Positions 1 through 64,000 of a stretch of 64,000 nucleotides of DNA are shown here, one piece after another. The stretch is from Candidatus Enterousia sp. Lineage in GTDB: Bacteria; Pseudomonadota; Alphaproteobacteria; Rs-D84. The notes below the pieces were generated by a model, which saw nothing but the letters and a program-made list of their open reading frames with translations, was not told the DNA's origin and did no database searches. Position 1 is the first letter of the stretch. Each line of letters opens with the position of its first letter. Made by a program: the position numbers and the translations under genes. The stretch is from contig JAZTWM010000006.1 in NCBI GenBank assembly GCA_045635825.1, positions 12,265 through 76,264 of the forward strand, in the 5' to 3' direction.

Positions 1-1320
1 TCCGCATTTGTCGCAGTGAACCAATGGAATTGGTTCCCCCCAATACATTTGGCGTGAAAATCCCCAGTCGCCCATGCGATAACGAACCTTTGGACGGGCA
101 AAGCCAGATTCTTCGCCAACCTTGATTGCGGCGGCGATTGCGTCTGCCTTGTTCATGCCATTCATAAAGCCAGAATTGATGTGTTCACCGTCACCAACCC
201 ATACCTTGTCTGGTTCGCCGCCGGCCAATACCGGGATAATTTCCAGATTGAATTTCTTGGCAAAGTCCCAGTCGCGTTCGTCATGGGCAGGTACCGCCAT
301 AATTGTACCATGTGCATAGTTTACCAATACATAGTCAGCCACAAATACAGGGATTTGTGTGCCGGTAAATGGATTTGTTGCCATGATGCCTTCCAGTTTG
401 ACGCCGGTTTTATCTTTGGTTGCGTCTGTTCTGTCAAATTCAGATTTGGCAGCAGATTCTTTGATGTATGCACGTACGGCATCTGCATTTGTAATGCGAC
501 CATCATCTAACCATTTTGCCAACAGTTTGTGTTCAGGTGCGATTGCACAGAAAGTAACGCCGAAGATTGTATCAACACGTGTTGTGTAAACGGTCATAAT
601 GTCGTCGTCAATACGGAAATCAACGTCGGCACCGGTTGAACGGCCAATCCAGTTGATTTGGTCGCGTTTAACTTTTTCTGGATAGTCAACATAGTTTAAA
701 CCGTCCAACAGTTTGTCTGCGTATTTAGTGATTGCCAGATTCCATTGCATTTTTTCGCGAACTTCTACTTCGCCATGGCAACGGTTGCATTTGCCGTCTT
801 CTAGTTCTTCGTTTGTTAATGTTGTACGGCACTTTGGACACCAATTCATTGGTAACATAGATTTATATGCTAAACCTGCATTAAAGAACTGGATAAACAT
901 CCATTGTGTCCATTTGATAAACTCAGGATCAGATGTTGCGACCTGGGCGTTTAGGTCAATAGACCATCCCATATCCAACATATTCTTGGTAAACTTTTCG
1001 GCCAATTCACGAACAACAACAGATGGGTGACGGCCGATTTTTGTTGCATAGTTTTCTGCAGAAATGCCCAGTGAATCAAACCCCAGTGGATACAATACGT
1101 CATAGCCCTGCATGCGGCGGAAACGTGCCATAACATCGCAACCGGTATAGTTTAACATATGACCGCCATGCAAGCCTGTGCCAGATGGGAATGGAAATTC
1201 AGCCAACATATAAAATGGTTGTTTGCTGCCGTCGTTTTTTGGTGTGAAAACACCACTGTCTTGCCATCTTTTTTGCCATTTTGCTTCGCGTTCATGTACC
1301 TTTTTGATATCTTCTGCCAT
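1..1320 (-). CDS. leuS: Leucyl-tRNA synthetase, N-terminal part (runs off the window edge). The minus-strand translation starts MAEDIKKVHEREAKWQKRWQDSGVFTP and continues through PFPSGTGLHGGH and WIGRS.
   Basis: Open frame from start codon (complement of 1318-1320) to the window edge with no stop; class I aaRS motifs (HGGH as HIGH variant, LeuRS-like editing region). Not in the ORF track because it is truncated. Confidence 0.8.
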   Translation of the reverse strand, partial: MAEDIKKVHEREAKWQKRWQDSGVFTPKNDGSKQPFYMLAEFPFPSGTGLHGGHMLNYTGCDVMARFRRMQGYDVLYPLGFDSLGISAENYATKIGRHPSVVVRELAEKFTKNMLDMGWSIDLNAQVATSDPEFIKWTQWMFIQFFNAGLAYKSMLPMNWCPKCRTTLTNEELEDGKCNRCHGEVEVREKMQWNLAITKYADKLLDGLNYVDYPEKVKRDQINWIGRSTGADVDFRIDDDIMTVYTTRVDTIFGVTFCAIAPEHKLLAKWLDDGRITNADAVRAYIKESAAKSEFDRTDATKDKTGVKLEGIMATNPFTGTQIPVFVADYVLVNYAHGTIMAVPAHDERDWDFAKKFNLEIIPVLAGGEPDKVWVGDGEHINSGFMNGMNKADAIAAAIKVGEESGFARPKVRYRMGDWGFSRQMYWGEPIPLVHCDKCG

Positions 1321-1392
1321 TTTAATTTTTCCTATGGTTGTTAATAACTGGGCGAATGTTAGCCCAAAATTACTGTGAATTCAAGGGTGGAT

Positions 1393-2106
1393 TTAGTTTT
1401 TCTTGGAAAAGTGTGCCAAAAATTCGGTGTTGCCACTGCCACCCAGTATTGGCGATTGGGTTATCCCACACAATCGAAAGCCAGATTTTGCAAATGTGTC
1501 TACTACATTTGTAATTGACTGTTCATGTAATTCTGTGGATTTTATAACGCCATTATATTTGGCGGATATTTCACGTGGGACTTCGAATTGTGGTTTAATC
1601 AGGGTGATTATGTTTTCTGCACCCCATGGAACCAGCGCGGATATAATGTTTGTTAATGATATAAATGAAACGTCAATTACAATTAAATCAACGATGGATT
1701 GTACCGCCAGTGTACGAATATCTGTTTGTTCCAGTGATACAACACGTGGATTGTTTTTTAGTTCAGGTATCAATTGGTCGGTGCCGACATCAACTGCATA
1801 AACACGTGATGCACCATTCTTTAATAGGATTTCTGTGAAACCGCCTGTGCTGGCCCCGACGTCTAGACATGCCATGCCCGATGGGTTTATGTTAAAATGT
1901 TCCAGTGCGTGTGCCAGTTTAAGGCTGCCACGACCGGTTGTGTATGGCAAGGGTTGTGCAGTTATTGTGTCATTTTCGCAAACTTGTTGACTGGGCTTCT
2001 TGGCGGGGACGTTATTTATAAATACTAATCCAGACTCAATAGCAGAAACTGCCTTGGTACGGGTGGGATAAAAATTATTAATAACTAACGCTTGATCTAG
2101 TCTCAT
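1393..2106 (-). CDS. tlyA: TlyA-family rRNA 2'-O-methyltransferase (S4 domain + FtsJ-like MTase). Likely start MRLDQALV at 2106, inside the longer tracked ORF 1393..2274.
   Basis: MRLDQALV..NNFYPTRTKA (S4-like) followed by LDVGASTGGFTE SAM-binding motif; length ~237 aa typical of TlyA. Confidence 0.7.
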   Translation of the reverse strand: MRLDQALVINNFYPTRTKAVSAIESGLVFINNVPAKKPSQQVCENDTITAQPLPYTTGRGSLKLAHALEHFNINPSGMACLDVGASTGGFTEILLKNGASRVYAVDVGTDQLIPELKNNPRVVSLEQTDIRTLAVQSIVDLIVIDVSFISLTNIISALVPWGAENIITLIKPQFEVPREISAKYNGVIKSTELHEQSITNVVDTFAKSGFRLCGITQSPILGGSGNTEFLAHFSKKN

Positions 2107-2199
2107 AAATAGTATAGTATCATGTTTCTTTCCTAAAATCAACTTGACAATATACGCTTTTGGTCTATGGTTGTTTTGTTGTATAAGCAAGGGGTTAGT

Positions 2200-2509
2200 T
2201 GTGACAGATGACACAAAACGCTTTAAAATTGAAGTCTTGAAAGATGGTATTGCCAGATATAAAGATGATATCAAAAGAGATAGACTGGCGGCGATTGGGT
2301 TGTTGTTGGGTGGAACAGTTGCAGCAGCAGGAACAGGGGCACAAATGGTGGAATATGAAACTGTTTTTGCAAAGGCGGTAACAGTATTGCTGATAGTTGG
2401 TGCATTAGGTCAAGGTGGTGTTGATGCAGTGCGGGTGATACGCAAGCAAAAACAGGTTAAACAAATGCAGACTCAGTTATTAGAACTGCAAAAACAATTA
2501 CAAAAATAA
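2200..2509 (+). CDS. Small hypothetical protein with a hydrophobic Gly/Ala core and a Q/K-rich coiled-coil tail; paralog of 2531..2845. Likely GTG start at 2200 after AAGGGG.
   Basis: Shares AALGQGGVDAVRVIRKQKQ with next ORF (AALGKGGADVVRAVKAQKQ); both preceded by AAGGGG-type RBS. The ORF track starts at 2144 but that is only 38 bp from the divergent tlyA start. Confidence 0.45.
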
Positions 2510-2530
2510 GTTTATATAAAGGGGATAGAG

Positions 2531-2845
2531 ATGGTGAATGAAAAATCAAGACGCTATATGATAGATACATTAAATGAAGGTGCTGATAAATATCAGGATG
2601 TTGCAAGTTATAGAAAGGTAAGTGCGGCATTATGCTTGATGGTGGGGGCGATTGCAACCGCGGCAGGTTCGTTATCGACAACATGCGATTATTTGAATAC
2701 GGGTGATAAGGCGATTATGTGGATTGCTGCTGTGGCTGCGCTGGGTAAAGGCGGTGCAGATGTGGTGCGTGCAGTCAAAGCACAAAAACAAGCAAATTTG
2801 TTGCGTAATGAAGCGTTGCTTGTTCAAAATCAAAAACAGAAATAG
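2531..2845 (+). CDS. Small hypothetical protein, tandem paralog of 2200..2509
   Basis: RBS AAAGGGGA 7 nt upstream of ATG; paralogy to preceding ORF; hydrophobic core + coiled-coil tail. Confidence 0.5.
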   Translation: MVNEKSRRYMIDTLNEGADKYQDVASYRKVSAALCLMVGAIATAAGSLSTTCDYLNTGDKAIMWIAAVAALGKGGADVVRAVKAQKQANLLRNEALLVQNQKQK

Positions 2846-2865
2846 TATTTGCAGGAGAGAAAGTT

Positions 2866-3144
2866 ATGAATAAATCTATGCAGGAAACAAATAGTGAAGT
2901 TTTGAAGTGTCAGGGGTGTCATGCCGGTTGTGTATGCGGTGCAGAGCCAATTCGTGATCCACGTAATGATAATGCGATTGTTGGTTGGCAACCTAAGGTT
3001 GGTTCTGTGGTTGTGTTTACATATTTGGATTTAGATAATGATATAATGCATTTGATGCCAATGCAGAGTAAGCGTTTGGCGGCATTAAAGGCATTGAATT
3101 TCTTGGCACCGATGTGTGATAAATATAAGCAGAATTGTCGATAA
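2866..3144 (+). CDS. Small cysteine-containing protein of unknown function (family member 1; the paralog is at 27222..27494). N-terminal CxGCxxxC, C-terminal CDKYKQNCR.
   Basis: RBS GGAGAGAAAG upstream; conserved C-terminal motif shared with the 27222..27494 ORF. Confidence 0.5.
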   Translation: MNKSMQETNSEVLKCQGCHAGCVCGAEPIRDPRNDNAIVGWQPKVGSVVVFTYLDLDNDIMHLMPMQSKRLAALKALNFLAPMCDKYKQNCR

Positions 3145-3149
3145 AAATA

Positions 3150-3181
3150 TGCTTAGGTCGGTTTATGCCGGCCTTTTTTAT
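3150..3181 (+). terminator. Possible rho-independent terminator (imperfect hairpin aggtcgg..ccggcct + T-run)
   Basis: Seen in sequence downstream of 2866..3144 stop. Confidence 0.3.
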
Positions 3182-3248
3182 TTAGTCAATCGTTCCTAGG
3201 GTATTTGTTGTGAAGGTATGATATTTTGAATATCAAAGGGAGGATAAA

Positions 3249-3725
3249 ATGAAAAAGTTTTGGTTATTTGTTTTTGCAATTATCGTATCTTTTGTGCCAG
3301 GGATTATTGGGGGATTTTTTTCGCCAATGTCGCCTGGGGCAAATGAATGGTATAACGGATTGATTCAGTCAGTCTTTACGCCAAATGGTTGGGTGTTTAG
3401 TATTGCGTGGATAATTCTTTATACGCTGTTGGGGGTTGCGTTGTTCTTGGTTATGAAAAGTTCAAAGCCACGCAAGTCTAAATCGGTTCCATATGCATTG
3501 TTTATATCGCAGATGTGTTTGAATGCGTTGTGGAGTTATTTGTTCTTTGGTTTGCATATGGTTGGTGGTGCGTTTATTGCGCTGGTTACTTTGCTTATGG
3601 TGGCGATATGGATGGCGGGGTCATTTCGTTCAATCAGTCGTGGGGCATCGTATTTGGTGTGGCCATATATTGTGTGGTTGTCCTTTGCGTTATATTTGAA
3701 TGGTGCAATCATAATGTTGAATTAA
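3249..3725 (+). CDS. tspO: TspO/MBR tryptophan-rich sensory protein
   Basis: 158 aa, five hydrophobic helices, W/Y-rich (NEWYNGL, FTPNGWVFSIAWIILY) typical of TspO; RBS AAGGGAGGA. Confidence 0.7.
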   Translation: MKKFWLFVFAIIVSFVPGIIGGFFSPMSPGANEWYNGLIQSVFTPNGWVFSIAWIILYTLLGVALFLVMKSSKPRKSKSVPYALFISQMCLNALWSYLFFGLHMVGGAFIALVTLLMVAIWMAGSFRSISRGASYLVWPYIVWLSFALYLNGAIIMLN

Positions 3726-3727
3726 AA

Positions 3728-3756
3728 AAATCCCACCGTTTGGTGGGTTTTTTATT
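3728..3756. terminator. Bidirectional rho-independent terminator (cccaccgtttggtggg flanked by A-run and T-run) between convergent tspO and rnhA
   Basis: Perfect hairpin with flanking poly-A/poly-T. Confidence 0.6.
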
Positions 3757-4180
3757 TTAATGATTCGGCGGCGGTTCGTGCCAATGTGTCAACGCGTTCG
3801 TTCATTTCGTGTCCTGCGTGTCCTTTGACCCAGTGCCAATGTATTTTTTTTGTAGAAGCCAGTTCGTCAAGTTGTTGCCACAGTTCTTGATTCTTGACGG
3901 GTTGTTTGCTGGCGGTACGCCAATTATTTTTCTTCCAATTTTTTATCCAAGATTGCATGCCGTTTTTTACATACTGGCTGTCTGTGTGGATTTCCAATTC
4001 GCTATGATTTTTTGCGGCGGTTAATGCGCGTATTACCGCCATTAATTCCATGCGATTGTTTGTGGTGTTTTTTTCGCCACCGCTGCGTTCTGCAATGTTT
4101 TTGCCGTCAGTTGCAACAAATCCCCAGCCCCCAGGTCCGGGGTTGCCCAGGCATGAACCGTCTGTCCAAATTTTTAACAT
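3752..4180 (-). CDS. rnhA: Ribonuclease HI. Start MLKIWTDGSCLGNPGPGGWG at 4180; the tracked ORF extends further upstream to 4282.
   Basis: TDGSC..GNPGPGG, TNNRMEL, HTDSQY, VKGHAGH..NE..D: full RNase H catalytic signature; 142 aa. Confidence 0.85.
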   Translation of the reverse strand: MLKIWTDGSCLGNPGPGGWGFVATDGKNIAERSGGEKNTTNNRMELMAVIRALTAAKNHSELEIHTDSQYVKNGMQSWIKNWKKNNWRTASKQPVKNQELWQQLDELASTKKIHWHWVKGHAGHEMNERVDTLARTAAESLK

Positions 4181-4188
4181 TTTATATG

Positions 4189-4208
4189 ATTCCTTTTTGT
4201 GATATAAT
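4189..4208 (+). promoter_or_regulatory. Candidate sigma70 extended -10 (TGaTATAAT at 4200-4208) directly upstream of tkt; would give a leaderless or very short-leader mRNA
   Basis: Consensus TATAAT with TGn extension 8 nt before the tkt ATG; no SD visible. Confidence 0.35.
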
Positions 4209-4215
4209 ACCACAC

Positions 4216-6003
4216 ATGAAGTATAATTCCAAAGATTTAAAAGAAATGGCGAATGCAGTGCGCGCATGGGCATTGCATGCAATTAGAATCGCAGGCAGTG
4301 GACATGTTGGTATTGTCTTGGGGTGTGCGGATATTGTGACGGCGGTTTATGCTAACTTTTTGCGTCGTGGTCGTGATCGATTCGTTTTGTCTGCTGGACA
4401 TGGCAGTGCGTTATTGTATTCGGTCTTGAAACTGGCTGGATATGATATTGGTGAATTAGATTCTTTTCGTAAAATTGGTGGATTGCCCGGACATCCTGAG
4501 TTTGGTATCACAGGTGTCGATGCGACGACTGGACCGTTGGGGCAGGGGGTTGGAAATGCAGTTGGTATGGCATTGGCTGCGAAAATAAAAGACGCAGATA
4601 CAGATGCAAAAGTTTATTGTTTGTGTGGCGATGGTGATTTAATGGAAGGCGTTGCCCAGGAATCTGTTGCGTTTGCAGGGCGGTATAATTTAAATAATTT
4701 GATTCTGTTATGGGATGATAATGGAATTAGTATTGATGGTGTGGCACAAACAGATGTGGATATTCCTGCACGAATGACAGCGGCAGGATGGCGTGTCTTG
4801 ACTGTTGCGGGTGACGATTTTGCGTCTTTGAATCGTGTGCTGTCAATGGCGCAACGATCAAACAAGCCGACATTTATACAATGCAAAACCCAAATTGGTG
4901 CGATGTCATCTGTGGCCGGTATGGCCAAGGCACATGGTTTTGGCCTGGGTGATGCAGAATTGATGCAGTTGGTGCAAAAGTTTTTGTCGCCTGTGGGTGA
5001 AAATATGTGGCGTAATGTTGCAATGGAACAAGGGGTGGTTGAACTGACGGAATCAGAACCTTTTGTTTTGCCGCATGTTGCGTTGCCACAGGTTGGTGAA
5101 TGGATTTCAACACGTGAATTGTCGGGTATTTATTTGAATGAATTGTTGCAGGCAGGTGCAAATATTGTCGGTGGCAGTGCGGATTTAGGTGGCAGTACAA
5201 ATGTCAAGGTGTCGGCATCACGTGAAATTTCTGTGGATGATTTTAGGGGCAATTATATCAATTATGGTGTGCGTGAATTTGCAATGTCAGCAATCATGAA
5301 TGGTATGGCGGCGATGGGGATGCGTGTATATGGTTCAACGTTCTTGGTGTTTAGTGATTATATGCGTGCAGGAATGCGTTTGTCGGCGTTATCGGGGTTG
5401 CCGGTTGTTTATGTGCTGACCCATGATAGTATTGCAGTTGGCGAAGATGGGCCAACGCATCAGCCAATCGAACAATTGCCATCGTTACGTATGATTCCAA
5501 ATATGAATGTGTTCAGGCCATGTAATGGTGCGGAATTGATGTATGCATGGCGGTGTGGTTTGTGTGCGGATAATCGTCCAACGTCCATTGTTTTATCACG
5601 TCAAAAAATACGTCAGGTTTCAACCCCATTGGGTGCGGACCTGTCGCGTGGTGCGTATGTTATTCGTCCATCGGATACGACACGTGTTCGTGCAACTATT
5701 TTGGCCACCGGCAGCGAGGTGCCTTTGGCGTTTGATGTTGCAGAAAAATTGGGGGCAGGGGTTCAGGTTGTGTCTGTACCATCGGTTGCGGATTTTCGTG
5801 CCCAAGATAATGCATATAAGCAAGAGATTTTACGTGGTCTGGTTGTTGCGATAGAAGCGGCGACATCTGCACCATGGTTTGAGTTTGCAGATGTTGTGTT
5901 TGGTGCAGATGAATTTGGATTGTCTGGTGATGGTGAAACGGTATATCGCCATATGGGGTTTGATGCGGATGCAATCGCACAGAGTTTGGCGGACAAGATT
6001 TAG
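4216..6003 (+). CDS. tkt: Transketolase. Start MKYNSKDLKEMANAVRAWALHAIRIAGSGHVG; the tracked ORF begins earlier at 4012.
   Basis: SGH.G thiamine-PP motif, GDGDLMEG, transketolase C-terminal domain; ~595 aa. Confidence 0.85.
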   Translation: MKYNSKDLKEMANAVRAWALHAIRIAGSGHVGIVLGCADIVTAVYANFLRRGRDRFVLSAGHGSALLYSVLKLAGYDIGELDSFRKIGGLPGHPEFGITGVDATTGPLGQGVGNAVGMALAAKIKDADTDAKVYCLCGDGDLMEGVAQESVAFAGRYNLNNLILLWDDNGISIDGVAQTDVDIPARMTAAGWRVLTVAGDDFASLNRVLSMAQRSNKPTFIQCKTQIGAMSSVAGMAKAHGFGLGDAELMQLVQKFLSPVGENMWRNVAMEQGVVELTESEPFVLPHVALPQVGEWISTRELSGIYLNELLQAGANIVGGSADLGGSTNVKVSASREISVDDFRGNYINYGVREFAMSAIMNGMAAMGMRVYGSTFLVFSDYMRAGMRLSALSGLPVVYVLTHDSIAVGEDGPTHQPIEQLPSLRMIPNMNVFRPCNGAELMYAWRCGLCADNRPTSIVLSRQKIRQVSTPLGADLSRGAYVIRPSDTTRVRATILATGSEVPLAFDVAEKLGAGVQVVSVPSVADFRAQDNAYKQEILRGLVVAIEAATSAPWFEFADVVFGADEFGLSGDGETVYRHMGFDADAIAQSLADKI

Positions 6004-6009
6004 GTGCAG

Positions 6010-6708
6010 ATGGCGGAATATATTTTTACTTTGTCATCTGGGGAAGAAGTTCCTGTTGTAATTACAACAAGGCGTGGTGTTCGTAGTATAACGCTTAGGC
6101 CTAAGACTGTGCCAAAGCGAGAGATTCATATTTCAAAACCATGGTTGGTATCAGAAAGCACAGCGATTAGGTTTTTAACCTCAAAGCAACGTTGGATTGA
6201 ATGTATTTTTCAAAAGTGTCCACAGAAGATTACGTTGTCTCCGGGTGATGAAATAGAGTTTTTGGGGCGTATCGTTCAGTTAGAGCACTGTCCGTCAATG
6301 CGTTCTAATAAGTTTAGTGATGGTGGTGCACGTTTAATGATTGGTGGTGCACGCGATATGTTTGAGCGGCGTGTGCGTGATGTTATAAAGGCAGAGTTCT
6401 TGAACCATGTAAAAGATGTTGTGCGTACTGCCCCGCGTGAGTTTTGGCCACAACGTATTGCAATTCGTGATACGACCAGTCGTTGGGGCAGTTGTTCAAC
6501 GTCGGGAACAATGTCTTTTTCGTGGCGGTTAGCCTTTGCACCATTGGATGTGTTGCGATATGTTGTTATGCATGAATTGGCACACAGAAAGCATATGGAC
6601 CATTCGCCTGAGTTTTGGGCGACAGTTCGTGAATTGTATGGTTTTGGGGTAGAACGGGCCAAGCGTTGGTTGGCACAGCATGGTGGGGAATTGCACAGGT
6701 ATTTTTGA
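6010..6708 (+). CDS. YgjP/DUF45-family zinc metallohydrolase (HExxH near the C-terminus: HELAHRKHMDHSPEFW); its start overlaps the tkt stop.
   Basis: HELAHxxHxxHSxxFW motif characteristic of the DUF45/WLM-like metal-dependent hydrolase family; ends with TGA. Confidence 0.55.
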   Translation: MAEYIFTLSSGEEVPVVITTRRGVRSITLRPKTVPKREIHISKPWLVSESTAIRFLTSKQRWIECIFQKCPQKITLSPGDEIEFLGRIVQLEHCPSMRSNKFSDGGARLMIGGARDMFERRVRDVIKAEFLNHVKDVVRTAPREFWPQRIAIRDTTSRWGSCSTSGTMSFSWRLAFAPLDVLRYVVMHELAHRKHMDHSPEFWATVRELYGFGVERAKRWLAQHGGELHRYF

Positions 6709-6904
6709 TTTAATTGTGTGCTTATTTATACTTGCAAAAAAATATTTTTGTCCTATGATATAGTGGATATGATAAATAAAGACTTTATTTTTGTCATCTT
6801 GCATCACGCCCATGCGGGCGAATATTAGCATATTGTGTTTTTCTGTGGTATAATTGACATTGATAATGTCGCAATTTTTCATATAAACAATAGGATAAAA
6901 TAAA

Positions 6905-8197
6905 ATGGATTTGAAACCAACGAAACCTTTGTCGGGATTTATAGAACTAACACCTGTTCAGCAGCGCTGTTTTGATGAATGTGCCAGACGTATGCAAAAT
7001 GTATTGCGGGGGGCTGGTTTTTCGCACTTGGATTTGCCTGCGATTGAACGTGCCGAGGTTTTGACAGATAAAGACAATTGGGATGAAATTGAAACACAGA
7101 TGTTCTTGTTTCAAAAGGGTGATACCAAAATGGGGTTGCGATATGATGGTACGGTTGGTTTGTCGCGTTATGTTGCAGGTAATATGAATAATTTGGTATT
7201 CCCATTCCGCGCATATCAGTTTGCACGTAATTATCGTGGTGAACGTCCACAGCGTGGTCGCTATCGCGAGTTTTATCAGATGGATTTAGATATTATGGGG
7301 GTCGGTTCACTGTCGGTGAATTATGATGCAGAAATTGTTGCTACATTATCACGTGTGTATGAATCTGTGGCTGAGTTTATTGGTCCAACAGTTGTGCGTG
7401 TTGGTAATCGTAAGTTCTGGAATGCAATGTTTGATTATTTGAATCTGGACGACACGCAAAGACGCAGTGCATTTGTACTGATTGACAAGAAAGACAAATT
7501 AAAAGATTTCCAAGAAGGATTAATTGAAGAAGTTGGCGAAGTGGCGGCAACAGAAATCAATCGTGTATTTGCAGATGGGTATCAGTCTTTTGAAGGTAAG
7601 AGTGAGGCCTTGGATTCAGCAATTGCAGAAATTAATAACTTTATGGAATTGTTGCGTGCAATGGGTATTGCCAATGCCAGAATTGATTTGGGTATTATGC
7701 GTGGACATGCATATTACACAGGTGTTGTGTTTGAATTCTTTTTAGAAAACTTCCCAGAATTGGGGGCAATTGGTGGTGGTGGTCGTTATGAAGATTTGGC
7801 ATCAAAGTTTTCTAAGACCAAGATTATTGGCGTGGGTGCGGCGGTTGGTTTTTCTCGATTGATGGTTGCGTTGATGGACGATAATCGTATAGATCTTAGT
7901 TCTTTTGAAACACCGGTTGATGTTGCTGTGCTGTGTATGGGGGCGGATCAGGTCGTGTATTCTATGTCTGTGTTGGGGGCATTACGTGATATGGGTATTG
8001 CGTCCGTTGCGTATTTGGATGCAGATAAGAAATTCAAAAATCAAATTGAATATGCCGATAAAATTAATGCCCGTTTCAGTATGATTGTTGGCGAAAATGA
8101 AAGGGTTGGTCAAACTGTGGCCTTGAAGAATATGGTGTCTGGCGATCAGGTGAATGTGTCTGTTGCGGATGCAATTAAAATGGTAAAGGGTGAATAA
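6905..8197 (+). CDS. hisS: Histidyl-tRNA synthetase
   Basis: Class II motifs: FRAYQFARNYRGERPQRGRYREFYQMD (motif 2) and GGGRYEDL (motif 3); 430 aa. Confidence 0.85.
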   Translation: MDLKPTKPLSGFIELTPVQQRCFDECARRMQNVLRGAGFSHLDLPAIERAEVLTDKDNWDEIETQMFLFQKGDTKMGLRYDGTVGLSRYVAGNMNNLVFPFRAYQFARNYRGERPQRGRYREFYQMDLDIMGVGSLSVNYDAEIVATLSRVYESVAEFIGPTVVRVGNRKFWNAMFDYLNLDDTQRRSAFVLIDKKDKLKDFQEGLIEEVGEVAATEINRVFADGYQSFEGKSEALDSAIAEINNFMELLRAMGIANARIDLGIMRGHAYYTGVVFEFFLENFPELGAIGGGGRYEDLASKFSKTKIIGVGAAVGFSRLMVALMDDNRIDLSSFETPVDVAVLCMGADQVVYSMSVLGALRDMGIASVAYLDADKKFKNQIEYADKINARFSMIVGENERVGQTVALKNMVSGDQVNVSVADAIKMVKGE

Positions 8198-8199
8198 TA

Positions 8200-9264
8200 A
8201 TGATTGTTGAACAGAAATTGCGTGATATTCAAACACGCGCGGCAGAAATTGAATCACAGATGAATTCAGGTGATATTTCTGGCGATGAATTGACACGCCT
8301 GTCCAAGGAATATTCCAGATTAAATGAAATATTGCCTTTGGTTGCAGAATATTTTCAAACGGTGGCCGGCATCAATGATGCACGTGAAATGCAGGGCGAT
8401 CCAGAATTGCGTGATATTGCGAATGAGCAGTTGATTGAATTAAATCATAAATTGCCAGAAATTGAAAAGAATCTGCAAATTGCATTATTGCCACGTGATG
8501 ATGCAGATGATAATAGTGTGATTATGGAAATTCGTGCCGGTGTTGGTGGTGAAGAATCTGCATTGTTTGCGGGGGATTTATATAATCAGTACAAGTCATA
8601 CGCCTTGCGTCAGGGTTGGCGGGTTGAGGTTGTAGAAGAAAATGCAACATCACTGCGTGGCTACAAAGAAATTATATTCAAGATTGATGGGGCCGGTGCG
8701 TATGGTCGTATGAAATTTGAATCGGGGATTCATCGTGTTCAGCGCGTTCCAGAAACCGAAGCAGGTGGACGTATTCACACCAGTGCGGCATCTGTTGCCG
8801 TTATGCCTGAGGCCAAAGATATTGACGTTGTAATTGAAGACAAGGACATTCGTATTGATATTTTCCGTGCATCTGGTGCCGGTGGTCAACACGTTAATAA
8901 AACAGACAGTGCGATTCGTATTACACACTTTCCAACCGGTATTGTTGTGACATGTCAAAATGAACGCAGTCAGTTGCAAAATAAAATTGCGGCGATGTCT
9001 GTTTTGCGTTCCAAGTTGTATGAAAAACAGCGTACCGAACAAATGAATGCCAGCAATGCATCACGTAAATCCATGGTTGGTTCGGGTGATCGCAGTGAAA
9101 AGATTCGTACATATAATTTCCCAGAACAGCGTGTGACAGATCATCGTATTAAACTGACATTGTACAAGTTGGATGATATCTTGGCAGGTGGTGCGGGATT
9201 GGATGAAATGATTGATGCGTTGATTGCAGCGGATCAGTTGGAACAATTAACAAATATGGAGTAG
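8200..9264 (+). CDS. prfA: Peptide chain release factor 1
   Basis: GGQ motif (RASGAGGQHVNKTDSAIRITH) and PxT-type tripeptide (RVPETEAGGRIHTS); no frameshift site as in RF2. Confidence 0.8.
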   Translation: MIVEQKLRDIQTRAAEIESQMNSGDISGDELTRLSKEYSRLNEILPLVAEYFQTVAGINDAREMQGDPELRDIANEQLIELNHKLPEIEKNLQIALLPRDDADDNSVIMEIRAGVGGEESALFAGDLYNQYKSYALRQGWRVEVVEENATSLRGYKEIIFKIDGAGAYGRMKFESGIHRVQRVPETEAGGRIHTSAASVAVMPEAKDIDVVIEDKDIRIDIFRASGAGGQHVNKTDSAIRITHFPTGIVVTCQNERSQLQNKIAAMSVLRSKLYEKQRTEQMNASNASRKSMVGSGDRSEKIRTYNFPEQRVTDHRIKLTLYKLDDILAGGAGLDEMIDALIAADQLEQLTNME

Positions 9265-9272
9265 GAATCGTC

Positions 9273-9563
9273 ATGAAACGCTTAGCAACCTTGCAATCGG
9301 TGTATTCTTTGCATCAGCAAGCGTTGGGGGGAAAGGCGTATTCGCAATATACAGATGATGAAATTAAATTGCATGTTCAGTCTTTGACCATTGCAAACTG
9401 TATCGCGGATTATGCCCGGTTAGAGATGCGTATTGGTGAAATCAAGCAGTTTATTGCAACGTATGACCAGAAACCATGCGTTTATGAAAAAATTATTGCC
9501 GATACATGGCGTTGGATTTTGGATTTAAAGCCACAGTTACCATTACAGGTTCGTTCACGATAG
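9273..9563 (+). CDS. Hypothetical 96-aa protein downstream of prfA (at the position where prmC is usually found).
   Basis: ORF with an AGGAA-like RBS; no recognisable motif. Confidence 0.3.
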   Translation: MKRLATLQSVYSLHQQALGGKAYSQYTDDEIKLHVQSLTIANCIADYARLEMRIGEIKQFIATYDQKPCVYEKIIADTWRWILDLKPQLPLQVRSR

Positions 9564-9667
9564 CGTGCAGGATTTGTTGATTGGAAAATATTTGAAAATA
9601 TGGTACTATATACTGTATGTACAGGTACAGTTTATTGCCTGAATTGTGTGCAGGGATATCAAGAGAG

Positions 9668-11206
9668 ATGAGCCACAAAACCAAACATTTTCATTTTCTT
9701 AAATTGCCCATTTTGATGGTTGGGGTGATAAGTGGATTTTCATACATAAATGTTGTATATGCCGCATGCACTTTTTATCCACATACGGCTTCAGGTTTGA
9801 AATCTGATATGTTAAGAGTACGAACGCTGAATGGTACTGTGGGACATTATAGATGTGGTGGTGGTAATTGTGTACAAGGTGATTGGGTTGTAGATGTAAT
9901 AGCGGGAAAGAGTTACATATGCACTAGTGATGGTACAAAATGGGATGGTGGGGCGATACCAAATTGTACTAGCAATCCCAACACAGAGAAATATATTCTA
10001 CAGTCCTCTGCAGACTCAAGAAAAACCTTGTTCTCTGGTAGGGAAAAATCTAGTAGTTCGGAGCATTTTACCACAAAGAGGTCTGATAATTGCTATGCGT
10101 ATGAATGCATAAATGGTACTGTGCCATCTGCTGATCGTACAAAATGTGTTTGTAAAAACGGTGAAAATAAAACATCTGGTCTTTGCATGGGAAAAGTACA
10201 CGCAACCTTTTGTGAACTAAAATGCATAAATGAAAATTGGCAAGTTACCAAGATAAAAACATGTGAACCACACTATACACCTAATACTAGTGCCACAGAA
10301 TGCATAGAAGCACAATCCACAAACCGTACTTCATCTGGCGGCAACACATCATCTACTGGCGTCACCCCAACACCATCTACAACTACCTCACCATATCAAT
10401 ATGACCACTTAATCGGCCAACAATGCCAAAATCCGGTCCGATTACCCGAGCATGCAACCAATGGATTCATCATCGAAAATCGACAGGCACTCCATGGCAT
10501 CGCATGCATGGTAACCGCATGTCAACAGCCAGACTGGATGGTCAACCCACAAGGCCGCGCCAATTGTATCCGTAATACCACCACAACAACACCAACCACA
10601 ACCACCACATCGACAGAAACGAATACCTCAGATGCAACAACACCATCAACCGCAATACCTATTGCAGACACAACAACAGAACAACCTGTGGTTGCAGAGG
10701 AAACGTCTGATGACGCAGCAGAGGCATCAGTGGCAACACCTGTTGTAACCGAACAAACCCCAGAACCATGTGAAGACACAAACCAAGGTATCCAATCAGG
10801 ACATATTGTAAATGGGATTTGTGTGCCGGAATCTTGTGTGACCCCAGGTTGGACATTGATAAATGGTAAATGTGTGCATGCCGATGGTATAGATTGTAAA
10901 GACACAATGTATATGGCAGATACTGCCACATATCAAAATGGCGTATGTACCGTTCACGAATGTTATGCAGGGTTTGAGGTAAAAGAAAACCAATGTGTTG
11001 AAATCTCTGGCCCATGCAAGAGTTTACCCGATAAAGCAACACGTGGTCATCGTAAATATGACAAAGACGCAGATTCTGTAAAATGTAACGTTGATGATTG
11101 CGTTGATGGATATGTTATTGCAGATGATAAAATGTCATGTCGTGAAGACTATGAAGCATTGGCGGAACAGGCACGTGAACGCGAACAATCCACCGGTAAT
11201 AAATGA
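9668..11206 (+). CDS. Secreted cysteine-rich protein with mucin-like Thr-rich linkers (TTTTPTTTTTSTETNTS); signal peptide MSHKTKHFHFLKLPILMVGVISGFSYINVVYA. Ends at an in-frame TGA that may be read through into 11222..11737.
   Basis: Signal peptide, >40 Cys in repeated CxC/NG contexts, low-complexity Thr/Pro tracts. Confidence 0.6.
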   Translation: MSHKTKHFHFLKLPILMVGVISGFSYINVVYAACTFYPHTASGLKSDMLRVRTLNGTVGHYRCGGGNCVQGDWVVDVIAGKSYICTSDGTKWDGGAIPNCTSNPNTEKYILQSSADSRKTLFSGREKSSSSEHFTTKRSDNCYAYECINGTVPSADRTKCVCKNGENKTSGLCMGKVHATFCELKCINENWQVTKIKTCEPHYTPNTSATECIEAQSTNRTSSGGNTSSTGVTPTPSTTTSPYQYDHLIGQQCQNPVRLPEHATNGFIIENRQALHGIACMVTACQQPDWMVNPQGRANCIRNTTTTTPTTTTTSTETNTSDATTPSTAIPIADTTTEQPVVAEETSDDAAEASVATPVVTEQTPEPCEDTNQGIQSGHIVNGICVPESCVTPGWTLINGKCVHADGIDCKDTMYMADTATYQNGVCTVHECYAGFEVKENQCVEISGPCKSLPDKATRGHRKYDKDADSVKCNVDDCVDGYVIADDKMSCREDYEALAEQAREREQSTGNK

Positions 11207-11221
11207 CTGGGTGCGGTTGGT

Positions 11222-11737
11222 ATGGGTGCAACCGGTATTGGTGGTGCAATGTTATTGTCTGGGATGTCTGAAACCAAATCCGATGACGAAGCCGAACGTG
11301 CGATGAAAGCATATCTGTCAACGTTCACATGCAAATACGGAAATGAAAGTGTGCCGGGTGGTACAATGAACGTGGAAATACCGGGTGGTAATGAACTGAT
11401 ACAAATGTATGCAGAATATGTTGCATTGGCAAATGATTTGAAGGTACGTAAAGAAGCCCTGGGAATGGCCCCTGGGATAGAGAGCGAGGCGATATTAGAT
11501 TCTGCGACATCTGGATTATATGATGATGTTTCCACCGGCAAGACCCAGGGTGCATATGCATCATTGGCACGTGCGTTATCAGATCCCAACAGCGAGGATG
11601 CAAAAATATGGGCGGCCCAACGTGAGGAATCAGCTGAGAAGAAAGAAACCGGTGCAATTACCGCCGGTGCCGGCGCCGGTGTCAGCCTGATTGGAAATAT
11701 CACCAGTAATGCCGTAGATAAAAACAAAGATAAATAA
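11222..11737 (+). CDS. Hypothetical protein in the same frame as 9668..11206, separated only by TGA + 5 codons; N-terminus is a Gly-rich hydrophobic segment (possible TM of a fused protein).
   Basis: Same reading frame (both 2 mod 3); the hydrophobic LGAVGMGATGIGGAMLLSG segment spans the junction; the antisense ORF 11149..11751 was rejected. Confidence 0.45.
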   Translation: MGATGIGGAMLLSGMSETKSDDEAERAMKAYLSTFTCKYGNESVPGGTMNVEIPGGNELIQMYAEYVALANDLKVRKEALGMAPGIESEAILDSATSGLYDDVSTGKTQGAYASLARALSDPNSEDAKIWAAQREESAEKKETGAITAGAGAGVSLIGNITSNAVDKNKDK

Positions 11738-11740
11738 TAA

Positions 11741-11771
11741 CAATCCCCCATTGGGGGATTTTTAATTGTTG
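11741..11771. terminator. Bidirectional terminator hairpin (atcccccattgggggat + T-run) between the convergent 11222..11737 and ftsB-like genes
   Basis: Perfect 7-bp GC-rich stem, T-run. Confidence 0.55.
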
Positions 11772-11783
11772 ATGGTTATGGGT

Positions 11784-12119
11784 TTATATTTTTAATATTT
11801 TTGTTTTTGGGTCGCCAATATTTAAGTATTTAAGTCCCAATTCTTCGACATAGTCAGGACTGTAATTTTGCAACAGTTGAATGTGGCGGTGTAATTCGTC
11901 CAGATTTTTTTGTTCATCGGCCAATAATTCTTGTTCGTTGTGCAGTCGCCATATGTTTATGCCAAAGCGTTGAATGTTGACATCGCCCCAGAACATGCCA
12001 ATAAACATAAAGCACGCAAATAATGATAATGCCAGTCCTAGTTTGCCACGTGCACCACATGACCATGCACGACCGATAAAACTAAATAATTTTTTGATTT
12101 TTCCTTTCATAGATGGCAT
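11784..12119 (-). CDS. ftsB: FtsB/DivIC-like septum formation initiator (single TM + coiled coil)
   Basis: TM LALSLFACFMFIGMFWG followed by coiled coil LHNEQELLADEQKNLDELHRHIQLLQ; ~110 aa. Confidence 0.55.
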   Translation of the reverse strand: MPSMKGKIKKLFSFIGRAWSCGARGKLGLALSLFACFMFIGMFWGDVNIQRFGINIWRLHNEQELLADEQKNLDELHRHIQLLQNYSPDYVEELGLKYLNIGDPKTKILKI

Positions 12120-12129
12120 TATATCATAA

Positions 12130-13044
12130 ATGTTTAGTGATTATCAACTTTTTGGTGCACCTTTGGCTGGGGTTACTGACCGGCCATTTCGACGAATCGT
12201 TCGTGAGTTTTCACCAAATGCACCGATTGTAACCGAAATGATTTCATGTCATTCTTTGGTGGGGGCACATAAGAATTGTTTGCGGAACTTTGATGATTAT
12301 TCCAATGAAGGGGCTGTTGGGGCCCAAATCTTTGGTGCAGATGTTAATTTGATGGCGGATGCGGCACGTATATTACAGGATGCAGGTGCCAAGTGGATTG
12401 ATATAAATATGGGCTGTCCTGTGCCAAAGGTGGCAACGCGTGCCGGGGCTGGGGCACATTTAATGCGGGATCATAAATTGGCAGAACATATTATGCGTGC
12501 AGTGGTGGGGGCAGTGCAGATTCCTGTATCAATCAAGACACGATTGGGGTGGGATGATGAACATCGTGATTGGTTTGATTTGGCACAAATTGCGGCAGAC
12601 TGTGGCGTGAAGTTTATGGCACTGCATGGTCGTACACGTGCACAGTTATATTTGGGGCAGGCCACACATCCCGATGTGTCAAAGTGTGCAATTCCAGTGA
12701 TTGCAAATGGTGATATTCGTTCAAGTCAAGATTTGGCAGAATTAGAACAATTAGGATATGCAGGGGCGATGATTGGTCGTGCGATGTTGGGGCGACCATG
12801 GATTTTATCACAGATTGCAGGGGCGGATTTGTCAGATGTTGATGTTGGTTCGGTTGCCTTGCGACATCTGGAATATGCGATTGAATACTATGGGGCAAAG
12901 ACCGCGGTGCCAATGTTTCGCAAGCATGCTGCATGGTATAGTGCGGGGATGCCCAATTCGTCTGAATTTCGTATCAAAGTAAATCAAATTGACGATGCAG
13001 ATGCGTTAAAGGTTGCAATTCGTGATTTTTGGGGTATGATTTAG
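12130..13044 (+). CDS. dusB: tRNA-dihydrouridine synthase (DusB/NifR3 family)
   Basis: APLAGVTDRPFRR, DINMGCPVPKV, catalytic Cys context, TIM-barrel Dus signature. Confidence 0.8.
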   Translation: MFSDYQLFGAPLAGVTDRPFRRIVREFSPNAPIVTEMISCHSLVGAHKNCLRNFDDYSNEGAVGAQIFGADVNLMADAARILQDAGAKWIDINMGCPVPKVATRAGAGAHLMRDHKLAEHIMRAVVGAVQIPVSIKTRLGWDDEHRDWFDLAQIAADCGVKFMALHGRTRAQLYLGQATHPDVSKCAIPVIANGDIRSSQDLAELEQLGYAGAMIGRAMLGRPWILSQIAGADLSDVDVGSVALRHLEYAIEYYGAKTAVPMFRKHAAWYSAGMPNSSEFRIKVNQIDDADALKVAIRDFWGMI

Positions 13045-13076
13045 GAAAGTTTAATTGTTTTAGAGGACAGTGAAAG

Positions 13077-13934
13077 ATGACAGAAGTTATTGAAAATACA
13101 GATACAGTTGTAGAAACACCTGTGGAATTGACTGCGGGTGAAATGTTGCGTAATGCACGTACCACAGGTCGTCGCAAACGTGAAATAACAACAATTTCAA
13201 AGCAGTTATGTATTCGTGAAGAGTTTTTAGAAGCACTGGAAAATGGTGATTATAAGGTTATCCCAGAACAGGTTTATATTTTGGGTTTTGCACGTAACTA
13301 TGCAATGGAATTGGGGTTAAATCCTGATGAAATTGTGGCCAAGATAAAAAAAGAAATGGGTGTGTCGGATGCGTGTGCAGATGATGACGAGGATGTTAGT
13401 GCATGTGCCATGCCCAGCATCAAGGAAGAAAATTGGTGGAAGGTAACATGGGTTAAGGTTTATCAGTTTATTTATCAACATTGGTTGTGGTTTGTTGGTG
13501 CGATTATTGCAATTGCTGTTGTTATTACTGCGATTGTTTTGTTACAGCCCACAGAAGAACCGGTTGTGGCACAAACTGAAACAGCACTTGTTGCAGCAGA
13601 GGTGTCAACAGAACCGGCGTACAAGTTGTCTGTGCGTGAAAGATTTGGCACAGGTAATCGTGAAAAGGCAAATGTAATTTTGCAGGCGACAGGTGAATCT
13701 TGGGTCAAGGTTGAAGATGGTCGTGGAAATACTACGTTCAGTCGTGTATTGGTGCCAGGTGATGTATACTATGTTCCAGTCGGGAACAAGTACAAGGCGA
13801 CATTTGGAAATGCAGGTGCAATTGATATCTGGGTTAATGGTGAATTAGCACCAGCAGTAGGCCCAGATCATACCAGAAAAGCGGGTGTTTCATTGGCGCC
13901 GGATGTTTTGATGGGACAGAAGAAAGAAAAATAA
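13077..13934 (+). CDS. rodZ: RodZ-like cytoskeleton protein (XRE HTH + TM + DUF4115-like C-terminal domain)
   Basis: N-terminal HTH ([27 protein letters not shown]), central TM, C-terminal [24 protein letters not shown] beta domain. Confidence 0.6.
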
Positions 13935-13976
13935 TATTGTGAAAGAAGGGGGCAAAGGAAACTTTGCCCCTGTGTA

Positions 13977-14004
13977 TTGAAATTTGAAATATTTGCCTTA
14001 TAAT
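13977..14004 (+). promoter_or_regulatory. Candidate sigma70 promoter for uvrA (TTGAAA -35, 16-nt spacer, TATAAT -10)
   Basis: Consensus hexamers seen in sequence 11-38 bp upstream of the uvrA ATG; no alphaproteobacterial LexA box (GTTC-N7-GTTC) seen. Confidence 0.4.
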
Positions 14005-14014
14005 TATTTTTACT

Positions 14015-16885
14015 ATGGCAAATGTAATTAAAATTCGCGGTGCACGTGAAAATAATCTTAAGAATATTGATTTAGACATACCAAAAAATAAGTTGGTGGT
14101 CTTTACTGGTGTTTCTGGTTCGGGGAAGTCTTCTCTGGCATTTAATACGATTTATGCCGAAGGCCAGCGCAGGTATGTTGAGTCTTTGTCCAGTTATGCA
14201 CGTCAATTTTTAGATATGCAAAAAAAGCCCGATGTCGATTTGATAGAAGGGTTGGCACCGGCGATTTCAATTGAACAAAAGACAACGTCTAAAAATCCAC
14301 GTTCAACTGTTGGAACGGTGACAGAGGTCTATGATTATTTACGACTGTTATGGGCACGTATTGGTGTGCCGCATTCCCCAGTTACCGGTAAGCCGATTAA
14401 GTCACAGTCAATTGCGGAAATGGTTGATTGGACAATGAAGATTCCACCGCAAACTAAAATATTTATTATGGCCCCACTGGTGCGTGAAAGAAAAGGTGAA
14501 TATCGCAAGGAATTGGCGTTCTTGGTCAAACAGGGTTATACACGTGCGATTATTGATAATGAATTGGTTGATTTGTCGGCGGTGCCGTCTTTGGATAAAA
14601 ATAAAAAGCATACAATTTTCGTTATTGTGGACCGCTTGCAAATGCCAGCAGATGGTACAGATAATGAAGAGTTTCGTTCACGAATGTATTCGTCTTTTGA
14701 AGGGGCGTTGCGTTTGGTGCCGGGTTCGGTATTGGTTCGCAGACTGGATACAAATGAAGATACGTTGTATTCGCAGAACTACGCTTGTCCAGTAAGCGGT
14801 TTTACGGTACCAAAAATAGAACCCAGGTTGTTTTCATTTAATGCACCAATGGGGGCATGTCAAAACTGTGATGGGTTAGGTGTTCAATTAAATATGTCGC
14901 CAGATCTGGTTGTTCCGGATCCATCTAAGTCAATTTTAGGTGGTGCGATTGCACCATGGTCACGTGGTGGTATGCTTAGTCAATTTGAGCATCTGCTGGA
15001 TGCGTTGCATAAGAAGTTTAAGATTCCTTTGTCTAAGCCATGGCATACCCTGAGTCAGGAACAAAAAGATTTGATTTTGTATGGCAGTGGTGACGAGACA
15101 ATAAAAATAAACTGGAATGGCTTTGTTTATGAAAAGCCATATGAAGGCGTTATTCCAAATATTGAACGTCGTTGGCGTGAATCAGAATCAGAGGCGATGC
15201 GTACAGAACTGGCTAAATATCAGGCGGAAAAACCATGTCCGGTTTGTCATGGCAAGCGTCTAAATATACAAGCATTGTGTGTGCGTATTAATGGTGCAGA
15301 CATTATGGATGTTTGTGATATGGCGGTTGATGATTCTTTGGAATGGTTTCGTGACTTGCCAAATCATTTATCACAAAAAGATAATGATATTGCAAAAATT
15401 GTATTGCGTGAAATTACCGATAGATTGTATTTCTTGCAAAATGTTGGATTGGGGTATTTGACTTTGTCACGTATGGCGGGGACTTTGTCTGGTGGTGAAG
15501 CACAACGTATTCGTTTGGCATCCCAGATTGGCAGTGGGCTGTCTGGTGTGTTATATGTGTTAGACGAACCGTCAATTGGATTGCATCAGGCAGACAATGA
15601 CAAGTTGTTAGACACGCTGAAAATGTTGCGTGATAAAGACAATACGGTTATTGTTGTTGAACATGACGAAGATGCGATGCGTATGGCGGACTATCTGTTT
15701 GATATTGGGCGTGGTGCAGGTATAAATGGTGGTAATGTGATTGCCCATGGTACGCCAGAACAGGTTATAAAAAATAAAGAATCAATTACAGGGCAATATT
15801 TATCTGGTGTGCGTAAGATTGCGGTGCCAAATAAACGTCGTGCGGGTAATGGGCATGTTATTCGTGTCGCAGGGGCACGTGAAAACAATCTGAAAAATGT
15901 AACGGTTGATTTTCCGTTGGGAAAGTTTATTGCTTTGACTGGTGTGTCGGGGTCTGGTAAGTCAACATTGTTGCTGAATACATTGTATCCTGCGTTGATG
16001 CGTGCGTTATATAATTCTAAAATGGAAACTGGGGCGCATGATATTATAACTGGTATGGAAAATGTAGATAAAGTGGTTGATATTGATCAATCGCCAATTG
16101 GTCGCAGCCCACGCAGTAATCCGGCAACATATACAGGCGTGTTTGGTGATATTCGTGACTTCTTTGCAGGTTTGCCCGAGGCCAAGGCGCGTGGATATGG
16201 GCCAGGTAGATTTTCGTTCAATGTTAAAGGTGGACGGTGTGAAGCCTGTCAGGGTGATGGACAAATTAAGATTGAAATGAACTTTTTGGCGGATGTTTAT
16301 GTTGAATGTGATTGTTGTCGTGGGTCACGTTATAACGAAGAAACATTGGCGGTCAAATATAAAGGTAAATCAATTGCGGATGTACTGAATATGACGGTCG
16401 AAGAGGCGTATCGTTTCTTTGTTAATGTGCCAAAGATTTCACGCAAGTTAGAATTGTTAAAACGTGTTGGGTTGGATTACATTAAATTGGGACAAAGTTC
16501 ATTGGATTTATCTGGTGGCGAGGCCCAGCGTATCAAGTTGTCCAAGGAATTAGCATCACGTAGCACAGGACAGACAATTTATATCTTGGATGAACCAACA
16601 ACAGGGTTGCATTTTGAAGATATTAAAATGTTGTTGTCTGTTTTGCATGAATTGGTAGAGCAGGGTAATACCGTAATTGTTATTGAGCATAATTTAGAGG
16701 TTATTAAAACTGCAGATTGGATTATTGACTTGGGACCAAATGGTGGTGCGGGTGGTGGTCAAGTGATCGCTGTTGGGACACCCGAAGATATCGCAAATGT
16801 TCCAGAATCTAAGACGGGAAAATATTTGCACAAGTATCTGGACAAATCAGTAAAAAATAATAAAATAAAGGGCAAAAAGGAGTAG
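14015..16885 (+). CDS. uvrA: Excinuclease ABC subunit A
   Basis: Two ABC ATPase modules ([10 protein letters not shown] / [10 protein letters not shown] Walker A, LSGGE signatures) and zinc-finger cysteines; 956 aa. Confidence 0.9.
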
Positions 16886-16887
16886 AA

Positions 16888-17424
16888 ATGTTTGGCTTTG
16901 GTAAAAAGAAAGAAAAGAAAGTAACAGAAAATCAGGTGACCGATGCAGATATCAAGGCGGTTGAAAAAGAATTAGGTGCAGATAAAATGCCCAGCGGTAT
17001 GAAAGAAACCGCCCAGCGTATGATGTCTGGTCAGTTCAATATGAATGATATGTTGGCACAGTTAAAGCAGATTAAGAAGATGAGCAATTTTAGTGGTCTG
17101 TTGAAGATGGTGCCAGGGATGTCTGGTGCGGTGTCTGCAATGAAAGAAAAAATTAAAGATGGCAGTGTAGATGCTCAGATCAAGATTTTAGAGGCAATGA
17201 CACCAGCAGAACGTGCAGAACCTGAAAAGGTGTTCGCAAATGCCAAGGCGCGTATTGCAGAAACAGCAGGGTGTACTGTACGTGATGTCGAACATTTGAT
17301 TAAGCAATATACCAAGATGAAGCAGCAAATGGCGATGATCCAGCGTATGGGCGGAATGGAGGCTGTCATGCAAAGAATGCAGCAGCAGGGTGGTATGCCA
17401 GGTATGAAACCACAAGGAAATTAA
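16888..17424 (+). CDS. Stand-alone SRP54/Ffh M-domain homolog (no NG GTPase domain)
   Basis: GQFNMNDMLAQLKQIKKMSNFSGLLKMVPGM and ..TVRDVEHLIKQYTKMKQQM plus an M/Q/G-rich tail are near-colinear with the Ffh M domain; it starts 3 nt after the uvrA stop, so no NG domain can lie upstream. Confidence 0.6.
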   Translation: MFGFGKKKEKKVTENQVTDADIKAVEKELGADKMPSGMKETAQRMMSGQFNMNDMLAQLKQIKKMSNFSGLLKMVPGMSGAVSAMKEKIKDGSVDAQIKILEAMTPAERAEPEKVFANAKARIAETAGCTVRDVEHLIKQYTKMKQQMAMIQRMGGMEAVMQRMQQQGGMPGMKPQGN

Positions 17425-17425
17425 A

Positions 17426-17701
17426 ATGGATATTAAAAAAGTAGTTACAAACTTTAAAAACTTGTTTGATTGGACGCCGGTTGCAGTAACAGAACCGGTG
17501 CCAGATTTCTATGAATATGGCGATATTGGTAAACAGTTTATTGGTTACAATGTTGTTGTGACGTACAAGCATCATGGTGTAAAGACATATTCATTTTCAT
17601 GCGATACAGACAAATTAGGTTTCGCAGATAGAGAATGGGCCAAGCGTCGTGCAGATAAATTTTATGCCAAGATGCAGAAACAGGTGGTAAAGGGGCGTTA
17701 A
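17426..17701 (+). CDS. Hypothetical small protein (tandem paralog A)
   Basis: NLFDWTPVAVTEPV..YKHHGVKTYSF..FYAK shared with the next ORF; tightly packed (1-nt spacers) between the ffh-M gene and rlmE. Confidence 0.5.
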   Translation: MDIKKVVTNFKNLFDWTPVAVTEPVPDFYEYGDIGKQFIGYNVVVTYKHHGVKTYSFSCDTDKLGFADREWAKRRADKFYAKMQKQVVKGR

Positions 17702-17702
17702 A

Positions 17703-17993
17703 ATGCATTTGAATTGGAGGCATTTGTTTGATTGGACGGTTGTGTCCGCAACAGAGCCTGTTGCAGTTAAGAACAAACATGGTGCGATTGAAGGGTATGA
17801 GTTTGAGGTTCAGTATGTATACCATGGCAAACGCAAGTTCTATTTTGATATGGATGCGGATATGTGGTATGCGCAATATGGTTCGCCATTGGCAGCTGCC
17901 AGAAGTTTTTATGCAAAATACGATGCAGAAGCCAAGGAATGGCAACGCAAGGCTGCTGAAATATGCGGTGTAAAAAAAGTGAAAAGTCGTTAA
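17703..17993 (+). CDS. Hypothetical small protein (tandem paralog B)
   Basis: HLFDWTVVSATEPV..YVYHGKRKFYF..FYAK; paralog of 17426..17701. Confidence 0.5.
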   Translation: MHLNWRHLFDWTVVSATEPVAVKNKHGAIEGYEFEVQYVYHGKRKFYFDMDADMWYAQYGSPLAAARSFYAKYDAEAKEWQRKAAEICGVKKVKSR

Positions 17994-17996
17994 ATA

Positions 17997-18656
17997 ATGA
18001 AAATAACAAACAAAAAAATTGCTGCAAAGAAATCTTCGGTCGCATGGTTGCAAAGACAGGCCGCAGATCCATATGTTGCACGTGCCCAAAAAGAAGGCTA
18101 TCGTGCACGTGCGGCATATAAACTGATTGAAATGAACGAAAAGTTCAAGTTCTTGCGTAATGGTCAGGTTGTTGTTGATTTAGGGGCGGCACCGGGGTCT
18201 TGGTCACAATATATTGCACGAACATTTCCAAAGTCTAAGATTTTTGCAATGGATTTGTTGGAGATTTCTCCAATTGTTGGGGTCGAAACATATCAAGGTG
18301 ATTTTACCAGCGATGAAGCGTTGCGTTGGTTGGAAGAAAAACTGAATCTGCCAGCAGACGAGTGTGGTGCAGGTACGGCAGATGTTGTTGTGTCTGATAT
18401 GGCACCAAATACAGTTGGGCACAAGAAAACCGATCATATTCGCCAGATGGTGTTGCTGGAATATGCGTTTGATTTTGCATTGCGTGCATTGAAACCTGGT
18501 GGAACATTTGTTTGTAAATCCTTTACAGGTGGAACAACGCAGGATTTGTTAAAGCAAATCAAGGAACGTTTTGAATATGTGCATCATATAAAACCACCAT
18601 CATCACGTAAAGACAGTGTGGAAATGTTTATTGTTGCATTGGGCTTTCGTGGATAG
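17997..18656 (+). CDS. rlmE: 23S rRNA (uridine2552-2'-O)-methyltransferase RlmE/FtsJ
   Basis: RSRAAYKL, VVDLGAAPGSWSQY, DVVVSDMAPN motifs of the FtsJ family. Confidence 0.85.
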   Translation: MKITNKKIAAKKSSVAWLQRQAADPYVARAQKEGYRARAAYKLIEMNEKFKFLRNGQVVVDLGAAPGSWSQYIARTFPKSKIFAMDLLEISPIVGVETYQGDFTSDEALRWLEEKLNLPADECGAGTADVVVSDMAPNTVGHKKTDHIRQMVLLEYAFDFALRALKPGGTFVCKSFTGGTTQDLLKQIKERFEYVHHIKPPSSRKDSVEMFIVALGFRG

Positions 18657-18670
18657 TCAATAAAATAAAA

Positions 18671-18697
18671 AACACCCAAAACAGGGTGTTTTTATTT
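18671..18697 (+). terminator. Rho-independent terminator after rlmE (cacccaaaacagggtg + TTTTTATTT)
   Basis: Hairpin + T-run. Confidence 0.55.
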
Positions 18698-18698
18698 G

Positions 18699-18775
18699 TG
18701 GTGGATGTGATTGGACTCGAACCAACGACCTCTTCGATGTGAACGAAGCGCTCTAACCAACTGAGCTACACATCC
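18699..18775 (-). tRNA. tRNA-Val (anticodon CAC), CCA encoded
   Basis: Cloverleaf folds by hand: GGATGTG acceptor, TAGCTCAGTTGGTTAGAGC D-arm, anticodon loop TTCACAT, GGTTCGAGTCC T-arm. Confidence 0.85.
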
Positions 18776-18840
18776 ATGGACGTTGTATTATAAACATAAG
18801 AAAGGCCGTTTGTCATGTAATTTATTTGTTTTTTTGATGA

Positions 18841-19926
18841 TTGTGTTGTAAAATGAAAGACATGATAAAGCGGCGTTTTATATATGTTATTTCTATTGTA
18901 TTGTTGTGTGGTGGGGCATTTGCCGCTGAATCATTGCTGAGGCCTGCAAGTTTTCCAGTTGTGTCAAAAGATTTCTCGTTTGAGCAACGTGTGGAAAATA
19001 TGGCAGAAGGTTATAAACCTTATGCGGGGATGAGTGCATATCAAATAATGGAATTTGAATCTATGGAAGATTATGCCCAGCGTGCGATAGAGGCAGAGTT
19101 AAGGGCAGCGGGTATTGAAGTTTGCGATGGGTGTGATGAAAACGGCAATCCGCCTGTCCAAGATGGTAGTACAGCGGTTGCGTTGCCACAGGTACCGGTA
19201 CAAACAACTGTGCAAACAAATATGCAGACACCGGTTCAAATAACTGCACAAACAAATGTGCCAAAAACAGAAACGTCAAAGCAGCCGTCTGTATCCGTCG
19301 GTGGGGTGCAGGGGTATTGTAGCCGTAAAAATCCTAATATTCCAGTTGGGCAAACGATACCGTTTGGGCTGCCTGTTAATACGGCGGATTTATCACCAAA
19401 TATATCTAGTCGTGCAAAAAGTATTGCGAGAAATACAGATAGGGGATTGTTTTGTTCGCCATATGGTTGTGGGCGTGGACGACCACATGAAGGTATTGAT
19501 ATTGGTTGTGATGCGGCCTTTTATCAAATGCCGATTTATGCAACTGCGGATGGGGTTGTTGATCATATTGTTTATGCTGGAAAAAATGCGTCTGCGGGTA
19601 ATTATATTAGAATAAATCATGGTAATGGGTGGATTTCGCAGTATATGCATTTGGATAAAATGTTTGTGTCCAAAGGGCAACGTGTAGAGGCAGGGTGTTT
19701 GATTGGTTTGATGGGACATACCGGCGGTAATCGGGATCAAAAAGTTCGTGGAATGAGTATTGATTTAACACATTTGCATTATGAAATAGTGTATTCGGGC
19801 AAGGCGTCTTATGTTCAGGCACCTAATGGTAAAAAAATACCGATTGTGCGTGGGGATAAAAAATTAGGCTATTGTGGCAGTTTTAAGAGCAAAATTTTGC
19901 CTAATGAGATTATGGTGTATAAATAA
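18841..19926 (+). CDS. Secreted M23-family metallopeptidase (LytM-like) carrying the N-terminal DFSFEQR..EGYKPYAG module
   Basis: Signal peptide; HEGIDIG..D and HLHYEI (HxxxD / HxH M23 zinc ligands). The true start may be the second or third Met. Confidence 0.7.
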   Translation: MCCKMKDMIKRRFIYVISIVLLCGGAFAAESLLRPASFPVVSKDFSFEQRVENMAEGYKPYAGMSAYQIMEFESMEDYAQRAIEAELRAAGIEVCDGCDENGNPPVQDGSTAVALPQVPVQTTVQTNMQTPVQITAQTNVPKTETSKQPSVSVGGVQGYCSRKNPNIPVGQTIPFGLPVNTADLSPNISSRAKSIARNTDRGLFCSPYGCGRGRPHEGIDIGCDAAFYQMPIYATADGVVDHIVYAGKNASAGNYIRINHGNGWISQYMHLDKMFVSKGQRVEAGCLIGLMGHTGGNRDQKVRGMSIDLTHLHYEIVYSGKASYVQAPNGKKIPIVRGDKKLGYCGSFKSKILPNEIMVYK

Positions 19927-19942
19927 AAGATTGAGATTTGTG

Positions 19943-20029
19943 TGGTGGGGATAGTGGGACTCGAACCCACACGGTCGCAATGACCAAAGGATTTTAAGTC
20001 CTCAGCGTCTACCATTCCGCCATATCCCC
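19943..20029 (-). tRNA. tRNA-Leu (anticodon TAA), long variable arm, CCA encoded
   Basis: GGGGATATGGCGGAATGGTAGACGC.. anticodon loop CTTAAAA, variable arm TGGTCATTGCGACCGTG, T-arm GGGTTCGAGTCCC. Confidence 0.8.
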
Positions 20030-20073
20030 GAAGACTTTTGCAACAATGCCACAACATGTGGCATTTGATTTTA

Positions 20074-20149
20074 TGGTGGAGCTGATGGGACTCAAACCCA
20101 CGACCTCTACGATGCGAACGTAGCGCTCTATCAACTGAGCTACAACCCC
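20074..20149 (-). tRNA. tRNA-Ala (anticodon CGC) with G3:U70, CCA encoded
   Basis: GGGGTTGTAGCTCAGTTGATAGAGC.. anticodon loop TTCGCAT; G3:U70 identity pair present. Confidence 0.8.
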
Positions 20150-20156
20150 AATTAAA

Positions 20157-20243
20157 TGGTGCGGATAAGAAGACTCGAACTTCCAAGGTATTGCTACCAC
20201 TAGTACCTGAAACTAGCGCGTCTACCAATTCCGCCATATCCGC
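20157..20243 (-). tRNA. tRNA-Leu (anticodon CAG), long variable arm, CCA encoded
   Basis: GCGGATATGGCGGAATTGGTAGACGC.. anticodon loop TTCAGGT, long variable arm, GTTCGAGTC T-arm. Confidence 0.8.
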
Positions 20244-20382
20244 AGGCGAGAAGTATATTATATCAAAATAGATGCTATTGCAACAAGAAAAATGTCTTTT
20301 TGTGATAAAATATTTTCATCAGGATGCCTATATATTATTTACTTGCACAGAAAATTGTAATTTTGCTAAGATTTTAGCAGAG

Positions 20383-22935
20383 ATGAAGAGAGTTTTAATT
20401 TTTGCAGTAAATATAATGCTGTGTGTTGGGCTGGCGTATGCCGGGGTTCGTGATGGCACGGCTGTTTTACGTGCAAAAACAGACAAGACGACATCACAAA
20501 GTCGTGTGTCAACTGTTGCTAAGCGTGCTAGTGTGCCGCGTTCGGCTGTATTGACCCCACGCAAGGAATCGCCGTCACGTGGTTCAAATGTTGCGGAAAG
20601 AAAGCAAAATGCGCGTGGTGGTGTGGTTGCACGTGCCGCCAATGTTACTGTGGGGCGTGGTGCATCAGGCGTAGTAGGACGTAATGGTCAAAATCTTCCC
20701 AGAACTTCAATTATAGAGGAAACGCCTGCCTTGATGTCCAGTACACGTACGGGTGCAGAATATGAACGCTGTAAAAATACTTATTTTTCATGTATGGATC
20801 AGTTTTGTATGCTGAAAAATGATGATTATCGTCGTTGTTCTTGTAATGACAGGGTGTTTGCATTAGATGAAGAACGGCAAACCTTACAAAGTGCAGGTGA
20901 AAAAATAACCGTTTTTAATGAGCAGTTGGATGTTGTTGGTATGACTGCAAGTCAGGCAGAGGCGATGCGTAAAGAATCAGAAGGCGAGCAGGCATTGACG
21001 GGTGATAATTCTGCATCTAAGGCATTGTTACAGGCGATTATGAATTCTATTCGTGGAGAGGATGGTACGGTTGCGGGGAAATACGCAGGGTTAAATAGTG
21101 TAAATATTTCATTTGATACGGTGAATGCTTTTGGTATGACAGATATTGGCCAGGCAATTGCTTCTTATAATGGAAATGCCCTGTATAGTGCGGTCTATCC
21201 ACAGTGTCGTGATGCGGTTCGTGCAGATTGTAATGATGCATCATTGCAGCGTGCAATAACTGCATACTTAATGGCGGTAGAACAGGATTGTAATACTGTA
21301 CAGACGGCACTGGAACAAACACGTAAAAAGACCAAGGCGGCAGTTCGTGAAAGCAGTGCAATGTTGGATTTAGCACGTGTTGAAAATCGTCAAAAGCACA
21401 ATTCATCCGATATTACAACATGTGTCAATGATGTTGAAACAGCAATTCTGAGTGAAGAGGTTTGTGGGGCAGGGTATCATAAATGTTTGGATAATGGTGA
21501 ATATATTGATATCTCTACGGGAAAGCCGATTGCCGGTGTTAAAGATTTTTATAAACTGGGGGATATGTTAAAGTTTAGTGACGGGGTTGATGCAGTGCAT
21601 CAAAAGTTGTCTAAGAACTCTAGCAATCGTATGTTTGTTCAGAACTTTGAGTCGCGTGTAAAAATGTTTGCAATGCCTGCATTGGACAAGTGTGTAGAAG
21701 ATGCAGATTTTGTTTGGGCGGAATACTTGGATAGGGCGATGTTGTCTATATATTATGCGCAAAAGTCCAAGGTGGAAGAGATAAAACAGGGCTGTTTTGA
21801 TTATGTGTCATCGTGCTATATGAGTACGGATGATGCGATTTCTGGTGCAACGGATGTGCTGACAGGGGATAGTTCTGTTTTGATTCAGCCTGATAAGATT
21901 GCGTTAAATAATCAGATGTGTACAGATTATATCGAATCTTGCAACAATATGTTCGATAATAATATTATTGCTGATTATATCGAGAATATTACCAATACAG
22001 ATACTTTGACGGCATGTCGTGCGGTTGTAAAGCAATGTTTTGATAAATATGGTGGTATGAATTATGAAAACTTTTATTACCCGTACAGTGGTTTGTTTGC
22101 ACCGGGTTCTGCCGAGGCACCAGATTGGTTTACGTTGTATACTTTGAAGACAGAACAAGATGGGCGTGTTGTGTATGAAACCAATGCGGACGGTTCTTTT
22201 GCGTATAAGTCAGAATGTGCAAAACAGTTGCAGACGATTCCTGCGTGCAGTTCGCCTGAAATTATAGAGCGTGCATTTGGTGGATTAGATTATAATACCA
22301 TGACGGTTGAGTATGGTGTGTTTGTTGCAGATACTGGGTCGTTTGCTGCAGAAGCATGGGCTGAACGTAATTTGCGTTCAACAGGTGTTGCGACCGAGGT
22401 TTATAATCAGATTATTTCTATTTTGTCAACCCAGTGTATGAATTTGCAGGGGCGTTTTGTAGAGGTGCAGTTTATGCCGGATGTGTATGAACAGGATAAT
22501 TATTGTGTGTCCAAGTTTGGGGAAGATGGGGGAAAGTATCAATCTTTCGTTGGCTTGTATGGTATTGGTGATGGCGAGAATATGTGTCCACGTGATTATT
22601 CTTTGGGGGTTGCAACACAATCATGGGGGGCTTGTTTGTGTTGGGAAAATGGTGGCAGGCGTAGTAAATGGGGCAAGGCGGCAAAATGTATGCCTGTGTT
22701 GCCGGTAAATGATAGTGGGGATGATATTGCGTGCAGTTCGGGTACTTTTACTACGGTTACAACTTCATCGGATTTTAGTGAAGATGCATGGTGCGTACAA
22801 GATGTGATTAACAAGGGGTTGAACCAGGTTTGTCCTTTGGGGGGATCTGTGATGCAGGATCTTGATAATTCTAATGGGTATTGTGCAACCAAAGATGGCA
22901 AGGCTTTGTTAAAGGTTCCAGAAGGTGTTAAATAA
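20383..22935 (+). CDS. Large secreted cysteine-rich protein of unknown function (~850 aa). Start MKRVLIFAVNIMLCVGLAYA; the tracked ORF begins at 20272.
   Basis: Signal peptide, basic Arg/Ser-rich N-region, many paired Cys (CSCND, CVEDADF, CYMSTDD...). No recognisable catalytic motif. Confidence 0.55.
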   Translation: MKRVLIFAVNIMLCVGLAYAGVRDGTAVLRAKTDKTTSQSRVSTVAKRASVPRSAVLTPRKESPSRGSNVAERKQNARGGVVARAANVTVGRGASGVVGRNGQNLPRTSIIEETPALMSSTRTGAEYERCKNTYFSCMDQFCMLKNDDYRRCSCNDRVFALDEERQTLQSAGEKITVFNEQLDVVGMTASQAEAMRKESEGEQALTGDNSASKALLQAIMNSIRGEDGTVAGKYAGLNSVNISFDTVNAFGMTDIGQAIASYNGNALYSAVYPQCRDAVRADCNDASLQRAITAYLMAVEQDCNTVQTALEQTRKKTKAAVRESSAMLDLARVENRQKHNSSDITTCVNDVETAILSEEVCGAGYHKCLDNGEYIDISTGKPIAGVKDFYKLGDMLKFSDGVDAVHQKLSKNSSNRMFVQNFESRVKMFAMPALDKCVEDADFVWAEYLDRAMLSIYYAQKSKVEEIKQGCFDYVSSCYMSTDDAISGATDVLTGDSSVLIQPDKIALNNQMCTDYIESCNNMFDNNIIADYIENITNTDTLTACRAVVKQCFDKYGGMNYENFYYPYSGLFAPGSAEAPDWFTLYTLKTEQDGRVVYETNADGSFAYKSECAKQLQTIPACSSPEIIERAFGGLDYNTMTVEYGVFVADTGSFAAEAWAERNLRSTGVATEVYNQIISILSTQCMNLQGRFVEVQFMPDVYEQDNYCVSKFGEDGGKYQSFVGLYGIGDGENMCPRDYSLGVATQSWGACLCWENGGRRSKWGKAAKCMPVLPVNDSGDDIACSSGTFTTVTTSSDFSEDAWCVQDVINKGLNQVCPLGGSVMQDLDNSNGYCATKDGKALLKVPEGVK

Positions 22936-22956
22936 AGTAAAATGCCAAAAGAAAAA

Positions 22957-22980
22957 CCCGCAATTTGCGGGGTTTTTTGT
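22957..22980. terminator. Bidirectional terminator hairpin (aaaacccgcaaattgcggggtttt) between convergent genes
   Basis: Perfect GC stem flanked by A/T runs. Confidence 0.6.
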
Positions 22981-22993
22981 TGGTATCTTATTT

Positions 22994-24097
22994 TTAAAAC
23001 AGGTATTTGACTGTCAAACTGCCAATCCAACCATCACGTGCGCCGTCACGACGACCAAATGTACCTGTAAAATTAAAGTCTGCGACATTCTTTTCTAGTG
23101 ACAGGCTGTATTCTTTAAAGTTGCCTGTTTCCAGTGTTGATGTTGCGATGTTATTTACGGTTAAGTCGTTGTTAGATGTAGACATTATCGCGTATTTTGC
23201 ATTTATTGATCCAAACCATCCGTTTGCAATATGTTTGATAGCACGTATAGATGGTGCGAATTCAAATATGCTAAGTGCGTTGTTTTTTATTTCATCACCA
23301 TTGGCGGATTGATATTCTTCGCCCCTTATCCAAGTGTATGCCAAGTGTACGCCAGGCTGTATTGTAAATGTTTGATCCAATGTGAAATCGTATGTTGCGT
23401 TTATTGCACCGCCGGCCCAGAAATTAGAGTATTCGTCTGTGCCATCTGTTGTTGTTGCGGAATTGTTCAGTACGCCACCGTTGATGGTTGTGTACAGTCC
23501 CAGGTCGCCAAATACATTGCCGTTATAGATGCCAAAGAAGCCACCTTGTTCATCAATGTTGATGTGCTTGTTCTTTTGTTCACCGTTTATAAATCCTGTA
23601 TATAGTCCCCATTTAGATAGGCCACCAGCAAATTCGGATGTGCCGCCGGCGACGCCGAACATGAATATATCGGCGTCTGAATCTAATCTGTCAAAATTGT
23701 CAAACTTTGCATTGTCGCCCATATGTTGCCAGTTTGCCCACAGACTGTTTAATGTTGCGTCTGGGTTTACTGTGTCGCCACCACTGCGACCAGCTGTGCC
23801 GTCATCGTTGTATTCACCGTATAGTGGGGCACGACCATACATGGGGGCACGACCGTATGTGCTTGCAGGGTTTTCGTTTGCCTGGGCATTTATTGCCTGG
23901 GTTCTTAGTTTTTGGCCGCCCATTGTGCCACGCATAGAACCGGCAAATGATGAAAACATCGTTTGTGTTACAGAATGTTGTATTGCCGCGATATTGTGGG
24001 CAGATATTGTGTTGGCGTACATGTGTGCCGATGCATTTGCGTCGATTGTTCCCAATATGGCAAACAATGATATGTTGAATAATATGTTCTTTTTCAT
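22994..24097 (-). CDS. Outer-membrane beta-barrel protein, autotransporter-beta-domain-like, C-terminal ..VKYLF
   Basis: Signal peptide MKKNILFNISLFAILGTIDANA; alternating amphipathic beta strands; aromatic C-terminal residue (F) typical of OMPs; WANWQHMG..DADIFMFGVAGG resembles an autotransporter translocator. Confidence 0.55.
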   Translation of the reverse strand: MKKNILFNISLFAILGTIDANASAHMYANTISAHNIAAIQHSVTQTMFSSFAGSMRGTMGGQKLRTQAINAQANENPASTYGRAPMYGRAPLYGEYNDDGTAGRSGGDTVNPDATLNSLWANWQHMGDNAKFDNFDRLDSDADIFMFGVAGGTSEFAGGLSKWGLYTGFINGEQKNKHINIDEQGGFFGIYNGNVFGDLGLYTTINGGVLNNSATTTDGTDEYSNFWAGGAINATYDFTLDQTFTIQPGVHLAYTWIRGEEYQSANGDEIKNNALSIFEFAPSIRAIKHIANGWFGSINAKYAIMSTSNNDLTVNNIATSTLETGNFKEYSLSLEKNVADFNFTGTFGRRDGARDGWIGSLTVKYLF

Positions 24098-24242
24098 AAT
24101 TCTACTCTCTCTTGTTGTCATTATGATGTGTTTTATTATAGCATAAAAATCCTATTATTAAAAATGATAAATATAATGGGCGTTACGTTCAAAAATGTTT
24201 TTTATTGTAGTTTTGATAAAATCTGTTATGATATTTATCATT

Positions 24243-24806
24243 ATGGCAAATGAAGTTTGTGAAGAGTTTATAGATAGACCGGTCGTTATGGTTGGACTGA
24301 TGGGGGCAGGTAAAACAAGTGTTGGACGTGCCTTGGCCCGTAGGTTGGGTATACCATTTGTTGATTCAGATAAAGAAATTGAAATGGCGGCAGGTTGTAG
24401 CGTTGTTGATATTTTTTCAATGTATGGTGAAGAAGAGTTTAGACGTGTGGAACAGCGTGTAATTGAACGCTTGTTAGATACGCCGCCTGCTTTGAAAGTG
24501 ATTTCCACAGGCGAGGGGGCTTTTATAACGCCGGCAGTGCGTGAAATGGTTTTGGCGCGTGCGTTATCTGTTTGGTTGCGTGCGGATTTGGATTTGTTAG
24601 TTCGGCGGACGGGGGCGCGTGATACACGTCCGCAGTTGTTGAATACAGATAGTCGTAAAATACTTTCTCAGTTAATAGATGAACGTTATAAGATATATGC
24701 TTTGGCGGATATTACGGTCGAGACACGGGACGAAAACCTGCGTAAGACATTGGGTAAGGTTTTGAAGGCGATAGAGGATTATTCTAATAAACAAGATAAG
24801 GAGTAA
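24243..24806 (+). CDS. aroK: Shikimate kinase
   Basis: Walker A GLMGAGKTSVGRALA, DSD motif, 187 aa. Start MANEV at 24243 inside the longer tracked ORF (24195). Confidence 0.8.
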   Translation: MANEVCEEFIDRPVVMVGLMGAGKTSVGRALARRLGIPFVDSDKEIEMAAGCSVVDIFSMYGEEEFRRVEQRVIERLLDTPPALKVISTGEGAFITPAVREMVLARALSVWLRADLDLLVRRTGARDTRPQLLNTDSRKILSQLIDERYKIYALADITVETRDENLRKTLGKVLKAIEDYSNKQDKE

Positions 24807-24809
24807 AAA

Positions 24810-25385
24810 ATGGCTAAAAAGAAAAATATATTTAAAGAATTTGGTTCTTTTGTTCAACGTGGTAATGCAATCGATATGGCGGTTGGTATTATCGTTGGTA
24901 GTGTTATGACCAGTGTTGTAAACTCTTTGGTGAAGGATGTTTTGATGCCACCGATTGGTTTGTTGGTTGGTGGGGTTGATTTCTCTCAGTTGTTTGTGAC
25001 GTTAAGTGCATCTGCTGAAAAGTTTGAAACGATTGCACAGGCACAGGCTGCAGGTGTGGCGACATTGAATTATGGTATGTTTTTGAATTCGGTGGTTAGT
25101 TTCTTTATTACGATGTTTGCAATATTCTTGTTTGTTCGCACAATGAATAAAATGCGTGATAAGAAACCTGCAAACACCCATGCATGTCCATATTGTACAT
25201 CAAATATCAGTAATTCAGCGACAAAATGCCCATTTTGTTGTTCTGAGGTAGCCCCAGTCGAGACAGCGGCTGTAGAGGATAGCGAGTTGAAAAAAAGCAT
25301 CAAGGGTGTGACAAAAATGGCGGGACATGTGGCAGATGGCGCGTTAAGCAAAATTAAAAAAATTAAAAAAATTACAAAGAAATAG
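24810..25385 (+). CDS. mscL: Large-conductance mechanosensitive channel MscL with an unusual ~45-aa C-terminal CxxC..CxxCC zinc-ribbon-like extension
   Basis: FKEFGSFVQRGNAIDMAVGIIVGSVMTSVVNSLVKDVLMPPIG is the canonical MscL TM1; the tail is HACPYCTSNISNSATKCPFCCSE. Confidence 0.8.
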   Translation: MAKKKNIFKEFGSFVQRGNAIDMAVGIIVGSVMTSVVNSLVKDVLMPPIGLLVGGVDFSQLFVTLSASAEKFETIAQAQAAGVATLNYGMFLNSVVSFFITMFAIFLFVRTMNKMRDKKPANTHACPYCTSNISNSATKCPFCCSEVAPVETAAVEDSELKKSIKGVTKMAGHVADGALSKIKKIKKITKK

Positions 25386-25415
25386 GGCGGTTTATAAATA
25401 TTTTGCTTTAAGTTT

Positions 25416-25448
25416 GGTCGGCGGATAAAAATGTCCGCCGATTTTTTT
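25416..25448 (+). terminator. Rho-independent terminator after mscL (cggcggataaaaatgtccgccg + TTTTTTT)
   Basis: Hairpin + T-run. Confidence 0.6.
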
Positions 25449-25735
25449 GCTTGTTGTTGGTGGGTTATGTATAGTTTGCTGGGAAAGGTGGGATGGTTCT
25501 TTGTGGGCTTGGGCGTTAAATGTAATTCGTGTTTGTGTCGTATAGTTTGGGCGTGATCTTGTGTGTTGTAATCGGTAAGAGGTGATGGCGATTTTGATGT
25601 GGTGGTGTGTCGTTTGGGGAGTTTTTTTATGGTGGTGTAATAATTTATATGTGATTGTGCGTTTCGAAAAAAAAGTCCGGAAAACAGCGGGGTGTAGCGA
25701 TTGCTAAAAGGCGTATAATGTATATTATGTATAGT

Positions 25736-26015
25736 TTTGTGTGCTGTGGGCCACTAAACAATACCTAATATGTGTGCTTGTGTTTGTTGTGTTTTGGTGT
25801 GCTGTGGCCCACTAAACGGATACATAATATGTGTGCTGGTGTTTGTTGTGCTTTGGTGTGCTGTAGCCCACTAAACAATACATAATATGTGTGCTGGTGT
25901 TTGTTGTGCTTTAGTGTGTGCTGTGGCCCACTAAACGTATACATGATATGCGTGTGCTTGTGTTTGTTGTGCTGTGGTCCATTAAACGTATACATAATAT
26001 GTGTGTTTGTTGTCT
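25736..26015. repeat. About five tandem copies of a ~59-bp direct repeat (gtgtgctgtggcccactaaac[a/g]atacataatatgtgtgctggtgtttgttgtgctttg) inside a 1 kb ORF-free, C-depleted spacer
   Basis: Seen directly; unit starts near 25741, 25801, 25860, 25920, 25970, the last copy shortened. No unique spacers, so not CRISPR. Confidence 0.7.
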
Positions 26016-26410
26016 TGACCCGTTCCCATTCCTTGGCTATGTTTTTGGGTCGTTATTTGTAAATCTATATTTTTACAAATGCGGTTTAATTGTTTGTAAT
26101 TTGTGGATAGTTTGCTGTAATTGGTTGCGTGTTTGACTGTTGTGTAATATTGTGTTCTTTTGGTGGTTTGGACTTAAAAATGATGATTTTTGTGCCCTAT
26201 TTTGCTCGTTTTTTTGAAAAAATGGCGGATTTCTGCGGTTTTTTAGTGTTTTATGGCCGTTAGGGGTGATTTTTTGATGCTTTTTGTGGTGGGGTTGGGG
26301 TGTTTTTTATAGTGTTGTGGGGTATGGTGTGTGGTACCCTGCTTTGTTGTTAATGTAAAACTTTAACGTGTTACAATTGTTATTTGTTTGTAGCTAATAA
26401 TGTTTAAGAT

Positions 26411-26441
26411 AAAAAGCACGCCGATTGGCGTGCTTTTTATC
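26411..26441. terminator. Bidirectional terminator hairpin (aaaagcacgccgattggcgtgctttt)
   Basis: Perfect stem, A/T flanks; directly 3' of minus-strand gene 26437..26754. Confidence 0.55.
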
Positions 26442-26754
26442 GTTGTTTTTGTAATTTGATTGCCTTGCGGTGGTATTTTTGTGCTTGTTTTTTATATGTT
26501 TGTGCACTGTTGTGTGCCATATGTCCCAGGTAGAACATTAATAGTGCCAGCCCCAGTTGGGTGTAATTTGGATCGCTGTTATCATTGATTAGAGATAGTA
26601 TGTTTGCAATCAATAATGTAGCTGCAGAACAGTTTGCAACCACGCATGCAATTTTAGCATGGTTTACCTGACGCATTGTGTTTGCGTGCAATGTGTCATA
26701 TAATTCGATTTTATCTGGGTGATGATTGTTTGTTTTGGTGTGTACAGACGACAT
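26437..26754 (-). CDS. Small hypothetical membrane protein (two predicted TM helices, basic tail)
   Basis: ORF with two hydrophobic segments; last gene of the co-directional minus-strand array. Confidence 0.4.
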   Translation of the reverse strand: MSSVHTKTNNHHPDKIELYDTLHANTMRQVNHAKIACVVANCSAATLLIANILSLINDNSDPNYTQLGLALLMFYLGHMAHNSAQTYKKQAQKYHRKAIKLQKQR

Positions 26755-26769
26755 AATGTGTATTCCTTT

Positions 26770-27231
26770 TTATTTTTGTTTGTTGTATTTTGATGGAAAC
26801 AAAACCTTGCCCAAGGTATTTTGCATATATTGATCTGTGCATTTGCCTGTCGCCAATTGGCAAAAACAATGCATACGACGTATTGGTCGTGTCGTACCTG
26901 CGATGGAAAAGTCTGGATCGCATTTGCAAATCTGGATATCGCATACGTTATTCAGGTTCAGTGTTGAATGGTCGCTGCGATTGCCACACGATGGGCCGAT
27001 GTGGTAAATAGTTGTTGCCGAAATGCCATGATTGACTAAACAAGAGTCTGGCTTTGGGTGGCGGTTGTCAAGTATCGCCTGTAGCAATTTTTCCGCTTTG
27101 AATAATGTGATTTTATCCAGTTTGTGCAGTTTCAGTAATTTTTGCAATTCTGGACAGCGGGTTACGATACGCAATTTGGTTTGTGTTAATTTTTCGTTCA
27201 TGCGTGTACCAATATTATAAGTTAACGGCAT
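26770..27231 (-). CDS. Hypothetical protein (~150 aa; start probably MPLTYN or MNEKL, because the tracked N-terminus overlaps the next gene)
   Basis: ORF; contains an HSTL motif and several Cys; no confident family assignment. Confidence 0.35.
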   Translation of the reverse strand: MPLTYNIGTRMNEKLTQTKLRIVTRCPELQKLLKLHKLDKITLFKAEKLLQAILDNRHPKPDSCLVNHGISATTIYHIGPSCGNRSDHSTLNLNNVCDIQICKCDPDFSIAGTTRPIRRMHCFCQLATGKCTDQYMQNTLGKVLFPSKYNKQK

Positions 27232-27494
27232 TTTTGTTTGTAGTTGTCGCACAATGTTGCGATTTGAGAGGCTAAACGTTGCCCTGCTTGGAATGTTGGG
27301 CATGTGTACGGAAAGATTAATTGTACTTTGCCTTCGGCATCTACGTAGTATTTGATTGTTTTTGTTTGGATTTTTGGATAAATAATGCCGTCTGTGTCGC
27401 GTATTGCGTAAATATAGCAGGCACGTGGACAACCGTCGCAACGCATTTCTGGTAGTTTTGCTTCGTGTGGCATTTGGTGGAATTGTGTGAACAT
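27222..27494 (-). CDS. Small cysteine-containing protein, family member 2 (paralog of 2866..3144). Carries CDGCPRAC and C-terminal CDNYKQKCR.
   Basis: Colinear similarity with 2866..3144, including an identical-type C-terminal motif and an N-terminal CxGCxxxC. Confidence 0.5.
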   Translation of the reverse strand: MFTQFHQMPHEAKLPEMRCDGCPRACYIYAIRDTDGIIYPKIQTKTIKYYVDAEGKVQLIFPYTCPTFQAGQRLASQIATLCDNYKQKCR

Positions 27495-27616
27495 TTTTAT
27501 ATCCTTTGATTCTGTGTTTTTTATTTCAAGCGGATAATAGACAAAAGAAAATCACTTGTCAAGTGATGCCCCTGCCCGCTTGCTTGTAAAAAATCCCGCA
27601 GTTGCGGGATTTTTTA

Positions 27617-27934
27617 TTATCTTAGTCCTTTGGCACGACAACAGGCCGATGCGGCGGATTTCCAATCAGAGTATTGCTTTGATGGGGCGCGTAAATCACG
27701 CCATGGCTGCCAACCGCTGCAACGTTTTTTACTGCCTGTGCCAGTGCATTTTGCATAGCGACGCAATGTGCAGGTTTGTGCCGATGTTTTGCCTGTATCG
27801 GTTGTGCATTTTACAACAACATTTTGGTTTTTTGCATCATTCTTTCCCATTTCTTTGGATGACATAACCTGATATGCCCCAGCGCTGCAAATGGTGGATA
27901 TAACTAGCAGTGTTGTAAATAAATACTTCTTCAT
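27617..27934 (-). CDS. Small secreted cysteine-rich protein (signal peptide + 8 Cys)
   Basis: MKKYLFTTLLVISTICSAGA signal peptide; KCTTDTGKTSAQTCTL..KCTGTGSKKRCSG. Confidence 0.5.
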   Translation of the reverse strand: MKKYLFTTLLVISTICSAGAYQVMSSKEMGKNDAKNQNVVVKCTTDTGKTSAQTCTLRRYAKCTGTGSKKRCSGWQPWRDLRAPSKQYSDWKSAASACCRAKGLR

Positions 27935-27999
27935 TGGTTATCCCCTTTTGATACTGATATTATAAATCTTTGCGTTTCGAAAAACAATAAGAATAAATG

Positions 28000-29142
28000 T
28001 CAACGTGTTAATGGGTCTGTTGTTGGTTCGTGGCAACCGTTTTCACGCGTTAGTTTGACACGATTCATCCAGCCTTTTAAGAACTTTTTATTATTTCCAC
28101 GCTTGGATACCTGGACAAAATATTGTTGCATGTCGTCAAGATAATCGTTGTGCAAATCACCGTTATAGGTTTCAGCGGCACGTGCAACTTCATCGTCAAT
28201 TTTACTGCGTTCTGGTATTTTTAATACACGACAAAAATGTTTGATTCCTGTGACAGGGCCGGATGCCCAGCCAAAGGTGAAAACATCGCCACGAACATAG
28301 TCTGGTAATTTTTCAATGCCATGTTGACGATAGTATTTGCGATTAGCAATATCTTCGGCACCGGCACGTGTTAGATTGCGAACGTTAACCTCTGGATTGT
28401 TGTTTTGTGATATGCCATAGCATGTGTAACCGCCAGAATCGTCTTTGTCATGACCACAATCGCCTTCGGCACGAAATGTTGTAATCATAATTTTTTCAAA
28501 CGCAGGGTCTGATTGTGCATATTTACCGCTGGTTAAGATTTTGTTCAAGAAATGCTGACTGCGTTGTGGTGGTGTACATGGGCCATTGCGGACAGTTTTA
28601 TTTGCGATTACAGGCCGTCCAAAGGTATCGGTACCCACCGCACGTCCATTTGTGGTTGCTGTGGGTTGTGTTTGTGCCGTTGTGGGATATTGCGACTGTG
28701 TGGTTTGTTGCGTTTGCTGTGCCGTTGTTTGTTGTTCTGGGGTGGTTTGACGGTCGCCGATAGCCACGACTTCTTCGAATGCACCGGGTTTTTGCACGCA
28801 GTATTCATCGTCTAATGGATATTTGTCGCAGTATTGTTCGTGTGTCATTTTATGATAGTCTTGTTTTCGTTCCAGTTCTGCACGACTAATCATTCGGTCC
28901 AAATATGCTTCTTCGGATTCAACGTCAATTGTGTGAAATGCACTGGCATTGGCATAAGGGGCATACCCAGTTGATGCGTTGCTCGTCCGTTTGTTAAAAG
29001 AATAATCCATAGATGTTTTTGGTGCATTTTCTACACGTAATAATGATTTGGACAATCCGTATGCGGATGTGCATACGCCAGTCATGATGAATAATAATAA
29101 AAAGTGGCGTGTAAAATTATTCATTGGTTGTCCAAGGTTCAT
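28000..29142 (-). CDS. Secreted GH108-family muramidase-like protein with a peptidoglycan-binding (PG_binding_3-like) domain, Q/T-rich linker and the N-terminal DYSFNKR..TGYAPYAN module
   Basis: EGDCGHDKDDSGGYTCYGIS resembles the GH108 catalytic N-terminus (EGGYvnDpxDpGGxTkyGIt); signal peptide; TQQTTQSQYPTTAQTQP linker. Confidence 0.55.
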   Translation of the reverse strand: MNLGQPMNNFTRHFLLLFIMTGVCTSAYGLSKSLLRVENAPKTSMDYSFNKRTSNASTGYAPYANASAFHTIDVESEEAYLDRMISRAELERKQDYHKMTHEQYCDKYPLDDEYCVQKPGAFEEVVAIGDRQTTPEQQTTAQQTQQTTQSQYPTTAQTQPTATTNGRAVGTDTFGRPVIANKTVRNGPCTPPQRSQHFLNKILTSGKYAQSDPAFEKIMITTFRAEGDCGHDKDDSGGYTCYGISQNNNPEVNVRNLTRAGAEDIANRKYYRQHGIEKLPDYVRGDVFTFGWASGPVTGIKHFCRVLKIPERSKIDDEVARAAETYNGDLHNDYLDDMQQYFVQVSKRGNNKKFLKGWMNRVKLTRENGCHEPTTDPLTR

Positions 29143-30832
29143 CGTTCATTATTAGATAATATAGTGCAGGATTGTCAGAACCGGGGTTTCTTAGAATTGG
29201 GCGAACAACATATATGTCTACGTTGCAAGGGGTGTTGCCACCCTGCTCTTCTTTCAGGTCTTCGTGAAACTTTGATGCAAAATCCATTGCCTGCAAGTAT
29301 GCAGCATCATCGTCATTATCGCTGATTGAATCACCCATCCACATCAGCCACATACCATGGTTTACAACGTTTTCTTGACCTTCTAGGTCGTCGGCAGATA
29401 GTAATAATAATGGTGCAAATTCAACGCCACTGGTAAAGTCGCCTGTTTCAGTTTCGGTCCAGTCGTACATGCCACCAATAAACTTGATTGCACCGTATGC
29501 CAGACCACCGGCGGCCTCTAATTTTCCAAGCATAGCGGCATTTTTCATAGTGGAATGGAATAACCAATCTTTGGCTTGGTTGGCAAAACCGCTGGAACGG
29601 CCCATGCGTGCGGCCTTGGTAATAAGTTTGTTGCCTGTCATGGCGGATTTTGTTGCCCGGGCGGCACGTGCAACGATGTTGCCACGTTGTGCCAATTTTA
29701 ATGAACGCAATCCACGACGATAGGCATTTAATTCAGAAAATGTTTTTGTTGCGTCGCGATATTTTTTTACGTCGTTGGTTGCGTCTAGTGTTTTTACAGT
29801 GTCTTTGGCTTTGTCCAAATCCTTGGTCAAATCTGCAATTTTTGCGGCGTCTTTGGTCTTGTCTAGTTTATTGATTTTATTTGTTAGGTCTGCAACGTCA
29901 CGTGTGGCACGTGTCCATTTTATAACGTCATCAGATTTGCTGAGTGTTTTTATAGTACCGGTCAGACCTTTTAATGCACGTGATGCACGTGCGGCCTTGG
30001 TTGCCCCGGTTATGACAATGCCACCACCCATAGTTACAACGGTTATTACGATATCCAGTGCAATTTCCAGATATGTTATCCATTGCAGGTTTACATCACC
30101 TGCAATGTAATAGTCGTTAGAGTCGTCTTCCATATTGACGGTTCTTTCACTCATTACTTTGTTTATGATTAAATCGTCATCTGCCAATGCGGAACGTGCA
30201 GTGCATTTACCGCCATTGTCGTCTGCATTTGGATACAGTTCGTCAATATGGTCACGAATGTATTCAATTGCCAGGGTGTTATTTTTATCAGGCCCCACAA
30301 ATTCGTCCAATGCCCCATGTTCGACAATCATGATTGCGTACCATGCGGGTTCTGTATTTGTCCAAATCGCGGCATCATCTGGATCGCCCAGGCGTGGGTT
30401 TGGATTGTCGGTTGGCAGTCCGCGTTTTTCAGACAGCATTAATCGCTGTTTTAATAATTTTGGCTGTGTTTCATAGTTTACGATAATTTCACGTCCATTT
30501 GGAAATGTGTACATGATGGGCATGAACTTTATTGTTTCGCCTTCGGGAGTGTTAGCGATTTCAGGGCATGCCAGTACCGGACCTAGAACATCTTTTTGTG
30601 CAAATGTTTGATAAATCCATTGCTGAATTACGGTTTCGTGTTCCGTTTCGGCCGCAGGATCGGCGGTGCGTGCCAATGCGTCTGCAAATACTTTGGTTGC
30701 ACATGCCGTATCGTCGGGGCCACGTGTTGGGATTGTTGTGTCTATCAGGCGTGTGTTGGCCCCGTATACGGTGTGTGGTATAACCGCAGGGAACAATAAT
30801 AGGCAAAAGAATATAAAAATGTTTTTTAGCAT
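29117..30832 (-). CDS. Secreted hypothetical protein (571 aa) with a central Gly-rich hydrophobic segment and a K/D/T-rich coiled-coil-like repeat region
   Basis: Signal peptide MLKNIFIFFCLLLFPAVIPHTVYG; VITVVTMGGGIVITGATKAA; repeated KxLxKxxD motifs; start overlaps the stop of the upstream gene. Confidence 0.5.
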   Translation of the reverse strand: MLKNIFIFFCLLLFPAVIPHTVYGANTRLIDTTIPTRGPDDTACATKVFADALARTADPAAETEHETVIQQWIYQTFAQKDVLGPVLACPEIANTPEGETIKFMPIMYTFPNGREIIVNYETQPKLLKQRLMLSEKRGLPTDNPNPRLGDPDDAAIWTNTEPAWYAIMIVEHGALDEFVGPDKNNTLAIEYIRDHIDELYPNADDNGGKCTARSALADDDLIINKVMSERTVNMEDDSNDYYIAGDVNLQWITYLEIALDIVITVVTMGGGIVITGATKAARASRALKGLTGTIKTLSKSDDVIKWTRATRDVADLTNKINKLDKTKDAAKIADLTKDLDKAKDTVKTLDATNDVKKYRDATKTFSELNAYRRGLRSLKLAQRGNIVARAARATKSAMTGNKLITKAARMGRSSGFANQAKDWLFHSTMKNAAMLGKLEAAGGLAYGAIKFIGGMYDWTETETGDFTSGVEFAPLLLLSADDLEGQENVVNHGMWLMWMGDSISDNDDDAAYLQAMDFASKFHEDLKEEQGGNTPCNVDIYVVRPILRNPGSDNPALYYLIMNDEPWTTNE

Positions 30833-30899
30833 TATTATTCCCTGTAGTGTTTTTATTTGGTTGTGTATTGTGCCGCCTGTGCCCCCATAACGGTATCTG

Positions 30900-32732
30900 C
30901 TAGTTTACCTTTTTATTGTTGTTTGGGTTACTGTCGGTTTTGTCGTTAGGATCCGATGTTTTAAACAGTTTTTCGGTCCATTTTTTGATGTCGAATTGTT
31001 TAGAGTTTTTTGCAGCATCGTCTGCGGCATCTATGTCTTTTGCGGATTTGCCAACAGCGGCACCGGCGCGTTCTGCGAACTTTTTTACAGTACCAAGTTT
31101 TTTGCTGGCCTCTTCCATATTTTGTGCCCCTTTTACGGCGTCTAGTACTTCGGTATCTTCGTTGTTACCTTTGCCACCAGTGCCACATTCTTCGTCCATT
31201 TCCGCCAGTTGTGCTTCGATTTTTGCGATTGCATATTCATACATATCGGGTCCCAGATCAGGTTCCAGTGGTGCAGGTTCCGGCTGTGGTGTTGTTTGTT
31301 GTGCGGTTGGTGCGGGTGTTGTTTCAGGGATTATTTCCGCACAATAATCGGCCATTAACTGATAGCCATCGATGCAACCCCATTCGATACATTTTTTTTC
31401 TTCGTTCAATCCAAATATGTATATGGGCAGGTTTTTTTCTTCTTCGTTTGGACCTTTCCCATCACAATATTTTGGGGTGCATTTTTTTGTTTTTGAATCA
31501 TAATTAAATGATTCACCGCAGTCCCATTTCCAACATACTTTTGATGTATCTGGGACGTATCGAACGCTATCACCTAGGCCATTTGGTGGTGCAGATGTGC
31601 CAGAACACCAGCGTGTTGTACAACTTTCTGACCATGCGTCATCACTGACTAGGTCTTTAAAGAATCCAAGGATCCCGCCACTAGATTTTGAACGGCCACC
31701 CACTTGGCATTGGCGAACCATGGCCATTGCACCACCACCTTTTTTCTGACAGAACATATAATCGCCAATGCCACGTTTTACGTCGCCGGTGGTTGTATTG
31801 CAACACGTTTGTTTGTTTGTAACAGGGTCTGTCAAACAGTCGGTTTCCGAGAACATTTGCCATCCAACAGTGGCCGCACCAACAACTGCACCTGCACCAA
31901 GAGCGATCCATCCAGCTGGGCCAGATAGTGCTAAAACGGATGCAACCCCCATGCCGACCATTGCACCGCCTGCGGTTGACATTAGAAGGTCTTTGCCTGT
32001 GCGGGCACCTTCGCCCATATTAGCATCCCACCACATTTTAACACCGCCTACTACTGATAGTACGCCTAGACCTTTGCTTACAACTTTGCCCGCTGTACCT
32101 TTTAATATGTTTAATTTGCTATTTGTCTTGATTGGGTCTGGTTTTGGTGGTGGCATGTTGTTAAAGCCTTTGCCAGATACGAATTTTCCGTTCATATTTT
32201 TATAATTGACTATGCCACTTTTATGGACTTCACGATAGTATTGTTTGCCGTCTGTGTGGGTGAAAAGTTCGCGTGTAAAAACATTACCTTTGCTGCTGGT
32301 AATTGTGCCTGTTGGCAGTGGTTTTGGCGCCTTTGCCGCGGCGGTTGTTGTCTTGGCGGCTGTGCTGCTTGTCGAAGTTGATGCTGGTGTGGATGGTGAC
32401 GCAGTGGGGGTTGCAGCTGGTGCACCGTTTTTAGAGAAGTAAATAGATCCATTTTTTTTAGTAACGCTTATACCCTGTTTTTTTAGATTTCTTTGTAAGG
32501 CATCGTATTCTCCTGGGGTAAGTTGGTCAGTGGTATAGGCGGGCATACCCCCACCTTTTGTTTGCCAGTCGCTTAATATGCTGTCAAATGACTGGCCACC
32601 AAAACCCAATTTTGCTTTTGCTGCATCGAAGACGGGGGTGGCGGCATAAGATAATGATACTGTGCATATTAATAATGAAAATGCAACAAGGAATGTTTTT
32701 ATTTTTTTTAGAAAAAAAGTTTTTATAGACAT
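30900..32732 (-). CDS. Secreted hypothetical protein (~610 aa) with a Thr/Ala/Ser/Pro-rich linker, a glycine-zipper membrane segment and a Cys-rich C-terminal half
   Basis: Signal peptide; AATPTASPSTPASTSTSSTAAKTTTAAAKAPKP; GAMVGMGVASVLALSGPAGWIALGAGAVVGAATVG glycine zipper; CxxC/WxC-rich region. Confidence 0.5.
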   Translation of the reverse strand: MSIKTFFLKKIKTFLVAFSLLICTVSLSYAATPVFDAAKAKLGFGGQSFDSILSDWQTKGGGMPAYTTDQLTPGEYDALQRNLKKQGISVTKKNGSIYFSKNGAPAATPTASPSTPASTSTSSTAAKTTTAAAKAPKPLPTGTITSSKGNVFTRELFTHTDGKQYYREVHKSGIVNYKNMNGKFVSGKGFNNMPPPKPDPIKTNSKLNILKGTAGKVVSKGLGVLSVVGGVKMWWDANMGEGARTGKDLLMSTAGGAMVGMGVASVLALSGPAGWIALGAGAVVGAATVGWQMFSETDCLTDPVTNKQTCCNTTTGDVKRGIGDYMFCQKKGGGAMAMVRQCQVGGRSKSSGGILGFFKDLVSDDAWSESCTTRWCSGTSAPPNGLGDSVRYVPDTSKVCWKWDCGESFNYDSKTKKCTPKYCDGKGPNEEEKNLPIYIFGLNEEKKCIEWGCIDGYQLMADYCAEIIPETTPAPTAQQTTPQPEPAPLEPDLGPDMYEYAIAKIEAQLAEMDEECGTGGKGNNEDTEVLDAVKGAQNMEEASKKLGTVKKFAERAGAAVGKSAKDIDAADDAAKNSKQFDIKKWTEKLFKTSDPNDKTDSNPNNNKKVN

Positions 32733-32734
32733 AA

Positions 32735-33628
32735 TCAATAACTTCCTGTGGTTTGGCATTGTTCAATTGGTGTGCCGGCGGCACGACATGCCTTTAATTT
32801 CGCCAGATCTTCACGTAATGTTTGGGTGGTTGTACCGTATTTGGCTTCGCACCATTCACGACGTTTGGCAGCAATGCGAATGCGACGGTCCAGATACGCC
32901 TCTTTGGATTCGATTGTGATGGTTTTAAATGCACTGGTGCCGGCGTATGGTTTATATCCTTCGGTGGCGTTGGCCTTGCGTTCTTCAAAGGAAAAGTCAG
33001 CCGCCACTTTTGGCATTTCATCTGTCGCAGTTGGTAATTTGTTTGCACCCGATTGTTCGCGCAGGGCCTCTAACTCTGCCCGGCGGGCGGCCATGTCTGC
33101 CTTCCAATTATCTTGTTGCTTGGGTTGGGTGGACGGAAGTGTTGATACAATCGCCTGGGTTGGTGTGTTTGTCTTTATGGATGTGTCTGGGAATGCAATA
33201 CGGGCATTTTTATCAAACCCAGTATTTTGTTTTACATAATTGTCAAATGCACCATCTAAGTATCCGGCACAAGATGTGGCATAGTTTGCCCCAGGCATTT
33301 GTGTCAATTGCATCATTAATGCAGGACGTATATCCTTTAATTTTGTGTCACGACAATTGTTACGCATTCCACATTGCTGGGCAATCAATTGGGCGGCAAT
33401 TTGGTTGCAGTCGCCAGATTTAGCGTCTGGACCATCGACGTATACCGGTGTTGGCATACGCTGATTATATGGCGAGTTTGGGTTCCAATATGGATTTGAT
33501 GAATAACTTTGTACGTTTTGAATGTTTCCATAATTGGAAAATGCAGATGGTGATGCATTGCATAAACCAGTATATGTGATAACACATATCATAAATAAAT
33601 GAAGTATATACTTGTGCTTAATTCTCAT
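32735..33628 (-). CDS. Secreted hypothetical protein carrying the DFSFEERKANATEGYKPYAG module near its C-terminus
   Basis: Signal peptide MRIKHKYILHLFMICVITYTGLCNA; the shared module with 18841 and 28000 proteins; Cys pairs. Confidence 0.5.
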   Translation of the reverse strand: MRIKHKYILHLFMICVITYTGLCNASPSAFSNYGNIQNVQSYSSNPYWNPNSPYNQRMPTPVYVDGPDAKSGDCNQIAAQLIAQQCGMRNNCRDTKLKDIRPALMMQLTQMPGANYATSCAGYLDGAFDNYVKQNTGFDKNARIAFPDTSIKTNTPTQAIVSTLPSTQPKQQDNWKADMAARRAELEALREQSGANKLPTATDEMPKVAADFSFEERKANATEGYKPYAGTSAFKTITIESKEAYLDRRIRIAAKRREWCEAKYGTTTQTLREDLAKLKACRAAGTPIEQCQTTGSY

Positions 33629-33649
33629 TTCCAGGTCCCTGTAATGTGA

Positions 33650-34117
33650 TTATAGCAAAAACAGACCTGTCAGGAAAGATAAAAATCCCCCAATTAGAAA
33701 AAATGGTGCAAATGGTATATATTTTTGTTGATTAAATCGTGCCCATATTGCCCCAATCAGGCATGCGAATATTAGTGCCAGTCCCAATCCATTTGTCCCC
33801 AGCCATAATCCCCCAACACCAATTAACTTTATATCGCCCATACCAATTGGTGGGTATGGAATGTTTTTATTTTTGTGCAGTTTGTCAAATAATATGCCAA
33901 TAATTGTTGCCATAATGTATCCGAATGTTGCACCAATGACAGCATTTGATATGTCGGTTGGAAAACTGTAAAAAGTGGTTAATATCAGCCCAATCAGCAT
34001 AAGTGGAAACAGGTATGCGTCTGGGATTATACGACGACGCAGGTCGGCCCTGGATATCATTATGGCCAGCCAAATTGCAGTGGCAATTAATAGGCTAAAA
34101 AATATATTAAAAATCAT
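33650..34117 (-). CDS. Prepilin peptidase-like (A24 family, CpaA/TadV-type) small membrane protein
   Basis: 155 aa, 4-5 TM helices, Asp in the ADLRRRIIPD context and a second Asp in a later loop, as in CpaA-type peptidases. Confidence 0.5.
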   Translation of the reverse strand: MIFNIFFSLLIATAIWLAIMISRADLRRRIIPDAYLFPLMLIGLILTTFYSFPTDISNAVIGATFGYIMATIIGILFDKLHKNKNIPYPPIGMGDIKLIGVGGLWLGTNGLGLALIFACLIGAIWARFNQQKYIPFAPFFLIGGFLSFLTGLFLL

Positions 34118-34190
34118 GTTTTCCCCCTTGCCTTTCGAATCGGATGTGTGCTATGATATATCAGTAGTATTATAACAAGGATTCTGTAAT

Positions 34191-34778
34191 ATGAGCAAGG
34201 GTTGGGATAACACAGCACTAAAAAAATTAAAAGCATTGACTGGCAAGGGGTTGTCTACGTCCGAAATTGGTAAGCGGCTGGGGATGTCTAAGAATGCGAT
34301 TGTGGGTAAATTAAATCGTTTGGGCTGGAATGCCAAGGCGGGTGGTGCCAGTGTCGCCGGGGCAAGTGAAAAGAAAACCGCTGCAGTGTCAAAGAAGACC
34401 GAAGAAGTTGTGGAAAAACGTGCAACAAAAAAAGTAGCCACCAAGGCTGTAAAAGAAGAAAAAAAAGTTGTTGTGAAAAAAGTGGCGGCCAAGGCCGAAA
34501 CAAAGCCTGTAAAAGCCAAGGTAGAACCTAAGAAGGCAGAAGAAAAAACATCTGCACGTTCCACAAAGGTAAGCGCCAAGGATTTGGCAGTGCATCAGCG
34601 GATTGTTCAGCATTCTTTGGAAATGGCAAACTTGAAACCAAATCAATGTCGTTGGCCGATTGGTGATCCTGATTCTGAACATTTTCATTTTTGTGGCGAA
34701 ACAGTGTTTGTGGGTAAACCATATTGCTATGAGCATTGTAAGCAGGCGTATCAGTTTACACCGCCCAAGAAAAAATAG
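34191..34778 (+). CDS. gcrA: Cell-cycle regulator GcrA
   Basis: N-terminal W..LK.L...GLS.SEI..RLG.S.NA..GK..RLG and C-terminal CRWPIGDP....FCG.....PYC..H are GcrA hallmarks; a K/A/E-rich linker lies between them. Confidence 0.75.
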   Translation: MSKGWDNTALKKLKALTGKGLSTSEIGKRLGMSKNAIVGKLNRLGWNAKAGGASVAGASEKKTAAVSKKTEEVVEKRATKKVATKAVKEEKKVVVKKVAAKAETKPVKAKVEPKKAEEKTSARSTKVSAKDLAVHQRIVQHSLEMANLKPNQCRWPIGDPDSEHFHFCGETVFVGKPYCYEHCKQAYQFTPPKKK

Positions 34779-34802
34779 TTTTGTTGGTGGGGAATAAGAC
34801 GT

Positions 34803-37103
34803 ATGTCGATAGAGAGAGAGAATCTTAAGCAATCGTTAAAAGTTGTCGATTATGATATCGCAGGTAATCCTTTGCGTGCATACCAGGACGTGGATGGGCG
34901 TTTGGTGTTTGTCTTGGATTTGTTGATTGATGATATTAAGCCAAATGTGTTATTGGTAATTAGTCCTGAGGATAATCGCAAGTGGGATGATATAATTGCT
35001 AATGATTGGGGTGTGGATTTGGAAACTGTGCGTCCCAAGAAGGATAATAAATATCAAAAGTTAGATATAGAATATGCAGGGTTAGATAAATACTCTGATT
35101 TAATTCAGGCGTATTTGGGTAGAGGTGATGTTTCGGCCAGGTTGGCGGATTTGCAGGCGTTTCGTGTCAGTGTTGCAAAACATGTTGCAACAGAAAGGTT
35201 GGCTGCTGCTGAAAAGTTGGCAGGTCAGGCACGTGAAACGATTGAAAAAACAAACGATACAATTGCAACCCTGCAAGAAAAACTAAAAGGGTGGCGTGTA
35301 AAACTGCAGGAATATAAGTCGCAGATTGGGCGGGCACCTGGAAAACAGGTTGCGTCAAAGATTTTGCGGGCGGAATCGCAGATTGATGCGATTGGCGAGA
35401 AAATGGTTCGGGCAAAAAAAAGATTGGCCAGTGCCAAGAATCGCCTGGTAAATGCAGAAGATGATGCGGATATCGCACGTAACATATTAACCAGAATTCA
35501 GCAGATTGCGGGTCATGATGGACAAGATGCAATCGTAACAGATTTAACAACAATAAATAAAACAGGGGCAGAAAAAATGGCAGATAATGATATTAAACCA
35601 ATCTTGGATCAGGATCCAAATATATTAGATGAAGATATTGCGTTTAAGCCTATTGTATTTGATACGTCTGTGGCGCCGGTTGTGCCGTCTGCACCATCTG
35701 TGACGTCAAATGTGCCAAAGTTTAAGCCATTTGGTAATGATGTAGAAAAAACAGAAGAAGTGGTTTTTGCACCGGTTGTGGCGGATGTGCCAGTTGCACC
35801 GGCTGTGCCGGAAACACCTGTTGTGCCAGAGACGTTGGCCGCACCTGTTGTGTTTGATGTGCCAGAAGTTCAAGAGGTTCAAGCGCCTGTGATTGAGCCT
35901 GTTTCAGTTCCTGTTGCCCAAGAGGTGCATATGCCAGCACCATTGGTGGAACAGATGCCTGTGCCGGTTTTGGATAGTATTACAGCGGTTGGACCAGTGC
36001 TAGATCAGGCGGATTCAGAAGTGTTTGGTGGTGATGTGTTGTCACCAGAACTGTCAACATCAGTGGTGTCAGAAGTGCCGATGTCACCTGTGTTAGAGGC
36101 ACCAACTTTATCGCCAGTTGTGTCAGATGTGCCGGTGGCACCTGTGGTCCCTGCCCATGCGATGCCTGTTGTTAATGCACCAGCGTCAAGTGCACCTGTG
36201 GCACCGATGCCAGAGATATCAGCATCGCCGGTTGATGGCCCAGGAAGACCTGTGTCCCCTATTGCGGCACCGGTGGTTGCGGTTTCGGCATCAACCCCAC
36301 GTAAGCCCACCACATTATATTATGTGTTGTTGATGGTGTTGATTGCGTTGTCTATATTCACGTTGTGGATTTATCAAAAGTCTTCGAACCAGAATCTGCC
36401 GGAATTGGGTGCTTCTGTTCAGGCAGAAACACAAGAAGAAGTTGTTGTGCAGGATGGTCAGGATGCCAATTCACCATTCTTGGGTGGTGCAGAAGATGTG
36501 AAAGCCGAAAAGGTGTCTGAGCCAGTTCAGGTTGTTATGCCAGCCCCAGAAGTAAAACCTGTGGAAACAGAAAGTGTTGAGCTTGTCATGGATATTGTGC
36601 CAGAAGAAGTTCCTGCAACCCCAGCCGAGGCAGTTACTATTTCGCCATCTGTAGAGGTTGTGTCTGTGCCAGCAACCCCTGCACAAGAAGATGAGGTTAT
36701 AGAGCCACAACCTGTGGAAGAAAATCCTTTCTTGTCAGATGATACTGTGGTTGCACCTGCACAGAAGTCCATTGCTGAAATTATTGCCAGCAAGCCTGTG
36801 TATAATGTTGCACGTGACGATAAGAAATTTGTTGCAGATCCTGAATATGAAACAAGTGAAGAGGATGAAGAAACAGTAGAAGAAGTTGTAGAGAAAGAAG
36901 TACCAGTGGTCGATGTTGCGGAACCTGTTGTTACGGGTGTGACAGATGAAGTTGTGACAGAGGTTGTGCAGGATACATGTGCAGATGGAAACTTGCCAGA
37001 TGAGAATGGGTGTTGTTCTGGTGAAGAATCTGTTGATTTAGGTGGTGGTGAATTGGCGTGTTGTGTCGTCGGTACAGACGAATGTTTCCCACCAATGAAA
37101 TAA
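34803..37103 (+). CDS. Large hypothetical protein (766 aa): coiled-coil N-domain, P/V-rich (PVVP/PAVP) repeats, one TM, acidic E/V-rich C-terminal region with a terminal Cys cluster
   Basis: ORF with strong low-complexity periodicity; TM TTLYYVLLMVLIALSIFTLWIY; CADGNLPDENGCCSGEE..CCVVGTDEC at the end. Confidence 0.5.
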   Translation: MSIERENLKQSLKVVDYDIAGNPLRAYQDVDGRLVFVLDLLIDDIKPNVLLVISPEDNRKWDDIIANDWGVDLETVRPKKDNKYQKLDIEYAGLDKYSDLIQAYLGRGDVSARLADLQAFRVSVAKHVATERLAAAEKLAGQARETIEKTNDTIATLQEKLKGWRVKLQEYKSQIGRAPGKQVASKILRAESQIDAIGEKMVRAKKRLASAKNRLVNAEDDADIARNILTRIQQIAGHDGQDAIVTDLTTINKTGAEKMADNDIKPILDQDPNILDEDIAFKPIVFDTSVAPVVPSAPSVTSNVPKFKPFGNDVEKTEEVVFAPVVADVPVAPAVPETPVVPETLAAPVVFDVPEVQEVQAPVIEPVSVPVAQEVHMPAPLVEQMPVPVLDSITAVGPVLDQADSEVFGGDVLSPELSTSVVSEVPMSPVLEAPTLSPVVSDVPVAPVVPAHAMPVVNAPASSAPVAPMPEISASPVDGPGRPVSPIAAPVVAVSASTPRKPTTLYYVLLMVLIALSIFTLWIYQKSSNQNLPELGASVQAETQEEVVVQDGQDANSPFLGGAEDVKAEKVSEPVQVVMPAPEVKPVETESVELVMDIVPEEVPATPAEAVTISPSVEVVSVPATPAQEDEVIEPQPVEENPFLSDDTVVAPAQKSIAEIIASKPVYNVARDDKKFVADPEYETSEEDEETVEEVVEKEVPVVDVAEPVVTGVTDEVVTEVVQDTCADGNLPDENGCCSGEESVDLGGGELACCVVGTDECFPPMK

Positions 37104-37109
37104 AGAAAA

Positions 37110-37135
37110 GACCCGCAAATGCGGGTCTCTTTTTA
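37110..37135. terminator. Bidirectional terminator (agacccgcaaatgcgggtct + TTTTT)
   Basis: Perfect hairpin. Confidence 0.6.
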
Positions 37136-37612
37136 TCTGGTATGTTGACATACGGGATGTGTCAAAATGTGTTTTATCTGGCTAGGGATTAATAGACGCA
37201 GTGCAATTGAAGGTGTCCCATAGGTCGCGGAATTGTGATACACTGCCAGGACTTCGGATTGTGCCAATGCATCAGGTTTGCGGATATTTCCTTGTTTGTC
37301 TATGATGCCATTTGTGATGTCATCTTGGTATGCGTGTGCCAAATCCATAACAAGGCCCGGATTTATTTGTGTGGTATTGTCCGGACTGTATGGCAGATGG
37401 TATTTTTTGTGTATTGCGATATATCCAGGAAGCCTCTTGAACCCCAGACCCAGTTGTGGTTTGTATTCCTGGAACATGCCAGACATAACATAATCTTGGG
37501 CGGCCAAGGCACTGTTGTGGATGATGGTGTATTCTTTATTAAATAGTGTTGGGTTTAACTGTTGTAGGCACAGTTCCCGAATTTTGAAAATTGGTACTAA
37601 ATCCTGTTGCAT
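37133..37612 (-). CDS. Hypothetical protein (159 aa)
   Basis: ORF only; no motif recognised. Confidence 0.35.
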   Translation of the reverse strand: MQQDLVPIFKIRELCLQQLNPTLFNKEYTIIHNSALAAQDYVMSGMFQEYKPQLGLGFKRLPGYIAIHKKYHLPYSPDNTTQINPGLVMDLAHAYQDDITNGIIDKQGNIRKPDALAQSEVLAVYHNSATYGTPSIALRLLIPSQIKHILTHPVCQHTR

Positions 37613-37697
37613 TTCTTTCCCCGATTTTTAGTCTAAAATATACTAACATTGTGTGCATGCTTGTCAATAAAAAACACCCCGTATGGGGTGTGTTGGT

Positions 37698-38666
37698 TTA
37701 TCTGGCAACATCACCACGCAACTTTTCGTGATGAATATAGTCTTTTAGTTTGAAGCCACCATCTGCACGCCAGTTCAGCATTCCATTCCAGTTTGCGTCT
37801 GGGATTTCAACGGTTGGCAAAGGGTGCGGTTTACGTTGTAATTGTTCTGCGACCTGGGGCAGATGGTTTTGATAGATGTGTGCATCATGCAGTTCGCCTT
37901 TTAGGATTCCTGGTTTTAATCCTGCTTCTTTGGCGTACAGTAACAGCAATAGTGCATAACTGGCGATATTGTATGGGATGCCCAAGAACATATCGCATGA
38001 ACGTTGGGTCCATATCATATTTAATTTGCCGTCACGTACAATTAACTGGTGCATCATATGGCATGGTGGTAAAGCCATTTGCGGAAAGTCTGTTGGGTTC
38101 CATGCGGATACTATGATGCGGCGGTCATTTGGATTATTTTTTAGTTTATCTATTGCGTTTGCAACCTGGTCTATGCCCGGATTGTTTGGATTGAAGTTGT
38201 CGGTTGGGTTTTGTTCAATTCTGGATGTGTCCCATTGGTAATCACCGCCAAAGTGTCGCCACTGGAAACCGTAGATTGGTCCCAGATCACGTTCGCTGTC
38301 CATGATAGAATTGCGTAATATTTGTTTCTGTTCAGGGGTAAGTGGGGTGTTGTCCCATTCCAGCATGCCCTTTTTTAGTTTGTATTCTTGTTCAACTTTG
38401 ACCGGGTTTGCCCATTCGTTCCAGATTTTGCAATTTCTGTCTTGTAACCATTTTTTATCTGTGATTCCACGCAGAAAGAATTCCAGTTCAGTTGCGATAT
38501 TTTTTAGTCCCATTTGTTTTGTTGTGATTAATGGGAATCCGGTTTCCATGTCATGTACGAATGTTGCACCATGTCCCAGGCCTATGTCTGGGATTCCTGT
38601 ACGATTTTGTCGCAGGTCGCCACCACGTGTGTATATGTCGCCCAGAATATCCAAGTATGCTTTCAT
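37698..38666 (-). CDS. thyA: Thymidylate synthase (long form, 322 aa)
   Basis: MKAYLDILGDIYTRG..RTG, PLITTKQ, PPCH..Q active-site Cys context, GIPYNIASYALLL. Confidence 0.85.
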   Translation of the reverse strand: MKAYLDILGDIYTRGGDLRQNRTGIPDIGLGHGATFVHDMETGFPLITTKQMGLKNIATELEFFLRGITDKKWLQDRNCKIWNEWANPVKVEQEYKLKKGMLEWDNTPLTPEQKQILRNSIMDSERDLGPIYGFQWRHFGGDYQWDTSRIEQNPTDNFNPNNPGIDQVANAIDKLKNNPNDRRIIVSAWNPTDFPQMALPPCHMMHQLIVRDGKLNMIWTQRSCDMFLGIPYNIASYALLLLLYAKEAGLKPGILKGELHDAHIYQNHLPQVAEQLQRKPHPLPTVEIPDANWNGMLNWRADGGFKLKDYIHHEKLRGDVAR

Positions 38667-38671
38667 AATAA

Positions 38672-38700
38672 TTTGCCTTTTATATTGTCATAAATAAACG
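38672..38700 (-). terminator. Terminator after tig (aaacgcgcctttggcgcgttt)
   Basis: Hairpin seen between the tig stop and thyA start. Confidence 0.5.
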
Positions 38701-38728
38701 CGCCAAAGGCGCGTTTATTCGGTGTTAG

Positions 38729-40036
38729 TTAGCGGACAGATGCCTGTTGAAACAGTTCGTCTGCTTTAACTTTTTTTTCTTTTGTTTTTACATGTGTCAA
38801 CATGGCATCCAGTGCCTTGCGTTCAAACAACATGCCACGCAACATTGCAACTGCGTTTTGATTCTTATTGTAGAATTCAAAAACCTGTTTTGGGTCTGGA
38901 TAGCGTGTTGCTTCGGCCCAAATTGCTTGTTGCAGGTCATCGCGTGATACTTCAACCTGGTTTTGTGTACCCCATTCTGCCAAGATTAGCCCCAGTTTTA
39001 CACGGCGTTCTGCGTCTTTGCGTTCAGTTTTTTCATCCCATTTATGGTCACATTTTTCGTCGTGACAATGGCTGTGGTTGCGGTCAAATTCTGCTTTTGC
39101 CATGTTGTATTCTTGTTCAACCAATGTTTCTGGCAGATCCAGTTTTACTTTGTCTGCTAACATGTCCAGCAATTCGTTACGCATGTCACGTTTTGCAACG
39201 TCTTCGTATTGTTCGTTCAAAATGTTACGAATGTGTTGTTTCAGGGCATCTACAGATTCTTGGCCGACCTGTTTTGCCAGTTCGTCATTTAATTCAGGCA
39301 AGATATGTTTGCGTACTTCGTGTACTTCAACTTCAAATCGTGCGTCCTTGCCAGCCAGATTTTCTGCATGGTATGCGTCTGGGAACTTGACACTTACATC
39401 GAATTTGTCGCCAACCTGATGGCCAATAACTTGGTCTTCAAAGCCTGGGATAAATGCGCCAGAGCCTAAAATCAAGTGATGTTTCTTTGCTTCGCCACCT
39501 TCAAATGCTTCGTCGCCAACAAATCCCTTAAAATCTATAACGGCAACGTCACCATTTTGTGCTTTGTATTCTTTGTCTTGTTTTTCTGCAACACTGCGTG
39601 ATTTGCGGATGTTTTCTAATGCAACATCTACTTCTTTTTCATCTAATTCGGCAGTTTTTTTGGTTACAGTATATTTTTCTAAATCGATTGCTGGCAATGT
39701 TGGCAAAATATCAAATTCCAATGAGTATTCTGTATCTTTGCCCATCTCCCATCCAGCCAGGTCTGCCTTTGGGGCACCGGCCAGGCGGATTTTTTTGTCG
39801 GCGATATAGTCGTTTAAATCCTGGTTCATTAATTTGTCAATCGCTTCGCCGTATGCGGATGCATTGTATTTCTGACGCAGGATATTTAATGGCACTTTGC
39901 CGGCACGAAATCCAGGCATTTTAACTTTTTTGCCGTATTCTAACAAGATTTCATCAGCAGCAGCCTGTACCTGATCGGCTGTTAAGGTGCCGGTGACTGA
40001 ATAGTGTAAATCTTTAATTTTTTCTTTTGTAAACAT
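38729..40036 (-). CDS. tig: Trigger factor
   Basis: N-terminal ribosome-binding GFRxGKVP signature (MPGFRAGKVPLNILRQKY), FKBP-like middle domain, 435 aa. Confidence 0.85.
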   Translation of the reverse strand: MFTKEKIKDLHYSVTGTLTADQVQAAADEILLEYGKKVKMPGFRAGKVPLNILRQKYNASAYGEAIDKLMNQDLNDYIADKKIRLAGAPKADLAGWEMGKDTEYSLEFDILPTLPAIDLEKYTVTKKTAELDEKEVDVALENIRKSRSVAEKQDKEYKAQNGDVAVIDFKGFVGDEAFEGGEAKKHHLILGSGAFIPGFEDQVIGHQVGDKFDVSVKFPDAYHAENLAGKDARFEVEVHEVRKHILPELNDELAKQVGQESVDALKQHIRNILNEQYEDVAKRDMRNELLDMLADKVKLDLPETLVEQEYNMAKAEFDRNHSHCHDEKCDHKWDEKTERKDAERRVKLGLILAEWGTQNQVEVSRDDLQQAIWAEATRYPDPKQVFEFYNKNQNAVAMLRGMLFERKALDAMLTHVKTKEKKVKADELFQQASVR

Positions 40037-40103
40037 ATGCTTCCCCTAAGATTTTAAGAATTGCTGTGTGATTATACAATGTTTTTATTTGAAAGCAATA
40101 ATA

Positions 40104-40136
40104 AAAAATCCCGCATGTGCGGGATTTTGTTTTTTT
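40104..40136. terminator. Terminator after rpsI (aaaatcccgcatgtgcgggatttt + T-run)
   Basis: Perfect hairpin. Confidence 0.6.
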
Positions 40137-40147
40137 GTTCGAAACGA

Positions 40148-40633
40148 TTAACGTTTGCTGAACTGTGTAGAACGACGTGCCTTGCGGAAACCGTAGTGTT
40201 TACGTTCAACAACACGACTGTCGCGTGTCAAGAAGCCTGCGGCCTTCAATGCGGTACGCAATTCTGGTTCGATTTTTTCCAATGCTTTGGAAATACCATG
40301 CTTAACTGCACCGGCCTGACCTGATAAACCACCACCTTCTACCATTGCAACAATGTCATAAGATGTTTCACGTTTTGTAACACCGAATGGCTGTGCAATA
40401 ATCATCTGCAATACTGCACGACGGAAATATTCGCTGGACGCTTTGCCGTTAACGATGATATTGCCCTTACCTGGCATCAAGTATACACGTGCAACAGAGT
40501 CTTTACGTTTGCCAGTTGCATATGTGGCATTGTTCAATTTTGGTGCTGCAACAGTTTTCTTGGCTGTTGCTTTCTTTGCAGGGGCAGCCTTTTTAGCTGT
40601 TGTCTTTGCTGCTGTTTTCTTTGCTTCTGCCAT
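40148..40633 (-). CDS. rpsI: 30S ribosomal protein S9 (with a K/A-rich N-terminal extension)
   Basis: C-terminal [14 protein letters not shown] invariant S9 tail. Confidence 0.9.
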
Positions 40634-41106
40634 TATTCGCCCCTTTTGTTCTTGCGGTTCAAGCCTGCGAAATCAATAACTTCTGGTTTCTGGGCTTCGT
40701 GTTTGTGTTCTGCACCTGCGTAAACATGCAGTTTTGTTAAACGTTGATTTGCCAATGCAACTGCTGTGCGGCGGCCCATCATACGTTTTACAGCGTTGAA
40801 AACCAATTTTTCTGGCTTTTCAGAACGCATCTGGCCCAATGTGCGTGATTTTAATGAACCTGTCCACAAAGAGTGCCAGAAGAAACGGTCTTTGTCGGCC
40901 TTGTGACCAGACAATGCAACCTTGTCTGCATTGATGATGATAACGTGGTCACCACAATCCATGTTTGGTGACCATGTTGGCTTATGCTTGCCACGCAGGA
41001 TGTTTGCGGTATATGCCGCCAAACGACCTAATGTGCAATCAGTTGCGTCAATTAGATACCATTTGGCTTCTAATTCGCACTTTTTTAACGATTTTGTCGC
41101 TGCCAT
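40633..41106 (-). CDS. rplM: 50S ribosomal protein L13
   Basis: WYLIDA..LGRLA..A..L.GKHKP.., [12 protein letters not shown]; overlaps rpsI by 1 nt. Confidence 0.9.
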
Positions 41107-41144
41107 TTTGTTTTTTCCTTGTTTTTATTGTTATAGCGGTGCGT

Positions 41145-41173
41145 ATTATGACCTAATCCGCAGAAAATGTCAA
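41145..41173 (-). promoter_or_regulatory. Candidate sigma70 promoter for rplM-rpsI (minus strand: TTGACA, 17-nt spacer, CATAAT)
   Basis: Hexamers read on the minus strand ~40-65 nt upstream of the rplM start. Confidence 0.4.
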
Positions 41174-41237
41174 GAAAAATGTATATGGTATAATAATACC
41201 GTATTAGAATAACGTGATGTTTTGTGCTGGCGTATAG

Positions 41238-41266
41238 TTGACATTTTTGTATTTTTGTGTTATATA
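41238..41266 (+). promoter_or_regulatory. Candidate sigma70 promoter (TTGACA, 17 nt, TGt-TATATA extended -10) for the 41303 ORF
   Basis: Consensus -35 and extended -10 seen in sequence. Confidence 0.4.
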
Positions 41267-41302
41267 TTGTGTCGATGAAATAAATAAAAAGAGGTAAAGT
41301 AA

Positions 41303-41539
41303 ATGTCAAAGTCAGCATTTCAGGCAAATTCGGCAGAAAAAATTGCCCTGCCACAAAACAGTCAGTTGACTGTATATTTGAAGCAATATCCAATGGTTAA
41401 GATTGTTTTTAAGCCAGAAACCCAACAATGGATTACAAAAATGCCAATTGGTGCATATAAGGAAGTTGTTGCACCAACACAGCGTATGCGTATTTGGGAT
41501 ATTAATGGTGTGGCCCAAGATTTTGCAAAACAAAGATAA
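41303..41539 (+). CDS. Hypothetical small protein (78 aa)
   Basis: ORF with RBS AAGAGG, good upstream promoter and downstream terminator. Confidence 0.45.
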   Translation: MSKSAFQANSAEKIALPQNSQLTVYLKQYPMVKIVFKPETQQWITKMPIGAYKEVVAPTQRMRIWDINGVAQDFAKQR

Positions 41540-41544
41540 ATAAA

Positions 41545-41575
41545 AACGCCCAATCGGGCGTTTTTATTTATTGGT
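41545..41575. terminator. Bidirectional terminator (aaaacgcccaatcgggcgtttt)
   Basis: Perfect hairpin between convergent genes. Confidence 0.6.
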
Positions 41576-43282
41576 TTACATTTCTTCGGGGATAATCAAT
41601 CCCATCAAATCAATTGTTTGTGCCAATGTGTCACGTGCAATCTGGGTGATGTGCAGACGACCTGCCCTGATGTCTGATGGAACGTCATCACGCAGAATTG
41701 GGCAGTTGTGATAGAATGTGTTAATCAGTTGACACAAGTCATAGGCATAGTTCGCAATCATATCTGTTGCACGATTTTCAAATGCACTGTGTACAGTACG
41801 TTCAAAATCCAGAATGCCAATCAGCAAATTGCGTTCGTCTGTTGTCATTGGCATATATGTTGGATTTGCATCTGTGTTTGCACGCTTTAGGACACTGTTT
41901 AAGCGGACGGCTGTATACAGGATGTATGGACCTGTTCTGCCTTCGAAGCTGGTGACAGATGCTGGGTCAAATATATAATCTGAACGGACATCGTGCATCA
42001 GGTCATTAAACTTAACAGCAGACAAGGCGATGGCGTTGATTGTTTCTGGGGATAGTGTTTTGCCAGATTCTGCAACACGATCGTTTACTGCAACATTTAC
42101 AGCGTCGATAATGTCGTCCAGGCCGGCGGCGTTTCCGTCACGTGTTTTGAATGGCTTGCCGTCACGTCCGTTGATTGTGCCGTATCCAATATGTTCTAAT
42201 GCGTTGTAGTCAAAAATGTTTGATATTTCAGCCGCACGGAACAGTTGTTCAAAATGCAGACTTTGACGCAGGTCGGTAAAGTATATAATGCGATCTGGGT
42301 TGTCTGTTTGTTTGCGACAATATACGGCGGCCAGGTCTGTTGAATCATATGTGTCCGCACCGCGTGAATCAGTCCACATATATGGTGGCATTGGTTTGTT
42401 GTCTGTTTCACGTTTTACAACGATAACTTGGGCACCGTCGCTTTCTGTAATCAAATCTTTGCTACGTAGTATTTGTTCAACGTTATCTAAATATTTAGCA
42501 GCATTTCGTTCGCCTAAATCATAGTCGAATGGCAGGATGTTCAGGCGATTAACTGTTTCTTGCATCATTTTCATAGAGACTTTCAAGAACTTTTCATACA
42601 GTGCGAAATAGCCTGCATGACCGTTTTGGAACTTTGCCTTGATGTCTTGGGCATGGGCCTGAAAATCTGGGTTTTCTTTGGCAAAACTGCTGGCGGTTGG
42701 ATAGTATGTGTTTAATTCTGCTGGGTCGATTTCAAAATCAACAGGTGTTGCTGGGTCAAAATTGTCCTGGAAATATGGTAGTTCTGGGTGCAAACGTTCA
42801 ATCCATGCGATTACCAATGCCATTGGTTTGCCCCAATCGCCCATGTGATTCCAAGAGTATGTTTTGTGTCCCAATAATTTAGCAATGCGATTGAATGTAT
42901 CGCCAACAATAGATGTACGCAAATGGCCAATGTGTAATGATTTGGCAACGTTGTATGCACCGTAATCTAAATCGATTGTTTGTGGTGTGTCTGTGCGTGG
43001 TGCTTGTGGCAGGCATGCAGATTGCCAAATAAAATCATCCTTTAATTTAATGTTGATGAATCCTGGGCCGGCAATAGATGCGTCCGCAACAAAATCCAGT
43101 TCTGTTAGTTTTGGCAGTATTTCACTTGCAAATTCGCGTGGATTCTTTCCGGCTGATTTGGCCATAACCATTGCGACATTTGTTGAAAAGTCTCCAAATT
43201 CACGATTGCGTGGAACTTCTAGGTTTACGGTCGTTCCCAGTTTTTCGTTTATCGCATTTGATACATACTTGTACAAGTTCAT
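41576..43282 (-). CDS. argS: Arginyl-tRNA synthetase
   Basis: SLHIGHLRTSIVGD (HIGH), class I anticodon-binding C-terminal domain ending in M; 568 aa. Confidence 0.85.
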   Translation of the reverse strand: MNLYKYVSNAINEKLGTTVNLEVPRNREFGDFSTNVAMVMAKSAGKNPREFASEILPKLTELDFVADASIAGPGFINIKLKDDFIWQSACLPQAPRTDTPQTIDLDYGAYNVAKSLHIGHLRTSIVGDTFNRIAKLLGHKTYSWNHMGDWGKPMALVIAWIERLHPELPYFQDNFDPATPVDFEIDPAELNTYYPTASSFAKENPDFQAHAQDIKAKFQNGHAGYFALYEKFLKVSMKMMQETVNRLNILPFDYDLGERNAAKYLDNVEQILRSKDLITESDGAQVIVVKRETDNKPMPPYMWTDSRGADTYDSTDLAAVYCRKQTDNPDRIIYFTDLRQSLHFEQLFRAAEISNIFDYNALEHIGYGTINGRDGKPFKTRDGNAAGLDDIIDAVNVAVNDRVAESGKTLSPETINAIALSAVKFNDLMHDVRSDYIFDPASVTSFEGRTGPYILYTAVRLNSVLKRANTDANPTYMPMTTDERNLLIGILDFERTVHSAFENRATDMIANYAYDLCQLINTFYHNCPILRDDVPSDIRAGRLHITQIARDTLAQTIDLMGLIIPEEM

Positions 43283-43316
43283 TTTTTATATACCCTTCAT
43301 TATAAGTCAGTAGATT

Positions 43317-44597
43317 TTATATTGGTAAAACAATACGGACGCACAGACCGCCCATTTCGCTGTCTTCCAGGAACAGTTGGCCACCATGGTTTTCAATTGC
43401 GGTTTGTGCAATAGATAATCCTAAGCCTGTGCCACCGGTATCTGTGCCACGTGCATCATCAAGGCGAACAAATGGTCGCATTGCGTCTTTTTTGCGTTCA
43501 TCTGGAATGCCAGGACCGTCATCTTCGATTGTAACCTCGATCGTGTCTGTCATATCACGTTCGGTGATTTTGATGCGTTTGTGTGCATATCTGGATGCGT
43601 TTTCAATAATATTGCTGAATGCACGTGCCAAAGCCATTGGGCGGGCATAGAACTGTGCCGGTGTTTCTGGAAAATCTGTGATGATTTTCTTGTCTGGGGC
43701 ACTGTCACGTGCGATGCGTAACAGCATTGGCGGCAGTTCGGTTGCCTGCTCTATTTCTGGGGCTTCACCACGTGCAAATGCCAGATAACCATTTACCATT
43801 TCGGTCATTCTGTCTATGTCGCGTATTAAATCTTGGTCGGTTGCAGTTTGTGTTTCCAGTGATAGACGCATGCGTGTCAGGGGGGCTTTTAAATCGTGAC
43901 TGACGGCATTGAGCATATCTGTACGGGTGCGATTGTACCTGTCCAGACGTTCTTTCATGGTAATCATAGAAGTGGCCGCTTCGCGGATTTCTTTGGAACC
44001 TGTTGGCACAAAGCCGGGTGCGTCCAGACCACGACCAAATCTGCTGGCGGCGTGTGCAATGCGACGAATGCTGCGTGTGTGCATGATGATGAATGGTGTA
44101 ATCAGTATAGATACAATCAGGATAGAACCAATTAGCCAAATAATAAATACTTCGGTACTGGTTGAATAAATGCGGTACAAGGATGTTCCAAATGTTGCGA
44201 TTTGGTTATCTTTGGTTGGGATGTCAACGAATACCAGACGTTTGCCCTTGTCCATATAGATTTGGGTTCGTCTTTGCAGGCGTTTTGATAATTCTGATGC
44301 CAATTTTCCGGTTTCGTGGGCTTTGTTATCGTTGTGCTTTGGACGATTAAGTTTGTCATGAAACGAAACGTTGATACCCGTGTCACGTGCCATTTTTTTG
44401 ACGGCTTCGATATTGCCTTCGTCAATGAAATTGGTCATTGTGATAATTTCGCCTGCCAATGTGCGTGCCAATGTGTCGTGTACGCGTGACCAGTGGTTGC
44501 CAAAGAATGCGTTCGCAACGATAACCTGGGCGATGACCAATGGTAACAAAATCATTAAAATGGTACGCCATAAAAAACTGCGTGGTGTCAATCTCAT
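43317..44597 (-). CDS. Sensor histidine kinase (EnvZ/PhoR-like; two TMs, HAMP, HisKA, HATPase)
   Basis: H-box VSHDLKAPLTRMRL, N/G boxes (IIENASRYA, DDGPGIP, GTGLGLSI). Confidence 0.8.
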   Translation of the reverse strand: MRLTPRSFLWRTILMILLPLVIAQVIVANAFFGNHWSRVHDTLARTLAGEIITMTNFIDEGNIEAVKKMARDTGINVSFHDKLNRPKHNDNKAHETGKLASELSKRLQRRTQIYMDKGKRLVFVDIPTKDNQIATFGTSLYRIYSTSTEVFIIWLIGSILIVSILITPFIIMHTRSIRRIAHAASRFGRGLDAPGFVPTGSKEIREAATSMITMKERLDRYNRTRTDMLNAVSHDLKAPLTRMRLSLETQTATDQDLIRDIDRMTEMVNGYLAFARGEAPEIEQATELPPMLLRIARDSAPDKKIITDFPETPAQFYARPMALARAFSNIIENASRYAHKRIKITERDMTDTIEVTIEDDGPGIPDERKKDAMRPFVRLDDARGTDTGGTGLGLSIAQTAIENHGGQLFLEDSEMGGLCVRIVLPI

Positions 44598-44602
44598 CTT
44601 AC

Positions 44603-45262
44603 TTACCGTTTTGTGTTGTGGTGCTGGGGTGACAATTCAACTAATTTGTACCCATGGCCCCGTATTGTTATTATGTCTAGGTGTGATAATACTATATTTA
44701 ATTTGCTTCGCAAGCGTTTTGCAACCATTGGTGTTGCAGGTGCTGTGTTACCGACAGGACTGGTTAATAATTGCAGTAATTTTTTTTCTTCGCCCGACAG
44801 TGCAAAAATGCGTGGCGTGTCTGGGTGTTCTGGGGTTGTTACAAAGAATTCGTTGTCTGTAAATGTCAGCCCATTTGGTAATTTAGAACTGATTTGCGTA
44901 CGTTGATTTATGATATTGTTTAAGCGTAAAATCAATTCCCGTATCTGGAATGGTTTTGCCAGATAGTCGTTTGCACCGCCGGATAGGCCTGCGATTGCGT
45001 TGTCTGCCCCAGTCATCGCGGTCAGCATTATTGTCGGCGTAGTGTTACCAGAATGACGAAGTTGTTGCAGAAATGTCAAGCCGTCCATGCCTGTCATCAT
45101 GCGATCCAGTACGATTGCATCAACGGATATTTTTGCCAAGATTTCACTGGCGTTTTCTGCGGATTCTGCACCCAGAACATGAAAGCCTTCGTTTCGCAAT
45201 CCATGTGCCAAGGCATTGCGTAGAACTGTGTCGTCGTCAACAACAAGGATAGTTTTATTCAT
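44603..45262 (-). CDS. OmpR-family response regulator
   Basis: Receiver domain VVDDD..D..KP, C-terminal winged helix ..RGHGYKL. Confidence 0.8.
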   Translation of the reverse strand: MNKTILVVDDDTVLRNALAHGLRNEGFHVLGAESAENASEILAKISVDAIVLDRMMTGMDGLTFLQQLRHSGNTTPTIMLTAMTGADNAIAGLSGGANDYLAKPFQIRELILRLNNIINQRTQISSKLPNGLTFTDNEFFVTTPEHPDTPRIFALSGEEKKLLQLLTSPVGNTAPATPMVAKRLRSKLNIVLSHLDIITIRGHGYKLVELSPQHHNTKR

Positions 45263-45271
45263 GGGTTTGGC

Positions 45272-46189
45272 TTACTCTAATGGTTCAACAGCGTATTCCC
45301 CAGGCTGAATTGTGTTCATGGCGTTGTTTGGCCCCATCATGTCTTCGTCATATGTTGCGGTACGGAATTGTGTGCTGTTGGTGGCAAACTCGGTCTTGAA
45401 CAGTGCGTAACCTGTACCCCCGCCTGTGGTTGGTCCTTGCATGCCCAAGGAATAATAGCCACCCAGAATGCCATAGTCTAAATCGATGTAATCCAGACTG
45501 ACAATTAGTGATACGCTGCTGATGCCGTCACTGGTCATATTGCATGCGAATTCACGATTGGACAGAATTGCTTCGGAATTAACAGGGACAACAATGTCCA
45601 TTACGGTTGGTTCGCAAACACGACTGATGCCGTTTACCAAGAATTCGTATGTCATGCCAACGGTTGCCTTGGATAGGCCGGTTGACATACTGACCTGGGA
45701 AATAGTTCCTTTTGGAATCTTGACCATTGCGTTGGCAATGCCACTGCGTACTGGGAATGATATGCCAGACTGTAAGCAATCGCGTGAAAAAGGATCTGCT
45801 TCACAAATATAAACACGAGAATGGGCGTTCATCATGAACATGTTTGCCAGGCTGTTGAACAAGAAAGAACGTGTAATACGGTCGTTCAAACGTGTGCAAC
45901 CAAAATTGCGACAAATAACCATTGGCTTGTTGGCAAACATAACACCAGGGTGCTCATAGGCCTCGAAATCACGTGCAGCCATAATGTTTTCGTCATAATC
46001 AAGACTGTCTGCACGTTCCATAAACTCGGTCTCTGGGATAAAATTAGGGTCCTCGGGGTATGCATAGTATGACTGGACAGGTGTTTGTGTATAGATTGTT
46101 TGAAAATCTTCGTACATAACATCAGGGTTTGCATGTGCGGAAAATGCACAAAATGCAACAAGTACAGCCATTAAATTTGATTTTGACAT
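45272..46189 (-). CDS. Secreted hypothetical protein (305 aa), co-oriented with the two-component pair
   Basis: Signal peptide MSKSNLMAVLVAFCAFSAHA; no motif recognised. Confidence 0.45.
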   Translation of the reverse strand: MSKSNLMAVLVAFCAFSAHANPDVMYEDFQTIYTQTPVQSYYAYPEDPNFIPETEFMERADSLDYDENIMAARDFEAYEHPGVMFANKPMVICRNFGCTRLNDRITRSFLFNSLANMFMMNAHSRVYICEADPFSRDCLQSGISFPVRSGIANAMVKIPKGTISQVSMSTGLSKATVGMTYEFLVNGISRVCEPTVMDIVVPVNSEAILSNREFACNMTSDGISSVSLIVSLDYIDLDYGILGGYYSLGMQGPTTGGGTGYALFKTEFATNSTQFRTATYDEDMMGPNNAMNTIQPGEYAVEPLE

Positions 46190-46323
46190 AATAACGCCTT
46201 TGGTTCTCTTGGGTAAATATTAGAACATTTTAGATAATTGTGTCAAAACAAAAATATTTTTATTGAAAAACGAATGGCGTTTGTTCTAAGTTATGATTGA
46301 TTAGAAATTAAGAAAGGTGGATT

Positions 46324-46985
46324 TTATGGTTGATTTAATTATTTCTGGTGAATCTGGTAAACTGCATGCGGTTTATCATAAGTCGTCACAGCCGTCGGCA
46401 CCCTTGGCGGTGGTATTGTCTGGGAATCCACGCCAGAAATATCACATGAACGATCGTGTGTCGTATGCGATGTTTCGTGCATTTATGGATATTGGTTTTT
46501 CTGTTGTACGATTTAATTATCGTGGTGTTGGTGATTCCGAAGGTACGATTGGTACAACAACAGATAATATGTTGGATATTGCAACGGTTATTGACTGGAT
46601 TCAAAATCACAATGAAGATAGTGACAAGATTTGGTTGGCGGGGCATCAATTGGGGGCGTGGTATGTTTTGCAGGCAATGATGAGACGACCAGAGGTGTCT
46701 GGCTTTGCGTTGGTGTCGCCTGATGCATCTGTGTCAGATTTTGCATTTTTATCACCACGTCCAAATCGTGGCCTGTTGTTGCAGGGGGCAATGGAAAGCG
46801 ATGAGGCAAGATCTTTTGCAAGCCATTTGACCCAAATATTGAAAAAACAGGCCCAGATAGATTTAGAAACAATTCGTGTCAGGGGTGCGGATGCTATGTA
46901 CAGTCAGCCAGCAGATTTGCGACAAATGTATAATGATTTGAAGGCCTATGTTGGACGTGAAAACGAAGAAGATAAGTTGTTGTAA
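46324..46985 (+). CDS. Alpha/beta-hydrolase-fold protein (small esterase-like)
   Basis: [26 protein letters not shown] nucleophile-elbow-like motif (GxQxG). Confidence 0.5.
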
Positions 46986-46987
46986 TA

Positions 46988-47977
46988 ATGCAAGGTAAAG
47001 AAAGATTTTTAGATGCCAATATTCCAGATGATATGGGGACGACAATTCGCCCCCGTTCGTTGATGGATTTTATTGGGCATGATAGTTTAAAACAGAACCT
47101 GTCTGTTTTTATATCTGGTGCACGTTCGCGTGGTGAATCGATGGATCATGTGTTGCTGTATGGGCCGCCGGGGTTGGGGAAAACAACGTTGGCGCATATT
47201 GTGGCAAATGAATTGGGGACTAATTTCCGTGCAACATCGGCACCAATGTTGACCAAACAAGGTGATTTAGCGGCGATTTTGACGTCGTTAGAGCCAATGG
47301 ATGTATTATTTATTGATGAAATACATCGTTTGCCAACCGCCATTGAAGAAGTTTTGTATTCCGCAATGGAAGATTTTAAGTTGGATATTATGTTGGGCGA
47401 AGGGCCCAGTGCGAAAAGTGTGCGTATCGACCTGCCCCCGTTTACGTTGGTTGGGGCGACGACACGTACAGGTTTGTTGTCTAATCCGTTGCGGGATAGA
47501 TTTGGAATCGATTTGCGTTTGACGTTCTATTCGCCCGAAGATTTGGCACGTATTATTATGCGTAGTGCAAATATCTTGGGGACGCCGATTGATGCAGATG
47601 GGGCATTGATGTTGGCAAAATCGGCACGTGGAACGCCACGTATTGCAAATCGTTTGTTAAAACGTGCACGTGATTTTGCAGGGGCGTTGGGAAAAAATCA
47701 AATAACGGCAGATATTATCAAGACAACGTTGGTTCAGTTGCATATTGATGCCTGTGGTTTGGATGAAATCGATCGTGAATATATGAATATGATTGTAAAG
47801 TTCTATGCAGGTGGTCCGGTTGGTGTTGAAAATCTGGCGGCGGCATTGTCTGAACCCAGTGATACAATCGAAGATGTTATAGAACCGTATTTGATGCAAC
47901 TGGGGTTTGTGCAACGGACGCCACGTGGTCGCGTTATTACAGAGGCAGGATATGCACATTTGGGTTTGGAAAAGTAG
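46988..47977 (+). CDS. ruvB: Holliday junction ATP-dependent DNA helicase RuvB
   Basis: [14 protein letters not shown] Walker A, DEIHRL, sensor 2 and winged-helix C-terminus. Confidence 0.9.
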
Positions 47978-47995
47978 TGATAATGGTGTTTTATT

Positions 47996-48511
47996 ATGAC
48001 AAGGCATATTAATTTGGCACGTGTCTTTATCCCCAGTCCTGAATATGATGCCTTGGCGGGTGGTGTATATGGCGTGTGTGCCAAGGCATTGGATGGTGTT
48101 TTGTGCGAATTGGTAGATGCGATGCCAAATCGTGACGATTTGCCAATGTATCGTGAGTTTTATGAGATTCTGGACGGGGTTTATAATATGACCTGTGTAT
48201 CTGGATTGATGCCGGTTACGAAACCATTTGTTAGGTGGTATCAGGCAAACAAGGTGTCTGTGGGGCAAGCGGATGATAGGTTGGGTCAGCAAAAACATCG
48301 GTATTCACAGGATGCGAATGTTCTTAACTGTGGCACAATGGAAGAATATCATTTGTTGGAACATATTCATTCTAATTTTGTAAATAAATTAAATAATAGA
48401 CCCATGACAAACTATACGAAGAAATTACCGGCATGTTTTGATACGGATTTGAAAAACGAAAGAGTTCGTGCCTTGGTGCAGAAATGGGCATTTCCGCAGC
48501 GACAGAAATAG
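47996..48511 (+). CDS. Hypothetical protein (171 aa) inserted between ruvB and the ybgC-tol genes
   Basis: ORF only. Confidence 0.4.
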   Translation: MTRHINLARVFIPSPEYDALAGGVYGVCAKALDGVLCELVDAMPNRDDLPMYREFYEILDGVYNMTCVSGLMPVTKPFVRWYQANKVSVGQADDRLGQQKHRYSQDANVLNCGTMEEYHLLEHIHSNFVNKLNNRPMTNYTKKLPACFDTDLKNERVRALVQKWAFPQRQK

Positions 48512-48517
48512 TGTAAT

Positions 48518-49129
48518 ATGATAGGAAAGATAGTTGATTTTTTGCAGATTGCTGAAAAATTGGAATGTGAATACCGTTTGACACGTATGAGTGACGGTAA
48601 AAATCAGGCGGTGGCATCGCATTCGTGGAATATGGCAATGATGGCGATGGTGTTGCGACCTTATTTGCAGACCCCAGTTGATATGTTGCGTGTATTGCAG
48701 ATGTGTCTGTTGCACGATTTGCCAGAGGCGATTGCACATGATGTACCTTTGCATCAGCAGACGCCCCAAGTGCGTGCAGAAAAGCATGTTCGGGAATCTT
48801 TGGCGATAGAACAGATTGTTGGAATGCTGGATAATGATGAAGTGCGTTCTTGTATGACAGAGTATGAAGCAAGACAAACGCCAGAGGCCCAACTGGTTAA
48901 AGCATTAGATGTATTGGATACGGGGGTTCAGCATATGTGTGCGTCTGATTTGTCGTATGTTGGCGAGTTTGATAATAACTTCTATTGGAAGATGTTTTTT
49001 GATGATGACTTTGTGCGTATGTTTGATTTTGAACCTGTGTTAAGACAGGTTATGGATGAAATACGTGCACGTGTTGCATACAGGTTGCGTCAAGAACAAG
49101 ATATTGATGTAAAGGTGTTTAAAAAATGA
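48518..49129 (+). CDS. HD-domain phosphohydrolase (YfbR-like 5'-deoxynucleotidase family)
   Basis: HSWNMA..H..DL.E...HD motif arrangement (H..HD...D). Confidence 0.55.
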   Translation: MIGKIVDFLQIAEKLECEYRLTRMSDGKNQAVASHSWNMAMMAMVLRPYLQTPVDMLRVLQMCLLHDLPEAIAHDVPLHQQTPQVRAEKHVRESLAIEQIVGMLDNDEVRSCMTEYEARQTPEAQLVKALDVLDTGVQHMCASDLSYVGEFDNNFYWKMFFDDDFVRMFDFEPVLRQVMDEIRARVAYRLRQEQDIDVKVFKK

Positions 49130-49500
49130 AGATTCATATATTCCCATTTACGATTGCGTATGCGGATACAGATGCCGAAGGTATTGTGTATCATGCCAGA
49201 TATCTGGAAATTGCAGAGCGGGCACGCATGAACTGGTTGCGTGGACGGTTGAATGTTGGCGATGATATTGGCTTTGTTGTACGTGAATTGAATATCAAGT
49301 ATATTCAGCCATTATGTGTTGCAGATGACTTTGTTGTTGAAACGCAAATGGTGGACGTTGGGGCGGCGGTTGTAAAAATTGAACAAAAGTTCGTGAAAGA
49401 TGGGAAAGATTATGCTATAATAAATCTTAAAGTTGCGTATTTGGGGGCAGATATGCGTCCAAAACGTATACCACAGGATTTTATTGCCGGGTTGGTATAG
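49126..49500 (+). CDS. ybgC: Tol-Pal-associated acyl-CoA thioesterase YbgC (hotdog fold)
   Basis: YADTDAEGIVYHARYLE..ERAR hotdog thioesterase signature; position upstream of tolQ. Confidence 0.75.
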   Translation: MKIHIFPFTIAYADTDAEGIVYHARYLEIAERARMNWLRGRLNVGDDIGFVVRELNIKYIQPLCVADDFVVETQMVDVGAAVVKIEQKFVKDGKDYAIINLKVAYLGADMRPKRIPQDFIAGLV

Positions 49501-49536
49501 GTCGTATAAACGTAATAAATATGAAAGGAATGGAAA

Positions 49537-50031
49537 ATGGGAAATAACTTTTCGTTATTAAGTTTGTTTACTGGTGATATTATGACGATTTTTGTGTCAA
49601 TCGTCTTGGTTGTGTTCAGTATTATGTCCTGGACCGTTATTGTTGAGAAAATTCGTTTGTGGAAAATGTTCAAACGCAATCCGGTTAAGATTAAGCCAAC
49701 AGATAATTTGGATGTCGTTGTGGATAAATTGATACGTCCATTTGATAAGAATCTGTGGTTCTTGTCCATGGTGGCATATATTTCACCATTTATTGGTTTG
49801 TTTGGTACGGTTTGGGGGGTTATGGATTCTTTTGCATCAATTGGTGTTAATCAGTCTGTCAGTATTGGTGTTATTGCACCGGGGTTGGCAGTTGCGTTGG
49901 GGACGACTGCGCTGGGGTTGATTGCAGCGGTACCTGCAGCGATTGCACACCAATATTTTGCCAAACGTTCAGATGAATTATATGATCGTTTGGATGAAGT
50001 ACGTCGTGAATTAAAATGCAAAAATAACTAA
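49537..50031 (+). CDS. tolQ: TolQ-like (MotA/TolQ/ExbB) proton channel, short form
   Basis: Conserved C-terminal TM pair with GLFGTVWG...APGLAVALGTTALGLIAA..IA; gene order ybgC-tolQ-tolR-tolA. Confidence 0.7.
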   Translation: MGNNFSLLSLFTGDIMTIFVSIVLVVFSIMSWTVIVEKIRLWKMFKRNPVKIKPTDNLDVVVDKLIRPFDKNLWFLSMVAYISPFIGLFGTVWGVMDSFASIGVNQSVSIGVIAPGLAVALGTTALGLIAAVPAAIAHQYFAKRSDELYDRLDEVRRELKCKNN

Positions 50032-50053
50032 AACAGATAAAAGGTTTGTGGCT

Positions 50054-50452
50054 ATGGCACGTATGCGACGCAGACAGACAGATGCAGGCATTCAATTAAC
50101 GCCGATGATAGACGTTATGACGGTGTTGTTGGCGGTTTTTATGGTAACAACACCGATGATGACAACGGGTATTGATTTAGAATTGCCACGTGCGGGTGCG
50201 TCTGCAATGACCGGCAGTGATCATGCAATTCAAATTAGTGTGGATTCGCAGGGACGTTATTTTTTAAGTGAAACACAATTGTCACGTGATGAAATTGTAA
50301 AGCGTGCAATTGCGATGCGTGGTGAAAATCCAAACCTGACCATCATGATTAGCGGTGATACGCATGCGGATTATGGTGCGGTAATGTCTATGATGGGGAA
50401 ATTAAAGGATTCTGGGTTTCAAAAGGTTGGATTGCGTACACAACCAGAGTAA
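50054..50452 (+). CDS. tolR: TolR (ExbD/TolR family)
   Basis: INLTPMIDVMTVLLAVFMV single TM with conserved Asp, periplasmic domain. Confidence 0.75.
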   Translation: MARMRRRQTDAGIQLTPMIDVMTVLLAVFMVTTPMMTTGIDLELPRAGASAMTGSDHAIQISVDSQGRYFLSETQLSRDEIVKRAIAMRGENPNLTIMISGDTHADYGAVMSMMGKLKDSGFQKVGLRTQPE

Positions 50453-50458
50453 TTATAA

Positions 50459-51268
50459 ATGGCAAAAATTGATCAATTTTCAGCAGAAAACTTGTTGATG
50501 TCTGTTTTGGGGCATTTGGCATTGGTGGCCGTTATGGTGACTGCATTTGCGGTTGTTGTTAATCGCGCCAAATTGGTGACACCAGACAGAATACAGATTA
50601 TGGAAATTGACCTGAATGATGTTGTTGTTTCTGGTGAAGAGACCAAGTTATATAATGTTGGCCAGGTTGCAGAATCTAAGCCCGAAGAAGAAACGCCGGC
50701 CCCTGTGGCACAGCCCGATAAAAAGGAAGAAAAAGCCGAAGAAAAGCCAGAAGAGATAAAGGTTGAAACACCAACATTGGTTGAAGAGGTAAAGCCAGAG
50801 CCGGAACCAGAACCCGAAGAAGAACCTGAAAAAAAGCCAGAGCCGGAAAAGAAGGCGGAACCTGAAAAGGAATCAAAGCCGGTTGAACCAGCACCTGCCC
50901 CTAAGAAAAGGAAGGTCGTGCGTGTAAATCGCGAGGTTTTGTCATTGGAACGCACTTTGACGGTGTCTGTTGTTGATGCGTTGCGTGTCGCAATGACACG
51001 TTGTTGGGTGATTGATAATAAACGTCCAGATATTACGGATATTCGTGCTGTGGCACATTTAGCCATGCGTAAGAATGGTACTGTACGTGATGTATGGTTT
51101 GAATCGGCGGCACGTGCAGAAACGGATCCTGCATTTTCTTATGTCTTGGATACAATTCGCAGTGCCATTGACAGATGTCAGCCGTTTCGTATGTTGCCAC
51201 AGAATGAGTTTTCTAAGTGGGAAAAGATTCAGTTAACCTTTTACCCAACCCAGGGCAAGGTTATGTAG
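50459..51268 (+). CDS. tolA: TolA-like protein (N-terminal TM, E/K/P-rich PEPE linker, C-terminal TolA-III-like domain)
   Basis: Position after tolR, domain layout; tolB/pal do not follow. Confidence 0.6.
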   Translation: MAKIDQFSAENLLMSVLGHLALVAVMVTAFAVVVNRAKLVTPDRIQIMEIDLNDVVVSGEETKLYNVGQVAESKPEEETPAPVAQPDKKEEKAEEKPEEIKVETPTLVEEVKPEPEPEPEEEPEKKPEPEKKAEPEKESKPVEPAPAPKKRKVVRVNREVLSLERTLTVSVVDALRVAMTRCWVIDNKRPDITDIRAVAHLAMRKNGTVRDVWFESAARAETDPAFSYVLDTIRSAIDRCQPFRMLPQNEFSKWEKIQLTFYPTQGKVM

Positions 51269-51269
51269 T

Positions 51270-51719
51270 TTAAGATTTTTTACGGCGTTGTTTGAAAAAG
51301 TCACGTAATAGTGTGGCGGAAATCTCTGCAAATTCGGGCGCTTGGCGGACATTTGGTTTCCATAAATGTTTGTCTGTATCATAGATGCGGGCATTTGATG
51401 TTATGCCCCCGCCCTTTTCATCTGTTGCGGCAAAATATACATTGCGAATGCGTGCAAATGAAATTGCGGTTGCGCACATTGCACAAGGTTCTAATGTGAC
51501 GTATATGTCACAGTCATCCAGAAATTTTTGGCCCAATTTTTTGCAAGCACGATTTATTGCGACGATTTCTGCGTGTAATGTTGGGTTTTTGCGATATTGT
51601 ACCTGATTTTCGCCACGTGCGATAATTTTGCCATCGCGTACAATTACGGCACCGATTGGCACGTCATCATGTTTGTGTGCACGTTTTGCACAAAGAATGG
51701 CTTGATTCATAAAATTCAT
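51270..51719 (-). CDS. tadA: tRNA-specific adenosine deaminase TadA
   Basis: HAEI.AI.., TLEPCAMC zinc-binding CDA motifs; 149 aa. Confidence 0.85.
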   Translation of the reverse strand: MNFMNQAILCAKRAHKHDDVPIGAVIVRDGKIIARGENQVQYRKNPTLHAEIVAINRACKKLGQKFLDDCDIYVTLEPCAMCATAISFARIRNVYFAATDEKGGGITSNARIYDTDKHLWKPNVRQAPEFAEISATLLRDFFKQRRKKS

Positions 51720-51736
51720 GTTTTATACTGTATCAC

Positions 51737-52297
51737 ATGAATTCAAAGTTGCAAATTATTTCAGGACAGTTTCGTGGACGTAAGTTGCGTTTGCCGCCAG
51801 ATGCACGTCCAACACAAAATCGTGCCAGAATTGCATTGTTTAATATGATGGAATCTGGGATTGTTAATGGTGGGGCGGATTTGCGTGTGTGGGATGCGTT
51901 TGCAGGATCTGGGGCGTTTGGGTTGGAATGTTTGTCACGATATGCAAATGCTCAGGTTTTGTTTACTGACCCTGCCCCATCTTCGATTAAGACGGTGCGT
52001 GATAATTTAGCGACGTTATCTGTTGGTACGCGTGCAACAGCGGTTCAGACCGATGCGATTGGTGCGATTGCCGGGTATGGTGCAGATATGGACTTGGTCT
52101 TTTTGGATCCGCCGTATGTCGATGCGGATTTAGGTGTGGCGTTTGTTCGTCGGTATTCGACTGTTGCCAAATCTGGCGCGATTTTAATCTGGGAACAGGA
52201 AGTTGGTAACCCACAACCTGTGGATGAAGCGGTATGGGATATTTTGCGTGACAAGACATATGGTCGTGCCAGATTTTTGATTTTAAGAAAAATCTAG
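51737..52297 (+). CDS. rsmD: 16S rRNA (guanine966-N2)-methyltransferase RsmD
   Basis: IISGQFRGRKL, D.FAGSGA.G.E..SR, DPPY catalytic motif. Confidence 0.8.
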   Translation: MNSKLQIISGQFRGRKLRLPPDARPTQNRARIALFNMMESGIVNGGADLRVWDAFAGSGAFGLECLSRYANAQVLFTDPAPSSIKTVRDNLATLSVGTRATAVQTDAIGAIAGYGADMDLVFLDPPYVDADLGVAFVRRYSTVAKSGAILIWEQEVGNPQPVDEAVWDILRDKTYGRARFLILRKI

Positions 52298-52498
52298 ATT
52301 ATAAAAATTTTATTCATGTGCATTTTGCAATTGTGCAGTAAGTACATTTTTTTCTATACTTATTTTGAAGACATCAAAGGAAAGGATGTTAACGCATTGA
52401 ATGTACAATGTTTTGTTACTTGGCGTAGTGTGTTTGCACTGGGCCGGTTTTTGGCATTGTGTATTTGACGCGAGTGTTTTGGGTATAATAAAGGGAGT

Positions 52499-52771
52499 TT
52501 GATGCGCTGTGTCGCGCTGATTTTTGCCATGATGATATGTGGGGCTGCAAATGCGGAACTGGTGTCACGTGGCTATGTCGATGCGACGGTCGAGACGCGT
52601 GTTGATACGTCCAAAGATGCCAAGCAAGTGATGACGGGACCGTCTGCCAAGATTGGTGATAAATATTTGTATGAAATATGGCCAAATGCAACAAACGCAC
52701 AGGTTGGTAAGATGTATACAGATGATACAGGATTGGATGATTGGGGCGCGATTCCAGCCGTATGGAAGTAG
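52499..52771 (+). CDS. Small secreted protein, member of a local three-gene family. N-term YVDATVETRVDTS; C-term YLYEIWPNATNAQVGKMY..AVWK.
   Basis: Signal peptide; shares its N-terminal motif with 53015 and its C-terminal motif with 53252. Confidence 0.5.
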   Translation: MMRCVALIFAMMICGAANAELVSRGYVDATVETRVDTSKDAKQVMTGPSAKIGDKYLYEIWPNATNAQVGKMYTDDTGLDDWGAIPAVWK

Positions 52772-53014
52772 TTTTTGGATTATGGTGTTTCTTTTTATGG
52801 TTAGCTTGCTGTAATTTATTGTTTTTTTGTTGTTTTTTTGCGTCAAAAAGGGCTTGCCCGGTTTGCCTGTTTTTGTGTATGATATATTAAAGTATGGTGG
52901 GGTATTGAATATTCCGCAAAAGGAAGGGTTTATAAAAACATAGTTTTTTATCTTTTGTGGGGGATTTGATGTCGGTGGTTGTGAGGCGACCGCATATTAG
53001 AGGGATATTTTGGT

Positions 53015-53242
53015 TTGAGAATATTGGTGTTCGCATTTTTGATGGGGTGGTTGCCGTTTACAGCATTTGCTGTGACGGTTGCGACTGCTGATTATGTTGA
53101 TGCAAAATCTGATACCAAGGTTGACACATCCGCCAATGCAGTTCAAACACTGAAAGGGGACTATACTGTGTCTGGTTCGTTTACAGTGACAGGGGCATTC
53201 AAGGTGCCAACGCCGCCATTGCCAAATCCAGATGCAGATTAA
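53015..53242 (+). CDS. Small secreted protein, family member (N-terminal YVDAKSDTKVDTS motif only)
   Basis: Signal peptide MRILVFAFLMGWLPFTAFA; motif shared with 52499. Confidence 0.45.
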   Translation: MRILVFAFLMGWLPFTAFAVTVATADYVDAKSDTKVDTSANAVQTLKGDYTVSGSFTVTGAFKVPTPPLPNPDAD

Positions 53243-53251
53243 TACTAGGTT

Positions 53252-54520
53252 ATGAAGCGAATTTTATGTTTTTTGGTTGGTATGTTTATGTCTGTGGCAA
53301 ATGCGGCGGAAATGGCCACGATTGGATATGTTCATGAATTATTAGAGCATAATTATGGTGTCTTTGTGCCCATGAATGACACGTTGACCGATGCGGACAA
53401 GGATACGCCGGTCAATATGGAATATCTGTTAACGGTTGTTGATATCGCCAATGAGTTTATTACAGGGGTGCGTACGAACTATGCCGGGACGGTTTATGCG
53501 ACAGATGATGCGGCAGATACGGTTGCAACCATTCAGGCGTATGATACTTTGCTGAAAGAAGTTGAAGCGGTGGATTATGAATATCCGTTTGAAATGACTG
53601 TGTCGGGTGGTTCTTTGTCGTTTACAATATCTGCCCAAGGGGAGTTTTATATAGATTGGGGTGATGGAACGCAGGAAACAATAACCAAGCCAGATACGAC
53701 AAATACGACCTATTCGCATTCCTTTACTGGCTATGATTCACATTCTGTACGTTTGGGTGGGCTGGCAACCGATTACAATGATAATGTTACCACTGCGGCA
53801 ATCAGTTTTTATGGCGATTCCAGTATTTCAACCATCCAAGGTAACCTGAGCAAGATTTTCCCAACATTGGAAAATGGTGAAAACCCACGATTTTATCAAA
53901 CTTTTGCTGAAATGTCTGTGACAGGGGCGATACCGGCAAATTTATTTATAGATTTAGTTGGCGCACCAGTAGAGAATATGTTTTATAGAACTTTTTATGG
54001 CAGTAATGGTTTCCGTGGTGCAATACCGGAATCTTTGTTTGGTACAATGACAGGTGCACCAGCCAAGGCGATGTTTTATGAAACGTTTCGTGGGGTGTCA
54101 CAATTAACAGGTGGTGTTCCGGAAAAATTGTTTTCAAGTATTACAGGTGCACCCGCAGAGAACATGTTTTATGGGACATTTTATGGGCTGTCCAAAATGC
54201 GTGGAACGATTCCATCTGGTGTGTTTGCAGGGATTTCTGGCGCACCTGCCCCAGGAATGTTCAACCAGACGTTTGCCAATTGCAGTAAGTTAAGTGGTAT
54301 TGGTGAAGGGGTGTTTGGAAATCTGTCGGGGGCCGCACAAAATAATATGTTTTACAGGACATTTTATGGTGATAAAAAATTGACAGGATATACCCCAAAG
54401 ATAAATGGGCAATATTTGTATGAAGTTTGGCCAGATGCGACATCTGCCCAGGTTGGTGGTATGTTTGGCAGTTGTAATAAATTGTCTGATTATCGATCTT
54501 TCCCCAGTGTGTGGCGATAA
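53252..54520 (+). CDS. Secreted repeat protein (422 aa) with ~6 tandem ~26-aa repeats (G.IP..LF....GAPA.NMFY.TF.G...L.G), possibly LRR-like; C-terminal YLYEVWPDATSAQVGGMF..SVWR motif shared with 52499
   Basis: Signal peptide MKRILCFLVGMFMSVANA; the internal repeats are visible directly in the translation. Confidence 0.55.
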   Translation: MKRILCFLVGMFMSVANAAEMATIGYVHELLEHNYGVFVPMNDTLTDADKDTPVNMEYLLTVVDIANEFITGVRTNYAGTVYATDDAADTVATIQAYDTLLKEVEAVDYEYPFEMTVSGGSLSFTISAQGEFYIDWGDGTQETITKPDTTNTTYSHSFTGYDSHSVRLGGLATDYNDNVTTAAISFYGDSSISTIQGNLSKIFPTLENGENPRFYQTFAEMSVTGAIPANLFIDLVGAPVENMFYRTFYGSNGFRGAIPESLFGTMTGAPAKAMFYETFRGVSQLTGGVPEKLFSSITGAPAENMFYGTFYGLSKMRGTIPSGVFAGISGAPAPGMFNQTFANCSKLSGIGEGVFGNLSGAAQNNMFYRTFYGDKKLTGYTPKINGQYLYEVWPDATSAQVGGMFGSCNKLSDYRSFPSVWR

Positions 54521-54628
54521 TTGTTAAAAAATACTTGATTTTTTTCGTGTTTTAGGTAATAATGCGCGTCGCACAGCACCCTTGGAGGCTGTGTAATGTT
54601 AAACAAAATGCTATAAAAGGATATAAAA

Positions 54629-55243
54629 ATGGCAATTGAATTAAATGCAGAAATTCGCAATGTTGCTGGCAAGGGGGCCGCACGTAGCATCCGCAATAAC
54701 AAAAATGTTCCTGCGGTGATTTATGGCGAAAAGAAAGCCCCAATCGCAATCGAATTGAACGGTCGTGAATTCGAAATGTTGTTGAAAACCCCAGGTTTGC
54801 GGACAAAATTATTCCAAATCAAGACAGCAAACGGCACAGAAGACGCAATGTTGATGGATGTTCAATATCATCCTGTGTCTGATATGGCAATCCATGCGGA
54901 CTTTAAACGTATCGATGTCAAGAACCCTGTTAACGTTGTTGTTCCAGTTGAAGTTATCAATGCTGAAACTTCTAAGGGCTTGAAATTGGGTGGTACATTG
55001 AACTTTGCAGTTCGTAAAGTTGCTTTGCGTGGCTTGGTTGATGTTATCCCAGAAAAAATCATTATCGATTTGGCGAACTTGACAATCGGTGATGTGGTTC
55101 ACGGTACTGATTTGGTATTGCCAGAAGGTGTCGAATTGGGCTTGCATCAGGCTGAATTGGCATTCGCAATTATCGGTGGTAAGATGCCAATGGAAGAAGA
55201 TGAAAAAGCCAAAGCAGCAGCGATGGCAGCATCTAAGAAATAA
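54629..55243 (+). CDS. rplY: 50S ribosomal protein L25/general stress protein Ctc
   Basis: L..E.R...GKG..R..R..G.VPAVIYG N-terminal signature, ~200 aa two-domain form. Confidence 0.85.
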   Translation: MAIELNAEIRNVAGKGAARSIRNNKNVPAVIYGEKKAPIAIELNGREFEMLLKTPGLRTKLFQIKTANGTEDAMLMDVQYHPVSDMAIHADFKRIDVKNPVNVVVPVEVINAETSKGLKLGGTLNFAVRKVALRGLVDVIPEKIIIDLANLTIGDVVHGTDLVLPEGVELGLHQAELAFAIIGGKMPMEEDEKAKAAAMAASKK

Positions 55244-55245
55244 TA

Positions 55246-55275
55246 AAATCCCGCCAAACGGCGGGTTTTTCTTGA
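55246..55275 (+). terminator. Rho-independent terminator after rplY (aaatcccgccaaacggcgggttt + T-run)
   Basis: Perfect hairpin. Confidence 0.6.
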
Positions 55276-55329
55276 CAGGTTTGATTTTCATGGCTAAGGT
55301 TGTGCCCGAAAAAATCAAGGTTTTATATT

Positions 55330-55767
55330 ATGAATACAGAAAAAATAATTCGTTCAATCGTGGAAAGTTCGTATGCAGGCTGTAAGGTGGAAAGTTTGGA
55401 TATGGGGCTGACTTCGGAACTGGGGTTGGATTCATTGGATAAGATTGATATCTTGGTCAAGGTTGAACGTGCGTGTCGGGTTTCAATACCCGATGTTTTA
55501 GCGGAAAAAATTGAAACAGTTGGCGATTTGGTAAGTTGCGTTAATGGATTACGTGCAAAAGTGCCAGTTGATCGCATCTTGTCAAAAAGGCTATCTGGTG
55601 GACGTGTTGTGCGTTCTGCGTATCGTATTGATGATGGGCGTATTAAGTGTAATTTGACGGGTGGTTTTTGCCCAGAAATTAAGCCAACAATGGTGATTCG
55701 ACCAATGGAAGATATGTGTGCATTGGTAAAATGTGCCAGATATCAGCAGTACCAAAAGACGAAATAA
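55330..55767 (+). CDS. Acyl-carrier-protein-like domain (GLDSLD phosphopantetheine site) fused to a ~75-aa basic, 4-Cys C-terminal extension
   Basis: TSELGLDSLDKIDILVKVERACRVSIPD matches the ACP helix II region (DLGxDSLD); the tail is KCNLTGGFCPE..MCALVKCARY. Confidence 0.45.
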   Translation: MNTEKIIRSIVESSYAGCKVESLDMGLTSELGLDSLDKIDILVKVERACRVSIPDVLAEKIETVGDLVSCVNGLRAKVPVDRILSKRLSGGRVVRSAYRIDDGRIKCNLTGGFCPEIKPTMVIRPMEDMCALVKCARYQQYQKTK

Positions 55768-55768
55768 A

Positions 55769-55797
55769 AAATGGGCGATTTGCCCATTTTTTATGTT
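55769..55797. terminator. Bidirectional terminator (aaaatgggcgatttgcccatttt)
   Basis: Perfect hairpin between convergent genes. Confidence 0.6.
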
Positions 55798-55798
55798 T

Positions 55799-56878
55799 CT
55801 ATTTTTGTTCCCCAATATAAATGCCCATGTCAAAAGCAACATCCAGTAATGGTTCATCAGATGATACATATGCATTAGATGTCACCAGTTCTGGGATTTT
55901 TGGATCTGCCTGACATTCGCCAGATGACACAATGTCCGCCAGTGCAACGGTGCGAACCATGTCGTCTTCCAGTGCGGTCATTACGTATGTTTCGCCGTTT
56001 TCAATGGCATGTAATGCACAGTCGGCAAATCGGGTTGCCAATATACGATCGGTGGCGGTTGTGTCCCCTGCCCGTTGGGTGTGTTCTGGGAATGCGGTAC
56101 GATTTACAATGCCGGATGCGGTTAATTTGCGTGAAATCATATCTGCAGGTCGTCCGGAATGACCACGCAGGCTGATTCCTTCGGATACTATGATAATTCC
56201 ATAGTCATTGGGCGCATTTTTAATATGTTTAATCAGATTATCTACATCAAACTTAATTTCTGGAATTAAAATCGCAGATGCACCGGCGGCAATGCCGGCA
56301 TGTAATGCCAGTTGACCACAGTCACGACCCATGGCCTGAACCACGAACCAGCGGTGATGACTGCGTGCGGTTAACATTAACTGGTCACAAAATAGTGTCA
56401 GTTGTTCAACAGCAGAATCAAAACCAATTGTACGTGTTGTTAGGGGGATATCTAAATCAATTGTTTTTGGAATGCATATCAGTTGCAAGTCACGATATAT
56501 CTCACGATTTGCCCATGCCAAGGATATGCTGCCGTTGCCACCAATTAGAATCAATGCGTCCAGTGCCAAATCGTTTAATGATTTGCGTAACATACGGCGA
56601 AACTTTTCAACACGACCAGATTCAGCAGCGGTTTCAAAGTTCAGTGCATTTGCACGACCGTTGTGTAGAAAACTGCCAGCCAGACGTGCGTTCTCAATCG
56701 GTATCATCATGTCGTTTAATTCAATAACTGCAGGTGGTGTTACACACAGGCCATCTGTGCCATCTAGGATGCCAAAAACACGCCAGCCACGACGTGATGC
56801 ACCACGCATAATTCTGTGAATTGCGGTGTTCAGACCACTGCAATCACCGCCTGTTGTCATAATTCCAATCTTTTTCAT
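55799..56878 (-). CDS. pfkA: 6-phosphofructokinase (PfkA family). Start MKKIGIMTTGGDCSGLN.
   Basis: GIMTTGGDCSGLN, MGR.CG, catalytic GGDGS-like motif; ~360 aa. Confidence 0.8.
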   Translation of the reverse strand: MKKIGIMTTGGDCSGLNTAIHRIMRGASRRGWRVFGILDGTDGLCVTPPAVIELNDMMIPIENARLAGSFLHNGRANALNFETAAESGRVEKFRRMLRKSLNDLALDALILIGGNGSISLAWANREIYRDLQLICIPKTIDLDIPLTTRTIGFDSAVEQLTLFCDQLMLTARSHHRWFVVQAMGRDCGQLALHAGIAAGASAILIPEIKFDVDNLIKHIKNAPNDYGIIIVSEGISLRGHSGRPADMISRKLTASGIVNRTAFPEHTQRAGDTTATDRILATRFADCALHAIENGETYVMTALEDDMVRTVALADIVSSGECQADPKIPELVTSNAYVSSDEPLLDVAFDMGIYIGEQK

Positions 56879-56992
56879 AAAAATCCCCTGTTTTCTTGTG
56901 CTATTATACCATAAATAAGTTGACAAAGAAGTTTTATTTGTAATAATTTGTCTAAATTGAAATATAACTGCAAAATTACTAGGAGTTAAGGT

Positions 56993-58144
56993 ATGTCGAA
57001 ACAGAATAAAAACAACATGGGTACGACCAAGCGTTCCACTGATGATATGATAAATGATGCCATTGCACAGCAGAATGATTGGTTGGAAAATCGTCGTGAA
57101 TATACACGTGGTTTTTTAAAGTCTTTGAATTTGTTTGCACGCCCATCTAACAAGAAAAATGTTGAAAATGTTTCTGTGGAACAGACCAAGGTTGAACAGG
57201 CACGCCGTCGTCGTACAGGATTGGGTGCGTATTGGTTTCCGGTGTTATGTGCAGTATTGGTTATTATGATTGCGATTTGGGTTATGTTTATTCGCGGTAC
57301 AACCCAGCCACGTGTTGTTGTCGTGCCAGCGGTTCCAGAACCAGTCGTTCAACGTGTCAAGGCAATTACAGTGCCAGAGTTTGATATTGTACGTATAGAA
57401 AAAGATGGAGATATTGTTATCGCAGGTCGTTGGTTGCCACATCAAAATATTTCTATCTTGGTAAATGGCAAGGTTGTTGCGACAGAACGTACCGACTATC
57501 GTGGTGAATTTGTTTATTCGCCAACAAATCAGTGGAAGCCTGGTAACTATACAATTGCATTGTTGGGTACAGATCCAGAAGTAAAATCTTCGAACAAAGT
57601 GTTTGTGTATATTTCCGAAGAAGGTCCTAAAAAATCAATGTCTTTGCTGATGACAAAAGAAGGCAGTACATTATTGCAGGGGCCGGCATATTTGTCAGAT
57701 GGTGATTTGCATGTATCAAAAATTGATTATTTGGATACAGGTCGTGTTGTTGTGACAGGGGATGCGTTGCCACGTTTGCGTGTAACTTTGTCATTGGATG
57801 GAAAATATTTGGGATATGGTCGTGTATCTGACCACAAACATTTTGGTCTGGGGGCAGATGTTGGTGAATTGGCATCAGGCAAGGAATATGAATTGATTGT
57901 ACGTTTGCATGATGGTGATGGTCGTACAGTTGGTGCAATTAAGCATAATTTTGTGATGCCAGAAATGACAGGTGATGATGATACATATTATACTGTACGA
58001 CGTGGTGATTGTTTGTGGGTGATTGCACGTAATTTTATGCGTCGTGGTGTCTTGTTCAGCATTATCGCAGAACGTAATAACATTGAAAATCCAGATTTAA
58101 TTTATCCAAAACAGTTATTGCAGATTCCGGTTGCTGGAAAATAG
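56993..58144 (+). CDS. LysM-domain membrane protein (N-terminal cytoplasmic segment, one TM, periplasmic region, C-terminal LysM)
   Basis: C-terminal YYTVRRGDCLWVIARNF...IENPDLIYPKQLLQIP is a canonical LysM; TM YWFPVLCAVLVIMIAIWVMFI. Confidence 0.65.
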   Translation: MSKQNKNNMGTTKRSTDDMINDAIAQQNDWLENRREYTRGFLKSLNLFARPSNKKNVENVSVEQTKVEQARRRRTGLGAYWFPVLCAVLVIMIAIWVMFIRGTTQPRVVVVPAVPEPVVQRVKAITVPEFDIVRIEKDGDIVIAGRWLPHQNISILVNGKVVATERTDYRGEFVYSPTNQWKPGNYTIALLGTDPEVKSSNKVFVYISEEGPKKSMSLLMTKEGSTLLQGPAYLSDGDLHVSKIDYLDTGRVVVTGDALPRLRVTLSLDGKYLGYGRVSDHKHFGLGADVGELASGKEYELIVRLHDGDGRTVGAIKHNFVMPEMTGDDDTYYTVRRGDCLWVIARNFMRRGVLFSIIAERNNIENPDLIYPKQLLQIPVAGK

Positions 58145-58165
58145 TTTGTTCTAAAGGGGTTCAAT

Positions 58166-58600
58166 ATGCGTCCAAATGAAATCTTGATGATGTTGCGGTC
58201 GTTAGAGCAGAATCCAGAACAGTTAACCAAACGACACTTGAAAAAGATTTATGCCCTGTTGATTGCAATGGGGCATTATCCAGTATGCCCATGGTGCAAG
58301 GAATATATATACGATATAAACGACTTTACATGGGATCATATTGTGCCGAAAGCCGCGGGGGGGGCGGATTCTGTGGAAAATCTGCAACCAATGCACCGGC
58401 ATTGTAACAACGCAGCCAAGAACGATTGTGTGTATCAAATGGACTATCACTATGACATACAAACTGAATTGGAACATACGATTTTAGATGTGCGTGTGGC
58501 GGTATGCAAAAAATCTAGGACAGAACAAAACGAAAAGAAAAAGAAAGGAAAGTACAATAATAATAAACAACGGGTTAAAACCAGAAGCAGACAAAGATAA
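58166..58600 (+). CDS. Small HNH endonuclease-domain protein
   Basis: CPWC...(31)...DHIVPKAAGGADSVENLQPMHRHCNNAK: Cys pairs + DH...N...H = HNH nuclease core; K-rich tail. Confidence 0.7.
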   Translation: MRPNEILMMLRSLEQNPEQLTKRHLKKIYALLIAMGHYPVCPWCKEYIYDINDFTWDHIVPKAAGGADSVENLQPMHRHCNNAAKNDCVYQMDYHYDIQTELEHTILDVRVAVCKKSRTEQNEKKKKGKYNNNKQRVKTRSRQR

Positions 58601-58602
58601 AA

Positions 58603-59436
58603 ATGAAACACGATAAAATCAGTTTTGCGATTAAGGTGACCAATTGGTGCAATTTAAAGTGCGCGCACTGTTGCGAAAACAGTGGTCCACGTGTTATGCC
58701 CAACTTAATGCCTGTGGCCAAGGTTGAAAAGTATATTGGCGAATTTAAGGCAATGCCATTGTCAAAATGGAATCATTTAGTGTTTACGGGTGGTGAAGCA
58801 ATGGCACCCTATTTCCTGCATAATAACGAATATATGCCGCACTGCTTGTCTATGGCGGGAAATGCAGGTATGTATCCTTTTGTAAAAACAAATGGTATAT
58901 GGGGGGCAGACGAAGCCTTGCGTCATCGTATATTACAGGATTGTGCCAATGTGGCAGAAAAAAATGGAAAAATGACCTCGCTGGATATTTCTGTTGACGA
59001 GTTTCATAAAAACGTGCCTGCCGTTGCCCAGATTATTGTGGATATTGCCAGCAGTGACTATCTAGCACGTCGTGTGCGTGTTTCAATTTGTGGATTGGAT
59101 ACAATCAAATCACATGCACAGTTTAATTATTTAATCGCATATTTAAAATCACGTAACGTGCATGTGTTCCCATGCGAACACGACTTTATCGCGGCATTGG
59201 GTACGGTTGGAACACGTGTGTTGTTTGATTTCAGTACGCCTGTTGCCAGAATGGGACGTGCAAAAACCAAGGGTATGGGCGAGACCATCCCCGATGGTGC
59301 AACAGATAGTGTTTTGGGGAATTGTCTGCAGATAGATAATGATGATATTGCAACATTAAACTATTATCACAAGACACCGGTTAATGGGCGACCTGTTTTT
59401 GATGTGGCGCGTGAATTATTGTTAAAGGTTAGATAA
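58603..59436 (+). CDS. Radical SAM enzyme (CxxxCxxC: NWCNLKCAHCC; GGE SAM-binding motif FTGGEAM), no SPASM domain
   Basis: CNLKCAHC at residues 21-28 and TGGEA ~50 aa later; 277 aa; starts 3 nt after the HNH gene stop. Confidence 0.65.
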   Translation: MKHDKISFAIKVTNWCNLKCAHCCENSGPRVMPNLMPVAKVEKYIGEFKAMPLSKWNHLVFTGGEAMAPYFLHNNEYMPHCLSMAGNAGMYPFVKTNGIWGADEALRHRILQDCANVAEKNGKMTSLDISVDEFHKNVPAVAQIIVDIASSDYLARRVRVSICGLDTIKSHAQFNYLIAYLKSRNVHVFPCEHDFIAALGTVGTRVLFDFSTPVARMGRAKTKGMGETIPDGATDSVLGNCLQIDNDDIATLNYYHKTPVNGRPVFDVARELLLKVR

Positions 59437-59437
59437 A

Positions 59438-60250
59438 ATGCCAAAAAGAATACCAGATGATGAATTGACGCCAGAACAGTTGGCGAAACGTGAAAAACGC
59501 AGACGCTATTTGGCGGAAAATCGCGAAAGGATTAGTGCACAAAGACGTGATTACTATATGCGTAATGCGGAAAAAATACGTGAACGTTCACGCTTGAATA
59601 TGCGTGCCATGTCAACCGAAGAACGCAGAATCAAGGATAGGAAGTATCGTGAAAAGCATGGTGATGAAATTCGTGCCAGAAAAAAACAGCGTTATCTGGA
59701 AACGGCCGAGGTTTGCAAGGCACGTTCTAAGCGGTATTATGCAGGATTGACCCCAGAACAGAAAAAAGAACGTGTGGCCGCCAAACGTGGCAGTGCACAG
59801 GCATGGGTTGAAAGAAATATTGAACAGGTGCAGGCTGCACGACATCGTTATTATGAAGCCCATCGTGAGAAAAAATTGGCGTATGGTGCGAAGTATATTG
59901 AAGAACACATAGATGAATTGCATGCAAAATCGGCCCAGGTGCGTCGTGAAAAAACAGATGCACGTAAAATGTGTCCGGCGTTTCGCTTTACAGAATATCT
60001 GCGATTAAAAGAAAATGCACGTTTTGTTGCAGTGTATCGTCCGCAAACAAACCTGGCACACAAGGCGGCCAAGACATGTGTGGCGATTCAAAATGCAGAC
60101 TATTCATTGTGTCCAATTTGTTCTAATCCAAGAATTGCCGGGGATAAGATGGTGGCGACCTGCCCTATGCCGCATGTGTTCGAATTTGATGATGCCGTTC
60201 AGCAAATTCGCAATTTCGCAAAACAGATTGTCGCAGAAAATAAAAGATAA
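59438..60250 (+). CDS. Highly basic repeat protein (three ~30-aa R..RYY..N.EK/R repeats) with a C-terminal 4-Cys cluster (CPICSNP..ATCPMPH)
   Basis: Low-complexity R/K/E-rich repeats seen in translation; starts 2 nt after the radical SAM gene stop. Confidence 0.5.
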   Translation: MPKRIPDDELTPEQLAKREKRRRYLAENRERISAQRRDYYMRNAEKIRERSRLNMRAMSTEERRIKDRKYREKHGDEIRARKKQRYLETAEVCKARSKRYYAGLTPEQKKERVAAKRGSAQAWVERNIEQVQAARHRYYEAHREKKLAYGAKYIEEHIDELHAKSAQVRREKTDARKMCPAFRFTEYLRLKENARFVAVYRPQTNLAHKAAKTCVAIQNADYSLCPICSNPRIAGDKMVATCPMPHVFEFDDAVQQIRNFAKQIVAENKR

Positions 60251-60261
60251 TAGGATAAAAA

Positions 60262-61491
60262 ATGGATAAAAAGTTAGTGAAGTTCAATTTGGCGGATGAG
60301 ATTAAATCTGAGGCACCAGCGGGGTATGTAGAATCGTTGGAAAAATTAGTTAATGATATCGTGATTCCACGTGAGTTGGAAAAGATGTGCACCCAAGAAG
60401 GTCGTGTGTACAACCATAGTTTTGCAGATTATCAAAAATTGGCACGTGATATTTGGGGTGATACAATATCTGTCACGATAAAAAATGCCCCACATAGGGT
60501 TTTGTGTGGATCTGTGGGCAGTGCAAATCATCAAAATGCAGGTTATCATACATATTGGCGATTGATTGCCGATGATGGTACGCATTCTTATCAGGCACAA
60601 GAACAACATTGTGCGGCCGAATGTATATGTAAAGAGTTGCAAGTATTTGCAAATCAAAATAACGGCAGATTGCAATGGTTGGTTAAGAGTTTGTTGGCAA
60701 AACAAATCGGTTATCAGGCATTGCGTCAAAAAATGGGGTTACAGTCTTTGCATTTAGGGGCAGACGATGAAATAAAATCGATTTATAATATTAAGAAAGG
60801 GGCAACGATTTCTGGGGACGCAATGTTGGTTAATGATGTGTTCTTGAATACTTCGTGGGATAATCAGATGCGTCGAATTGCGGACAAGGTGTCGTATGGA
60901 TTGCGTGCGTTGGCACCCTTGTTGTGTGATGGTTCTGTAATTGATGGCGATAGCAGTAAAAATTGTATTTTTGTTAGTCATCCAAGCCTTAGATGTGGGG
61001 AAGATATTGTGGGTTCCTCTTATTATAAGCATAATGTGGATCATTGTTTGTATCGTAAGAATTGTTTGCTTGATCCGGGTGTGCATGAATTGGCAAGAAT
61101 CATAAATAATAAGATTGAGTTTGGTCGTAGATTGCGTGGTAGCGGTAATGTGGTCGAAACTGAACCTGTTATGCCGGGGGTAACGGGTGCAAAAAATCAT
61201 AGCGATGTTTATGATAATGTAGTGACTTCTACGCCAGAACCATGTGTTCGGTTTCCTTTCCTGCAAAATGGAAATAAAACTTTAATATGGGCGGGGGTTA
61301 CATGCGTTTCATTTGCTGGATTTTTGATGTGTGTTTCATTGGCAAAGCGGTGTGCCGAAGAATTGGTGGCCGAGAGAGAAAAATCACATAAAAAGGAAAT
61401 CGTGATAGATAGGCCAGATTCTGTACATAATCAGCGTGGTGATATTGAATGGCATAATGTATCAAATGCACGTAATGGACACAGCAGATAG
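60262..61491 (+). CDS. Hypothetical protein (409 aa), paralog A of a tandem pair; N-terminal ~75 aa almost identical to paralog B
   Basis: MDKKLVKFNLADEIKS..AGYVESLEKLVNDIVIPRELEKMC..; internal LLCDGSVIDGDSSKNCIFVSHPS motif. Confidence 0.55.
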   Translation: MDKKLVKFNLADEIKSEAPAGYVESLEKLVNDIVIPRELEKMCTQEGRVYNHSFADYQKLARDIWGDTISVTIKNAPHRVLCGSVGSANHQNAGYHTYWRLIADDGTHSYQAQEQHCAAECICKELQVFANQNNGRLQWLVKSLLAKQIGYQALRQKMGLQSLHLGADDEIKSIYNIKKGATISGDAMLVNDVFLNTSWDNQMRRIADKVSYGLRALAPLLCDGSVIDGDSSKNCIFVSHPSLRCGEDIVGSSYYKHNVDHCLYRKNCLLDPGVHELARIINNKIEFGRRLRGSGNVVETEPVMPGVTGAKNHSDVYDNVVTSTPEPCVRFPFLQNGNKTLIWAGVTCVSFAGFLMCVSLAKRCAEELVAEREKSHKKEIVIDRPDSVHNQRGDIEWHNVSNARNGHSR

Positions 61492-61522
61492 TGGCAGAAA
61501 ATCAAAGATAATAGGATAAAAA

Positions 61523-62800
61523 ATGGATAAAAAGTTAGTGAAGTTCAGTTTAGCGGACGGTATTAAATCTCTGGCACCAGCGGGGTATGTAGAATCGCTG
61601 GAAAACTTAGTTAATGATATCGTGATTCCACGTGAGTTAGAAAAGATGTGCGCCCAAGAAGGCCGTGTGTACAATTATAATTTTGCAGATTATCAAAAAA
61701 TGGCACGTGATATTTGGGGTGATACAAAGCTTGTTCGTCTTGTTGTGGGTACTGATGAGTATTATCTGTCGTCGATTGGTGGATTTGGTCATGAAGGGTT
61801 TGGTGGACGCTATACAGAAGAAGTGTTGAACGCAGATGTTGATGGTGTTGTTTATCAGGCCCAGGAACAGGATTTGCCATGGGGCTTTGATAAGTGGCCA
61901 GCAAGGTTAAAGAGATTTGCAAATAAAGATAATCCCAGATTAAGATGGTTGGTTAAGCATTTGTTGGTACAGCAACCAGGATATAAGGAATTGCGTAAAA
62001 AAATGGGGCTGAGTTATGTGTTTTTGGGGGCGATAGATGAATTCAAGGCAATTTATAATGTGCAAAATGGTGGTTATGTTGATTCAAGTGTGCAGAGTGT
62101 TTTTGCGTCAATGATGGATCAGGACCCTTATTACAGAAAATGCAGGCCAGATGTAATTGAAAAATTAGAAATCCAACTGCGTAAATTGGCATCGTTGTTG
62201 TGTGATGGTTCGGTAATTGAGGGCGATGCAAGCAAGAATTGGATTTATGTGGACCACCCTAGTTTCCATAGTCCCTTCTCTTTGATTGGTAGATCGTACA
62301 CTAAATATTCTGTGTATGGTGCGTTGTATGATTATAATACGTTTATGCACTATGGTTCTGATCCGGCTCGTGTGGCCCGTGAAGTAAATAATATTGTTGA
62401 TTATAACAGAGTAGCTAATGGAGTGATGGCGTCTGAGCCACCGGTGCGACCTGTGAAGGGTGTAAAAATTCACAGCGATGTGTACGATGTTGTTGAAGGA
62501 TTGAAAACGGAATCTTTGGTTAAGGATTTGCGTACCTTGGCATCAAAGTTGGATGGCGATGCGGTTTTGGGTGCCGATAAGACAACAAATCATGTTTTTG
62601 TAGATCATCCATCTTTTAAGTATGGCCCAGAATCTGTCTTGGGTGTGGCGAATTATAAATTACCAGCTTCATCCGTTGTTGGGGGTATGAACCGTATCGC
62701 ACGTGCCGGTGGTGTGGATGGGTTTGCGAATGAAATGAATAACAGAATTGCATTCTATAAAAAATTGAAACTGAATCAGACAAATACAAAACAAAGATAG
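61523..62800 (+). CDS. Hypothetical protein (425 aa), paralog B; contains two copies of a KN.I(F/Y)VDHPSF motif
   Basis: Near-identical 5' 240 bp to 60262 gene including 20 bp upstream; then diverged. Confidence 0.55.
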   Translation: MDKKLVKFSLADGIKSLAPAGYVESLENLVNDIVIPRELEKMCAQEGRVYNYNFADYQKMARDIWGDTKLVRLVVGTDEYYLSSIGGFGHEGFGGRYTEEVLNADVDGVVYQAQEQDLPWGFDKWPARLKRFANKDNPRLRWLVKHLLVQQPGYKELRKKMGLSYVFLGAIDEFKAIYNVQNGGYVDSSVQSVFASMMDQDPYYRKCRPDVIEKLEIQLRKLASLLCDGSVIEGDASKNWIYVDHPSFHSPFSLIGRSYTKYSVYGALYDYNTFMHYGSDPARVAREVNNIVDYNRVANGVMASEPPVRPVKGVKIHSDVYDVVEGLKTESLVKDLRTLASKLDGDAVLGADKTTNHVFVDHPSFKYGPESVLGVANYKLPASSVVGGMNRIARAGGVDGFANEMNNRIAFYKKLKLNQTNTKQR

Positions 62801-62859
62801 CAAAAAAACATACTGGACATGGGGTGGATTTTGGTGTATCATCTGCCCTGTCCTTATCT

Positions 62860-62933
62860 GCGGGCGTGGTATAATGGTAGCACGTCAGCTTCCCAAGCTG
62901 AAGACGAGGGTTCGATTCCCTTCGCCCGCACCA
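62860..62933 (+). tRNA. tRNA-Gly (anticodon CCC), CCA encoded
   Basis: GCGGGCG acceptor, anticodon loop TTCCCAA, AGGGTTCGATTCCCT T-arm. Confidence 0.85.
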
Positions 62934-63025
62934 TCCGCCTTCGCTTAGCGCTGCGGCGCGATTTGCGGCGCAACGGTTAGAGAAGTGGATGCTGCGCCAA
63001 AATGAAATGGAGGCGAGCTGATATT

Positions 63026-63265
63026 ATGTTCTATGTGTATATTTTGCAGTCGCAAATTTTTCCAGACAGATTTTATATTGGTTATACGGCGGATTTAAAG
63101 CGAAGGTTGTATGAACACAATAATGGATTGTCAGTACATACAAAGAAATATAAACCATGGTATTTGAAGAATTATGTCGCTTTTCAAGATGAGGAAAAGG
63201 CCAGACGTTTTGAACGGTATCTTAAAACAGGCAGTGGACGGCGTTTTGTAAAGCAACATTTGTGA
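63026..63265 (+). CDS. Small GIY-YIG nuclease-domain protein
   Basis: FYVYIL.....YIGYTADLKRRLYEHN: GIY-YIG catalytic motif; ~80 aa stand-alone form. Confidence 0.65.
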   Translation: MFYVYILQSQIFPDRFYIGYTADLKRRLYEHNNGLSVHTKKYKPWYLKNYVAFQDEEKARRFERYLKTGSGRRFVKQHL

Positions 63266-63294
63266 TGCTTCGTGTGGCACAGCCATAAAATTCA

Positions 63295-63320
63295 GCCGAC
63301 CCTTTGCGGTCGGTTTTTTA
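63295..63320 (+). terminator. Rho-independent terminator (ccgaccctttgcggtcgg + TTTTTT)
   Basis: Perfect 6-bp GC stem + T-run. Confidence 0.55.
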
Positions 63321-63399
63321 TTCTTAAAGTTGGTTGATATATAATTTTCTTCGTGGCATACTGTGGGTATGGAATCTTTTTTAGCATAGGGGATTTATT

Positions 63400-64000
63400 A
63401 TGAATATTATTTCTGTGGATACCAAACCGTTTGATAATCAAAAACCAGGAACTGGGGGGCTAAGAAAACAAACATCTGTTTTTATGGCCCCTAATTTTTT
63501 AGAAAACTTTATTCAGTCAGCCATAAATGCCAGAACTGTTGATGGTACGACTTTGCGGACGTGGGTCGTTGGTGGGGATGGCAGATATCCAGGGATGCAA
63601 TTCTTGCCAAAGATTATCAAGATATTGGTTGCAAATGGTGTGGAAAAGATTTTAGTCGTGGGACGTGATTTGGTTGCCCCAACACCTGCAATTTCACATA
63701 TTATACGCAAGTATAAGGCAGACGGTGGATTTATTTTGTCGGCATCGCATAATCCGGCCGGCCAAAATGGGGACTTTGGGGTCAAGGTGGAAATGGATAA
63801 TGGTGGTCAGGCAACGGAAAGTTTCACAAATGCATTGTATGAACAGACCAAGTCTATAACGCAATATAAAACATTGGACATCAGTGATTTAGAGGTTGGT
63901 GATTTGACGCAGGTTGAATATGTTGACCCGATTGCTGACTATGCGGATTTGTTGGAATCTATGTTTGATTTTGATGCGATACGTGCGTGGTTTGCCGATG
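63400..64000 (+). CDS. pgm: Phosphoglucomutase (alpha-D-phosphohexomutase family), N-terminal part, runs off window
   Basis: KPGTGGLRK and SASHNPAG (active-site phosphoserine loop TASHNP) motifs; no stop before the window end. Confidence 0.8.
   Translation, partial: MNIISVDTKPFDNQKPGTGGLRKQTSVFMAPNFLENFIQSAINARTVDGTTLRTWVVGGDGRYPGMQFLPKIIKILVANGVEKILVVGRDLVAPTPAISHIIRKYKADGGFILSASHNPAGQNGDFGVKVEMDNGGQATESFTNALYEQTKSITQYKTLDISDLEVGDLTQVEYVDPIADYADLLESMFDFDAIRAWFAD

Follow-up and report, generated by a model that had tools for sequence, protein, structure and literature searches.

The E. coli-type dif/XerCD/FtsK-KOPS system combines a single-copy 28-bp site of 11-6-11 architecture, which is exploited by integrase-less mobile elements, with FtsK-orienting polar sequences (KOPS), G-rich octamers of the GGGNAGGG type that converge on this site from both sides. 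Most dif sites sit at the GC-skew switch, although published sites are found up to ~5% of the genome away from the shift point (PMC3025954). Bacillus subtilis has dif-like sites, named XDS, where Smc-ScpAB is unloaded by XerD, and XDS placed in an artificial array act as a boundary (Karaboja et al. 2021, as cited in PMC11840125; the sites are also cited in PMC11894783). PMC11840125 further deals with Thermococcus kodakarensis, whose dif occupies a 1.9-kb stretch between convergent genes, unusually long for an intergenic region; what organises SMC-dependent chromosome structure there is the surrounding sequence, and neither dif nor Xer itself. Finally, XerCD-dependent lysogeny of microviruses is known (PMC7062461), and integrations of the CTX-phi type leave non-functional dif-like sequences (PMC3089051).

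Here we describe a 1-kb spacer in a 64-kb window (the whole stretch of 64,000 nucleotides that was analysed) from a gut alphaproteobacterium related to Candidatus Enterousia. In all likelihood this spacer is the chromosomal dif locus, its 59-bp repeats are derived from dif, and XerD half-sites are arranged mirror-symmetrically around it. The 28-bp site with its TGTATA centre and inner arm bases, its use by integrase-less elements and the converging octamers (here GGGCAGGG) are shared with the E. coli-type system. What sets the Enterousia dif apart is its setting in 1 kb of conserved non-coding DNA, the additional oriented XerD half-sites there, a long palindrome that takes in the XerD arm, and a GC skew and gene-strand bias that do not switch within -25/+38 kb. 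The long intergenic region between convergent genes recalls T. kodakarensis, which differs in having an archaeal XerA system. While dif itself is of a known kind, we found no description in the literature of mirror-oriented extra copies of the XerD arm around it. With this assignment an odd "empty" kilobase would become a precisely annotated chromosome landmark in widespread uncultured gut alphaproteobacteria, and its annotation would fix the segregation terminus in fragmented metagenome-assembled genomes.

The spacer and its candidate dif site

The sequence-only reading had drawn attention to convergent genes about 1 kb apart with a terminator at each end, and this holds: mscL (24810-25385, + strand; Pfam MscL match 2e-34) and a minus-strand ORF (26437-26754) converge with 1051 bp between them, and terminator-like hairpins are present at both ends. 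The features of the spacer are as follows.

25416-25443, + strand: intrinsic terminator of mscL (T-run after a 12-bp stem), bounding the dif spacer on the left
25465-25477, + strand: isolated XerD-arm half-site TTATGTATAGTTT, exact 13/13 match, oriented like the XerD arm of dif
25664-25700, + strand: pre-dif motif, a semi-conserved block upstream of dif with an A-run, a small hairpin-like CCGGAAAACAGCGG and a KOPS-like GCGGGGTG
25708-25735, + strand: candidate dif, chromosome dimer resolution site of 28 bp with 11-6-11 architecture
25708-25718, + strand: XerC arm AAGGCGTATAA of the 28-bp dif
25719-25724, + strand: central region TGTATA of dif, 6/6 identical to the E. coli dif centre
25725-25735, + strand: XerD arm TTATGTATAGT of the 28-bp dif
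25722-25771, no strand: imperfect palindrome in which ATA of the centre, the XerD arm and GTTT, together the right half of dif, pair with the first inverted copy
25735-26015, - strand: tandem array of five ~59-bp units, each made up of GT-rich spacer, small hairpin (GTTTGGTG..CACTAAAC) and a copy of the XerD arm in inverted orientation
25756-25771, 25814-25830, 25873-25888, 25933-25949 and 25984-26000: inverted XerD-arm copies, reading AAAC-n-TACATAATAT on the + strand
26176-26245, no strand: second conserved block (core2) with a KOPS-like motif, A-runs, the conserved 17-mer ATGGCGGATTTCTGCGG (26222-26238) and a T-run
26408-26441, no strand: bidirectional terminator hairpin of the minus-strand operon, a 15-bp perfect inverted repeat; right boundary of the spacer

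The spacer (25386-26436) consists of 19.2% A, 10.8% C, 28.1% G and 42.0% T. The high G+T content noted earlier is therefore correct (70%), whereas C amounts to ~11% and not to the 7% that had been given, a level approached in one 150-bp sub-window only (7.3%). DNA outside long ORFs elsewhere in the window is less extreme (C 15.5-17%, G+T 54-56%), and the GC skew of the spacer (0.44) equals that of third codon positions in the genome (0.29-0.47). The GT-richness and C-depletion are a genome-wide mutational bias of the + strand acting on unconstrained DNA, not a property of an RNA. The other long gap of the window (52297-53252) contains ORFs, i.e. it is not ORF-free. The earlier concern that the region might be an assembly artefact can be set aside, since this architecture is found again in over 100 independent assemblies.

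Compared with E. coli dif (GGTGCGCATAATGTATATTATGTTAAAT; Kono 2011, PMC3025954), the candidate site is identical at 21 of 28 positions and the genus consensus at 22 of 28; the window site and E. coli dif share the centre TGTATA and the inner bases of the arms (CATAA/TTATG). The XerC arm matches that of V. cholerae dif1 at 8/11 positions. Comparison with related mscL-downstream regions, which had been proposed as a check, showed that the dif block is kept in ~50 species: a 31-nt block is present with at most two mismatches, while the MscL proteins of these species are only 70-84% identical. In related loci dif is always found downstream of OMP-aroK-mscL. It occurs once in the 64-kb window and once per related locus except in lysogens, and the exact 28-mer was recovered once each in 77 further metagenome contigs. 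Long contigs with this site include JAWPOF010000007.1 (293 kb), Ga0265301_10000004 (595 kb) and Ga0247609_10000003 (380 kb). A search for an exact-protein match to the MscL of the window yielded no contig, and neither xerC, xerD nor ftsK was present among the window ORFs scanned. XerC and XerD would bind 25708-25735 and add the crossover that resolves chromosome dimers at cell division. Indirect support for a candidate dif recombined by XerC/XerD comes from integrase-less microvirus prophages with hybrid junctions (see below), and among the options that had been listed for the spacer it is the recombination element that the XerC/XerD site bears out.

FtsK-orienting motifs and strand bias

The strand on which GGGCAGGG occurs flips at dif: all copies on the left are on the + strand (49/49) and all copies on the right on the - strand (72/72). 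Within the window the motif is found on the + strand at 4540, 5753 and 21467 and on the - strand at 27570, 36149, 51970 and 56066. The switch was replicated in independent metagenome loci (+/- counts of 14/0 on the left and 2/15 on the right), and in an unbiased k-mer scan no 7-mers flipped orientation more strongly than GGCAGGG and GGGCAGG. Similar polarity is observed for RYAGGGCA (left +26/-6, right +4/-118) and, genome-wide, for GCRGGGTR (far left +88/-12, far right +18/-45); in the 60 bp that precede dif the latter has 20 copies on the + strand against none on the - strand. The innermost polar copies lie inside the spacer and both point toward dif, namely the KOPS-like GCGGGGTG at 25687-25694 (+) and, in core2, TGCCCTAT at 26193-26200 (-), which is the reverse complement of ATAGGGCA. 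From both sides, the polar GGGCAGGG and RYAGGGCA motifs would steer FtsK to dif.

GC skew is positive on both sides of dif, over -25/+38 kb in the window and over up to 10 kb per side in 42 related loci. Third-position (GC3) skew on the + strand ranges from 0.29 to 0.47 for genes of either orientation and on either side of dif, and gene-strand bias shows no switch at dif. The absent skew shift counts against dif without excluding it, since the shift is a correlate only and published sites lie up to the distance given above from it. The FtsK-orienting motif flips at dif while GC skew does not, for which we offer no explanation. A motif switch without a GC-skew switch provides a natural experiment on segregation-polarity selection versus replication-driven strand bias.

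XerD half-sites, repeat array and palindrome

The count of about five tandem repeats of 59 bp made from the sequence alone is confirmed: Tandem Repeats Finder reports 25734-25978 with a period of 58-59, 4.1 copies, 86-88% matches and a score of 345-388, and a fifth partial unit extends to ~26015, so that five copies of the unit core motif are present. The units are contiguous without unique spacers and no cas domain was detected among the neighbouring ORFs scanned, in agreement with the view that this is not a CRISPR array. On the - strand the inverted XerD-arm copies read ATATTATGTAT.GTTT with the outer end facing dif. On the opposite side of dif, the isolated half-site (25465-25477) likewise has its outer end toward dif, and neither an XerC arm nor a central region precedes it. 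A retained XerD half with the XerC half absent, as in XDS sites, is found at 25465-25477 and at the five inverted array copies. Six of the nine XerD-arm matches in the window fall inside the spacer.

Across 132 loci, XerD half-sites near dif are ~100-fold enriched over the remaining sequence, and at one mismatch or less they follow a mirror rule (left 45 direct and 0 inverted, right 0 direct and 69 inverted), with every outer end facing dif. On the left, 48 of the 121 related loci have a direct half-site (median position -260 bp), and at this threshold of at most one mismatch none has an inverted one. On the right, 59 of 105 loci have at least one copy and 46 have none, with copy numbers from 0 to 6. 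Given that they are not universal, the half-sites cannot be essential. Between species the XerD-arm motif is the only conserved part of the unit (25 species, 64 units). Within arrays, 5.6% of the positions compared differ in this motif and 26% in the remainder of the unit, a test that is biased because the units were located via the motif and for which the biased null is estimated at ~17%. A species-specific 30-mer found no match in metagenome contigs.

The arms of the palindrome at 25722-25771 pair across a short inner stem-loop. Folded as single-stranded DNA, 25706-25775 reaches -9.1 kcal/mol (z -3.1), and the same hairpin is found in 20 other species with up to ~23 pairs (z -4.5 to -9.2). 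Its inner pairs covary among 17 aligned species (96.6% of cells are paired and 26 show a double change; none of 500 shuffles scores as high), and covariation is limited to this hairpin, which contains the dif XerD arm; the whole array, folded on either strand, is only weakly better than shuffles (z -2.3 and -2.7). A hairpin telomere was rejected on the ground that the palindrome is internal to contigs, and an integron attC on the ground that the GTTRRRY/RYYYAAC cores are absent.

The half-sites resemble B. subtilis XDS sites in keeping the XerD side with a degenerate or absent XerC side, in their place in the terminus region and in being present in addition to the real dif. XDS sites are scattered across the terminus region, whereas the putative Enterousia half-sites lie within 0.3 kb on either side of dif, are in tandem and strictly mirror-oriented and are coupled to hairpins. 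As in plasmid cer/psi, ~0.2-0.3 kb of non-coding DNA beside the Xer core could modulate recombination; in cer and psi, however, the accessory sequences flank the XerC side and are bound by PepA together with ArgR or ArcA, while the Enterousia array flanks the XerD side and consists of copies of the XerD arm.

In our preferred reading the half-sites would bind extra XerD. They may be accessory XerD sites or palindromic debris that maintains itself. XerD on the half-sites would admit a translocase coming from outside, which meets the inner face, and would block one overshooting dif, which meets the outer face; acting in this way, the half-sites would serve as an FtsK backstop or as an unloader of SMC complexes. 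The further step, that they form a polar trap which lets FtsK or SMC complexes come to dif and keeps them there, with segregation and replication termini uncoupled, is a speculation that we consider rather unlikely. Its logic would be that of Tus-Ter, by analogy only: oriented sites stand mirror-symmetrically around the terminus and would let a machine pass from the outside but stop it from the inside, although proteins and motifs are unrelated and the blocked machine would presumably be FtsK or SMC and not the replisome. If true, a Tus-Ter-like trap would be built from a recombinase and its own half-sites. The mirror half-sites would be a natural counterpart of the directional block of FtsK by XerD half-sites in vitro and of engineered XDS arrays, and their layout offers a concrete, testable design for confining FtsK or SMC at dif.

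Prophages at the probable dif site and rival explanations

Six relatives (L003, L004, L017, L039, L042 and L053) carry insertions of 4-6 kb at dif. Those in L017 and L042 encode a Phage_F capsid (1e-53 to 1e-67) and a Rep protein according to Pfam, and the remaining four match the capsid and Rep proteins of these two (tblastn). The capsid and Rep genes are those of Microviridae, and among ten ORFs from L017 and L042 run against Pfam there was no integrase. A dif or dif-hybrid site borders each insertion, the junctions being hybrid dif sites, and the insertions fit the XerCD-dependent microvirus lysogeny mentioned above. Judging from these sequences, the dif locus is the attachment site for integrase-less microviruses that would borrow XerCD, which would make these gut alphaproteobacteria hosts of temperate microviruses. 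Scans of viral contigs with the right half of dif gave no match for a 19-mer and only matches judged to be chance for a 15-mer, and hence no attachment site of a free phage. The prophages in L004, L039 and L053 show a forked-hairpin geometry at one junction (z -5 to -7) and a regenerated dif at the other. The forked hairpin of CTX-phi attP(+) and of other integrative mobile elements exploiting Xer (IMEX) has a similar build (dif-like site, short loop, inverted dif-like site), by which a single strand becomes a duplex Xer site. The host palindrome differs from CTX-phi in that pairing takes in the XerD arm and the right half of the centre but leaves out the XerC arm, that the inverted arm is tandemly repeated, and that it is present without a prophage, as a host feature conserved by position.

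It might be argued that dif is real and that the repeats and half-sites are functionless palindromic or minisatellite debris at a recombination hot spot, and we regard this as quite possible, if short of probable. The hairpin attachment site of an old single-stranded-DNA element could have been the seed, and likeness could have been kept by template switching, by gene conversion with the selected XerD arm and by unequal crossing-over, as palindromes and tandem arrays can stay self-alike without selection. The variable copy number (with 46 of 105 loci lacking copies) points in this direction, as do the complete turnover of spacer and inner stem sequences between species and a full inverted dif-like site ~110 bp from dif in one species group (L028, L031). 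Furthermore, the order "site, loop, inverted site" is the left end of CTX-phi-type integrations and occurs today in L004, L039 and L053. Integration relics would, however, leave direct copies on both sides, whereas the orientation rule is exceptionless at one mismatch or less; the arms are of the host type (TTATGTATAGTTT) and not of the phage type (GATTATGTTGAGTT), the motif is far less variable than the remainder of the unit within arrays, and the left half-site keeps its position (~-260 bp) in 48 loci.

A GU-rich non-coding RNA that starts at TATAAT in dif, continues through the tandem hairpins and ends at the terminator-like element of core2, an option raised from the sequence alone, seems improbable. 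The hairpins do show compensatory changes and a weak promoter-like match lies at 25701-25728, but the proposed -10 box, which is actually located at 25714-25719 and not at 25711-25716, is part of dif (TATAAT or CATAAT corresponds to the XerC arm plus the first central base) and has no conserved -35 upstream, and promoter-like matches are no more frequent than in shuffled sequence (3 found against 3.8 expected). G-T pairs in the stems, tolerated on the + strand, are expected anyway on a G/T-biased strand. The Rfam scan that had been suggested returned no family for the spacer at gathering score or at E <= 10 beyond terminator look-alikes (tRNAs were found elsewhere). Core2, which looks like a bidirectional terminator through its 17-mer and T-run and carries a perfect palindrome CCGCAGATTTCTGCGG plus T-run in six species, shows no conserved RNA fold (RNAalifold), and the length from dif to core2 varies from 278 to 816 nt with only the XerD-arm motif conserved. 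A replication origin, or a plasmid-like origin of the iteron type with the repeats as initiator-binding sites, would suit tandem direct repeats in a long intergenic region and would explain the GC skew of constant sign. We give it next to no credence: the spacer contains one 8/9 match to the DnaA box (35 in the window against 26 +/- 5 expected, i.e. chance level), dnaA, dnaN, parAB and hemE were not found among the ~40 larger window ORFs scanned, the skew switch expected at an origin is absent, and KOPS converge on the locus while they diverge from an origin. Equally far-fetched is a protein-coding gene, whether decayed or intact behind frameshifts. The spacer does contain short ORFs (76 aa at most), but they are the only ones and lie on the tandem repeats, so the earlier statement that no credible ORF is present stands; across more than 50 species just short motifs in blocks of 13-31 nt are conserved, with indels of any length between them and not in a coding pattern, and the spacer is non-coding and GT-rich in every species examined.

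For core2 we also considered a sigma-54 promoter, rejected by eye as the spacing is off by one, and a peptide from ATGGCGGAT (13 aa to variable length), rejected as changes in T-run length between species break it. Core2 lies a median of 562 bp (278-816) to the right of dif in 44 insertion-free loci, and in two lysogens it is found beyond the prophage.

The dif site downstream of mscL

The window comes from the chromosome of an alphaproteobacterium and carries a gene for GcrA (34191-34778) and housekeeping genes including hisS, prfA, uvrA, argS, tig, thyA, rplM/rpsI and ruvB. The related loci L001-L058 come from 58 metagenome-assembled genomes at species level, assigned to Candidatus Enterousia or to unnamed gut Alphaproteobacteria, whose MscL proteins share 70-84% identity with that of the window. 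The mscL gene (24810-25385, plus strand; Pfam MscL 2e-34) lies downstream of aroK. Its product has a C-terminal extension of ~60 aa in which a CxxC-(11)-CxxCC motif (HACPYCTSNISNSATKCPFCCSE), which may be a zinc ribbon, precedes a lysine-rich tail; tblastn matches cover this extension in many Enterousia relatives.

The spacer is confirmed at 25386-26436, with 1051 bp between mscL and the convergent minus-strand ORF ending at 26437. Its bases are A 19.2, C 10.8, G 28.1 and T 42.0%, so that G+T is 70% and C ~11%; an earlier sequence-only reading had given more than 70% and ~7%. The ~59-bp tandem repeats that it described, about five, are present as well: Tandem Repeats Finder reports 4.1 copies at 25734-25978 (period 58-59, 86-88% matches), and a truncated fifth unit reaches ~26015. 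All ORFs over the repeats are short (up to 76 aa).

When the spacer was compared with the related loci by BLASTN, two short conserved blocks were found in nearly every species. The first always lies on the mscL strand, and its consensus AAAGGCGYATAATGTATATTATGTATAGTTT recurs with at most two mismatches in ~50 species.

Features of the spacer
25416-25443, terminator-like hairpin
25465-25477, isolated exact direct copy of the XerD arm, directly past the mscL terminator
25706-25737, plus strand, first conserved block, AAAAGGCGTATAATGTATATTATGTATAGTTT
25708-25735, plus strand, dif: XerC arm AAGGCGTATAA, centre TGTATA, XerD arm TTATGTATAGT (11-6-11 reading of the first block)
25756-25771, inverted XerD-arm copy
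25814-25830, inverted XerD-arm copy
25873-25888, inverted XerD-arm copy
25933-25949, inverted XerD-arm copy
25984-26000, inverted XerD-arm copy
26176-26245, second conserved block
26408-26441, terminator-like hairpin

The E. coli dif, the XerC/XerD chromosome dimer resolution site, reads GGTGCGCATAA TGTATA TTATGTTAAAT (Kono et al. 2011, PMC3025954). Identity to it is 21/28 for the window site and 22/28 for the genus consensus, and the inner arm bases and the entire central region are the same. We are nearly certain that 25708-25735 is dif, in itself an already known kind of element. Because the block reads 11-6-11 and matches the E. coli site, the TATAAT formerly taken for a -10 box (actually at 25714-25719) is part of the XerC arm and centre of dif; the -35 position upstream is not conserved among the related loci compared.

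Motifs and skew on either side of dif

An unbiased k-mer scan for strand preference depending on the side of dif ranked GGCAGGG and GGGCAGG as the top flipping 7-mers. The octamer GGGCAGGG, which fits the E. coli consensus GGGNAGGG (PMC2800217) of KOPS (polar motifs orienting FtsK toward dif), lies on the plus strand in 49/49 cases left of dif and on the minus strand in 72/72 cases right of it; the left-flank counts are not independent, since that flank is syntenic between species, and the right flank is not syntenic. Within the window it occurs on plus at 4540, 5753 and 21467 and on minus at 27570, 36149, 51970 and 56066. The polarity was replicated in 77 further metagenome contigs retrieved by the exact 28-mer of dif (plus/minus 14/0 left, 2/15 right). 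Related polar motifs are RYAGGGCA (+26/-6 left, +4/-118 right) and GCRGGGTR.

The second conserved block lies right of dif at a median distance of 562 bp (278-816, 44 loci), and is also found past the prophage in two lysogens. Its first half holds TGCCCTAT (26193-26200), which reads as the polar motif ATAGGGCA on the minus strand and is thus the innermost KOPS-like element of the right arm, pointing at dif. The second half, ATGGCGGATTTCTGCGG with a T-run, resembles a bidirectional terminator; a perfect palindrome, CCGCAGATTTCTGCGG, occurs in six species. No conserved RNA fold was found in the block. On the left, a related motif at 25664-25700, 10-45 bp from dif, carries the polar GCGGGGTG on the plus strand, also pointing at dif. 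Within the spacer, FtsK-orienting motifs thus converge on dif from both sides.

The strand of GGGCAGGG flips exactly at dif, yet GC skew, GC3 skew and gene-strand bias do not change sign there, either in the window (-25/+38 kb) or in 42 related loci (up to 10 kb per side). By the skew criterion the plus strand is leading-like for at least 38 kb past dif. Published dif sites track the skew shift point, with an offset possible (PMC3025954), and on the genome scale the offset may be modest here. Plus-strand G and T excess is strong across the whole window, with a GC3 skew on that strand of 0.44 (plus genes) and 0.32 (minus genes) left of dif, 0.47 and 0.29 right of it, and a GC skew of 0.44 in the spacer; the dif spacers of relatives are GT-rich and C-poor too on either side of the site (G+T 66%, C 9-10%). 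Since the bias is window-wide and shared by gene GC3 and relatives' spacers, the C-depletion is the genome's strand bias acting on DNA free of constraint, to which the GT-rich repeat spacers contribute further.

Gene content right of dif varies from species to species. In the window the minus-strand operon at 26437-34117 includes proteins without family match, a GH108 lysozyme-like domain protein (28000-29142) and a prepilin peptidase (33650-34117); L003 and L005 have homologues of several of these genes across dif, in opposite orientation. Large ORFs leave another long gap at 52297-53252, which is occupied by ORFs of 75-90 aa. At both their N- and C-termini these are similar to the 422-aa secreted repeat protein encoded next to them (53252-54520), of which they may be truncated paralogues.

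Microvirus prophages at dif

In six loci an insertion of 4-6 kb is found at the dif site. In the L017 and L042 inserts, Pfam identified a Rep protein and the Microviridae major capsid protein (Phage_F, 1e-53 to 1e-67) but no recombinase; capsid and Rep were matched by tblastn in the remaining four. Gokushovirus lysogeny is XerC/XerD-dependent (PMC7062461), which these insertions fit. By their junctions the prophages form two types, one with a hybrid site and one with a forked hairpin.

Prophages and their junctions
L017:6529-10935, perfect dif on the mscL side, hybrid far side
L003:10893-15320, perfect dif on the mscL side, hybrid far side
L042:10653-15420, perfect dif on the mscL side, hybrid far side
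L004:10905-10985, forked-hairpin left junction; complete dif regenerated at the opposite end, L004:16848
L053:10884-10962, forked-hairpin left junction; complete dif regenerated at the opposite end, L053:15282
L039:10830-10945, forked-hairpin left junction; complete dif regenerated at the opposite end, L039:16577

The prophage of L017 has a perfect dif at its left junction; its right junction is the hybrid GGACGCATAC TGTATA TTATGTATAGTTT, and the host repeats come after it. L003 and L017 belong to different host species and harbour almost identical phages, with 99-100% identity in Rep. The forked hairpins run from XerC arm through bulged centre, XerD-like arm and loop to the inverted arms (single-stranded DNA z -5 to -7). 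This architecture is the same as in the single-stranded attP(+) of CTX-phi, and in the searches made was described for filamentous phages only.

XerD half-sites facing dif

Each 59-bp unit consists of a small hairpin GTTTGGTG..CACTAAAC and then AAAC-n-TACATAATAT, the reverse complement of which (ATATTATGTAT.GTTT) joins 3-4 bases from the dif centre to the XerD arm and to the GTTT found after that arm in dif. The 13-mer TTATGTATAGTTT has nine matches in the window at up to two mismatches, and six of them, the exact direct copy at 25465-25477 included, fall inside the spacer. The window, 54 genome loci and 77 metagenome loci, 132 in all, were scanned for such 13-mers with up to one mismatch. Up to 600 bp left of dif all 45 half-sites are direct and none is inverted; up to 900 bp right of it none is direct and all 69 are inverted; 10 lie elsewhere, in 1.25 Mb of sequence. 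Every flanking half-site therefore faces dif with its outer (GTTT) end. The feature is frequent, not universal: a left half-site is found in 48/121 loci (median -260 bp) and one to six right copies in 59/105.

The XerD-arm motif is the sole conserved part of the units (64 units, 25 species), inner stems and spacers being variable. Within arrays, 5.6% of the positions compared differ in the motif and 26% in the remainder of the unit, a test biased by finding units via the motif (biased null estimated at ~17%). A hairpin of up to ~23 pairs, in which the right half of dif is the 5' arm and pairs with the first inverted copy, is present in 21 species, the window among them (z -3.1 to -9.2 against shuffles). 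In an alignment of 17 of these, 96.6% of cells are paired, five inner pairs have changed on both sides and 26 cells show double changes (0/500 shuffles as high); pairing drops to 18-62% once the partners are slid. The literature searched describes neither tandem XerD half-sites in mirror orientation nor a long, covarying palindrome that includes the XerD arm.

From established knowledge of XerCD and FtsK, XerC and XerD would bind 25708-25735, and FtsK, oriented by the octamer-type motifs and arriving from either side, would activate recombination and resolve dimers; the microviruses would exploit the same reaction. For the half-sites we favour extra XerD binding. XerD bound to a dif half-site in E. 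coli is a ~5-fold better stop for FtsK coming from the outer face (PMC2800217). As every outer face here is turned toward dif, FtsK on its way in would meet permissive faces and FtsK that overshoots would meet blocking ones. Alternatively they might act like the XDS of B. subtilis, at which Smc-ScpAB is unloaded by XerD and of which an engineered array sets up a boundary (as cited in PMC11840125). That the half-sites have a function at all we consider possible, at somewhat under even chances. The main competing view takes them for palindromic or minisatellite debris that maintains itself, for which a hairpin attachment site is a possible seed.

Other explanations of the spacer were rejected. 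The non-coding RNA proposed by the sequence-only reading has no Rfam match, no conserved promoter and a variable length, and its decayed gene disagrees with the non-coding conservation pattern across related loci. It had rightly set aside CRISPR, the units of the array (Tandem Repeats Finder) being without spacers. A replication origin would not fit convergent KOPS, and a DnaA-box cluster is lacking. The four GGGG runs at 26262-26335 (loops of ~17, 2 and 17 nt) are by eye a poor G-quadruplex candidate; related species have GCCCC..GGGGC hairpins, terminator-like in look, at this position.

L028 and L031 carry a complete inverted dif-like site (GCGCCATAAC GAATA TTATGTATACAG, minus strand) ~110 bp right of dif. 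It was not detected in L023 and L044, though these share the sequence right after dif; it may represent the ancestral form of the repeat unit.

Follow-up and report, generated by a model that had tools for sequence, protein, structure and literature searches.

A conserved six-gene operon beside gcrA in Candidatus Enterousia encodes predicted envelope proteins, a prepilin-type peptidase and a module found on two peptidoglycan hydrolases

Dedicated peptidoglycan hydrolases serve several envelope machines (VirB1, EtgA, PleA), and the SagA/ZliS/TtsA type combines a GH108 domain with PG_binding_3. Prepilin-type peptidases, like specialised peptidoglycan hydrolases, commonly accompany trans-envelope machines as accessories. 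Among these peptidases, the TadV/CpaA enzymes of Tad/Flp loci (MEROPS A24) are small and have no PilD methyltransferase domain. The substrates of prepilin peptidases carry a class III leader, which is short and basic with Gly at -1 and is followed by a hydrophobic helix, usually with Glu at +5. In Caulobacter, the preferred GcrA/CcrM motif is YGAKTCK, with sites clustering at -20 and at +2 to +30 (Haakonsen 2015, PMC4647560); the same study takes a GANTC in YGAKTCK context at most 40 bp from the start site as its criterion.

We analysed a stretch of 64,000 nucleotides (the window) from Candidatus Enterousia, a gut alphaproteobacterium of the order Rs-D84, where genomes are ~0.9 Mb. Bacteria of Rs-D84, including Enterousia, are widespread in human and livestock guts, have genomes <1 Mb and have no known means of nutrient uptake or partner contact (PMC12306168). 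The open reading frame map shows nine co-directional minus-strand genes (g1-g9) from 34117 down to 26437, with the short and overlapping junctions that an earlier, sequence-only reading of this DNA had described. The nine are, by prediction, two units: a six-gene core, g1-g6 (34117 to 27617, minus strand), and a separate g7-g8-g9. The core, its neighbors and one linked gene are as follows.

34803-37103, plus strand: p766, conserved downstream partner of gcrA (coiled coil, TM segment, acidic tail ending in Cys)
34191-34778, plus strand: gcrA (PF07750, E 2.5e-28)
34118-34190, no strand: divergent control region of 73 bp between gcrA (plus) and the A24 gene (minus)
33650-34117, minus strand: g1, TadV/CpaA-type A24 aspartyl peptidase, 155 aa (PF01478)
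32735-33628, minus strand: g2, predicted exported protein, 297 aa (signal peptide and conserved domains)
30900-32759, minus strand: g3, predicted exported protein, 619 aa, position 3 of the operon (hydropathy, alignment)
29117-30832, minus strand: g4, anchor protein of the locus, 571 aa (alignment, hydropathy, charge)
28000-29142, minus strand: g5, exported GH108 muramidase by sequence (PF05838)
27617-27934, minus strand: g6, predicted exported basic protein, 105 aa, last operon gene (six invariant Cys)
27587-27616, minus strand: intrinsic terminator of the six-gene operon, AAAAAAUCCCGCAACUGCGGGAUUUUUU (hairpin and U-run)
18841-19926, plus strand: M23 endopeptidase (PF01551, E 7.9e-24) with the module of g2 and g5 directly after its signal peptide (nt ~18871-19131)

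One order holds in all related loci whose upstream sequence is available: gcrA and, divergently, the A24 gene, g2, a variable gene, g4, a GH108 gene in ~25 loci, and g6. Because the g1-g6 arrangement recurs in ~80 species-level genomes, it is far beyond chance. The g2/g3 and g4/g5 junctions overlap by ~25 nt each, and across relatives the intergenic gaps of the operon have a median of 16 nt, with 27 per cent overlapping. A strong terminator follows g6 (dG -17.7 kcal/mol, z -5.3, 0/200 shuffles as stable), and 58 of 67 loci have a hairpin and T-run at this point, though with differing stem sequences. Given the short or overlapping junctions and the single terminator, 3' of g6, the six genes are predicted to be co-transcribable. 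The locus is flanked by mscL, aroK, gcrA, thyA and tig, and the pair gcrA-p766 is the divergent neighbor of the operon in 76 loci.

All six core products are predicted to be membrane or Sec-exported proteins. By hydropathy, the N-terminus of g2, g3, g4, g5 and g6 is basic and leads into a hydrophobic segment, and AXA-type cleavage motifs are kept in orthologues (e.g. between ANA and YQ in g6). The sequence-only reading had assigned signal peptides to all but the first and the last two of the nine products, which holds for g2-g6 but not for g7, where there is no N-terminal hydrophobic segment. Its description of three large proteins as low-complexity suits the linkers of g3; g2 and g4 are instead well-conserved globular or membrane proteins. 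Identity across relatives is 51-70 per cent for g4, 63-82 per cent for g6 (the most conserved product of the operon) and 56-91 per cent for GcrA, and g4 and g6 are, judged from their alignments, under strong purifying selection. No match was found for g2, g3, g4 or g6 in Pfam, NCBIfam, PHROG or PDB, nor for g2 and g4 with Foldseek.

The g2 protein begins with a signal peptide and an extended N-motif that is invariant (PFSxYGxIQNVQNYSSNPFW). A four-Cys helical domain (aa 70-135) follows, then a module of 60 aa (aa 194-258, nt 32855-33049) and, at the C-terminus, a long helix. Its AF2 model has a mean pLDDT of 74, with values of 90-96 across aa 70-135 and 242-284. The module is common to g2, the g5 muramidase and the M23 endopeptidase at 40-50 per cent identity (E 1e-11 to 1e-15 overall; 1e-13 to 1e-15 for g5 against g2; 2.6e-11 and 7.5e-12 for the M23 module). 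It is internal in g2 and sits at the mature N-terminus of the two hydrolases, which differ in bond specificity (GH108 muramidase, M23 endopeptidase). The M23 protein has HEGID and HLH motifs, is encoded 8 kb from the operon and is, by its sequence, a second peptidoglycan hydrolase tied to the operon through the module. In other species, the N-part of g2 with the module is fused to one of three partners: GH108, a membrane body like that of g4, or a Cys domain like that of g3. Across 85 loci, the module was found within g2 in sixty-seven, as signal peptide-module-GH108 in twenty, as g2N-module-GH108 in five, as g2N-module-g4 body in eight, as g2N-module-g3 Cys in two and as signal peptide-module-M23 in five. 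It would be a new targeting module for peptidoglycan hydrolases. Its presence on two such enzymes and the pairing of the operon with divergent gcrA through a conserved GcrA/CcrM-type site, together the context that tells most about the locus, had escaped the earlier reading.

In g5, a signal peptide and the module (aa 29-93, nt 28864-29058) are followed by a Thr/Gln-rich linker and the GH108 domain (aa 222-295). The earlier labels of this gene as GH108-like and of g1 as prepilin-peptidase-like were borne out, since both score above the gathering cut-offs. For g5 the match to PF05838 is 52.6 bits (cut-off 21.2, E 6.7e-14), with a weak PG_binding_3 match besides (PF09374, E 0.006). It carries the GH108 motif sequence RAEGDCGHDKDDSGGYTCYGI; the N-terminal motif of the family is presumably E-G...D-x-G-G-x-T-x-x-G-I. 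Between g4 and g6, relatives show no insert other than a GH108 gene (~25 of ~80 loci). Like the dedicated hydrolases of envelope machines and the GH108 'secretion activators', g5 combines GH108 with a weak C-terminal PG_binding_3 and is encoded in an operon of envelope proteins. It differs from them in that its partners form no recognised secretion system, it is Sec-exported rather than holin-dependent, and it has a long linker and an N-terminal module specific to the lineage.

In g4, a signal peptide and an acidic N-domain predicted to be periplasmic are followed by a TM segment (252-275) with invariant E256 and D260. Next come a basic coiled coil (net +21), which differs in length from homologue to homologue, and a segment of weak hydrophobicity (432-455); the acidic C-domain is very conserved. 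A search with g4 returned 754 matches, all from uncultured Alphaproteobacteria (253 species genomes), and in a set of 1.84 billion proteins its relatives amount to only 139 cluster representatives. Its structure model is poor (pLDDT 53). One of twenty-three g4 homologues has a chance-level match to PF07996 (E 0.023). A type IV secretion system was considered and rejected, as neither the VirB4/VirB11/VirD4 ATPases nor the VirB6-B10 core families were found among the operon products with Pfam and NCBIfam.

Only the position-3 gene behaves like a variable cassette. In the window this gene is g3, whose signal peptide precedes a small N-domain and a linker rich in Pro, Thr and Ala; a Gly-rich hydrophobic hairpin (aa ~229-303), a Cys-rich domain with 13 Cys and an acidic tail make up the rest. 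In relatives, the proteins at position 3 belong to four families unrelated to one another, whose members are exported, contain Cys and have Gly-rich hydrophobic segments. With the glycine-zipper outer-membrane proteins (SlyB/Pcp, the Rickettsia 17-kDa antigen; Pfam Gly-zipper_Omp/YMGG/OmpA), g3 and the other families share a Gly-rich, GxxxG-type hydrophobic hairpin. However, these position-3 proteins are much larger, with a Cys-rich domain, and have no lipobox; the signal peptide of g3 ends in SYA followed by A, with no Cys at +1. Pfam glycine-zipper models match one to three of twenty-one g3 relatives, always below threshold (best E 0.005-0.015), and do not match g3 of the window. We therefore rejected a glycine-zipper outer-membrane lipoprotein for g3, and the glycine-zipper label of the earlier reading falls with it, having sub-threshold matches in 3/21 relatives as its only counterpart.

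The spacer between gcrA and g1 contains CGATTCG at 34136-34142, a GANTC in YGAKTCK context, 25 nt ahead of the A24 start codon, as well as an extended -10-like sequence (TGTTATAAT) in the A24 direction. A single GANTC occupies this position in 78/78 loci. In 69/69 distinct spacers, CGAWTCG lies 25-26 nt before the A24 ATG, with a mean column identity of 0.88. Relative to promoters that are both consensus predictions, CGAWTCG falls at ~-27 for gcrA and at ~0 to +13 for the A24 gene. Like sites of the Caulobacter GcrA/CcrM regulon, this is a YGAKTCK-context GANTC, and if the predicted starts are right it would lie <40 bp from them at positions that match the two preferred windows; the difference is that one site here would serve two divergent promoters, one of them that of gcrA. 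It may also be that the conserved GANTC is part of the gcrA promoter only. No CcrM-like gene was found within the 64-kb window. If the site acts as in Caulobacter, it would show that the GcrA/CcrM methylation logic has been kept, to the base, in a lineage of reduced genomes that is very distant from Caulobacter.

We tentatively infer that the operon encodes a lineage-specific cell-envelope complex, timed by GcrA/CcrM, that positions peptidoglycan hydrolases; this is our leading reading, held with reserve. In such a complex, g4 would be a transmembrane scaffold with a periplasmic N-domain and a cytoplasmic basic coiled coil, and g2 its periplasmic adaptor. The module would be a docking element that tethers the hydrolases, by long flexible linkers, to an assembly of g2, g4 and g6, and g3 or its alternatives may form a variable, glycine-zipper-anchored outer component. 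Binding of GcrA at methylated CGAWTCG would gate transcription. This logic, a membrane-spanning scaffold with a cytoplasmic coiled coil and hydrolases recruited by a non-catalytic domain, would be that of the scaffolds which position or activate cell-wall hydrolases (FtsEX-EnvC-amidase, LytM factors such as DipM, bactofilin-LmdC M23); an M23 enzyme carries the module here, and relatives have an M23-bactofilin pair nearby. In contrast to those systems, there is no sequence or fold similarity and no ABC ATPase, and the putative recruiting module is new.

Several observations fit this envelope complex poorly. Apart from the A24 and GH108 matches, no core protein has a recognised fold or family, and function is read from context. 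A housekeeping wall-remodelling complex does not obviously need an A24 protease, four unrelated families at position 3 are unexpected for it, and GH108 is within the operon in only ~25 of ~80 loci. The earlier proposal of a lineage-specific envelope, effector or cell-wall-remodelling locus survives in part: the envelope setting, the lineage specificity and the cell-wall link agree with our results, while effectors fit the core poorly, with g4 and g6 conserved about as well as GcrA.

A somewhat unlikely but serious alternative is an apparatus, at the surface or across the envelope, through which the cell interacts with a partner cell (attachment, uptake or secretion). Its base would be g4, g6 and the A24 protein, position 3 would supply a variable outward component, and the muramidase would be the wall-opening enzyme dedicated to assembling the machine or breaching the partner, a role that VirB1, EtgA, PleA and SagA-type enzymes play for other machines. 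The operon encodes both kinds of accessory enzyme that are typical of such machines, position 3 resembles an exchangeable cassette with its four unrelated families, and one member of position-3 family B has a sub-threshold match to an SseC translocator (E 7e-4). The biology of the order also fits, since Rs-D84 genomes of ~0.9 Mb are without standard transporters and much of central metabolism, and these bacteria have been proposed to rely on partners through unidentified membrane proteins (PMC12306168). However, the operon products include no ATPase, secretin or pilin and nothing else that is recognisable as part of a machine, and the position-3 families are internally conserved (48-62 per cent mean column identity), unlike arms-race antigens. 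The module on the M23 endopeptidase 8 kb away points to general wall metabolism, and the gcrA pairing suggests cell-cycle rather than contact regulation.

A bolder reading, which we consider rather improbable, is that the locus encodes the envelope machine so far missing from the partner-dependent, transporter-poor bacteria of Rs-D84. It would be an undescribed trans-envelope apparatus with four families unique to it, switched on once per cell cycle by GcrA; an orphan TadV-like intramembrane protease would mature a membrane protein other than a pilin, and wall-cutting enzymes would be recruited by a new docking module of 60 aa.

The locus occurs in every related genome examined, is seemingly confined to the lineage and is conserved about as well as GcrA, and because almost all of its products are without relatives it is a prime candidate for lineage-defining envelope biology. 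Should these be no more than co-transcribed envelope proteins, the practical gain would shrink to four new protein families and a corrected map of the operon.

The peptidase itself has five hydrophobic segments and no methyltransferase domain, and matches PF01478 at 56.9 bits (gathering cut-off 26.5, E 3.1e-15) over profile positions 3-103 of 104. Residue D25 (in ADLRRRIIPD) and the motif G-M-[GA]-D95-I-K-L (G-M-G-D-I-K-L in the window) are invariant in sixty orthologues; we take D25 and D95 to be the catalytic positions of the A24 family, the first after TM1 and the second in the GxGD-type motif. The protein thus resembles TadV/CpaA in Pfam family, small size without the PilD methyltransferase domain, two catalytic Asp motifs and its place as first gene beside envelope genes. 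Unlike in TadV/CpaA loci, there is no Flp pilin, TadE/F pseudopilin, TadA/CpaF, TadB/C or RcpA/CpaC in the operon or window, and the proteins encoded beside g1 use ordinary Sec signal peptides. No assembly ATPase (TadA/CpaF/PilB/GspE), platform protein or secretin was found among the operon products with Pfam, NCBIfam and PHROG, or among the position-3 proteins of relatives. A Tad/Flp, type IV pilus or type II secretion locus was rejected, since none of these three parts is encoded with the peptidase.

A regex scan of all 3696 window reading frames of >=30 aa returned only noise, with no pilin or Flp-type leader. The earlier statement that no product is a recognisable pilin therefore stands, and because none looks like one, the A24 protease is without a canonical substrate here. 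In the envelope-complex reading it would either mature one of the membrane proteins of the complex, though not a pilin, or serve substrates encoded elsewhere. It is also conceivable, though unlikely, that it is functionally unrelated to its neighbors: a relic, or a working TadV/CpaA for Flp-type pilins or pseudopilins elsewhere, co-transcribed because small genomes pack genes. The g2-g6 proteins all have AXA-type Sec signals and none is class III, a pattern that for g2, g3, g4 and g6 extends to the orthologues; the intact active site implies that some substrate should exist; and our view spans 64 kb of a ~900-kb genome. Yet an A24 gene comes first in the operon wherever upstream sequence is available, 20-35 nt from g2, across an order whose proteins have diverged to 50-60 per cent identity, and the window has no pilin-like frame. 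As indirect evidence, a pangenome survey reports type IV pili for another reduced lineage and not for Rs-D84 (PMC12306168). A peptidase kept among these genes would be a clean natural case of a prepilin-type enzyme retained for something other than a recognisable pilus.

We regard a single nine-gene unit of fast-evolving secreted effectors as very improbable. All nine genes are co-directional with short spacers, and g3 is variable; the earlier reading had taken the array as one transcription unit. However, the terminator after g6 is followed by a promoter before g7, the strong purifying selection on g4 and g6 runs counter to fast evolution, and g7-g9 have no homologue in any of 85 related loci. 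The genes beyond the core are as follows.

27534-27562, minus strand: sigma-70-like promoter of g7-g8-g9, TTGACA-17-TATTAT, 11/12 (consensus prediction)
26408-27494, minus strand: accessory unit g7-g8-g9 with its terminator, outside the core
27222-27494, minus strand: g7, CxxC...CDNYKQKCR (paralogue at 2866-3144)
26770-27201, minus strand: g8, Cys-rich, 143 aa (ATG inside the listed 223-aa frame)
26437-26754, minus strand: g9, SLATT-like 2TM protein (SLATT matches below threshold)
26408-26441, minus strand: palindromic terminator of 15 pairs, end of the accessory unit

Because synteny is split and a terminator and promoter are internal to the array, we read it as a conserved six-gene operon and an unrelated three-gene unit. 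Synteny and internal signals were the checks that had been proposed for the single unit: the former is extremely strong for g1-g6 and zero for g7-g9, and the latter separate g6 from g7.

It is scarcely credible that the locus is a prophage remnant or a cassette of phage origin for lysis or type-10-like secretion, with the muramidase and membrane proteins freeing periplasmic cargo: g5 does match an endolysin (phrog_315, E 1.4e-28) and, weakly, the holin-associated muramidase model NF040573 (26 bits against a cut-off of 240), but it has its own Sec signal peptide, no holin family or nearby phage gene was found with Pfam and PHROG, the locus lies amid housekeeping genes in conserved chromosomal synteny, and GH108 is missing from the operon in most species. 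A holin-endolysin or type 10 secretion cassette was rejected on the signal peptide, the missing holin and the sub-threshold NF040573 score. A prophage or phage-derived island was rejected on the housekeeping flanks, the match of g5 being the only one in PHROG, the lack of a g4 relative among 2.9 million viral contigs of IMG/VR and the lack of a BFVD fold match for g2. Outside the core, the accessory cluster has a paralogous cluster at 2144-3144 of the window.

The nine co-directional minus-strand ORFs that the sequence-only reading had placed between 34117 and 26437 were found as described:

33650-34117, minus strand, g1 (155 aa)
32735-33628, minus strand, g2 (297 aa)
30900-32759, minus strand, g3 (619 aa)
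29117-30832, minus strand, g4 (571 aa)
28000-29142, minus strand, g5 (380 aa)
27617-27934, minus strand, g6 (105 aa)
27222-27494, minus strand, g7 (90 aa)
26770-27201, minus strand, g8 (143 aa, counted from an internal ATG)
26437-26754, minus strand, g9 (105 aa)

Two of these are members of known enzyme families: g1 is a Peptidase_A24 (Pfam, E 3.1e-15) and g5 a GH108 muramidase (Pfam, E 6.7e-14), the latter with a weak PG_binding_3 match and a phage endolysin PHROG match as well. None of the others has an above-threshold Pfam, NCBIfam, PHROG or PADLOC model, and g2, g3, g4 and g6 have no match in any of these collections. The flanks are ordinary chromosomal genes, with shikimate kinase and mscL on one side and gcrA, thyA, trigger factor, rpsI/rplM and argS on the other.

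We compared the window with 85 related loci, using tblastn and ORF calling. Gene order is the same everywhere: gcrA and the gene downstream of it (p766) lie on one strand, and divergent from them are the A24 gene, g2, a variable position-3 gene (g3 in the window), g4, an optional GH108 gene and g6. Every locus that covers the upstream region has the A24 gene; the six lacking it begin within the operon. The median intergenic gap of the operon is 16 nt, 27% of junctions overlap, and a GH108 gene is the only one ever inserted between g4 and g6 in relatives. The array had been taken for a single nine-gene transcription unit, but the unit comprises six genes. A hairpin with a U-run lies directly 3' of g6 (27587-27616, dG -17.7 kcal/mol, z -5.3), a TTGACA-17-TATTAT site at 27562-27534 precedes g7, and a 15-pair palindrome marks the end of g9. 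A hairpin follows g6 in fifty-eight of sixty-seven loci, with differing stem sequences. Synteny, proposed as a check on the array, holds for g1-g6 and fails beyond them, since neither g7 nor g9 has a homologue in any of the 85 loci. Together, the hairpin, the promoter-like site and the missing homologues indicate that g7-g8-g9 form a separate strain-level accessory unit:

26408-27562, minus strand, g7 (CxxC...CDNYKQKCR), g8 (Cys-rich, 143 aa) and g9 (2TM, weakly SLATT-like), with its own promoter and terminator

Elsewhere in the window, a paralogous cluster (2144-3144, plus strand) encoding two 2TM proteins and a g7-like protein is likewise absent from the 85 loci. The g7-g8-g9 unit may be a small conflict or toxin-like module. 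We rejected the ORF at 2144-2509 (GAQMVEY) as a Flp-like pilin; it belongs to a set of three paralogous 2TM proteins whose layout resembles that of g9. An Rfam Thr_leader match at 26364-26442 (plus strand; 28.5 bits against a gathering score of 55) is almost certainly spurious: it falls on the palindromic terminator of g9. Between mscL and g9, in a gene-poor gap where synteny with relatives breaks, there is a tandem repeat (25734-25978; 58-59 bp unit, 4.1 copies, 86-88% matches). In relatives, 4.5-9 kb of different genes separate g6 from mscL.

Three proteins in the window share a module of about sixty residues (consensus FPxTxADLSFxERxxNxAAGYxPYKxxSAYxxIxIESEExY; E 1e-11 to 1e-15, 40-50% identity between copies). 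It occupies aa 194-258 of g2 and aa 29-93 of g5, and also occurs in an M23 endopeptidase encoded at 18841-19926. In both g5 and the M23 enzyme it directly follows the signal peptide, and a long low-complexity linker separates it from the catalytic domain. A profile search of 5.8 billion proteins returned only five fragments, the query being too short for the word index, so module partners were mapped from the 85 loci, in which the module is confined to six architectures:

g2: 67
signal peptide-module-GH108: 20
g2 N-part-module-GH108: 5
g2 N-part-module-g4-like body (aa 164-564): 8
g2 N-part-module-g3-like Cys domain: 2
signal peptide-module-M23: 5

As Rosetta-stone evidence, the fusions indicate joint action of g2, g4, g3 and the muramidase. 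The presence of the module on two hydrolases of different bond specificity argues for a putative targeting or docking element rather than a catalytic part. In some relatives (L085:19985-21566 and the ends of L002 and L003), a gene for a 425-aa M23 peptidase precedes a bactofilin gene; the two adjoin lpxA/lpxB, ~8-10 kb downstream of the operon. We take these genes to resemble the bactofilin-M23 morphogenesis pair of other Alphaproteobacteria.

The anchor of the locus is g4. It has a signal peptide, an acidic N-domain with conserved Cys, and a clear TM (252-275) with invariant E256 and D260. These are followed by a basic coiled coil (net +21) that is duplicated in some species, a weakly hydrophobic stretch (432-455) and an acidic, extremely conserved C-domain (PLLLLSADD, NHGMWLMW, DDDAAYLQAMDFA). 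The g2 protein starts with a signal peptide and an N-motif that is invariant and probably extended; after these come a helical domain with four Cys, predicted with confidence, the shared module and, at the C-terminus, a long helix. The most conserved product, g6, is small, basic and exported, with six invariant Cys. AlphaFold gave a poor model for g4 (pLDDT 53) and a partly good one for g2 (pLDDT 74), and Foldseek found no similar structure in the PDB or BFVD. PDB profile searches with g4, g2, g3 and g6 returned nothing, and Pfam scans of every member of the g4, g2 and g3 alignments returned coiled-coil or chance matches only.

In g3, the window's position-3 protein, the signal peptide leads into a small N-domain and low-complexity linkers; after these come a hydrophobic Gly-rich hairpin and a domain with ~13 conserved Cys. 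As to the earlier glycine-zipper label, the Pfam models match only a few relatives, all below threshold. Position 3 is filled by at least four families in relatives: g3-like genes in 32 loci, family B in 18, family C in 11 and, as the fourth, a g4 paralogue, free-standing in 4 and fused to g2 in 8. Conservation is good inside each family, and the products of all share a signal peptide, Cys residues and a hydrophobic, Gly-rich stretch. Profile-profile comparison found g2, g3, family B and family C each unrelated to g4; of the four families, only one is a diverged g4 paralogue, and we dropped the notion that all are. Pfam scans of ten position-3 proteins gave nothing beyond one sub-threshold match, to the SseC family of type III translocators, in a family B protein (L054:2980-4467; E 7e-4, 19.7 bits with the cut-off at 30.2). 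It covers the region holding the Gly-rich segment.

The start codons of gcrA and the A24 gene are 73 bp apart in the window, and the spacer has a mean column identity of 0.88 across sixty-nine distinct versions, well above expectation for genomes with ~60% identical proteins. Each of the sixty-nine has either CGATTCG or CGAATCG, its palindromic partner, 25-26 nt upstream of the A24 ATG. This is a GANTC (CcrM) site in the extended YGAKTCK context preferred by GcrA (Haakonsen et al., PMC4647560). Relative to starts predicted by a consensus promoter search, the site lies near -27 for gcrA, whose candidate promoter is TTGCCT-18-TAnnAT, and between about 0 and +13 for the best promoter pointing towards A24. 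GcrA-dependent sites in Caulobacter cluster near -20 and at +2 to +30 (PMC4647560). From the conserved site and the predicted promoter positions we infer that the operon may be under cell-cycle control via GcrA. No CcrM-like gene occurs within the 64-kb window. The gene p766 (34803-37103, plus strand) lies directly 3' of gcrA in 75 loci and is a conserved partner of it. An N-terminal coiled coil in its product is followed by a Pro/Val-rich region, a single TM, an acidic region and a Cys-rich C-terminus; the protein has no family match.

In a large protein collection, g4 had 754 matches (51-98% identity), all from uncultured Alphaproteobacteria and none with a Pfam domain. With one genome per species scanned, 253 genomes had a relative; the best 80 of these are labelled Candidatus Enterousia or as gut, rumen or faecal Alphaproteobacteria, with a closed genome of 958,618 bp among them. 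They correspond to the GTDB order Rs-D84. An exhaustive profile search recovered only 139 members among 1.84 billion cluster representatives, so the family appears confined to the Rs-D84 lineage. Members of this order have genomes of ~0.75-1.0 Mb and no flagella, and type IV pili have not been reported for them; respiratory chains and the usual transporters are missing too, and the bacteria are proposed to depend on partners (PMC12306168). The locus is seemingly kept throughout this abundant, uncultured gut lineage.

Our preferred reading, a tentative one, is that the operon encodes a cell-cycle-timed envelope complex that docks peptidoglycan hydrolases. All of its products are envelope proteins; the dedicated module would tie two wall hydrolases to the locus; scaffold-like g4 would span the inner membrane with its coiled coil in the cytoplasm; and expression would be wired to gcrA. 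The main rival, which we consider somewhat unlikely, is a partner-interaction or trans-envelope apparatus with the variable slot facing outward and the muramidase serving assembly or attack. Both the biology of Rs-D84 bacteria and the occurrence of a prepilin-type peptidase agree with it, but the locus has no ATPase, secretin or pilin.

One part is left unexplained, the A24 enzyme. Its gene always comes first in the operon, and its catalytic motifs (D25 and G-M-[GA]-D95-I-K-L) are intact, being invariant in sixty orthologues. With five hydrophobic segments and, unlike PilD, no methyltransferase domain, it resembles TadV/CpaA; a phmmer search of the PDB gave only hydrophobic noise. No canonical A24 substrate is in view. 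The enzyme may serve pilins encoded elsewhere, which we consider unlikely, or may cleave a non-pilin membrane protein. We considered a cryptic site at the cytoplasmic edge of g4 432-455, where G433 is nearly invariant, and set it aside as speculation; it lacks Glu at +5 and the TM helix is unclear. A literature search on orphan prepilin peptidases found nothing relevant, and the locus poses a clear question about such enzymes.

By the membership tests applied, the locus is not a Tad or type IV pilus system, a T2SS, a T4SS, a holin-endolysin cassette or a prophage, and a phage or type-10 origin is very unlikely. The g2, g3, g4 and g6 families and the docking module had no detectable relatives in the searches run. 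On these two grounds we rate the locus as outside known kinds of system, with a function read from context only.

Two further proteins are encoded nearby. The first (22994-24121, minus strand; 375 aa) carries a signal peptide, matches an autotransporter beta-domain below threshold (E 2.8e-4) and is conserved beside aroK/mscL in three related loci. The second, p887 (20272-22935, plus strand; 887 aa), is exported and has 34 Cys and no family match. It is found at 50-61% identity in fifty-one related loci, mostly <10 kb from the operon, and is another Cys-rich envelope protein specific to the lineage. GC skew across the window (1-64000) is mostly strongly positive (0.2-0.35) and falls to about zero over 28-34 kb and 38-46 kb. 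These drops coincide with minus-strand genes and reflect gene strand, not replication.

Follow-up and report, generated by a model that had tools for sequence, protein, structure and literature searches.

Three exported proteins encoded in a 64,000-nucleotide stretch of DNA (the window) from Candidatus Enterousia sp., an uncultured alphaproteobacterium of the gut with a reduced genome, have in common a module of 46-60 residues: an M23 endopeptidase, a GH108 muramidase and a protein of 297 aa called P297. The module is a real, conserved and portable unit, and it is previously unnamed. Judged from sequence, it is probably a tethering or targeting module of some kind, which would hold the attached cargo at one common site of the cell envelope outside the cytoplasm, the cargo being the M23 DD-endopeptidase-like enzyme, the GH108 muramidase or, in the P297 family, the variable C-terminal part. 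The narrower proposal that the ligand is peptidoglycan is tentative, being plausible but rather short of probable. The features are listed in Table 1.

Table 1. Position of the module copies, their carriers and the neighbouring genes in the window.
Feature	Position (nt)	Strand	Residues (aa)	Content or basis
M23 metallo-endopeptidase gene	18841-19926	+	361	signal peptide, module, Q/T/P-rich linker, M23 domain
Module copy 1, extended	about 18931-19110	+		M23 gene
Module copy 1, core	18952-19089	+	M23 38-83	HMM, alignment
M23 catalytic domain	19483-19806	+	215-322	Pfam
P887, large Cys-rich exported protein	20272-22935	+		adjoins M23 here and in L001
P105, small basic exported protein	27617-27934	-		6 Cys, mature net charge +13, pI 10
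GH108 muramidase gene	28000-29142	-	380	signal peptide, module, Cys pair, T/Q/P-rich linker, GH108 domain
GH108 catalytic region	28030-28521	-	208-371	phrog_315, Pfam
Module copy 2, core	28888-29025	-	GH108 40-85	HMM, alignment
P571, conserved protein	29117-30832	-	571	two hydrophobic segments flanking a Lys-rich region (+21)
P619, exported protein	30900-32759	-		Gly/Ala-rich hydrophobic segments, Cys-rich region
P297 gene	32735-33628	-	297	signal peptide, conserved N-domain, disordered linker, helix, module, short Cys-containing tail
Module copy 3, core	32879-33016	-	P297 205-250	HMM, alignment
P297 N-domain	33194-33553	-	26-145	invariant columns, AlphaFold2
A24 (prepilin-type) peptidase gene	33650-34117	-		Pfam Peptidase_A24, E 3.1e-15; 21 nt upstream of P297

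The sequence-only reading had reported the shared module in these proteins, and the open reading frames were found as it described them. When the full proteins were compared in pairs by BLASTP, a single significant segment was returned each time (E 7e-14 for M23 against GH108, 2e-12 for M23 against P297 and 4e-14 for GH108 against P297), and the three copies align without internal gaps, with 20 invariant columns. When the six-frame translation of the window was searched with an HMM built from them, no fourth copy was found, the next match having an E of 0.99. Two of the copies lie in the interval 28000-33628 and the M23 copy about 9 kb outside it. Nucleotide identity among the three cores is 54-61%, and third-codon identity at the conserved residues is about 50%. 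These values point to old paralogues kept by protein-level selection rather than to recent gene conversion among the copies.

A full HMMER scan of 1.84 billion representative proteins gave 287 carriers with E <= 1e-3, so the similarity holds under proper statistics in the scan as well as in the pairwise comparisons. All the carriers that were traced are gut Alphaproteobacteria of the Candidatus Enterousia / Rs-D84 lineage, and the module appears to be restricted to this one order. Three architectures are found: signal peptide-module-linker-M23, signal peptide-module-linker-GH108, and a conserved N-domain followed by the module and then by a C-terminus that is either a short tail or highly variable and mostly cysteine-rich. 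Signal peptides were called by eye from a basic n-region, a hydrophobic core and an AxA-like site. Most carriers lack an enzyme domain, and among the best 150 of the 287 matches the only free-standing enzymes with the module are M23 and GH108 peptidoglycan hydrolases. In both of them the module begins at most a few residues away from the predicted cleavage site of the signal peptide and is separated from the catalytic domain by 60-130 residues, largely a low-complexity Q/T/P-rich linker. The natural boundaries of the module are sharp, as revealed by proteins of 193-197 aa that carry only the P297 N-domain and end just ahead of it, and by a natural chimera (P0047, in locus L014) in which this N-domain is joined to a GH108 body via a single module. 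P619 and P571 are missing from the chimera locus.

The claim that one discrete module is found on two peptidoglycan hydrolases of unrelated folds was borne out by the Pfam assignments and by the single shared segment. In the M23 protein, Peptidase_M23 (PF01551) was matched with an E of 7.9e-24 (84.1 bits versus a cut-off of 28.7), and the motifs HxxxD (HEGID, around residue 216) and HxH (HLH, around residue 311) are present; both are kept in 6/6 module-bearing M23 sequences (5/5 from other genomes). Its PHROG and PDB matches are limited to the catalytic region, the nearest solved structure being ShyA (6UE4), which aligns with residues 212-323 only. Concerning the GH108 protein, Glyco_hydro_108 (PF05838) covers residues 222-295 (E 6.7e-14, 52.6 bits versus a cut-off of 21.2), the PHROG endolysin family phrog_315 was matched with an E of 1.4e-28, and Pfam gave a weak PG_binding_3 match (E 0.006). 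Glu226, which we take to be the catalytic Glu of the N-terminal EG(G) motif, and Gly227 are invariant in all seven aligned module-bearing GH108 sequences. Brucella SagA (7DNP) is the nearest solved structure (residues 214-367, E 4.9e-4). The conservation of the catalytic motifs in both families suggests working enzymes that need placement.

The conserved core of the module has about 37 residues, FPxTxxDxSFxxRxxNxxxGYxPYxxxxAY, usually continued by IxIESEExYxxR. Of 152 sequences, at least 89% share F8, P9, T11, D14, F17, R20, G27, Y28 and P30, and at least 89% have aromatic residues at positions 31 and 37; conservation peaks at positions common to all three families and not at family-specific ones. 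The module is acidic (median net charge -3, negative in 86% of copies), and the M23 copy has a net charge of -5 and a pI of 4.4, whereas the catalytic domains are basic (pI 9.0-9.5). AlphaFold2 was run on M23 residues 28-100 with an 80-sequence alignment (mean pLDDT 83) and on full-length P297 with a 95-sequence alignment (mean pLDDT 76). The first model presents an extended segment, a helix (residues 47-61), a loop and a second helix (75-89), and the module within P297 a helix (214-224), a loop and a helix (242-264), with pLDDT 82-97. Hence, the module, which we take to fold autonomously, is predicted to consist of an extended FPxT segment and, after it, a helix-loop-helix, and the agreement of two independent runs with high pLDDT indicates a folded unit and not a disordered linker.

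No Pfam or NCBIfam model matches the module, PHROGs matches are confined to the catalytic domains, and neither a sequence relative in the PDB nor a Foldseek/PDB neighbour of the predicted fold was found, in agreement with the earlier view that this is not a named domain. The profiles of known peptidoglycan-binding domains (LysM, SPOR, PG_binding_1/2/3 and SH3b) did not match any of 18 module sequences even at E <= 10, and Pfam detected no such domain in the N-terminal parts of the full proteins. The characteristic folds of these domains are beta-alpha-alpha-beta in LysM, an RNP-like sheet in SPOR and a three-helix bundle in PG_binding_1. Separately, an ordinary LysM protein is encoded in the window at 56993-58144.

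Within the P297 family, the module occupies a mid-protein position between a conserved N-domain of ~190 aa and either a short tail or a variable extension of up to ~480 aa; its reported location near the C-terminus is correct for the P297 of the window but not for the family. The N-domain presents a conserved aromatic/Asn/Pro-rich segment and then a three-helix unit with four invariant Cys (helices 71-87, 97-110 and 116-135, AlphaFold2 pLDDT about 95), and P297 has no match in Pfam, NCBIfam or PHROG. Extensions of at least 90 aa behind the module are present in 80 representatives and form 30 unrelated BLAST clusters at one conserved locus. Pfam found GH108 in 1/80 of them and otherwise only Flg_new and CPL1-like matches; Listeria-Bacteroides repeats occur in 8/80, several extensions have Gly/Ala-rich hydrophobic segments, and most are Cys-rich. 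Most of them resemble surface or structural domains. Each locus has a single copy of the family, with no orphan C-terminal cassette arrays in the loci read, and the module is dispensable in some of its lineages.

P297 orthologues occupy the same locus in all loci examined, in the order prepilin-type peptidase, P297, P619, P571, GH108 and P105. It should be noted that P297 and GH108 share one conserved gene cluster, which the sequence-only reading did not mention. The order A24-P297-(P619 or P571 paralogue)-P571-[GH108]-P105-[M23]-P887 recurs in L001-L013 and L021-L026, and in L021-L026 the cluster persists without any module. M23 genes with the module are located away from the cluster in L017 and L018. 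The adjacency of the A24 peptidase and P297 is kept in every locus examined, the P619 start overlaps the P297 stop by 25 nt, and the GH108 start overlaps the stop of the upstream P571 by 26 nt. Moreover, P619 is fused behind the P297 N-domain and module in P0073, P0084 and P0119, and P571 paralogues are fused in the same way in L005, P0019 and P0113. P105 always comes directly after GH108, or after P571 where GH108 is absent. Identity across loci is 41-61% for P571 and 57-79% for P105. No family match was obtained for P619 or P105 in Pfam and NCBIfam, for P571 in Pfam, NCBIfam and PDB, or for P887, which belongs to the cluster in other loci, in family databases and PDB. No gene in the window was recognised as belonging to a secretion system. 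By eye, the N-termini of P297, P619, P571, GH108 and P105 resemble ordinary Sec signal peptides and none has a prepilin-type leader (short, basic and Gly-ending, followed by a hydrophobic helix), so these proteins were rejected as type IV pilin or pseudopilin substrates of the A24 peptidase.

If the ligand is the cell wall, the module would be a new peptidoglycan-binding domain that, together with the flexible linker, would concentrate both hydrolases on their substrate and would anchor P297, a member of the conserved envelope cluster, to the sacculus. Both binding as such and peptidoglycan as the ligand are what we infer from a module that is real and apparently ancient, portable with natural boundaries, predicted to be folded, and attached to two kinds of peptidoglycan hydrolase with intact catalytic motifs in the usual layout of a binding and a catalytic domain. 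Glycan-binding sites are often made of aromatic and Asp/Asn/Arg/Gly/Pro residues, which the conserved residues of the module resemble in composition, and its loss in some P297 lineages may be analogous to the optional peptidoglycan-binding extensions of other envelope machines. However, no likeness to known peptidoglycan-binding domains was found by sequence or predicted fold, the GH108 protein already has its weak PG_binding_3 match, and the highly variable Cys-rich extensions are left unexplained. An acidic module would suit a basic partner such as P105 at least equally well, and the restriction to one lineage, with GH108 and P297 in a lineage-specific cluster, would suit a co-evolved protein partner. 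It is possible, if doubtful, that the module plugs its cargo into an envelope complex encoded by the cluster (P571, P619, P105 and P887) or into other module copies, so that muramidase and endopeptidase would be recruited where the complex must pass or remodel the wall, by analogy with the lytic enzymes of secretion systems and flagella. The overlapping genes, the recurrent order, the constant position of the strongly basic P105 and the limitation of module and cluster to the same lineage are consistent with such docking, and the fusions to P571-like and P619-like proteins suggest physical association; furthermore, the closest solved relative of GH108, SagA, has been described as a type IV secretion-associated autolysin (PMC8334348). 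On the other hand, the module-bearing M23 genes outside the cluster do not fit, the module-free clusters indicate that it is unneeded for the core function, and covalent fusion to the P297 N-domain would make a pure docking role partly redundant.

It is rather unlikely, but worth considering, that the module is the coupling element of an unrecognised Rs-D84 / Enterousia envelope apparatus (A24-P297-P619-P571-P105-P887), with which these reduced-genome, partner-dependent bacteria would adhere to and breach other cells. If so, the module would load both hydrolases onto the apparatus, beside a rapidly diversifying, Cys-rich, target-recognising tip of P297. We consider it unlikely that the module is a pre-toxin-like junction of polymorphic effectors, in which the P297 N-domain would be the trafficking domain, the module the boundary, and the C-termini swappable effectors or adhesins, wall hydrolases and Gly-zipper membrane segments included, acting on partner or prey cells of a partner-dependent bacterium. 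An obligately symbiotic or parasitic life on other cells has been proposed for the Rs-D84 lineage (PMC12306168), and this lifestyle would fit, as would the conserved N-terminal region with unrelated C-terminal domains at a single locus, the extension bearing GH108, the Gly/Ala-rich segments and the chimera join, which falls within the module. Nevertheless, a recognisable toxin-type domain is found in only one extension, there is no immunity-like gene pattern downstream, where P619, P571 and P105 are conserved, the supposed trafficking domain is absent from the M23 and GH108 carriers, and the single-copy loci without cassette arrays also argue against it. An even smaller chance is given to a sorting signal with which, after Sec export, a machine would move the proteins across or onto the outer membrane, as with the C-terminal domain of T9SS. 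Its presence on otherwise unrelated exported proteins, the A24 gene, which hints at a pilus- or pseudopilus-type apparatus, and the surface-exposed look of many extensions agree with this, but a general export tag would rarely be limited, as the module is, to two enzyme types, the position of the module varies from the mature N-terminus to internal, no secretion-system genes were recognised in the window, and the cluster proteins, judged by eye, have no prepilin-type leader. An inhibitory or chaperoning pro-domain, in which the acidic module would fold onto the basic catalytic domain and keep the hydrolase latent until removed or displaced, is very improbable. The opposite charges would allow it, and M23 enzymes such as LytM, LasA and ShyA, the last being the best PDB match here, are controlled by N-terminal regions. 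It came out as the least likely of the three functions offered by the sequence-only reading because most carriers are non-enzymes and a long flexible linker lies between module and enzyme; moreover, one sequence would need to inhibit two unrelated active sites, and conservation is highest at the positions common to the three families.

Regarding known systems, the XVIPCD of Xanthomonas T4SS effectors and the pre-toxin domains of polymorphic toxins are shared recognition or junction domains. In general layout, they are similar to the module in being one short conserved domain on many unrelated cargos, wall hydrolases included, with natural recombination at the domain; unlike them, the module sits at the N-terminus or internally instead of at the C-terminus, its carriers bear Sec signal peptides, toxin-like cargos are few, and immunity genes or a delivery system were not identified. 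ShyA and MepM-type M23 DD-endopeptidases give the M23 domain its best matches in NCBIfam and PDB and are also multi-domain with non-catalytic N-terminal parts, but the NCBIfam scores are far under the equivalog cut-offs, the N-terminal 200 residues are unrelated, and the module here is also found on a glycosidase and on non-enzymes. SagA of Brucella abortus is a GH108-type autolysin associated with type IV secretion (VirB), with PhiA as inhibitor (PMC8334348; PDB 7DNP). Like the GH108 protein, it is an alphaproteobacterial muramidase with a small partner protein encoded nearby, and it presumably makes an opening in the wall for an envelope machine; however, SagA has 182 aa and matches nothing of the module or linker, P105 has no detected similarity to any family, and type IV secretion genes were not seen in the window.

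The putative tethering module is best compared with cell-wall-binding modules such as LysM (PF01476), SPOR, PG_binding_1 (PF01471) and SH3b. It matches none of them in sequence and differs in being confined to one order of gut Alphaproteobacteria. LysM and SPOR folds contain beta elements, whereas its predicted helix-loop-helix has none and no Foldseek PDB neighbour. Like these modules, it is short, occurs both on hydrolases whose folds are unrelated and on envelope proteins that are not enzymes, has a flexible linker between itself and the catalytic domain, and can be gained or lost.

The three ORFs in the window that carry a common module of about 45-55 residues are as the sequence-only reading described them: two wall hydrolases, with M23 and GH108 catalytic domains, and P297, named like the other cluster proteins after its length in residues. 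Pairwise BLASTP confirmed that the module is shared, since each protein pair gave a single significant segment (E 7e-14, 2e-12 and 4e-14) and the three copies align with 20 invariant positions and no internal gaps. A three-copy HMM run against the six-frame translation of the window found no fourth copy, the next match having an E-value of 0.99. The interval first proposed for the module, 28000-33628, does contain two of the copies, while the M23 copy falls outside it. The module cores share only 54-61% DNA identity, and where residues are conserved the third codon positions agree at a near-random rate, so the similarity is old and has been held at the protein level. The same nucleotide and third-codon identities rule out recent duplication or gene conversion among the three copies.

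Module carriers, gene cluster and other features (window coordinates unless another locus is named)
Feature	Position	Strand	Remarks
tRNA-Val, upstream of M23	18699-18775	-	
M23 ORF, 361 aa	18841-19926	+	Peptidase_M23 at aa 215-322, E 7.9e-24 (Pfam)
Module core, M23 copy	18952-19089	+	
tRNA-Leu, tRNA-Ala, tRNA-Leu, downstream of M23	19943-20243	-	
375-aa exported protein	22994-24121	-	Sub-threshold Autotransporter beta-domain match, E 2.8e-4
Tandem repeat	25734-25978		58-59-bp unit, about 4 repeats, 86-88% matches
P105, 105-aa exported protein	27617-27934	-	Mature part: 6 Cys, net +13, pI 10
GH108 ORF, 380 aa	28000-29142	-	Glyco_hydro_108 at aa 222-295, E 6.7e-14; weak PG_binding_3 match (Pfam)
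Module core, GH108 copy	28888-29025	-	
P571	29117-30832	-	Acidic N- and C-terminal domains (-19, -16); two hydrophobic segments around a Lys-rich middle (+21)
P297 ORF, 297 aa	32735-33628	-	No Pfam family matched
Module core, P297 copy	32879-33016	-	
A24 prepilin-type peptidase gene	33650-34117	-	21 nt upstream of P297; adjacency kept in all loci examined
Gene cluster, main part	27617-34117	-	
Gene cluster, M23 part	18841-22935	+	
383-aa protein	56993-58144	+	Classical C-terminal LysM domain
P297 N-domain-only genes	10001-10594 of L021, L023, L025, L026		Proteins P0163, P0168, P0181, P0228
Fused gene of P0047, 542 aa	3036-4664 of L014		

A full HMMER scan with a nine-sequence profile against 1.84 billion cluster representatives matched 287 proteins with E <= 1e-3, of which 104 reach E <= 1e-10. 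The best 150 of the 287 matches were sorted by architecture and compared with the window's proteins, and three architectures were found among them. The first consists of signal peptide, module, linker and M23 domain (P0023, P0039, P0067, P0088 and P0127 are examples), and the second ends in GH108 instead (P0059, P0085, P0098, P0105, P0134). The third, to which the majority belong, has the N-domain of P297 (P297N) at about residues 25-190, and the module at about 190-255, followed by an extension of 90-480 residues or, as in the window copy, by a short tail with Cys. In 80 representatives among these 150 the extensions form 30 unrelated BLAST clusters; they are mostly cysteine-rich, with up to 42 Cys, and Pfam matches are nearly absent (Flg_new 8, CPL1-like 3, GH108 1). 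Free-standing enzymes bearing the module are wall hydrolases only among the best 150 of the 287 matches.

The consensus of 152 copies is L..[TA].FP.T.ADLSF.ERM.N.AAGYEPYKD.SAY..I.IESEE.Y..R, in which F8, P9, T11, D14, F17, R20, G27, Y28, P30 and the aromatic residues at 31 and 37 are kept in 89% or more of the copies. Constraint is weaker in the second half, which is substituted in some members. Most GH108 and M23 copies cluster by protein family in a neighbour-joining tree built on an alignment too short for robustness.

Searches for known relatives gave scattered chance matches only (Pfam at E <= 10, 18 module copies), matches confined to the catalytic domains (NCBIfam and PHROGs, full proteins) or short fragments only (word-indexed protein search). 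No credible relative was found with a sequence profile of the module against PDB, and Foldseek against PDB with models of full P297 and of the isolated module returned nothing below E 3. The closest solved structures align with the C-terminal catalytic regions only, ShyA (6UE4) with residues 212-323 of the M23 protein and Brucella SagA (7DNP) with residues 214-367 of the GH108 protein. No relative turned up when viral contigs were scanned with the module profile, and a phage origin was set aside on that account. The module constitutes a genuine domain family, unnamed in Pfam, NCBIfam and PHROGs, without a relative in these PDB searches and confined to Rs-D84-type gut Alphaproteobacteria. The sequence-only reading had recognised no named domain in it, and the match to a known domain that could have overturned this did not turn up.

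In both hydrolases the module starts a few residues past the predicted signal-peptide cleavage site. Lipoprotein anchoring of these enzymes was rejected, as no proper lipobox is seen by eye and the cysteine is missing in orthologues. A search with P297N alone retrieved many complete proteins of 193-197 residues, encoded on long contigs and ending just before the module position, and no module occurs anywhere in the 20-kb neighbourhoods of their genes. Furthermore, P0047 joins P297N, one module, the GH108 post-module segment and the catalytic domain. At its locus, L014, A24, the fused gene and P105 follow GcrA in divergent orientation, and the P619 and P571 genes are gone. This chimera is consistent with the expected product of recombination between two module copies. 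These natural boundaries are unusually clear and mark the module as a discrete unit. In the three independent module-less locus types whose downstream sequence could be followed far enough (L021/22, L023/24 and L026), the cluster never includes GH108, an absence without test power because most module-bearing loci lack GH108 too.

All traced P297-family genes are divergent from gcrA and lie directly downstream (about 20-70 nt) of the A24 gene. The recurring order after P297 is P619 or a P571 paralogue, P571, GH108 where present, P105, M23 where present, and P887, at 40-79% protein identity. This cluster recurs in L001-L013 and L021-L026 and is kept even in loci without the module. The P297/P619 and P571/GH108 gene pairs overlap by 25-26 nt in the window, which suggests co-transcription. 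Moreover, P571 paralogues (L005, P0019, P0113) and P619-like regions (P0073, P0084, P0119) are found fused behind P297N and the module. The conserved Asp motifs of the A24 peptidase are recognisable by eye; no prepilin-like leader was found in any cluster protein, and nothing in the window was recognised as a pilus or secretion gene.

P297, P571, P619, P105 and P887 have no Pfam, NCBIfam or PDB relative, and PHROGs, searched with P297, P105 and P571 only, gave nothing. The charge and hydrophobicity of P571 suggest that it sits in the inner membrane, with two domains in the periplasm and a large loop in the cytoplasm. P105 is the best-conserved cluster protein (57-79% identity), always follows GH108 directly, or P571 where GH108 is absent, and could be a hydrolase partner or regulator. 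M23 adjoins P105 and P887 in L001 and is located elsewhere in other genomes; compared with the contiguous GH108-P105-M23-P887 of L001, M23 and P887 of the window are inverted and have shifted by about 5 kb, and the tRNA genes around M23 may mark a rearrangement breakpoint. The 375-aa exported protein adjoining P887 in the window was not found in related loci.

A pattern scan, with one genome per species, yielded 13 loci, all from metagenome-assembled genomes labelled Candidatus Enterousia or uncultured Alpha-/Proteobacteria and derived from animal or human gut samples, one of them in a circular 958-kb genome. Enterousia (order Rs-D84) are described as gut rods with genomes smaller than 1 Mb that have no respiration, TCA cycle or standard transporters; an obligately symbiotic or parasitic life, drawing metabolites from other cells, has been proposed for them (PMC12306168). 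Elsewhere the window carries ordinary alphaproteobacterial housekeeping genes (among them GcrA, RodZ, UvrA, trigger factor, ribosomal proteins, aminoacyl-tRNA synthetases). The LysM domain of the 383-aa protein indicates that the organism also employs a standard peptidoglycan-binding domain. The tandem repeat lies in a gap of about 1 kb after mscL with no annotated gene. GC skew follows the coding strand: it is strongly positive in plus-strand genes (about +0.2 to +0.35) and near zero in the minus-strand blocks (28-34 and 38-46 kb).

What the module may do we infer from architecture, conservation and context. Both hydrolases look functional by their motifs: each of the six module-bearing M23 sequences has HxxxD and HxH, and the catalytic EG motif does not vary among the seven GH108 sequences. 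A stretch of 60-130 residues, largely Q/T/P-rich and of low complexity, separates module and catalytic domain in both, and a module plus linker is the usual layout for a targeting domain on an enzyme. The non-enzyme carrier is a structural-looking periplasmic protein in which the module is optional. This layout, the restriction of the enzyme cargo to wall hydrolases, the optional presence in P297 and the likeness to peptidoglycan-binding domains favour tethering, and the module is probably a tethering module of some kind. Glycan binding would fit the aromatic, Asp, Asn and Arg residues that the module conserves, and peptidoglycan is tentatively put forward as its favoured ligand.

The main rival is that the module docks onto proteins encoded by the cluster. 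Gene order, gene overlaps and fusions argue for it, as do the confinement of both module and cluster to one lineage and the contrast between an acidic module (median charge -3) and the strongly basic P105; we consider such docking somewhat unlikely. The very variable C-termini and the proposed lifestyle of the organism would suit a polymorphic effector, but toxin domains and immunity genes were not found and this role is improbable. It is very improbable that the module serves as an export tag, since few kinds of enzyme carry it and its position varies. An inhibitory pro-domain could draw on the charge pattern of acidic module and basic enzyme, but most carriers are non-enzymes and one sequence would have to act on two unrelated active sites, which leaves it the least credible role.

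The order Rs-D84, including Candidatus Enterousia, comprises common, uncultured gut bacteria. The module, which defines a new domain family of 287 or more cluster representatives, ties two wall hydrolases, apparently active, to a conserved cluster of exported and membrane proteins without detectable relatives. New lineage-specific domains are common in metagenomic data, and this one stands out by its boundaries and its link to an envelope locus. Peptidoglycan binding would make it a new fold among wall-targeting domains, and docking onto cluster proteins would point to a novel envelope machine. Either way, the truncations and chimeras supply domain boundaries for constructs, and a small domain that could be expressed, mutated or used as bait offers a concrete experimental handle.

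With tethering as the favoured reading, the module resembles in kind the modular targeting domains of wall hydrolases. LysM, SPOR and PG_binding_1 occur both on wall-hydrolase cargo and on non-enzyme envelope carriers, and an optional module on wall hydrolases and an envelope protein follows this same pattern.
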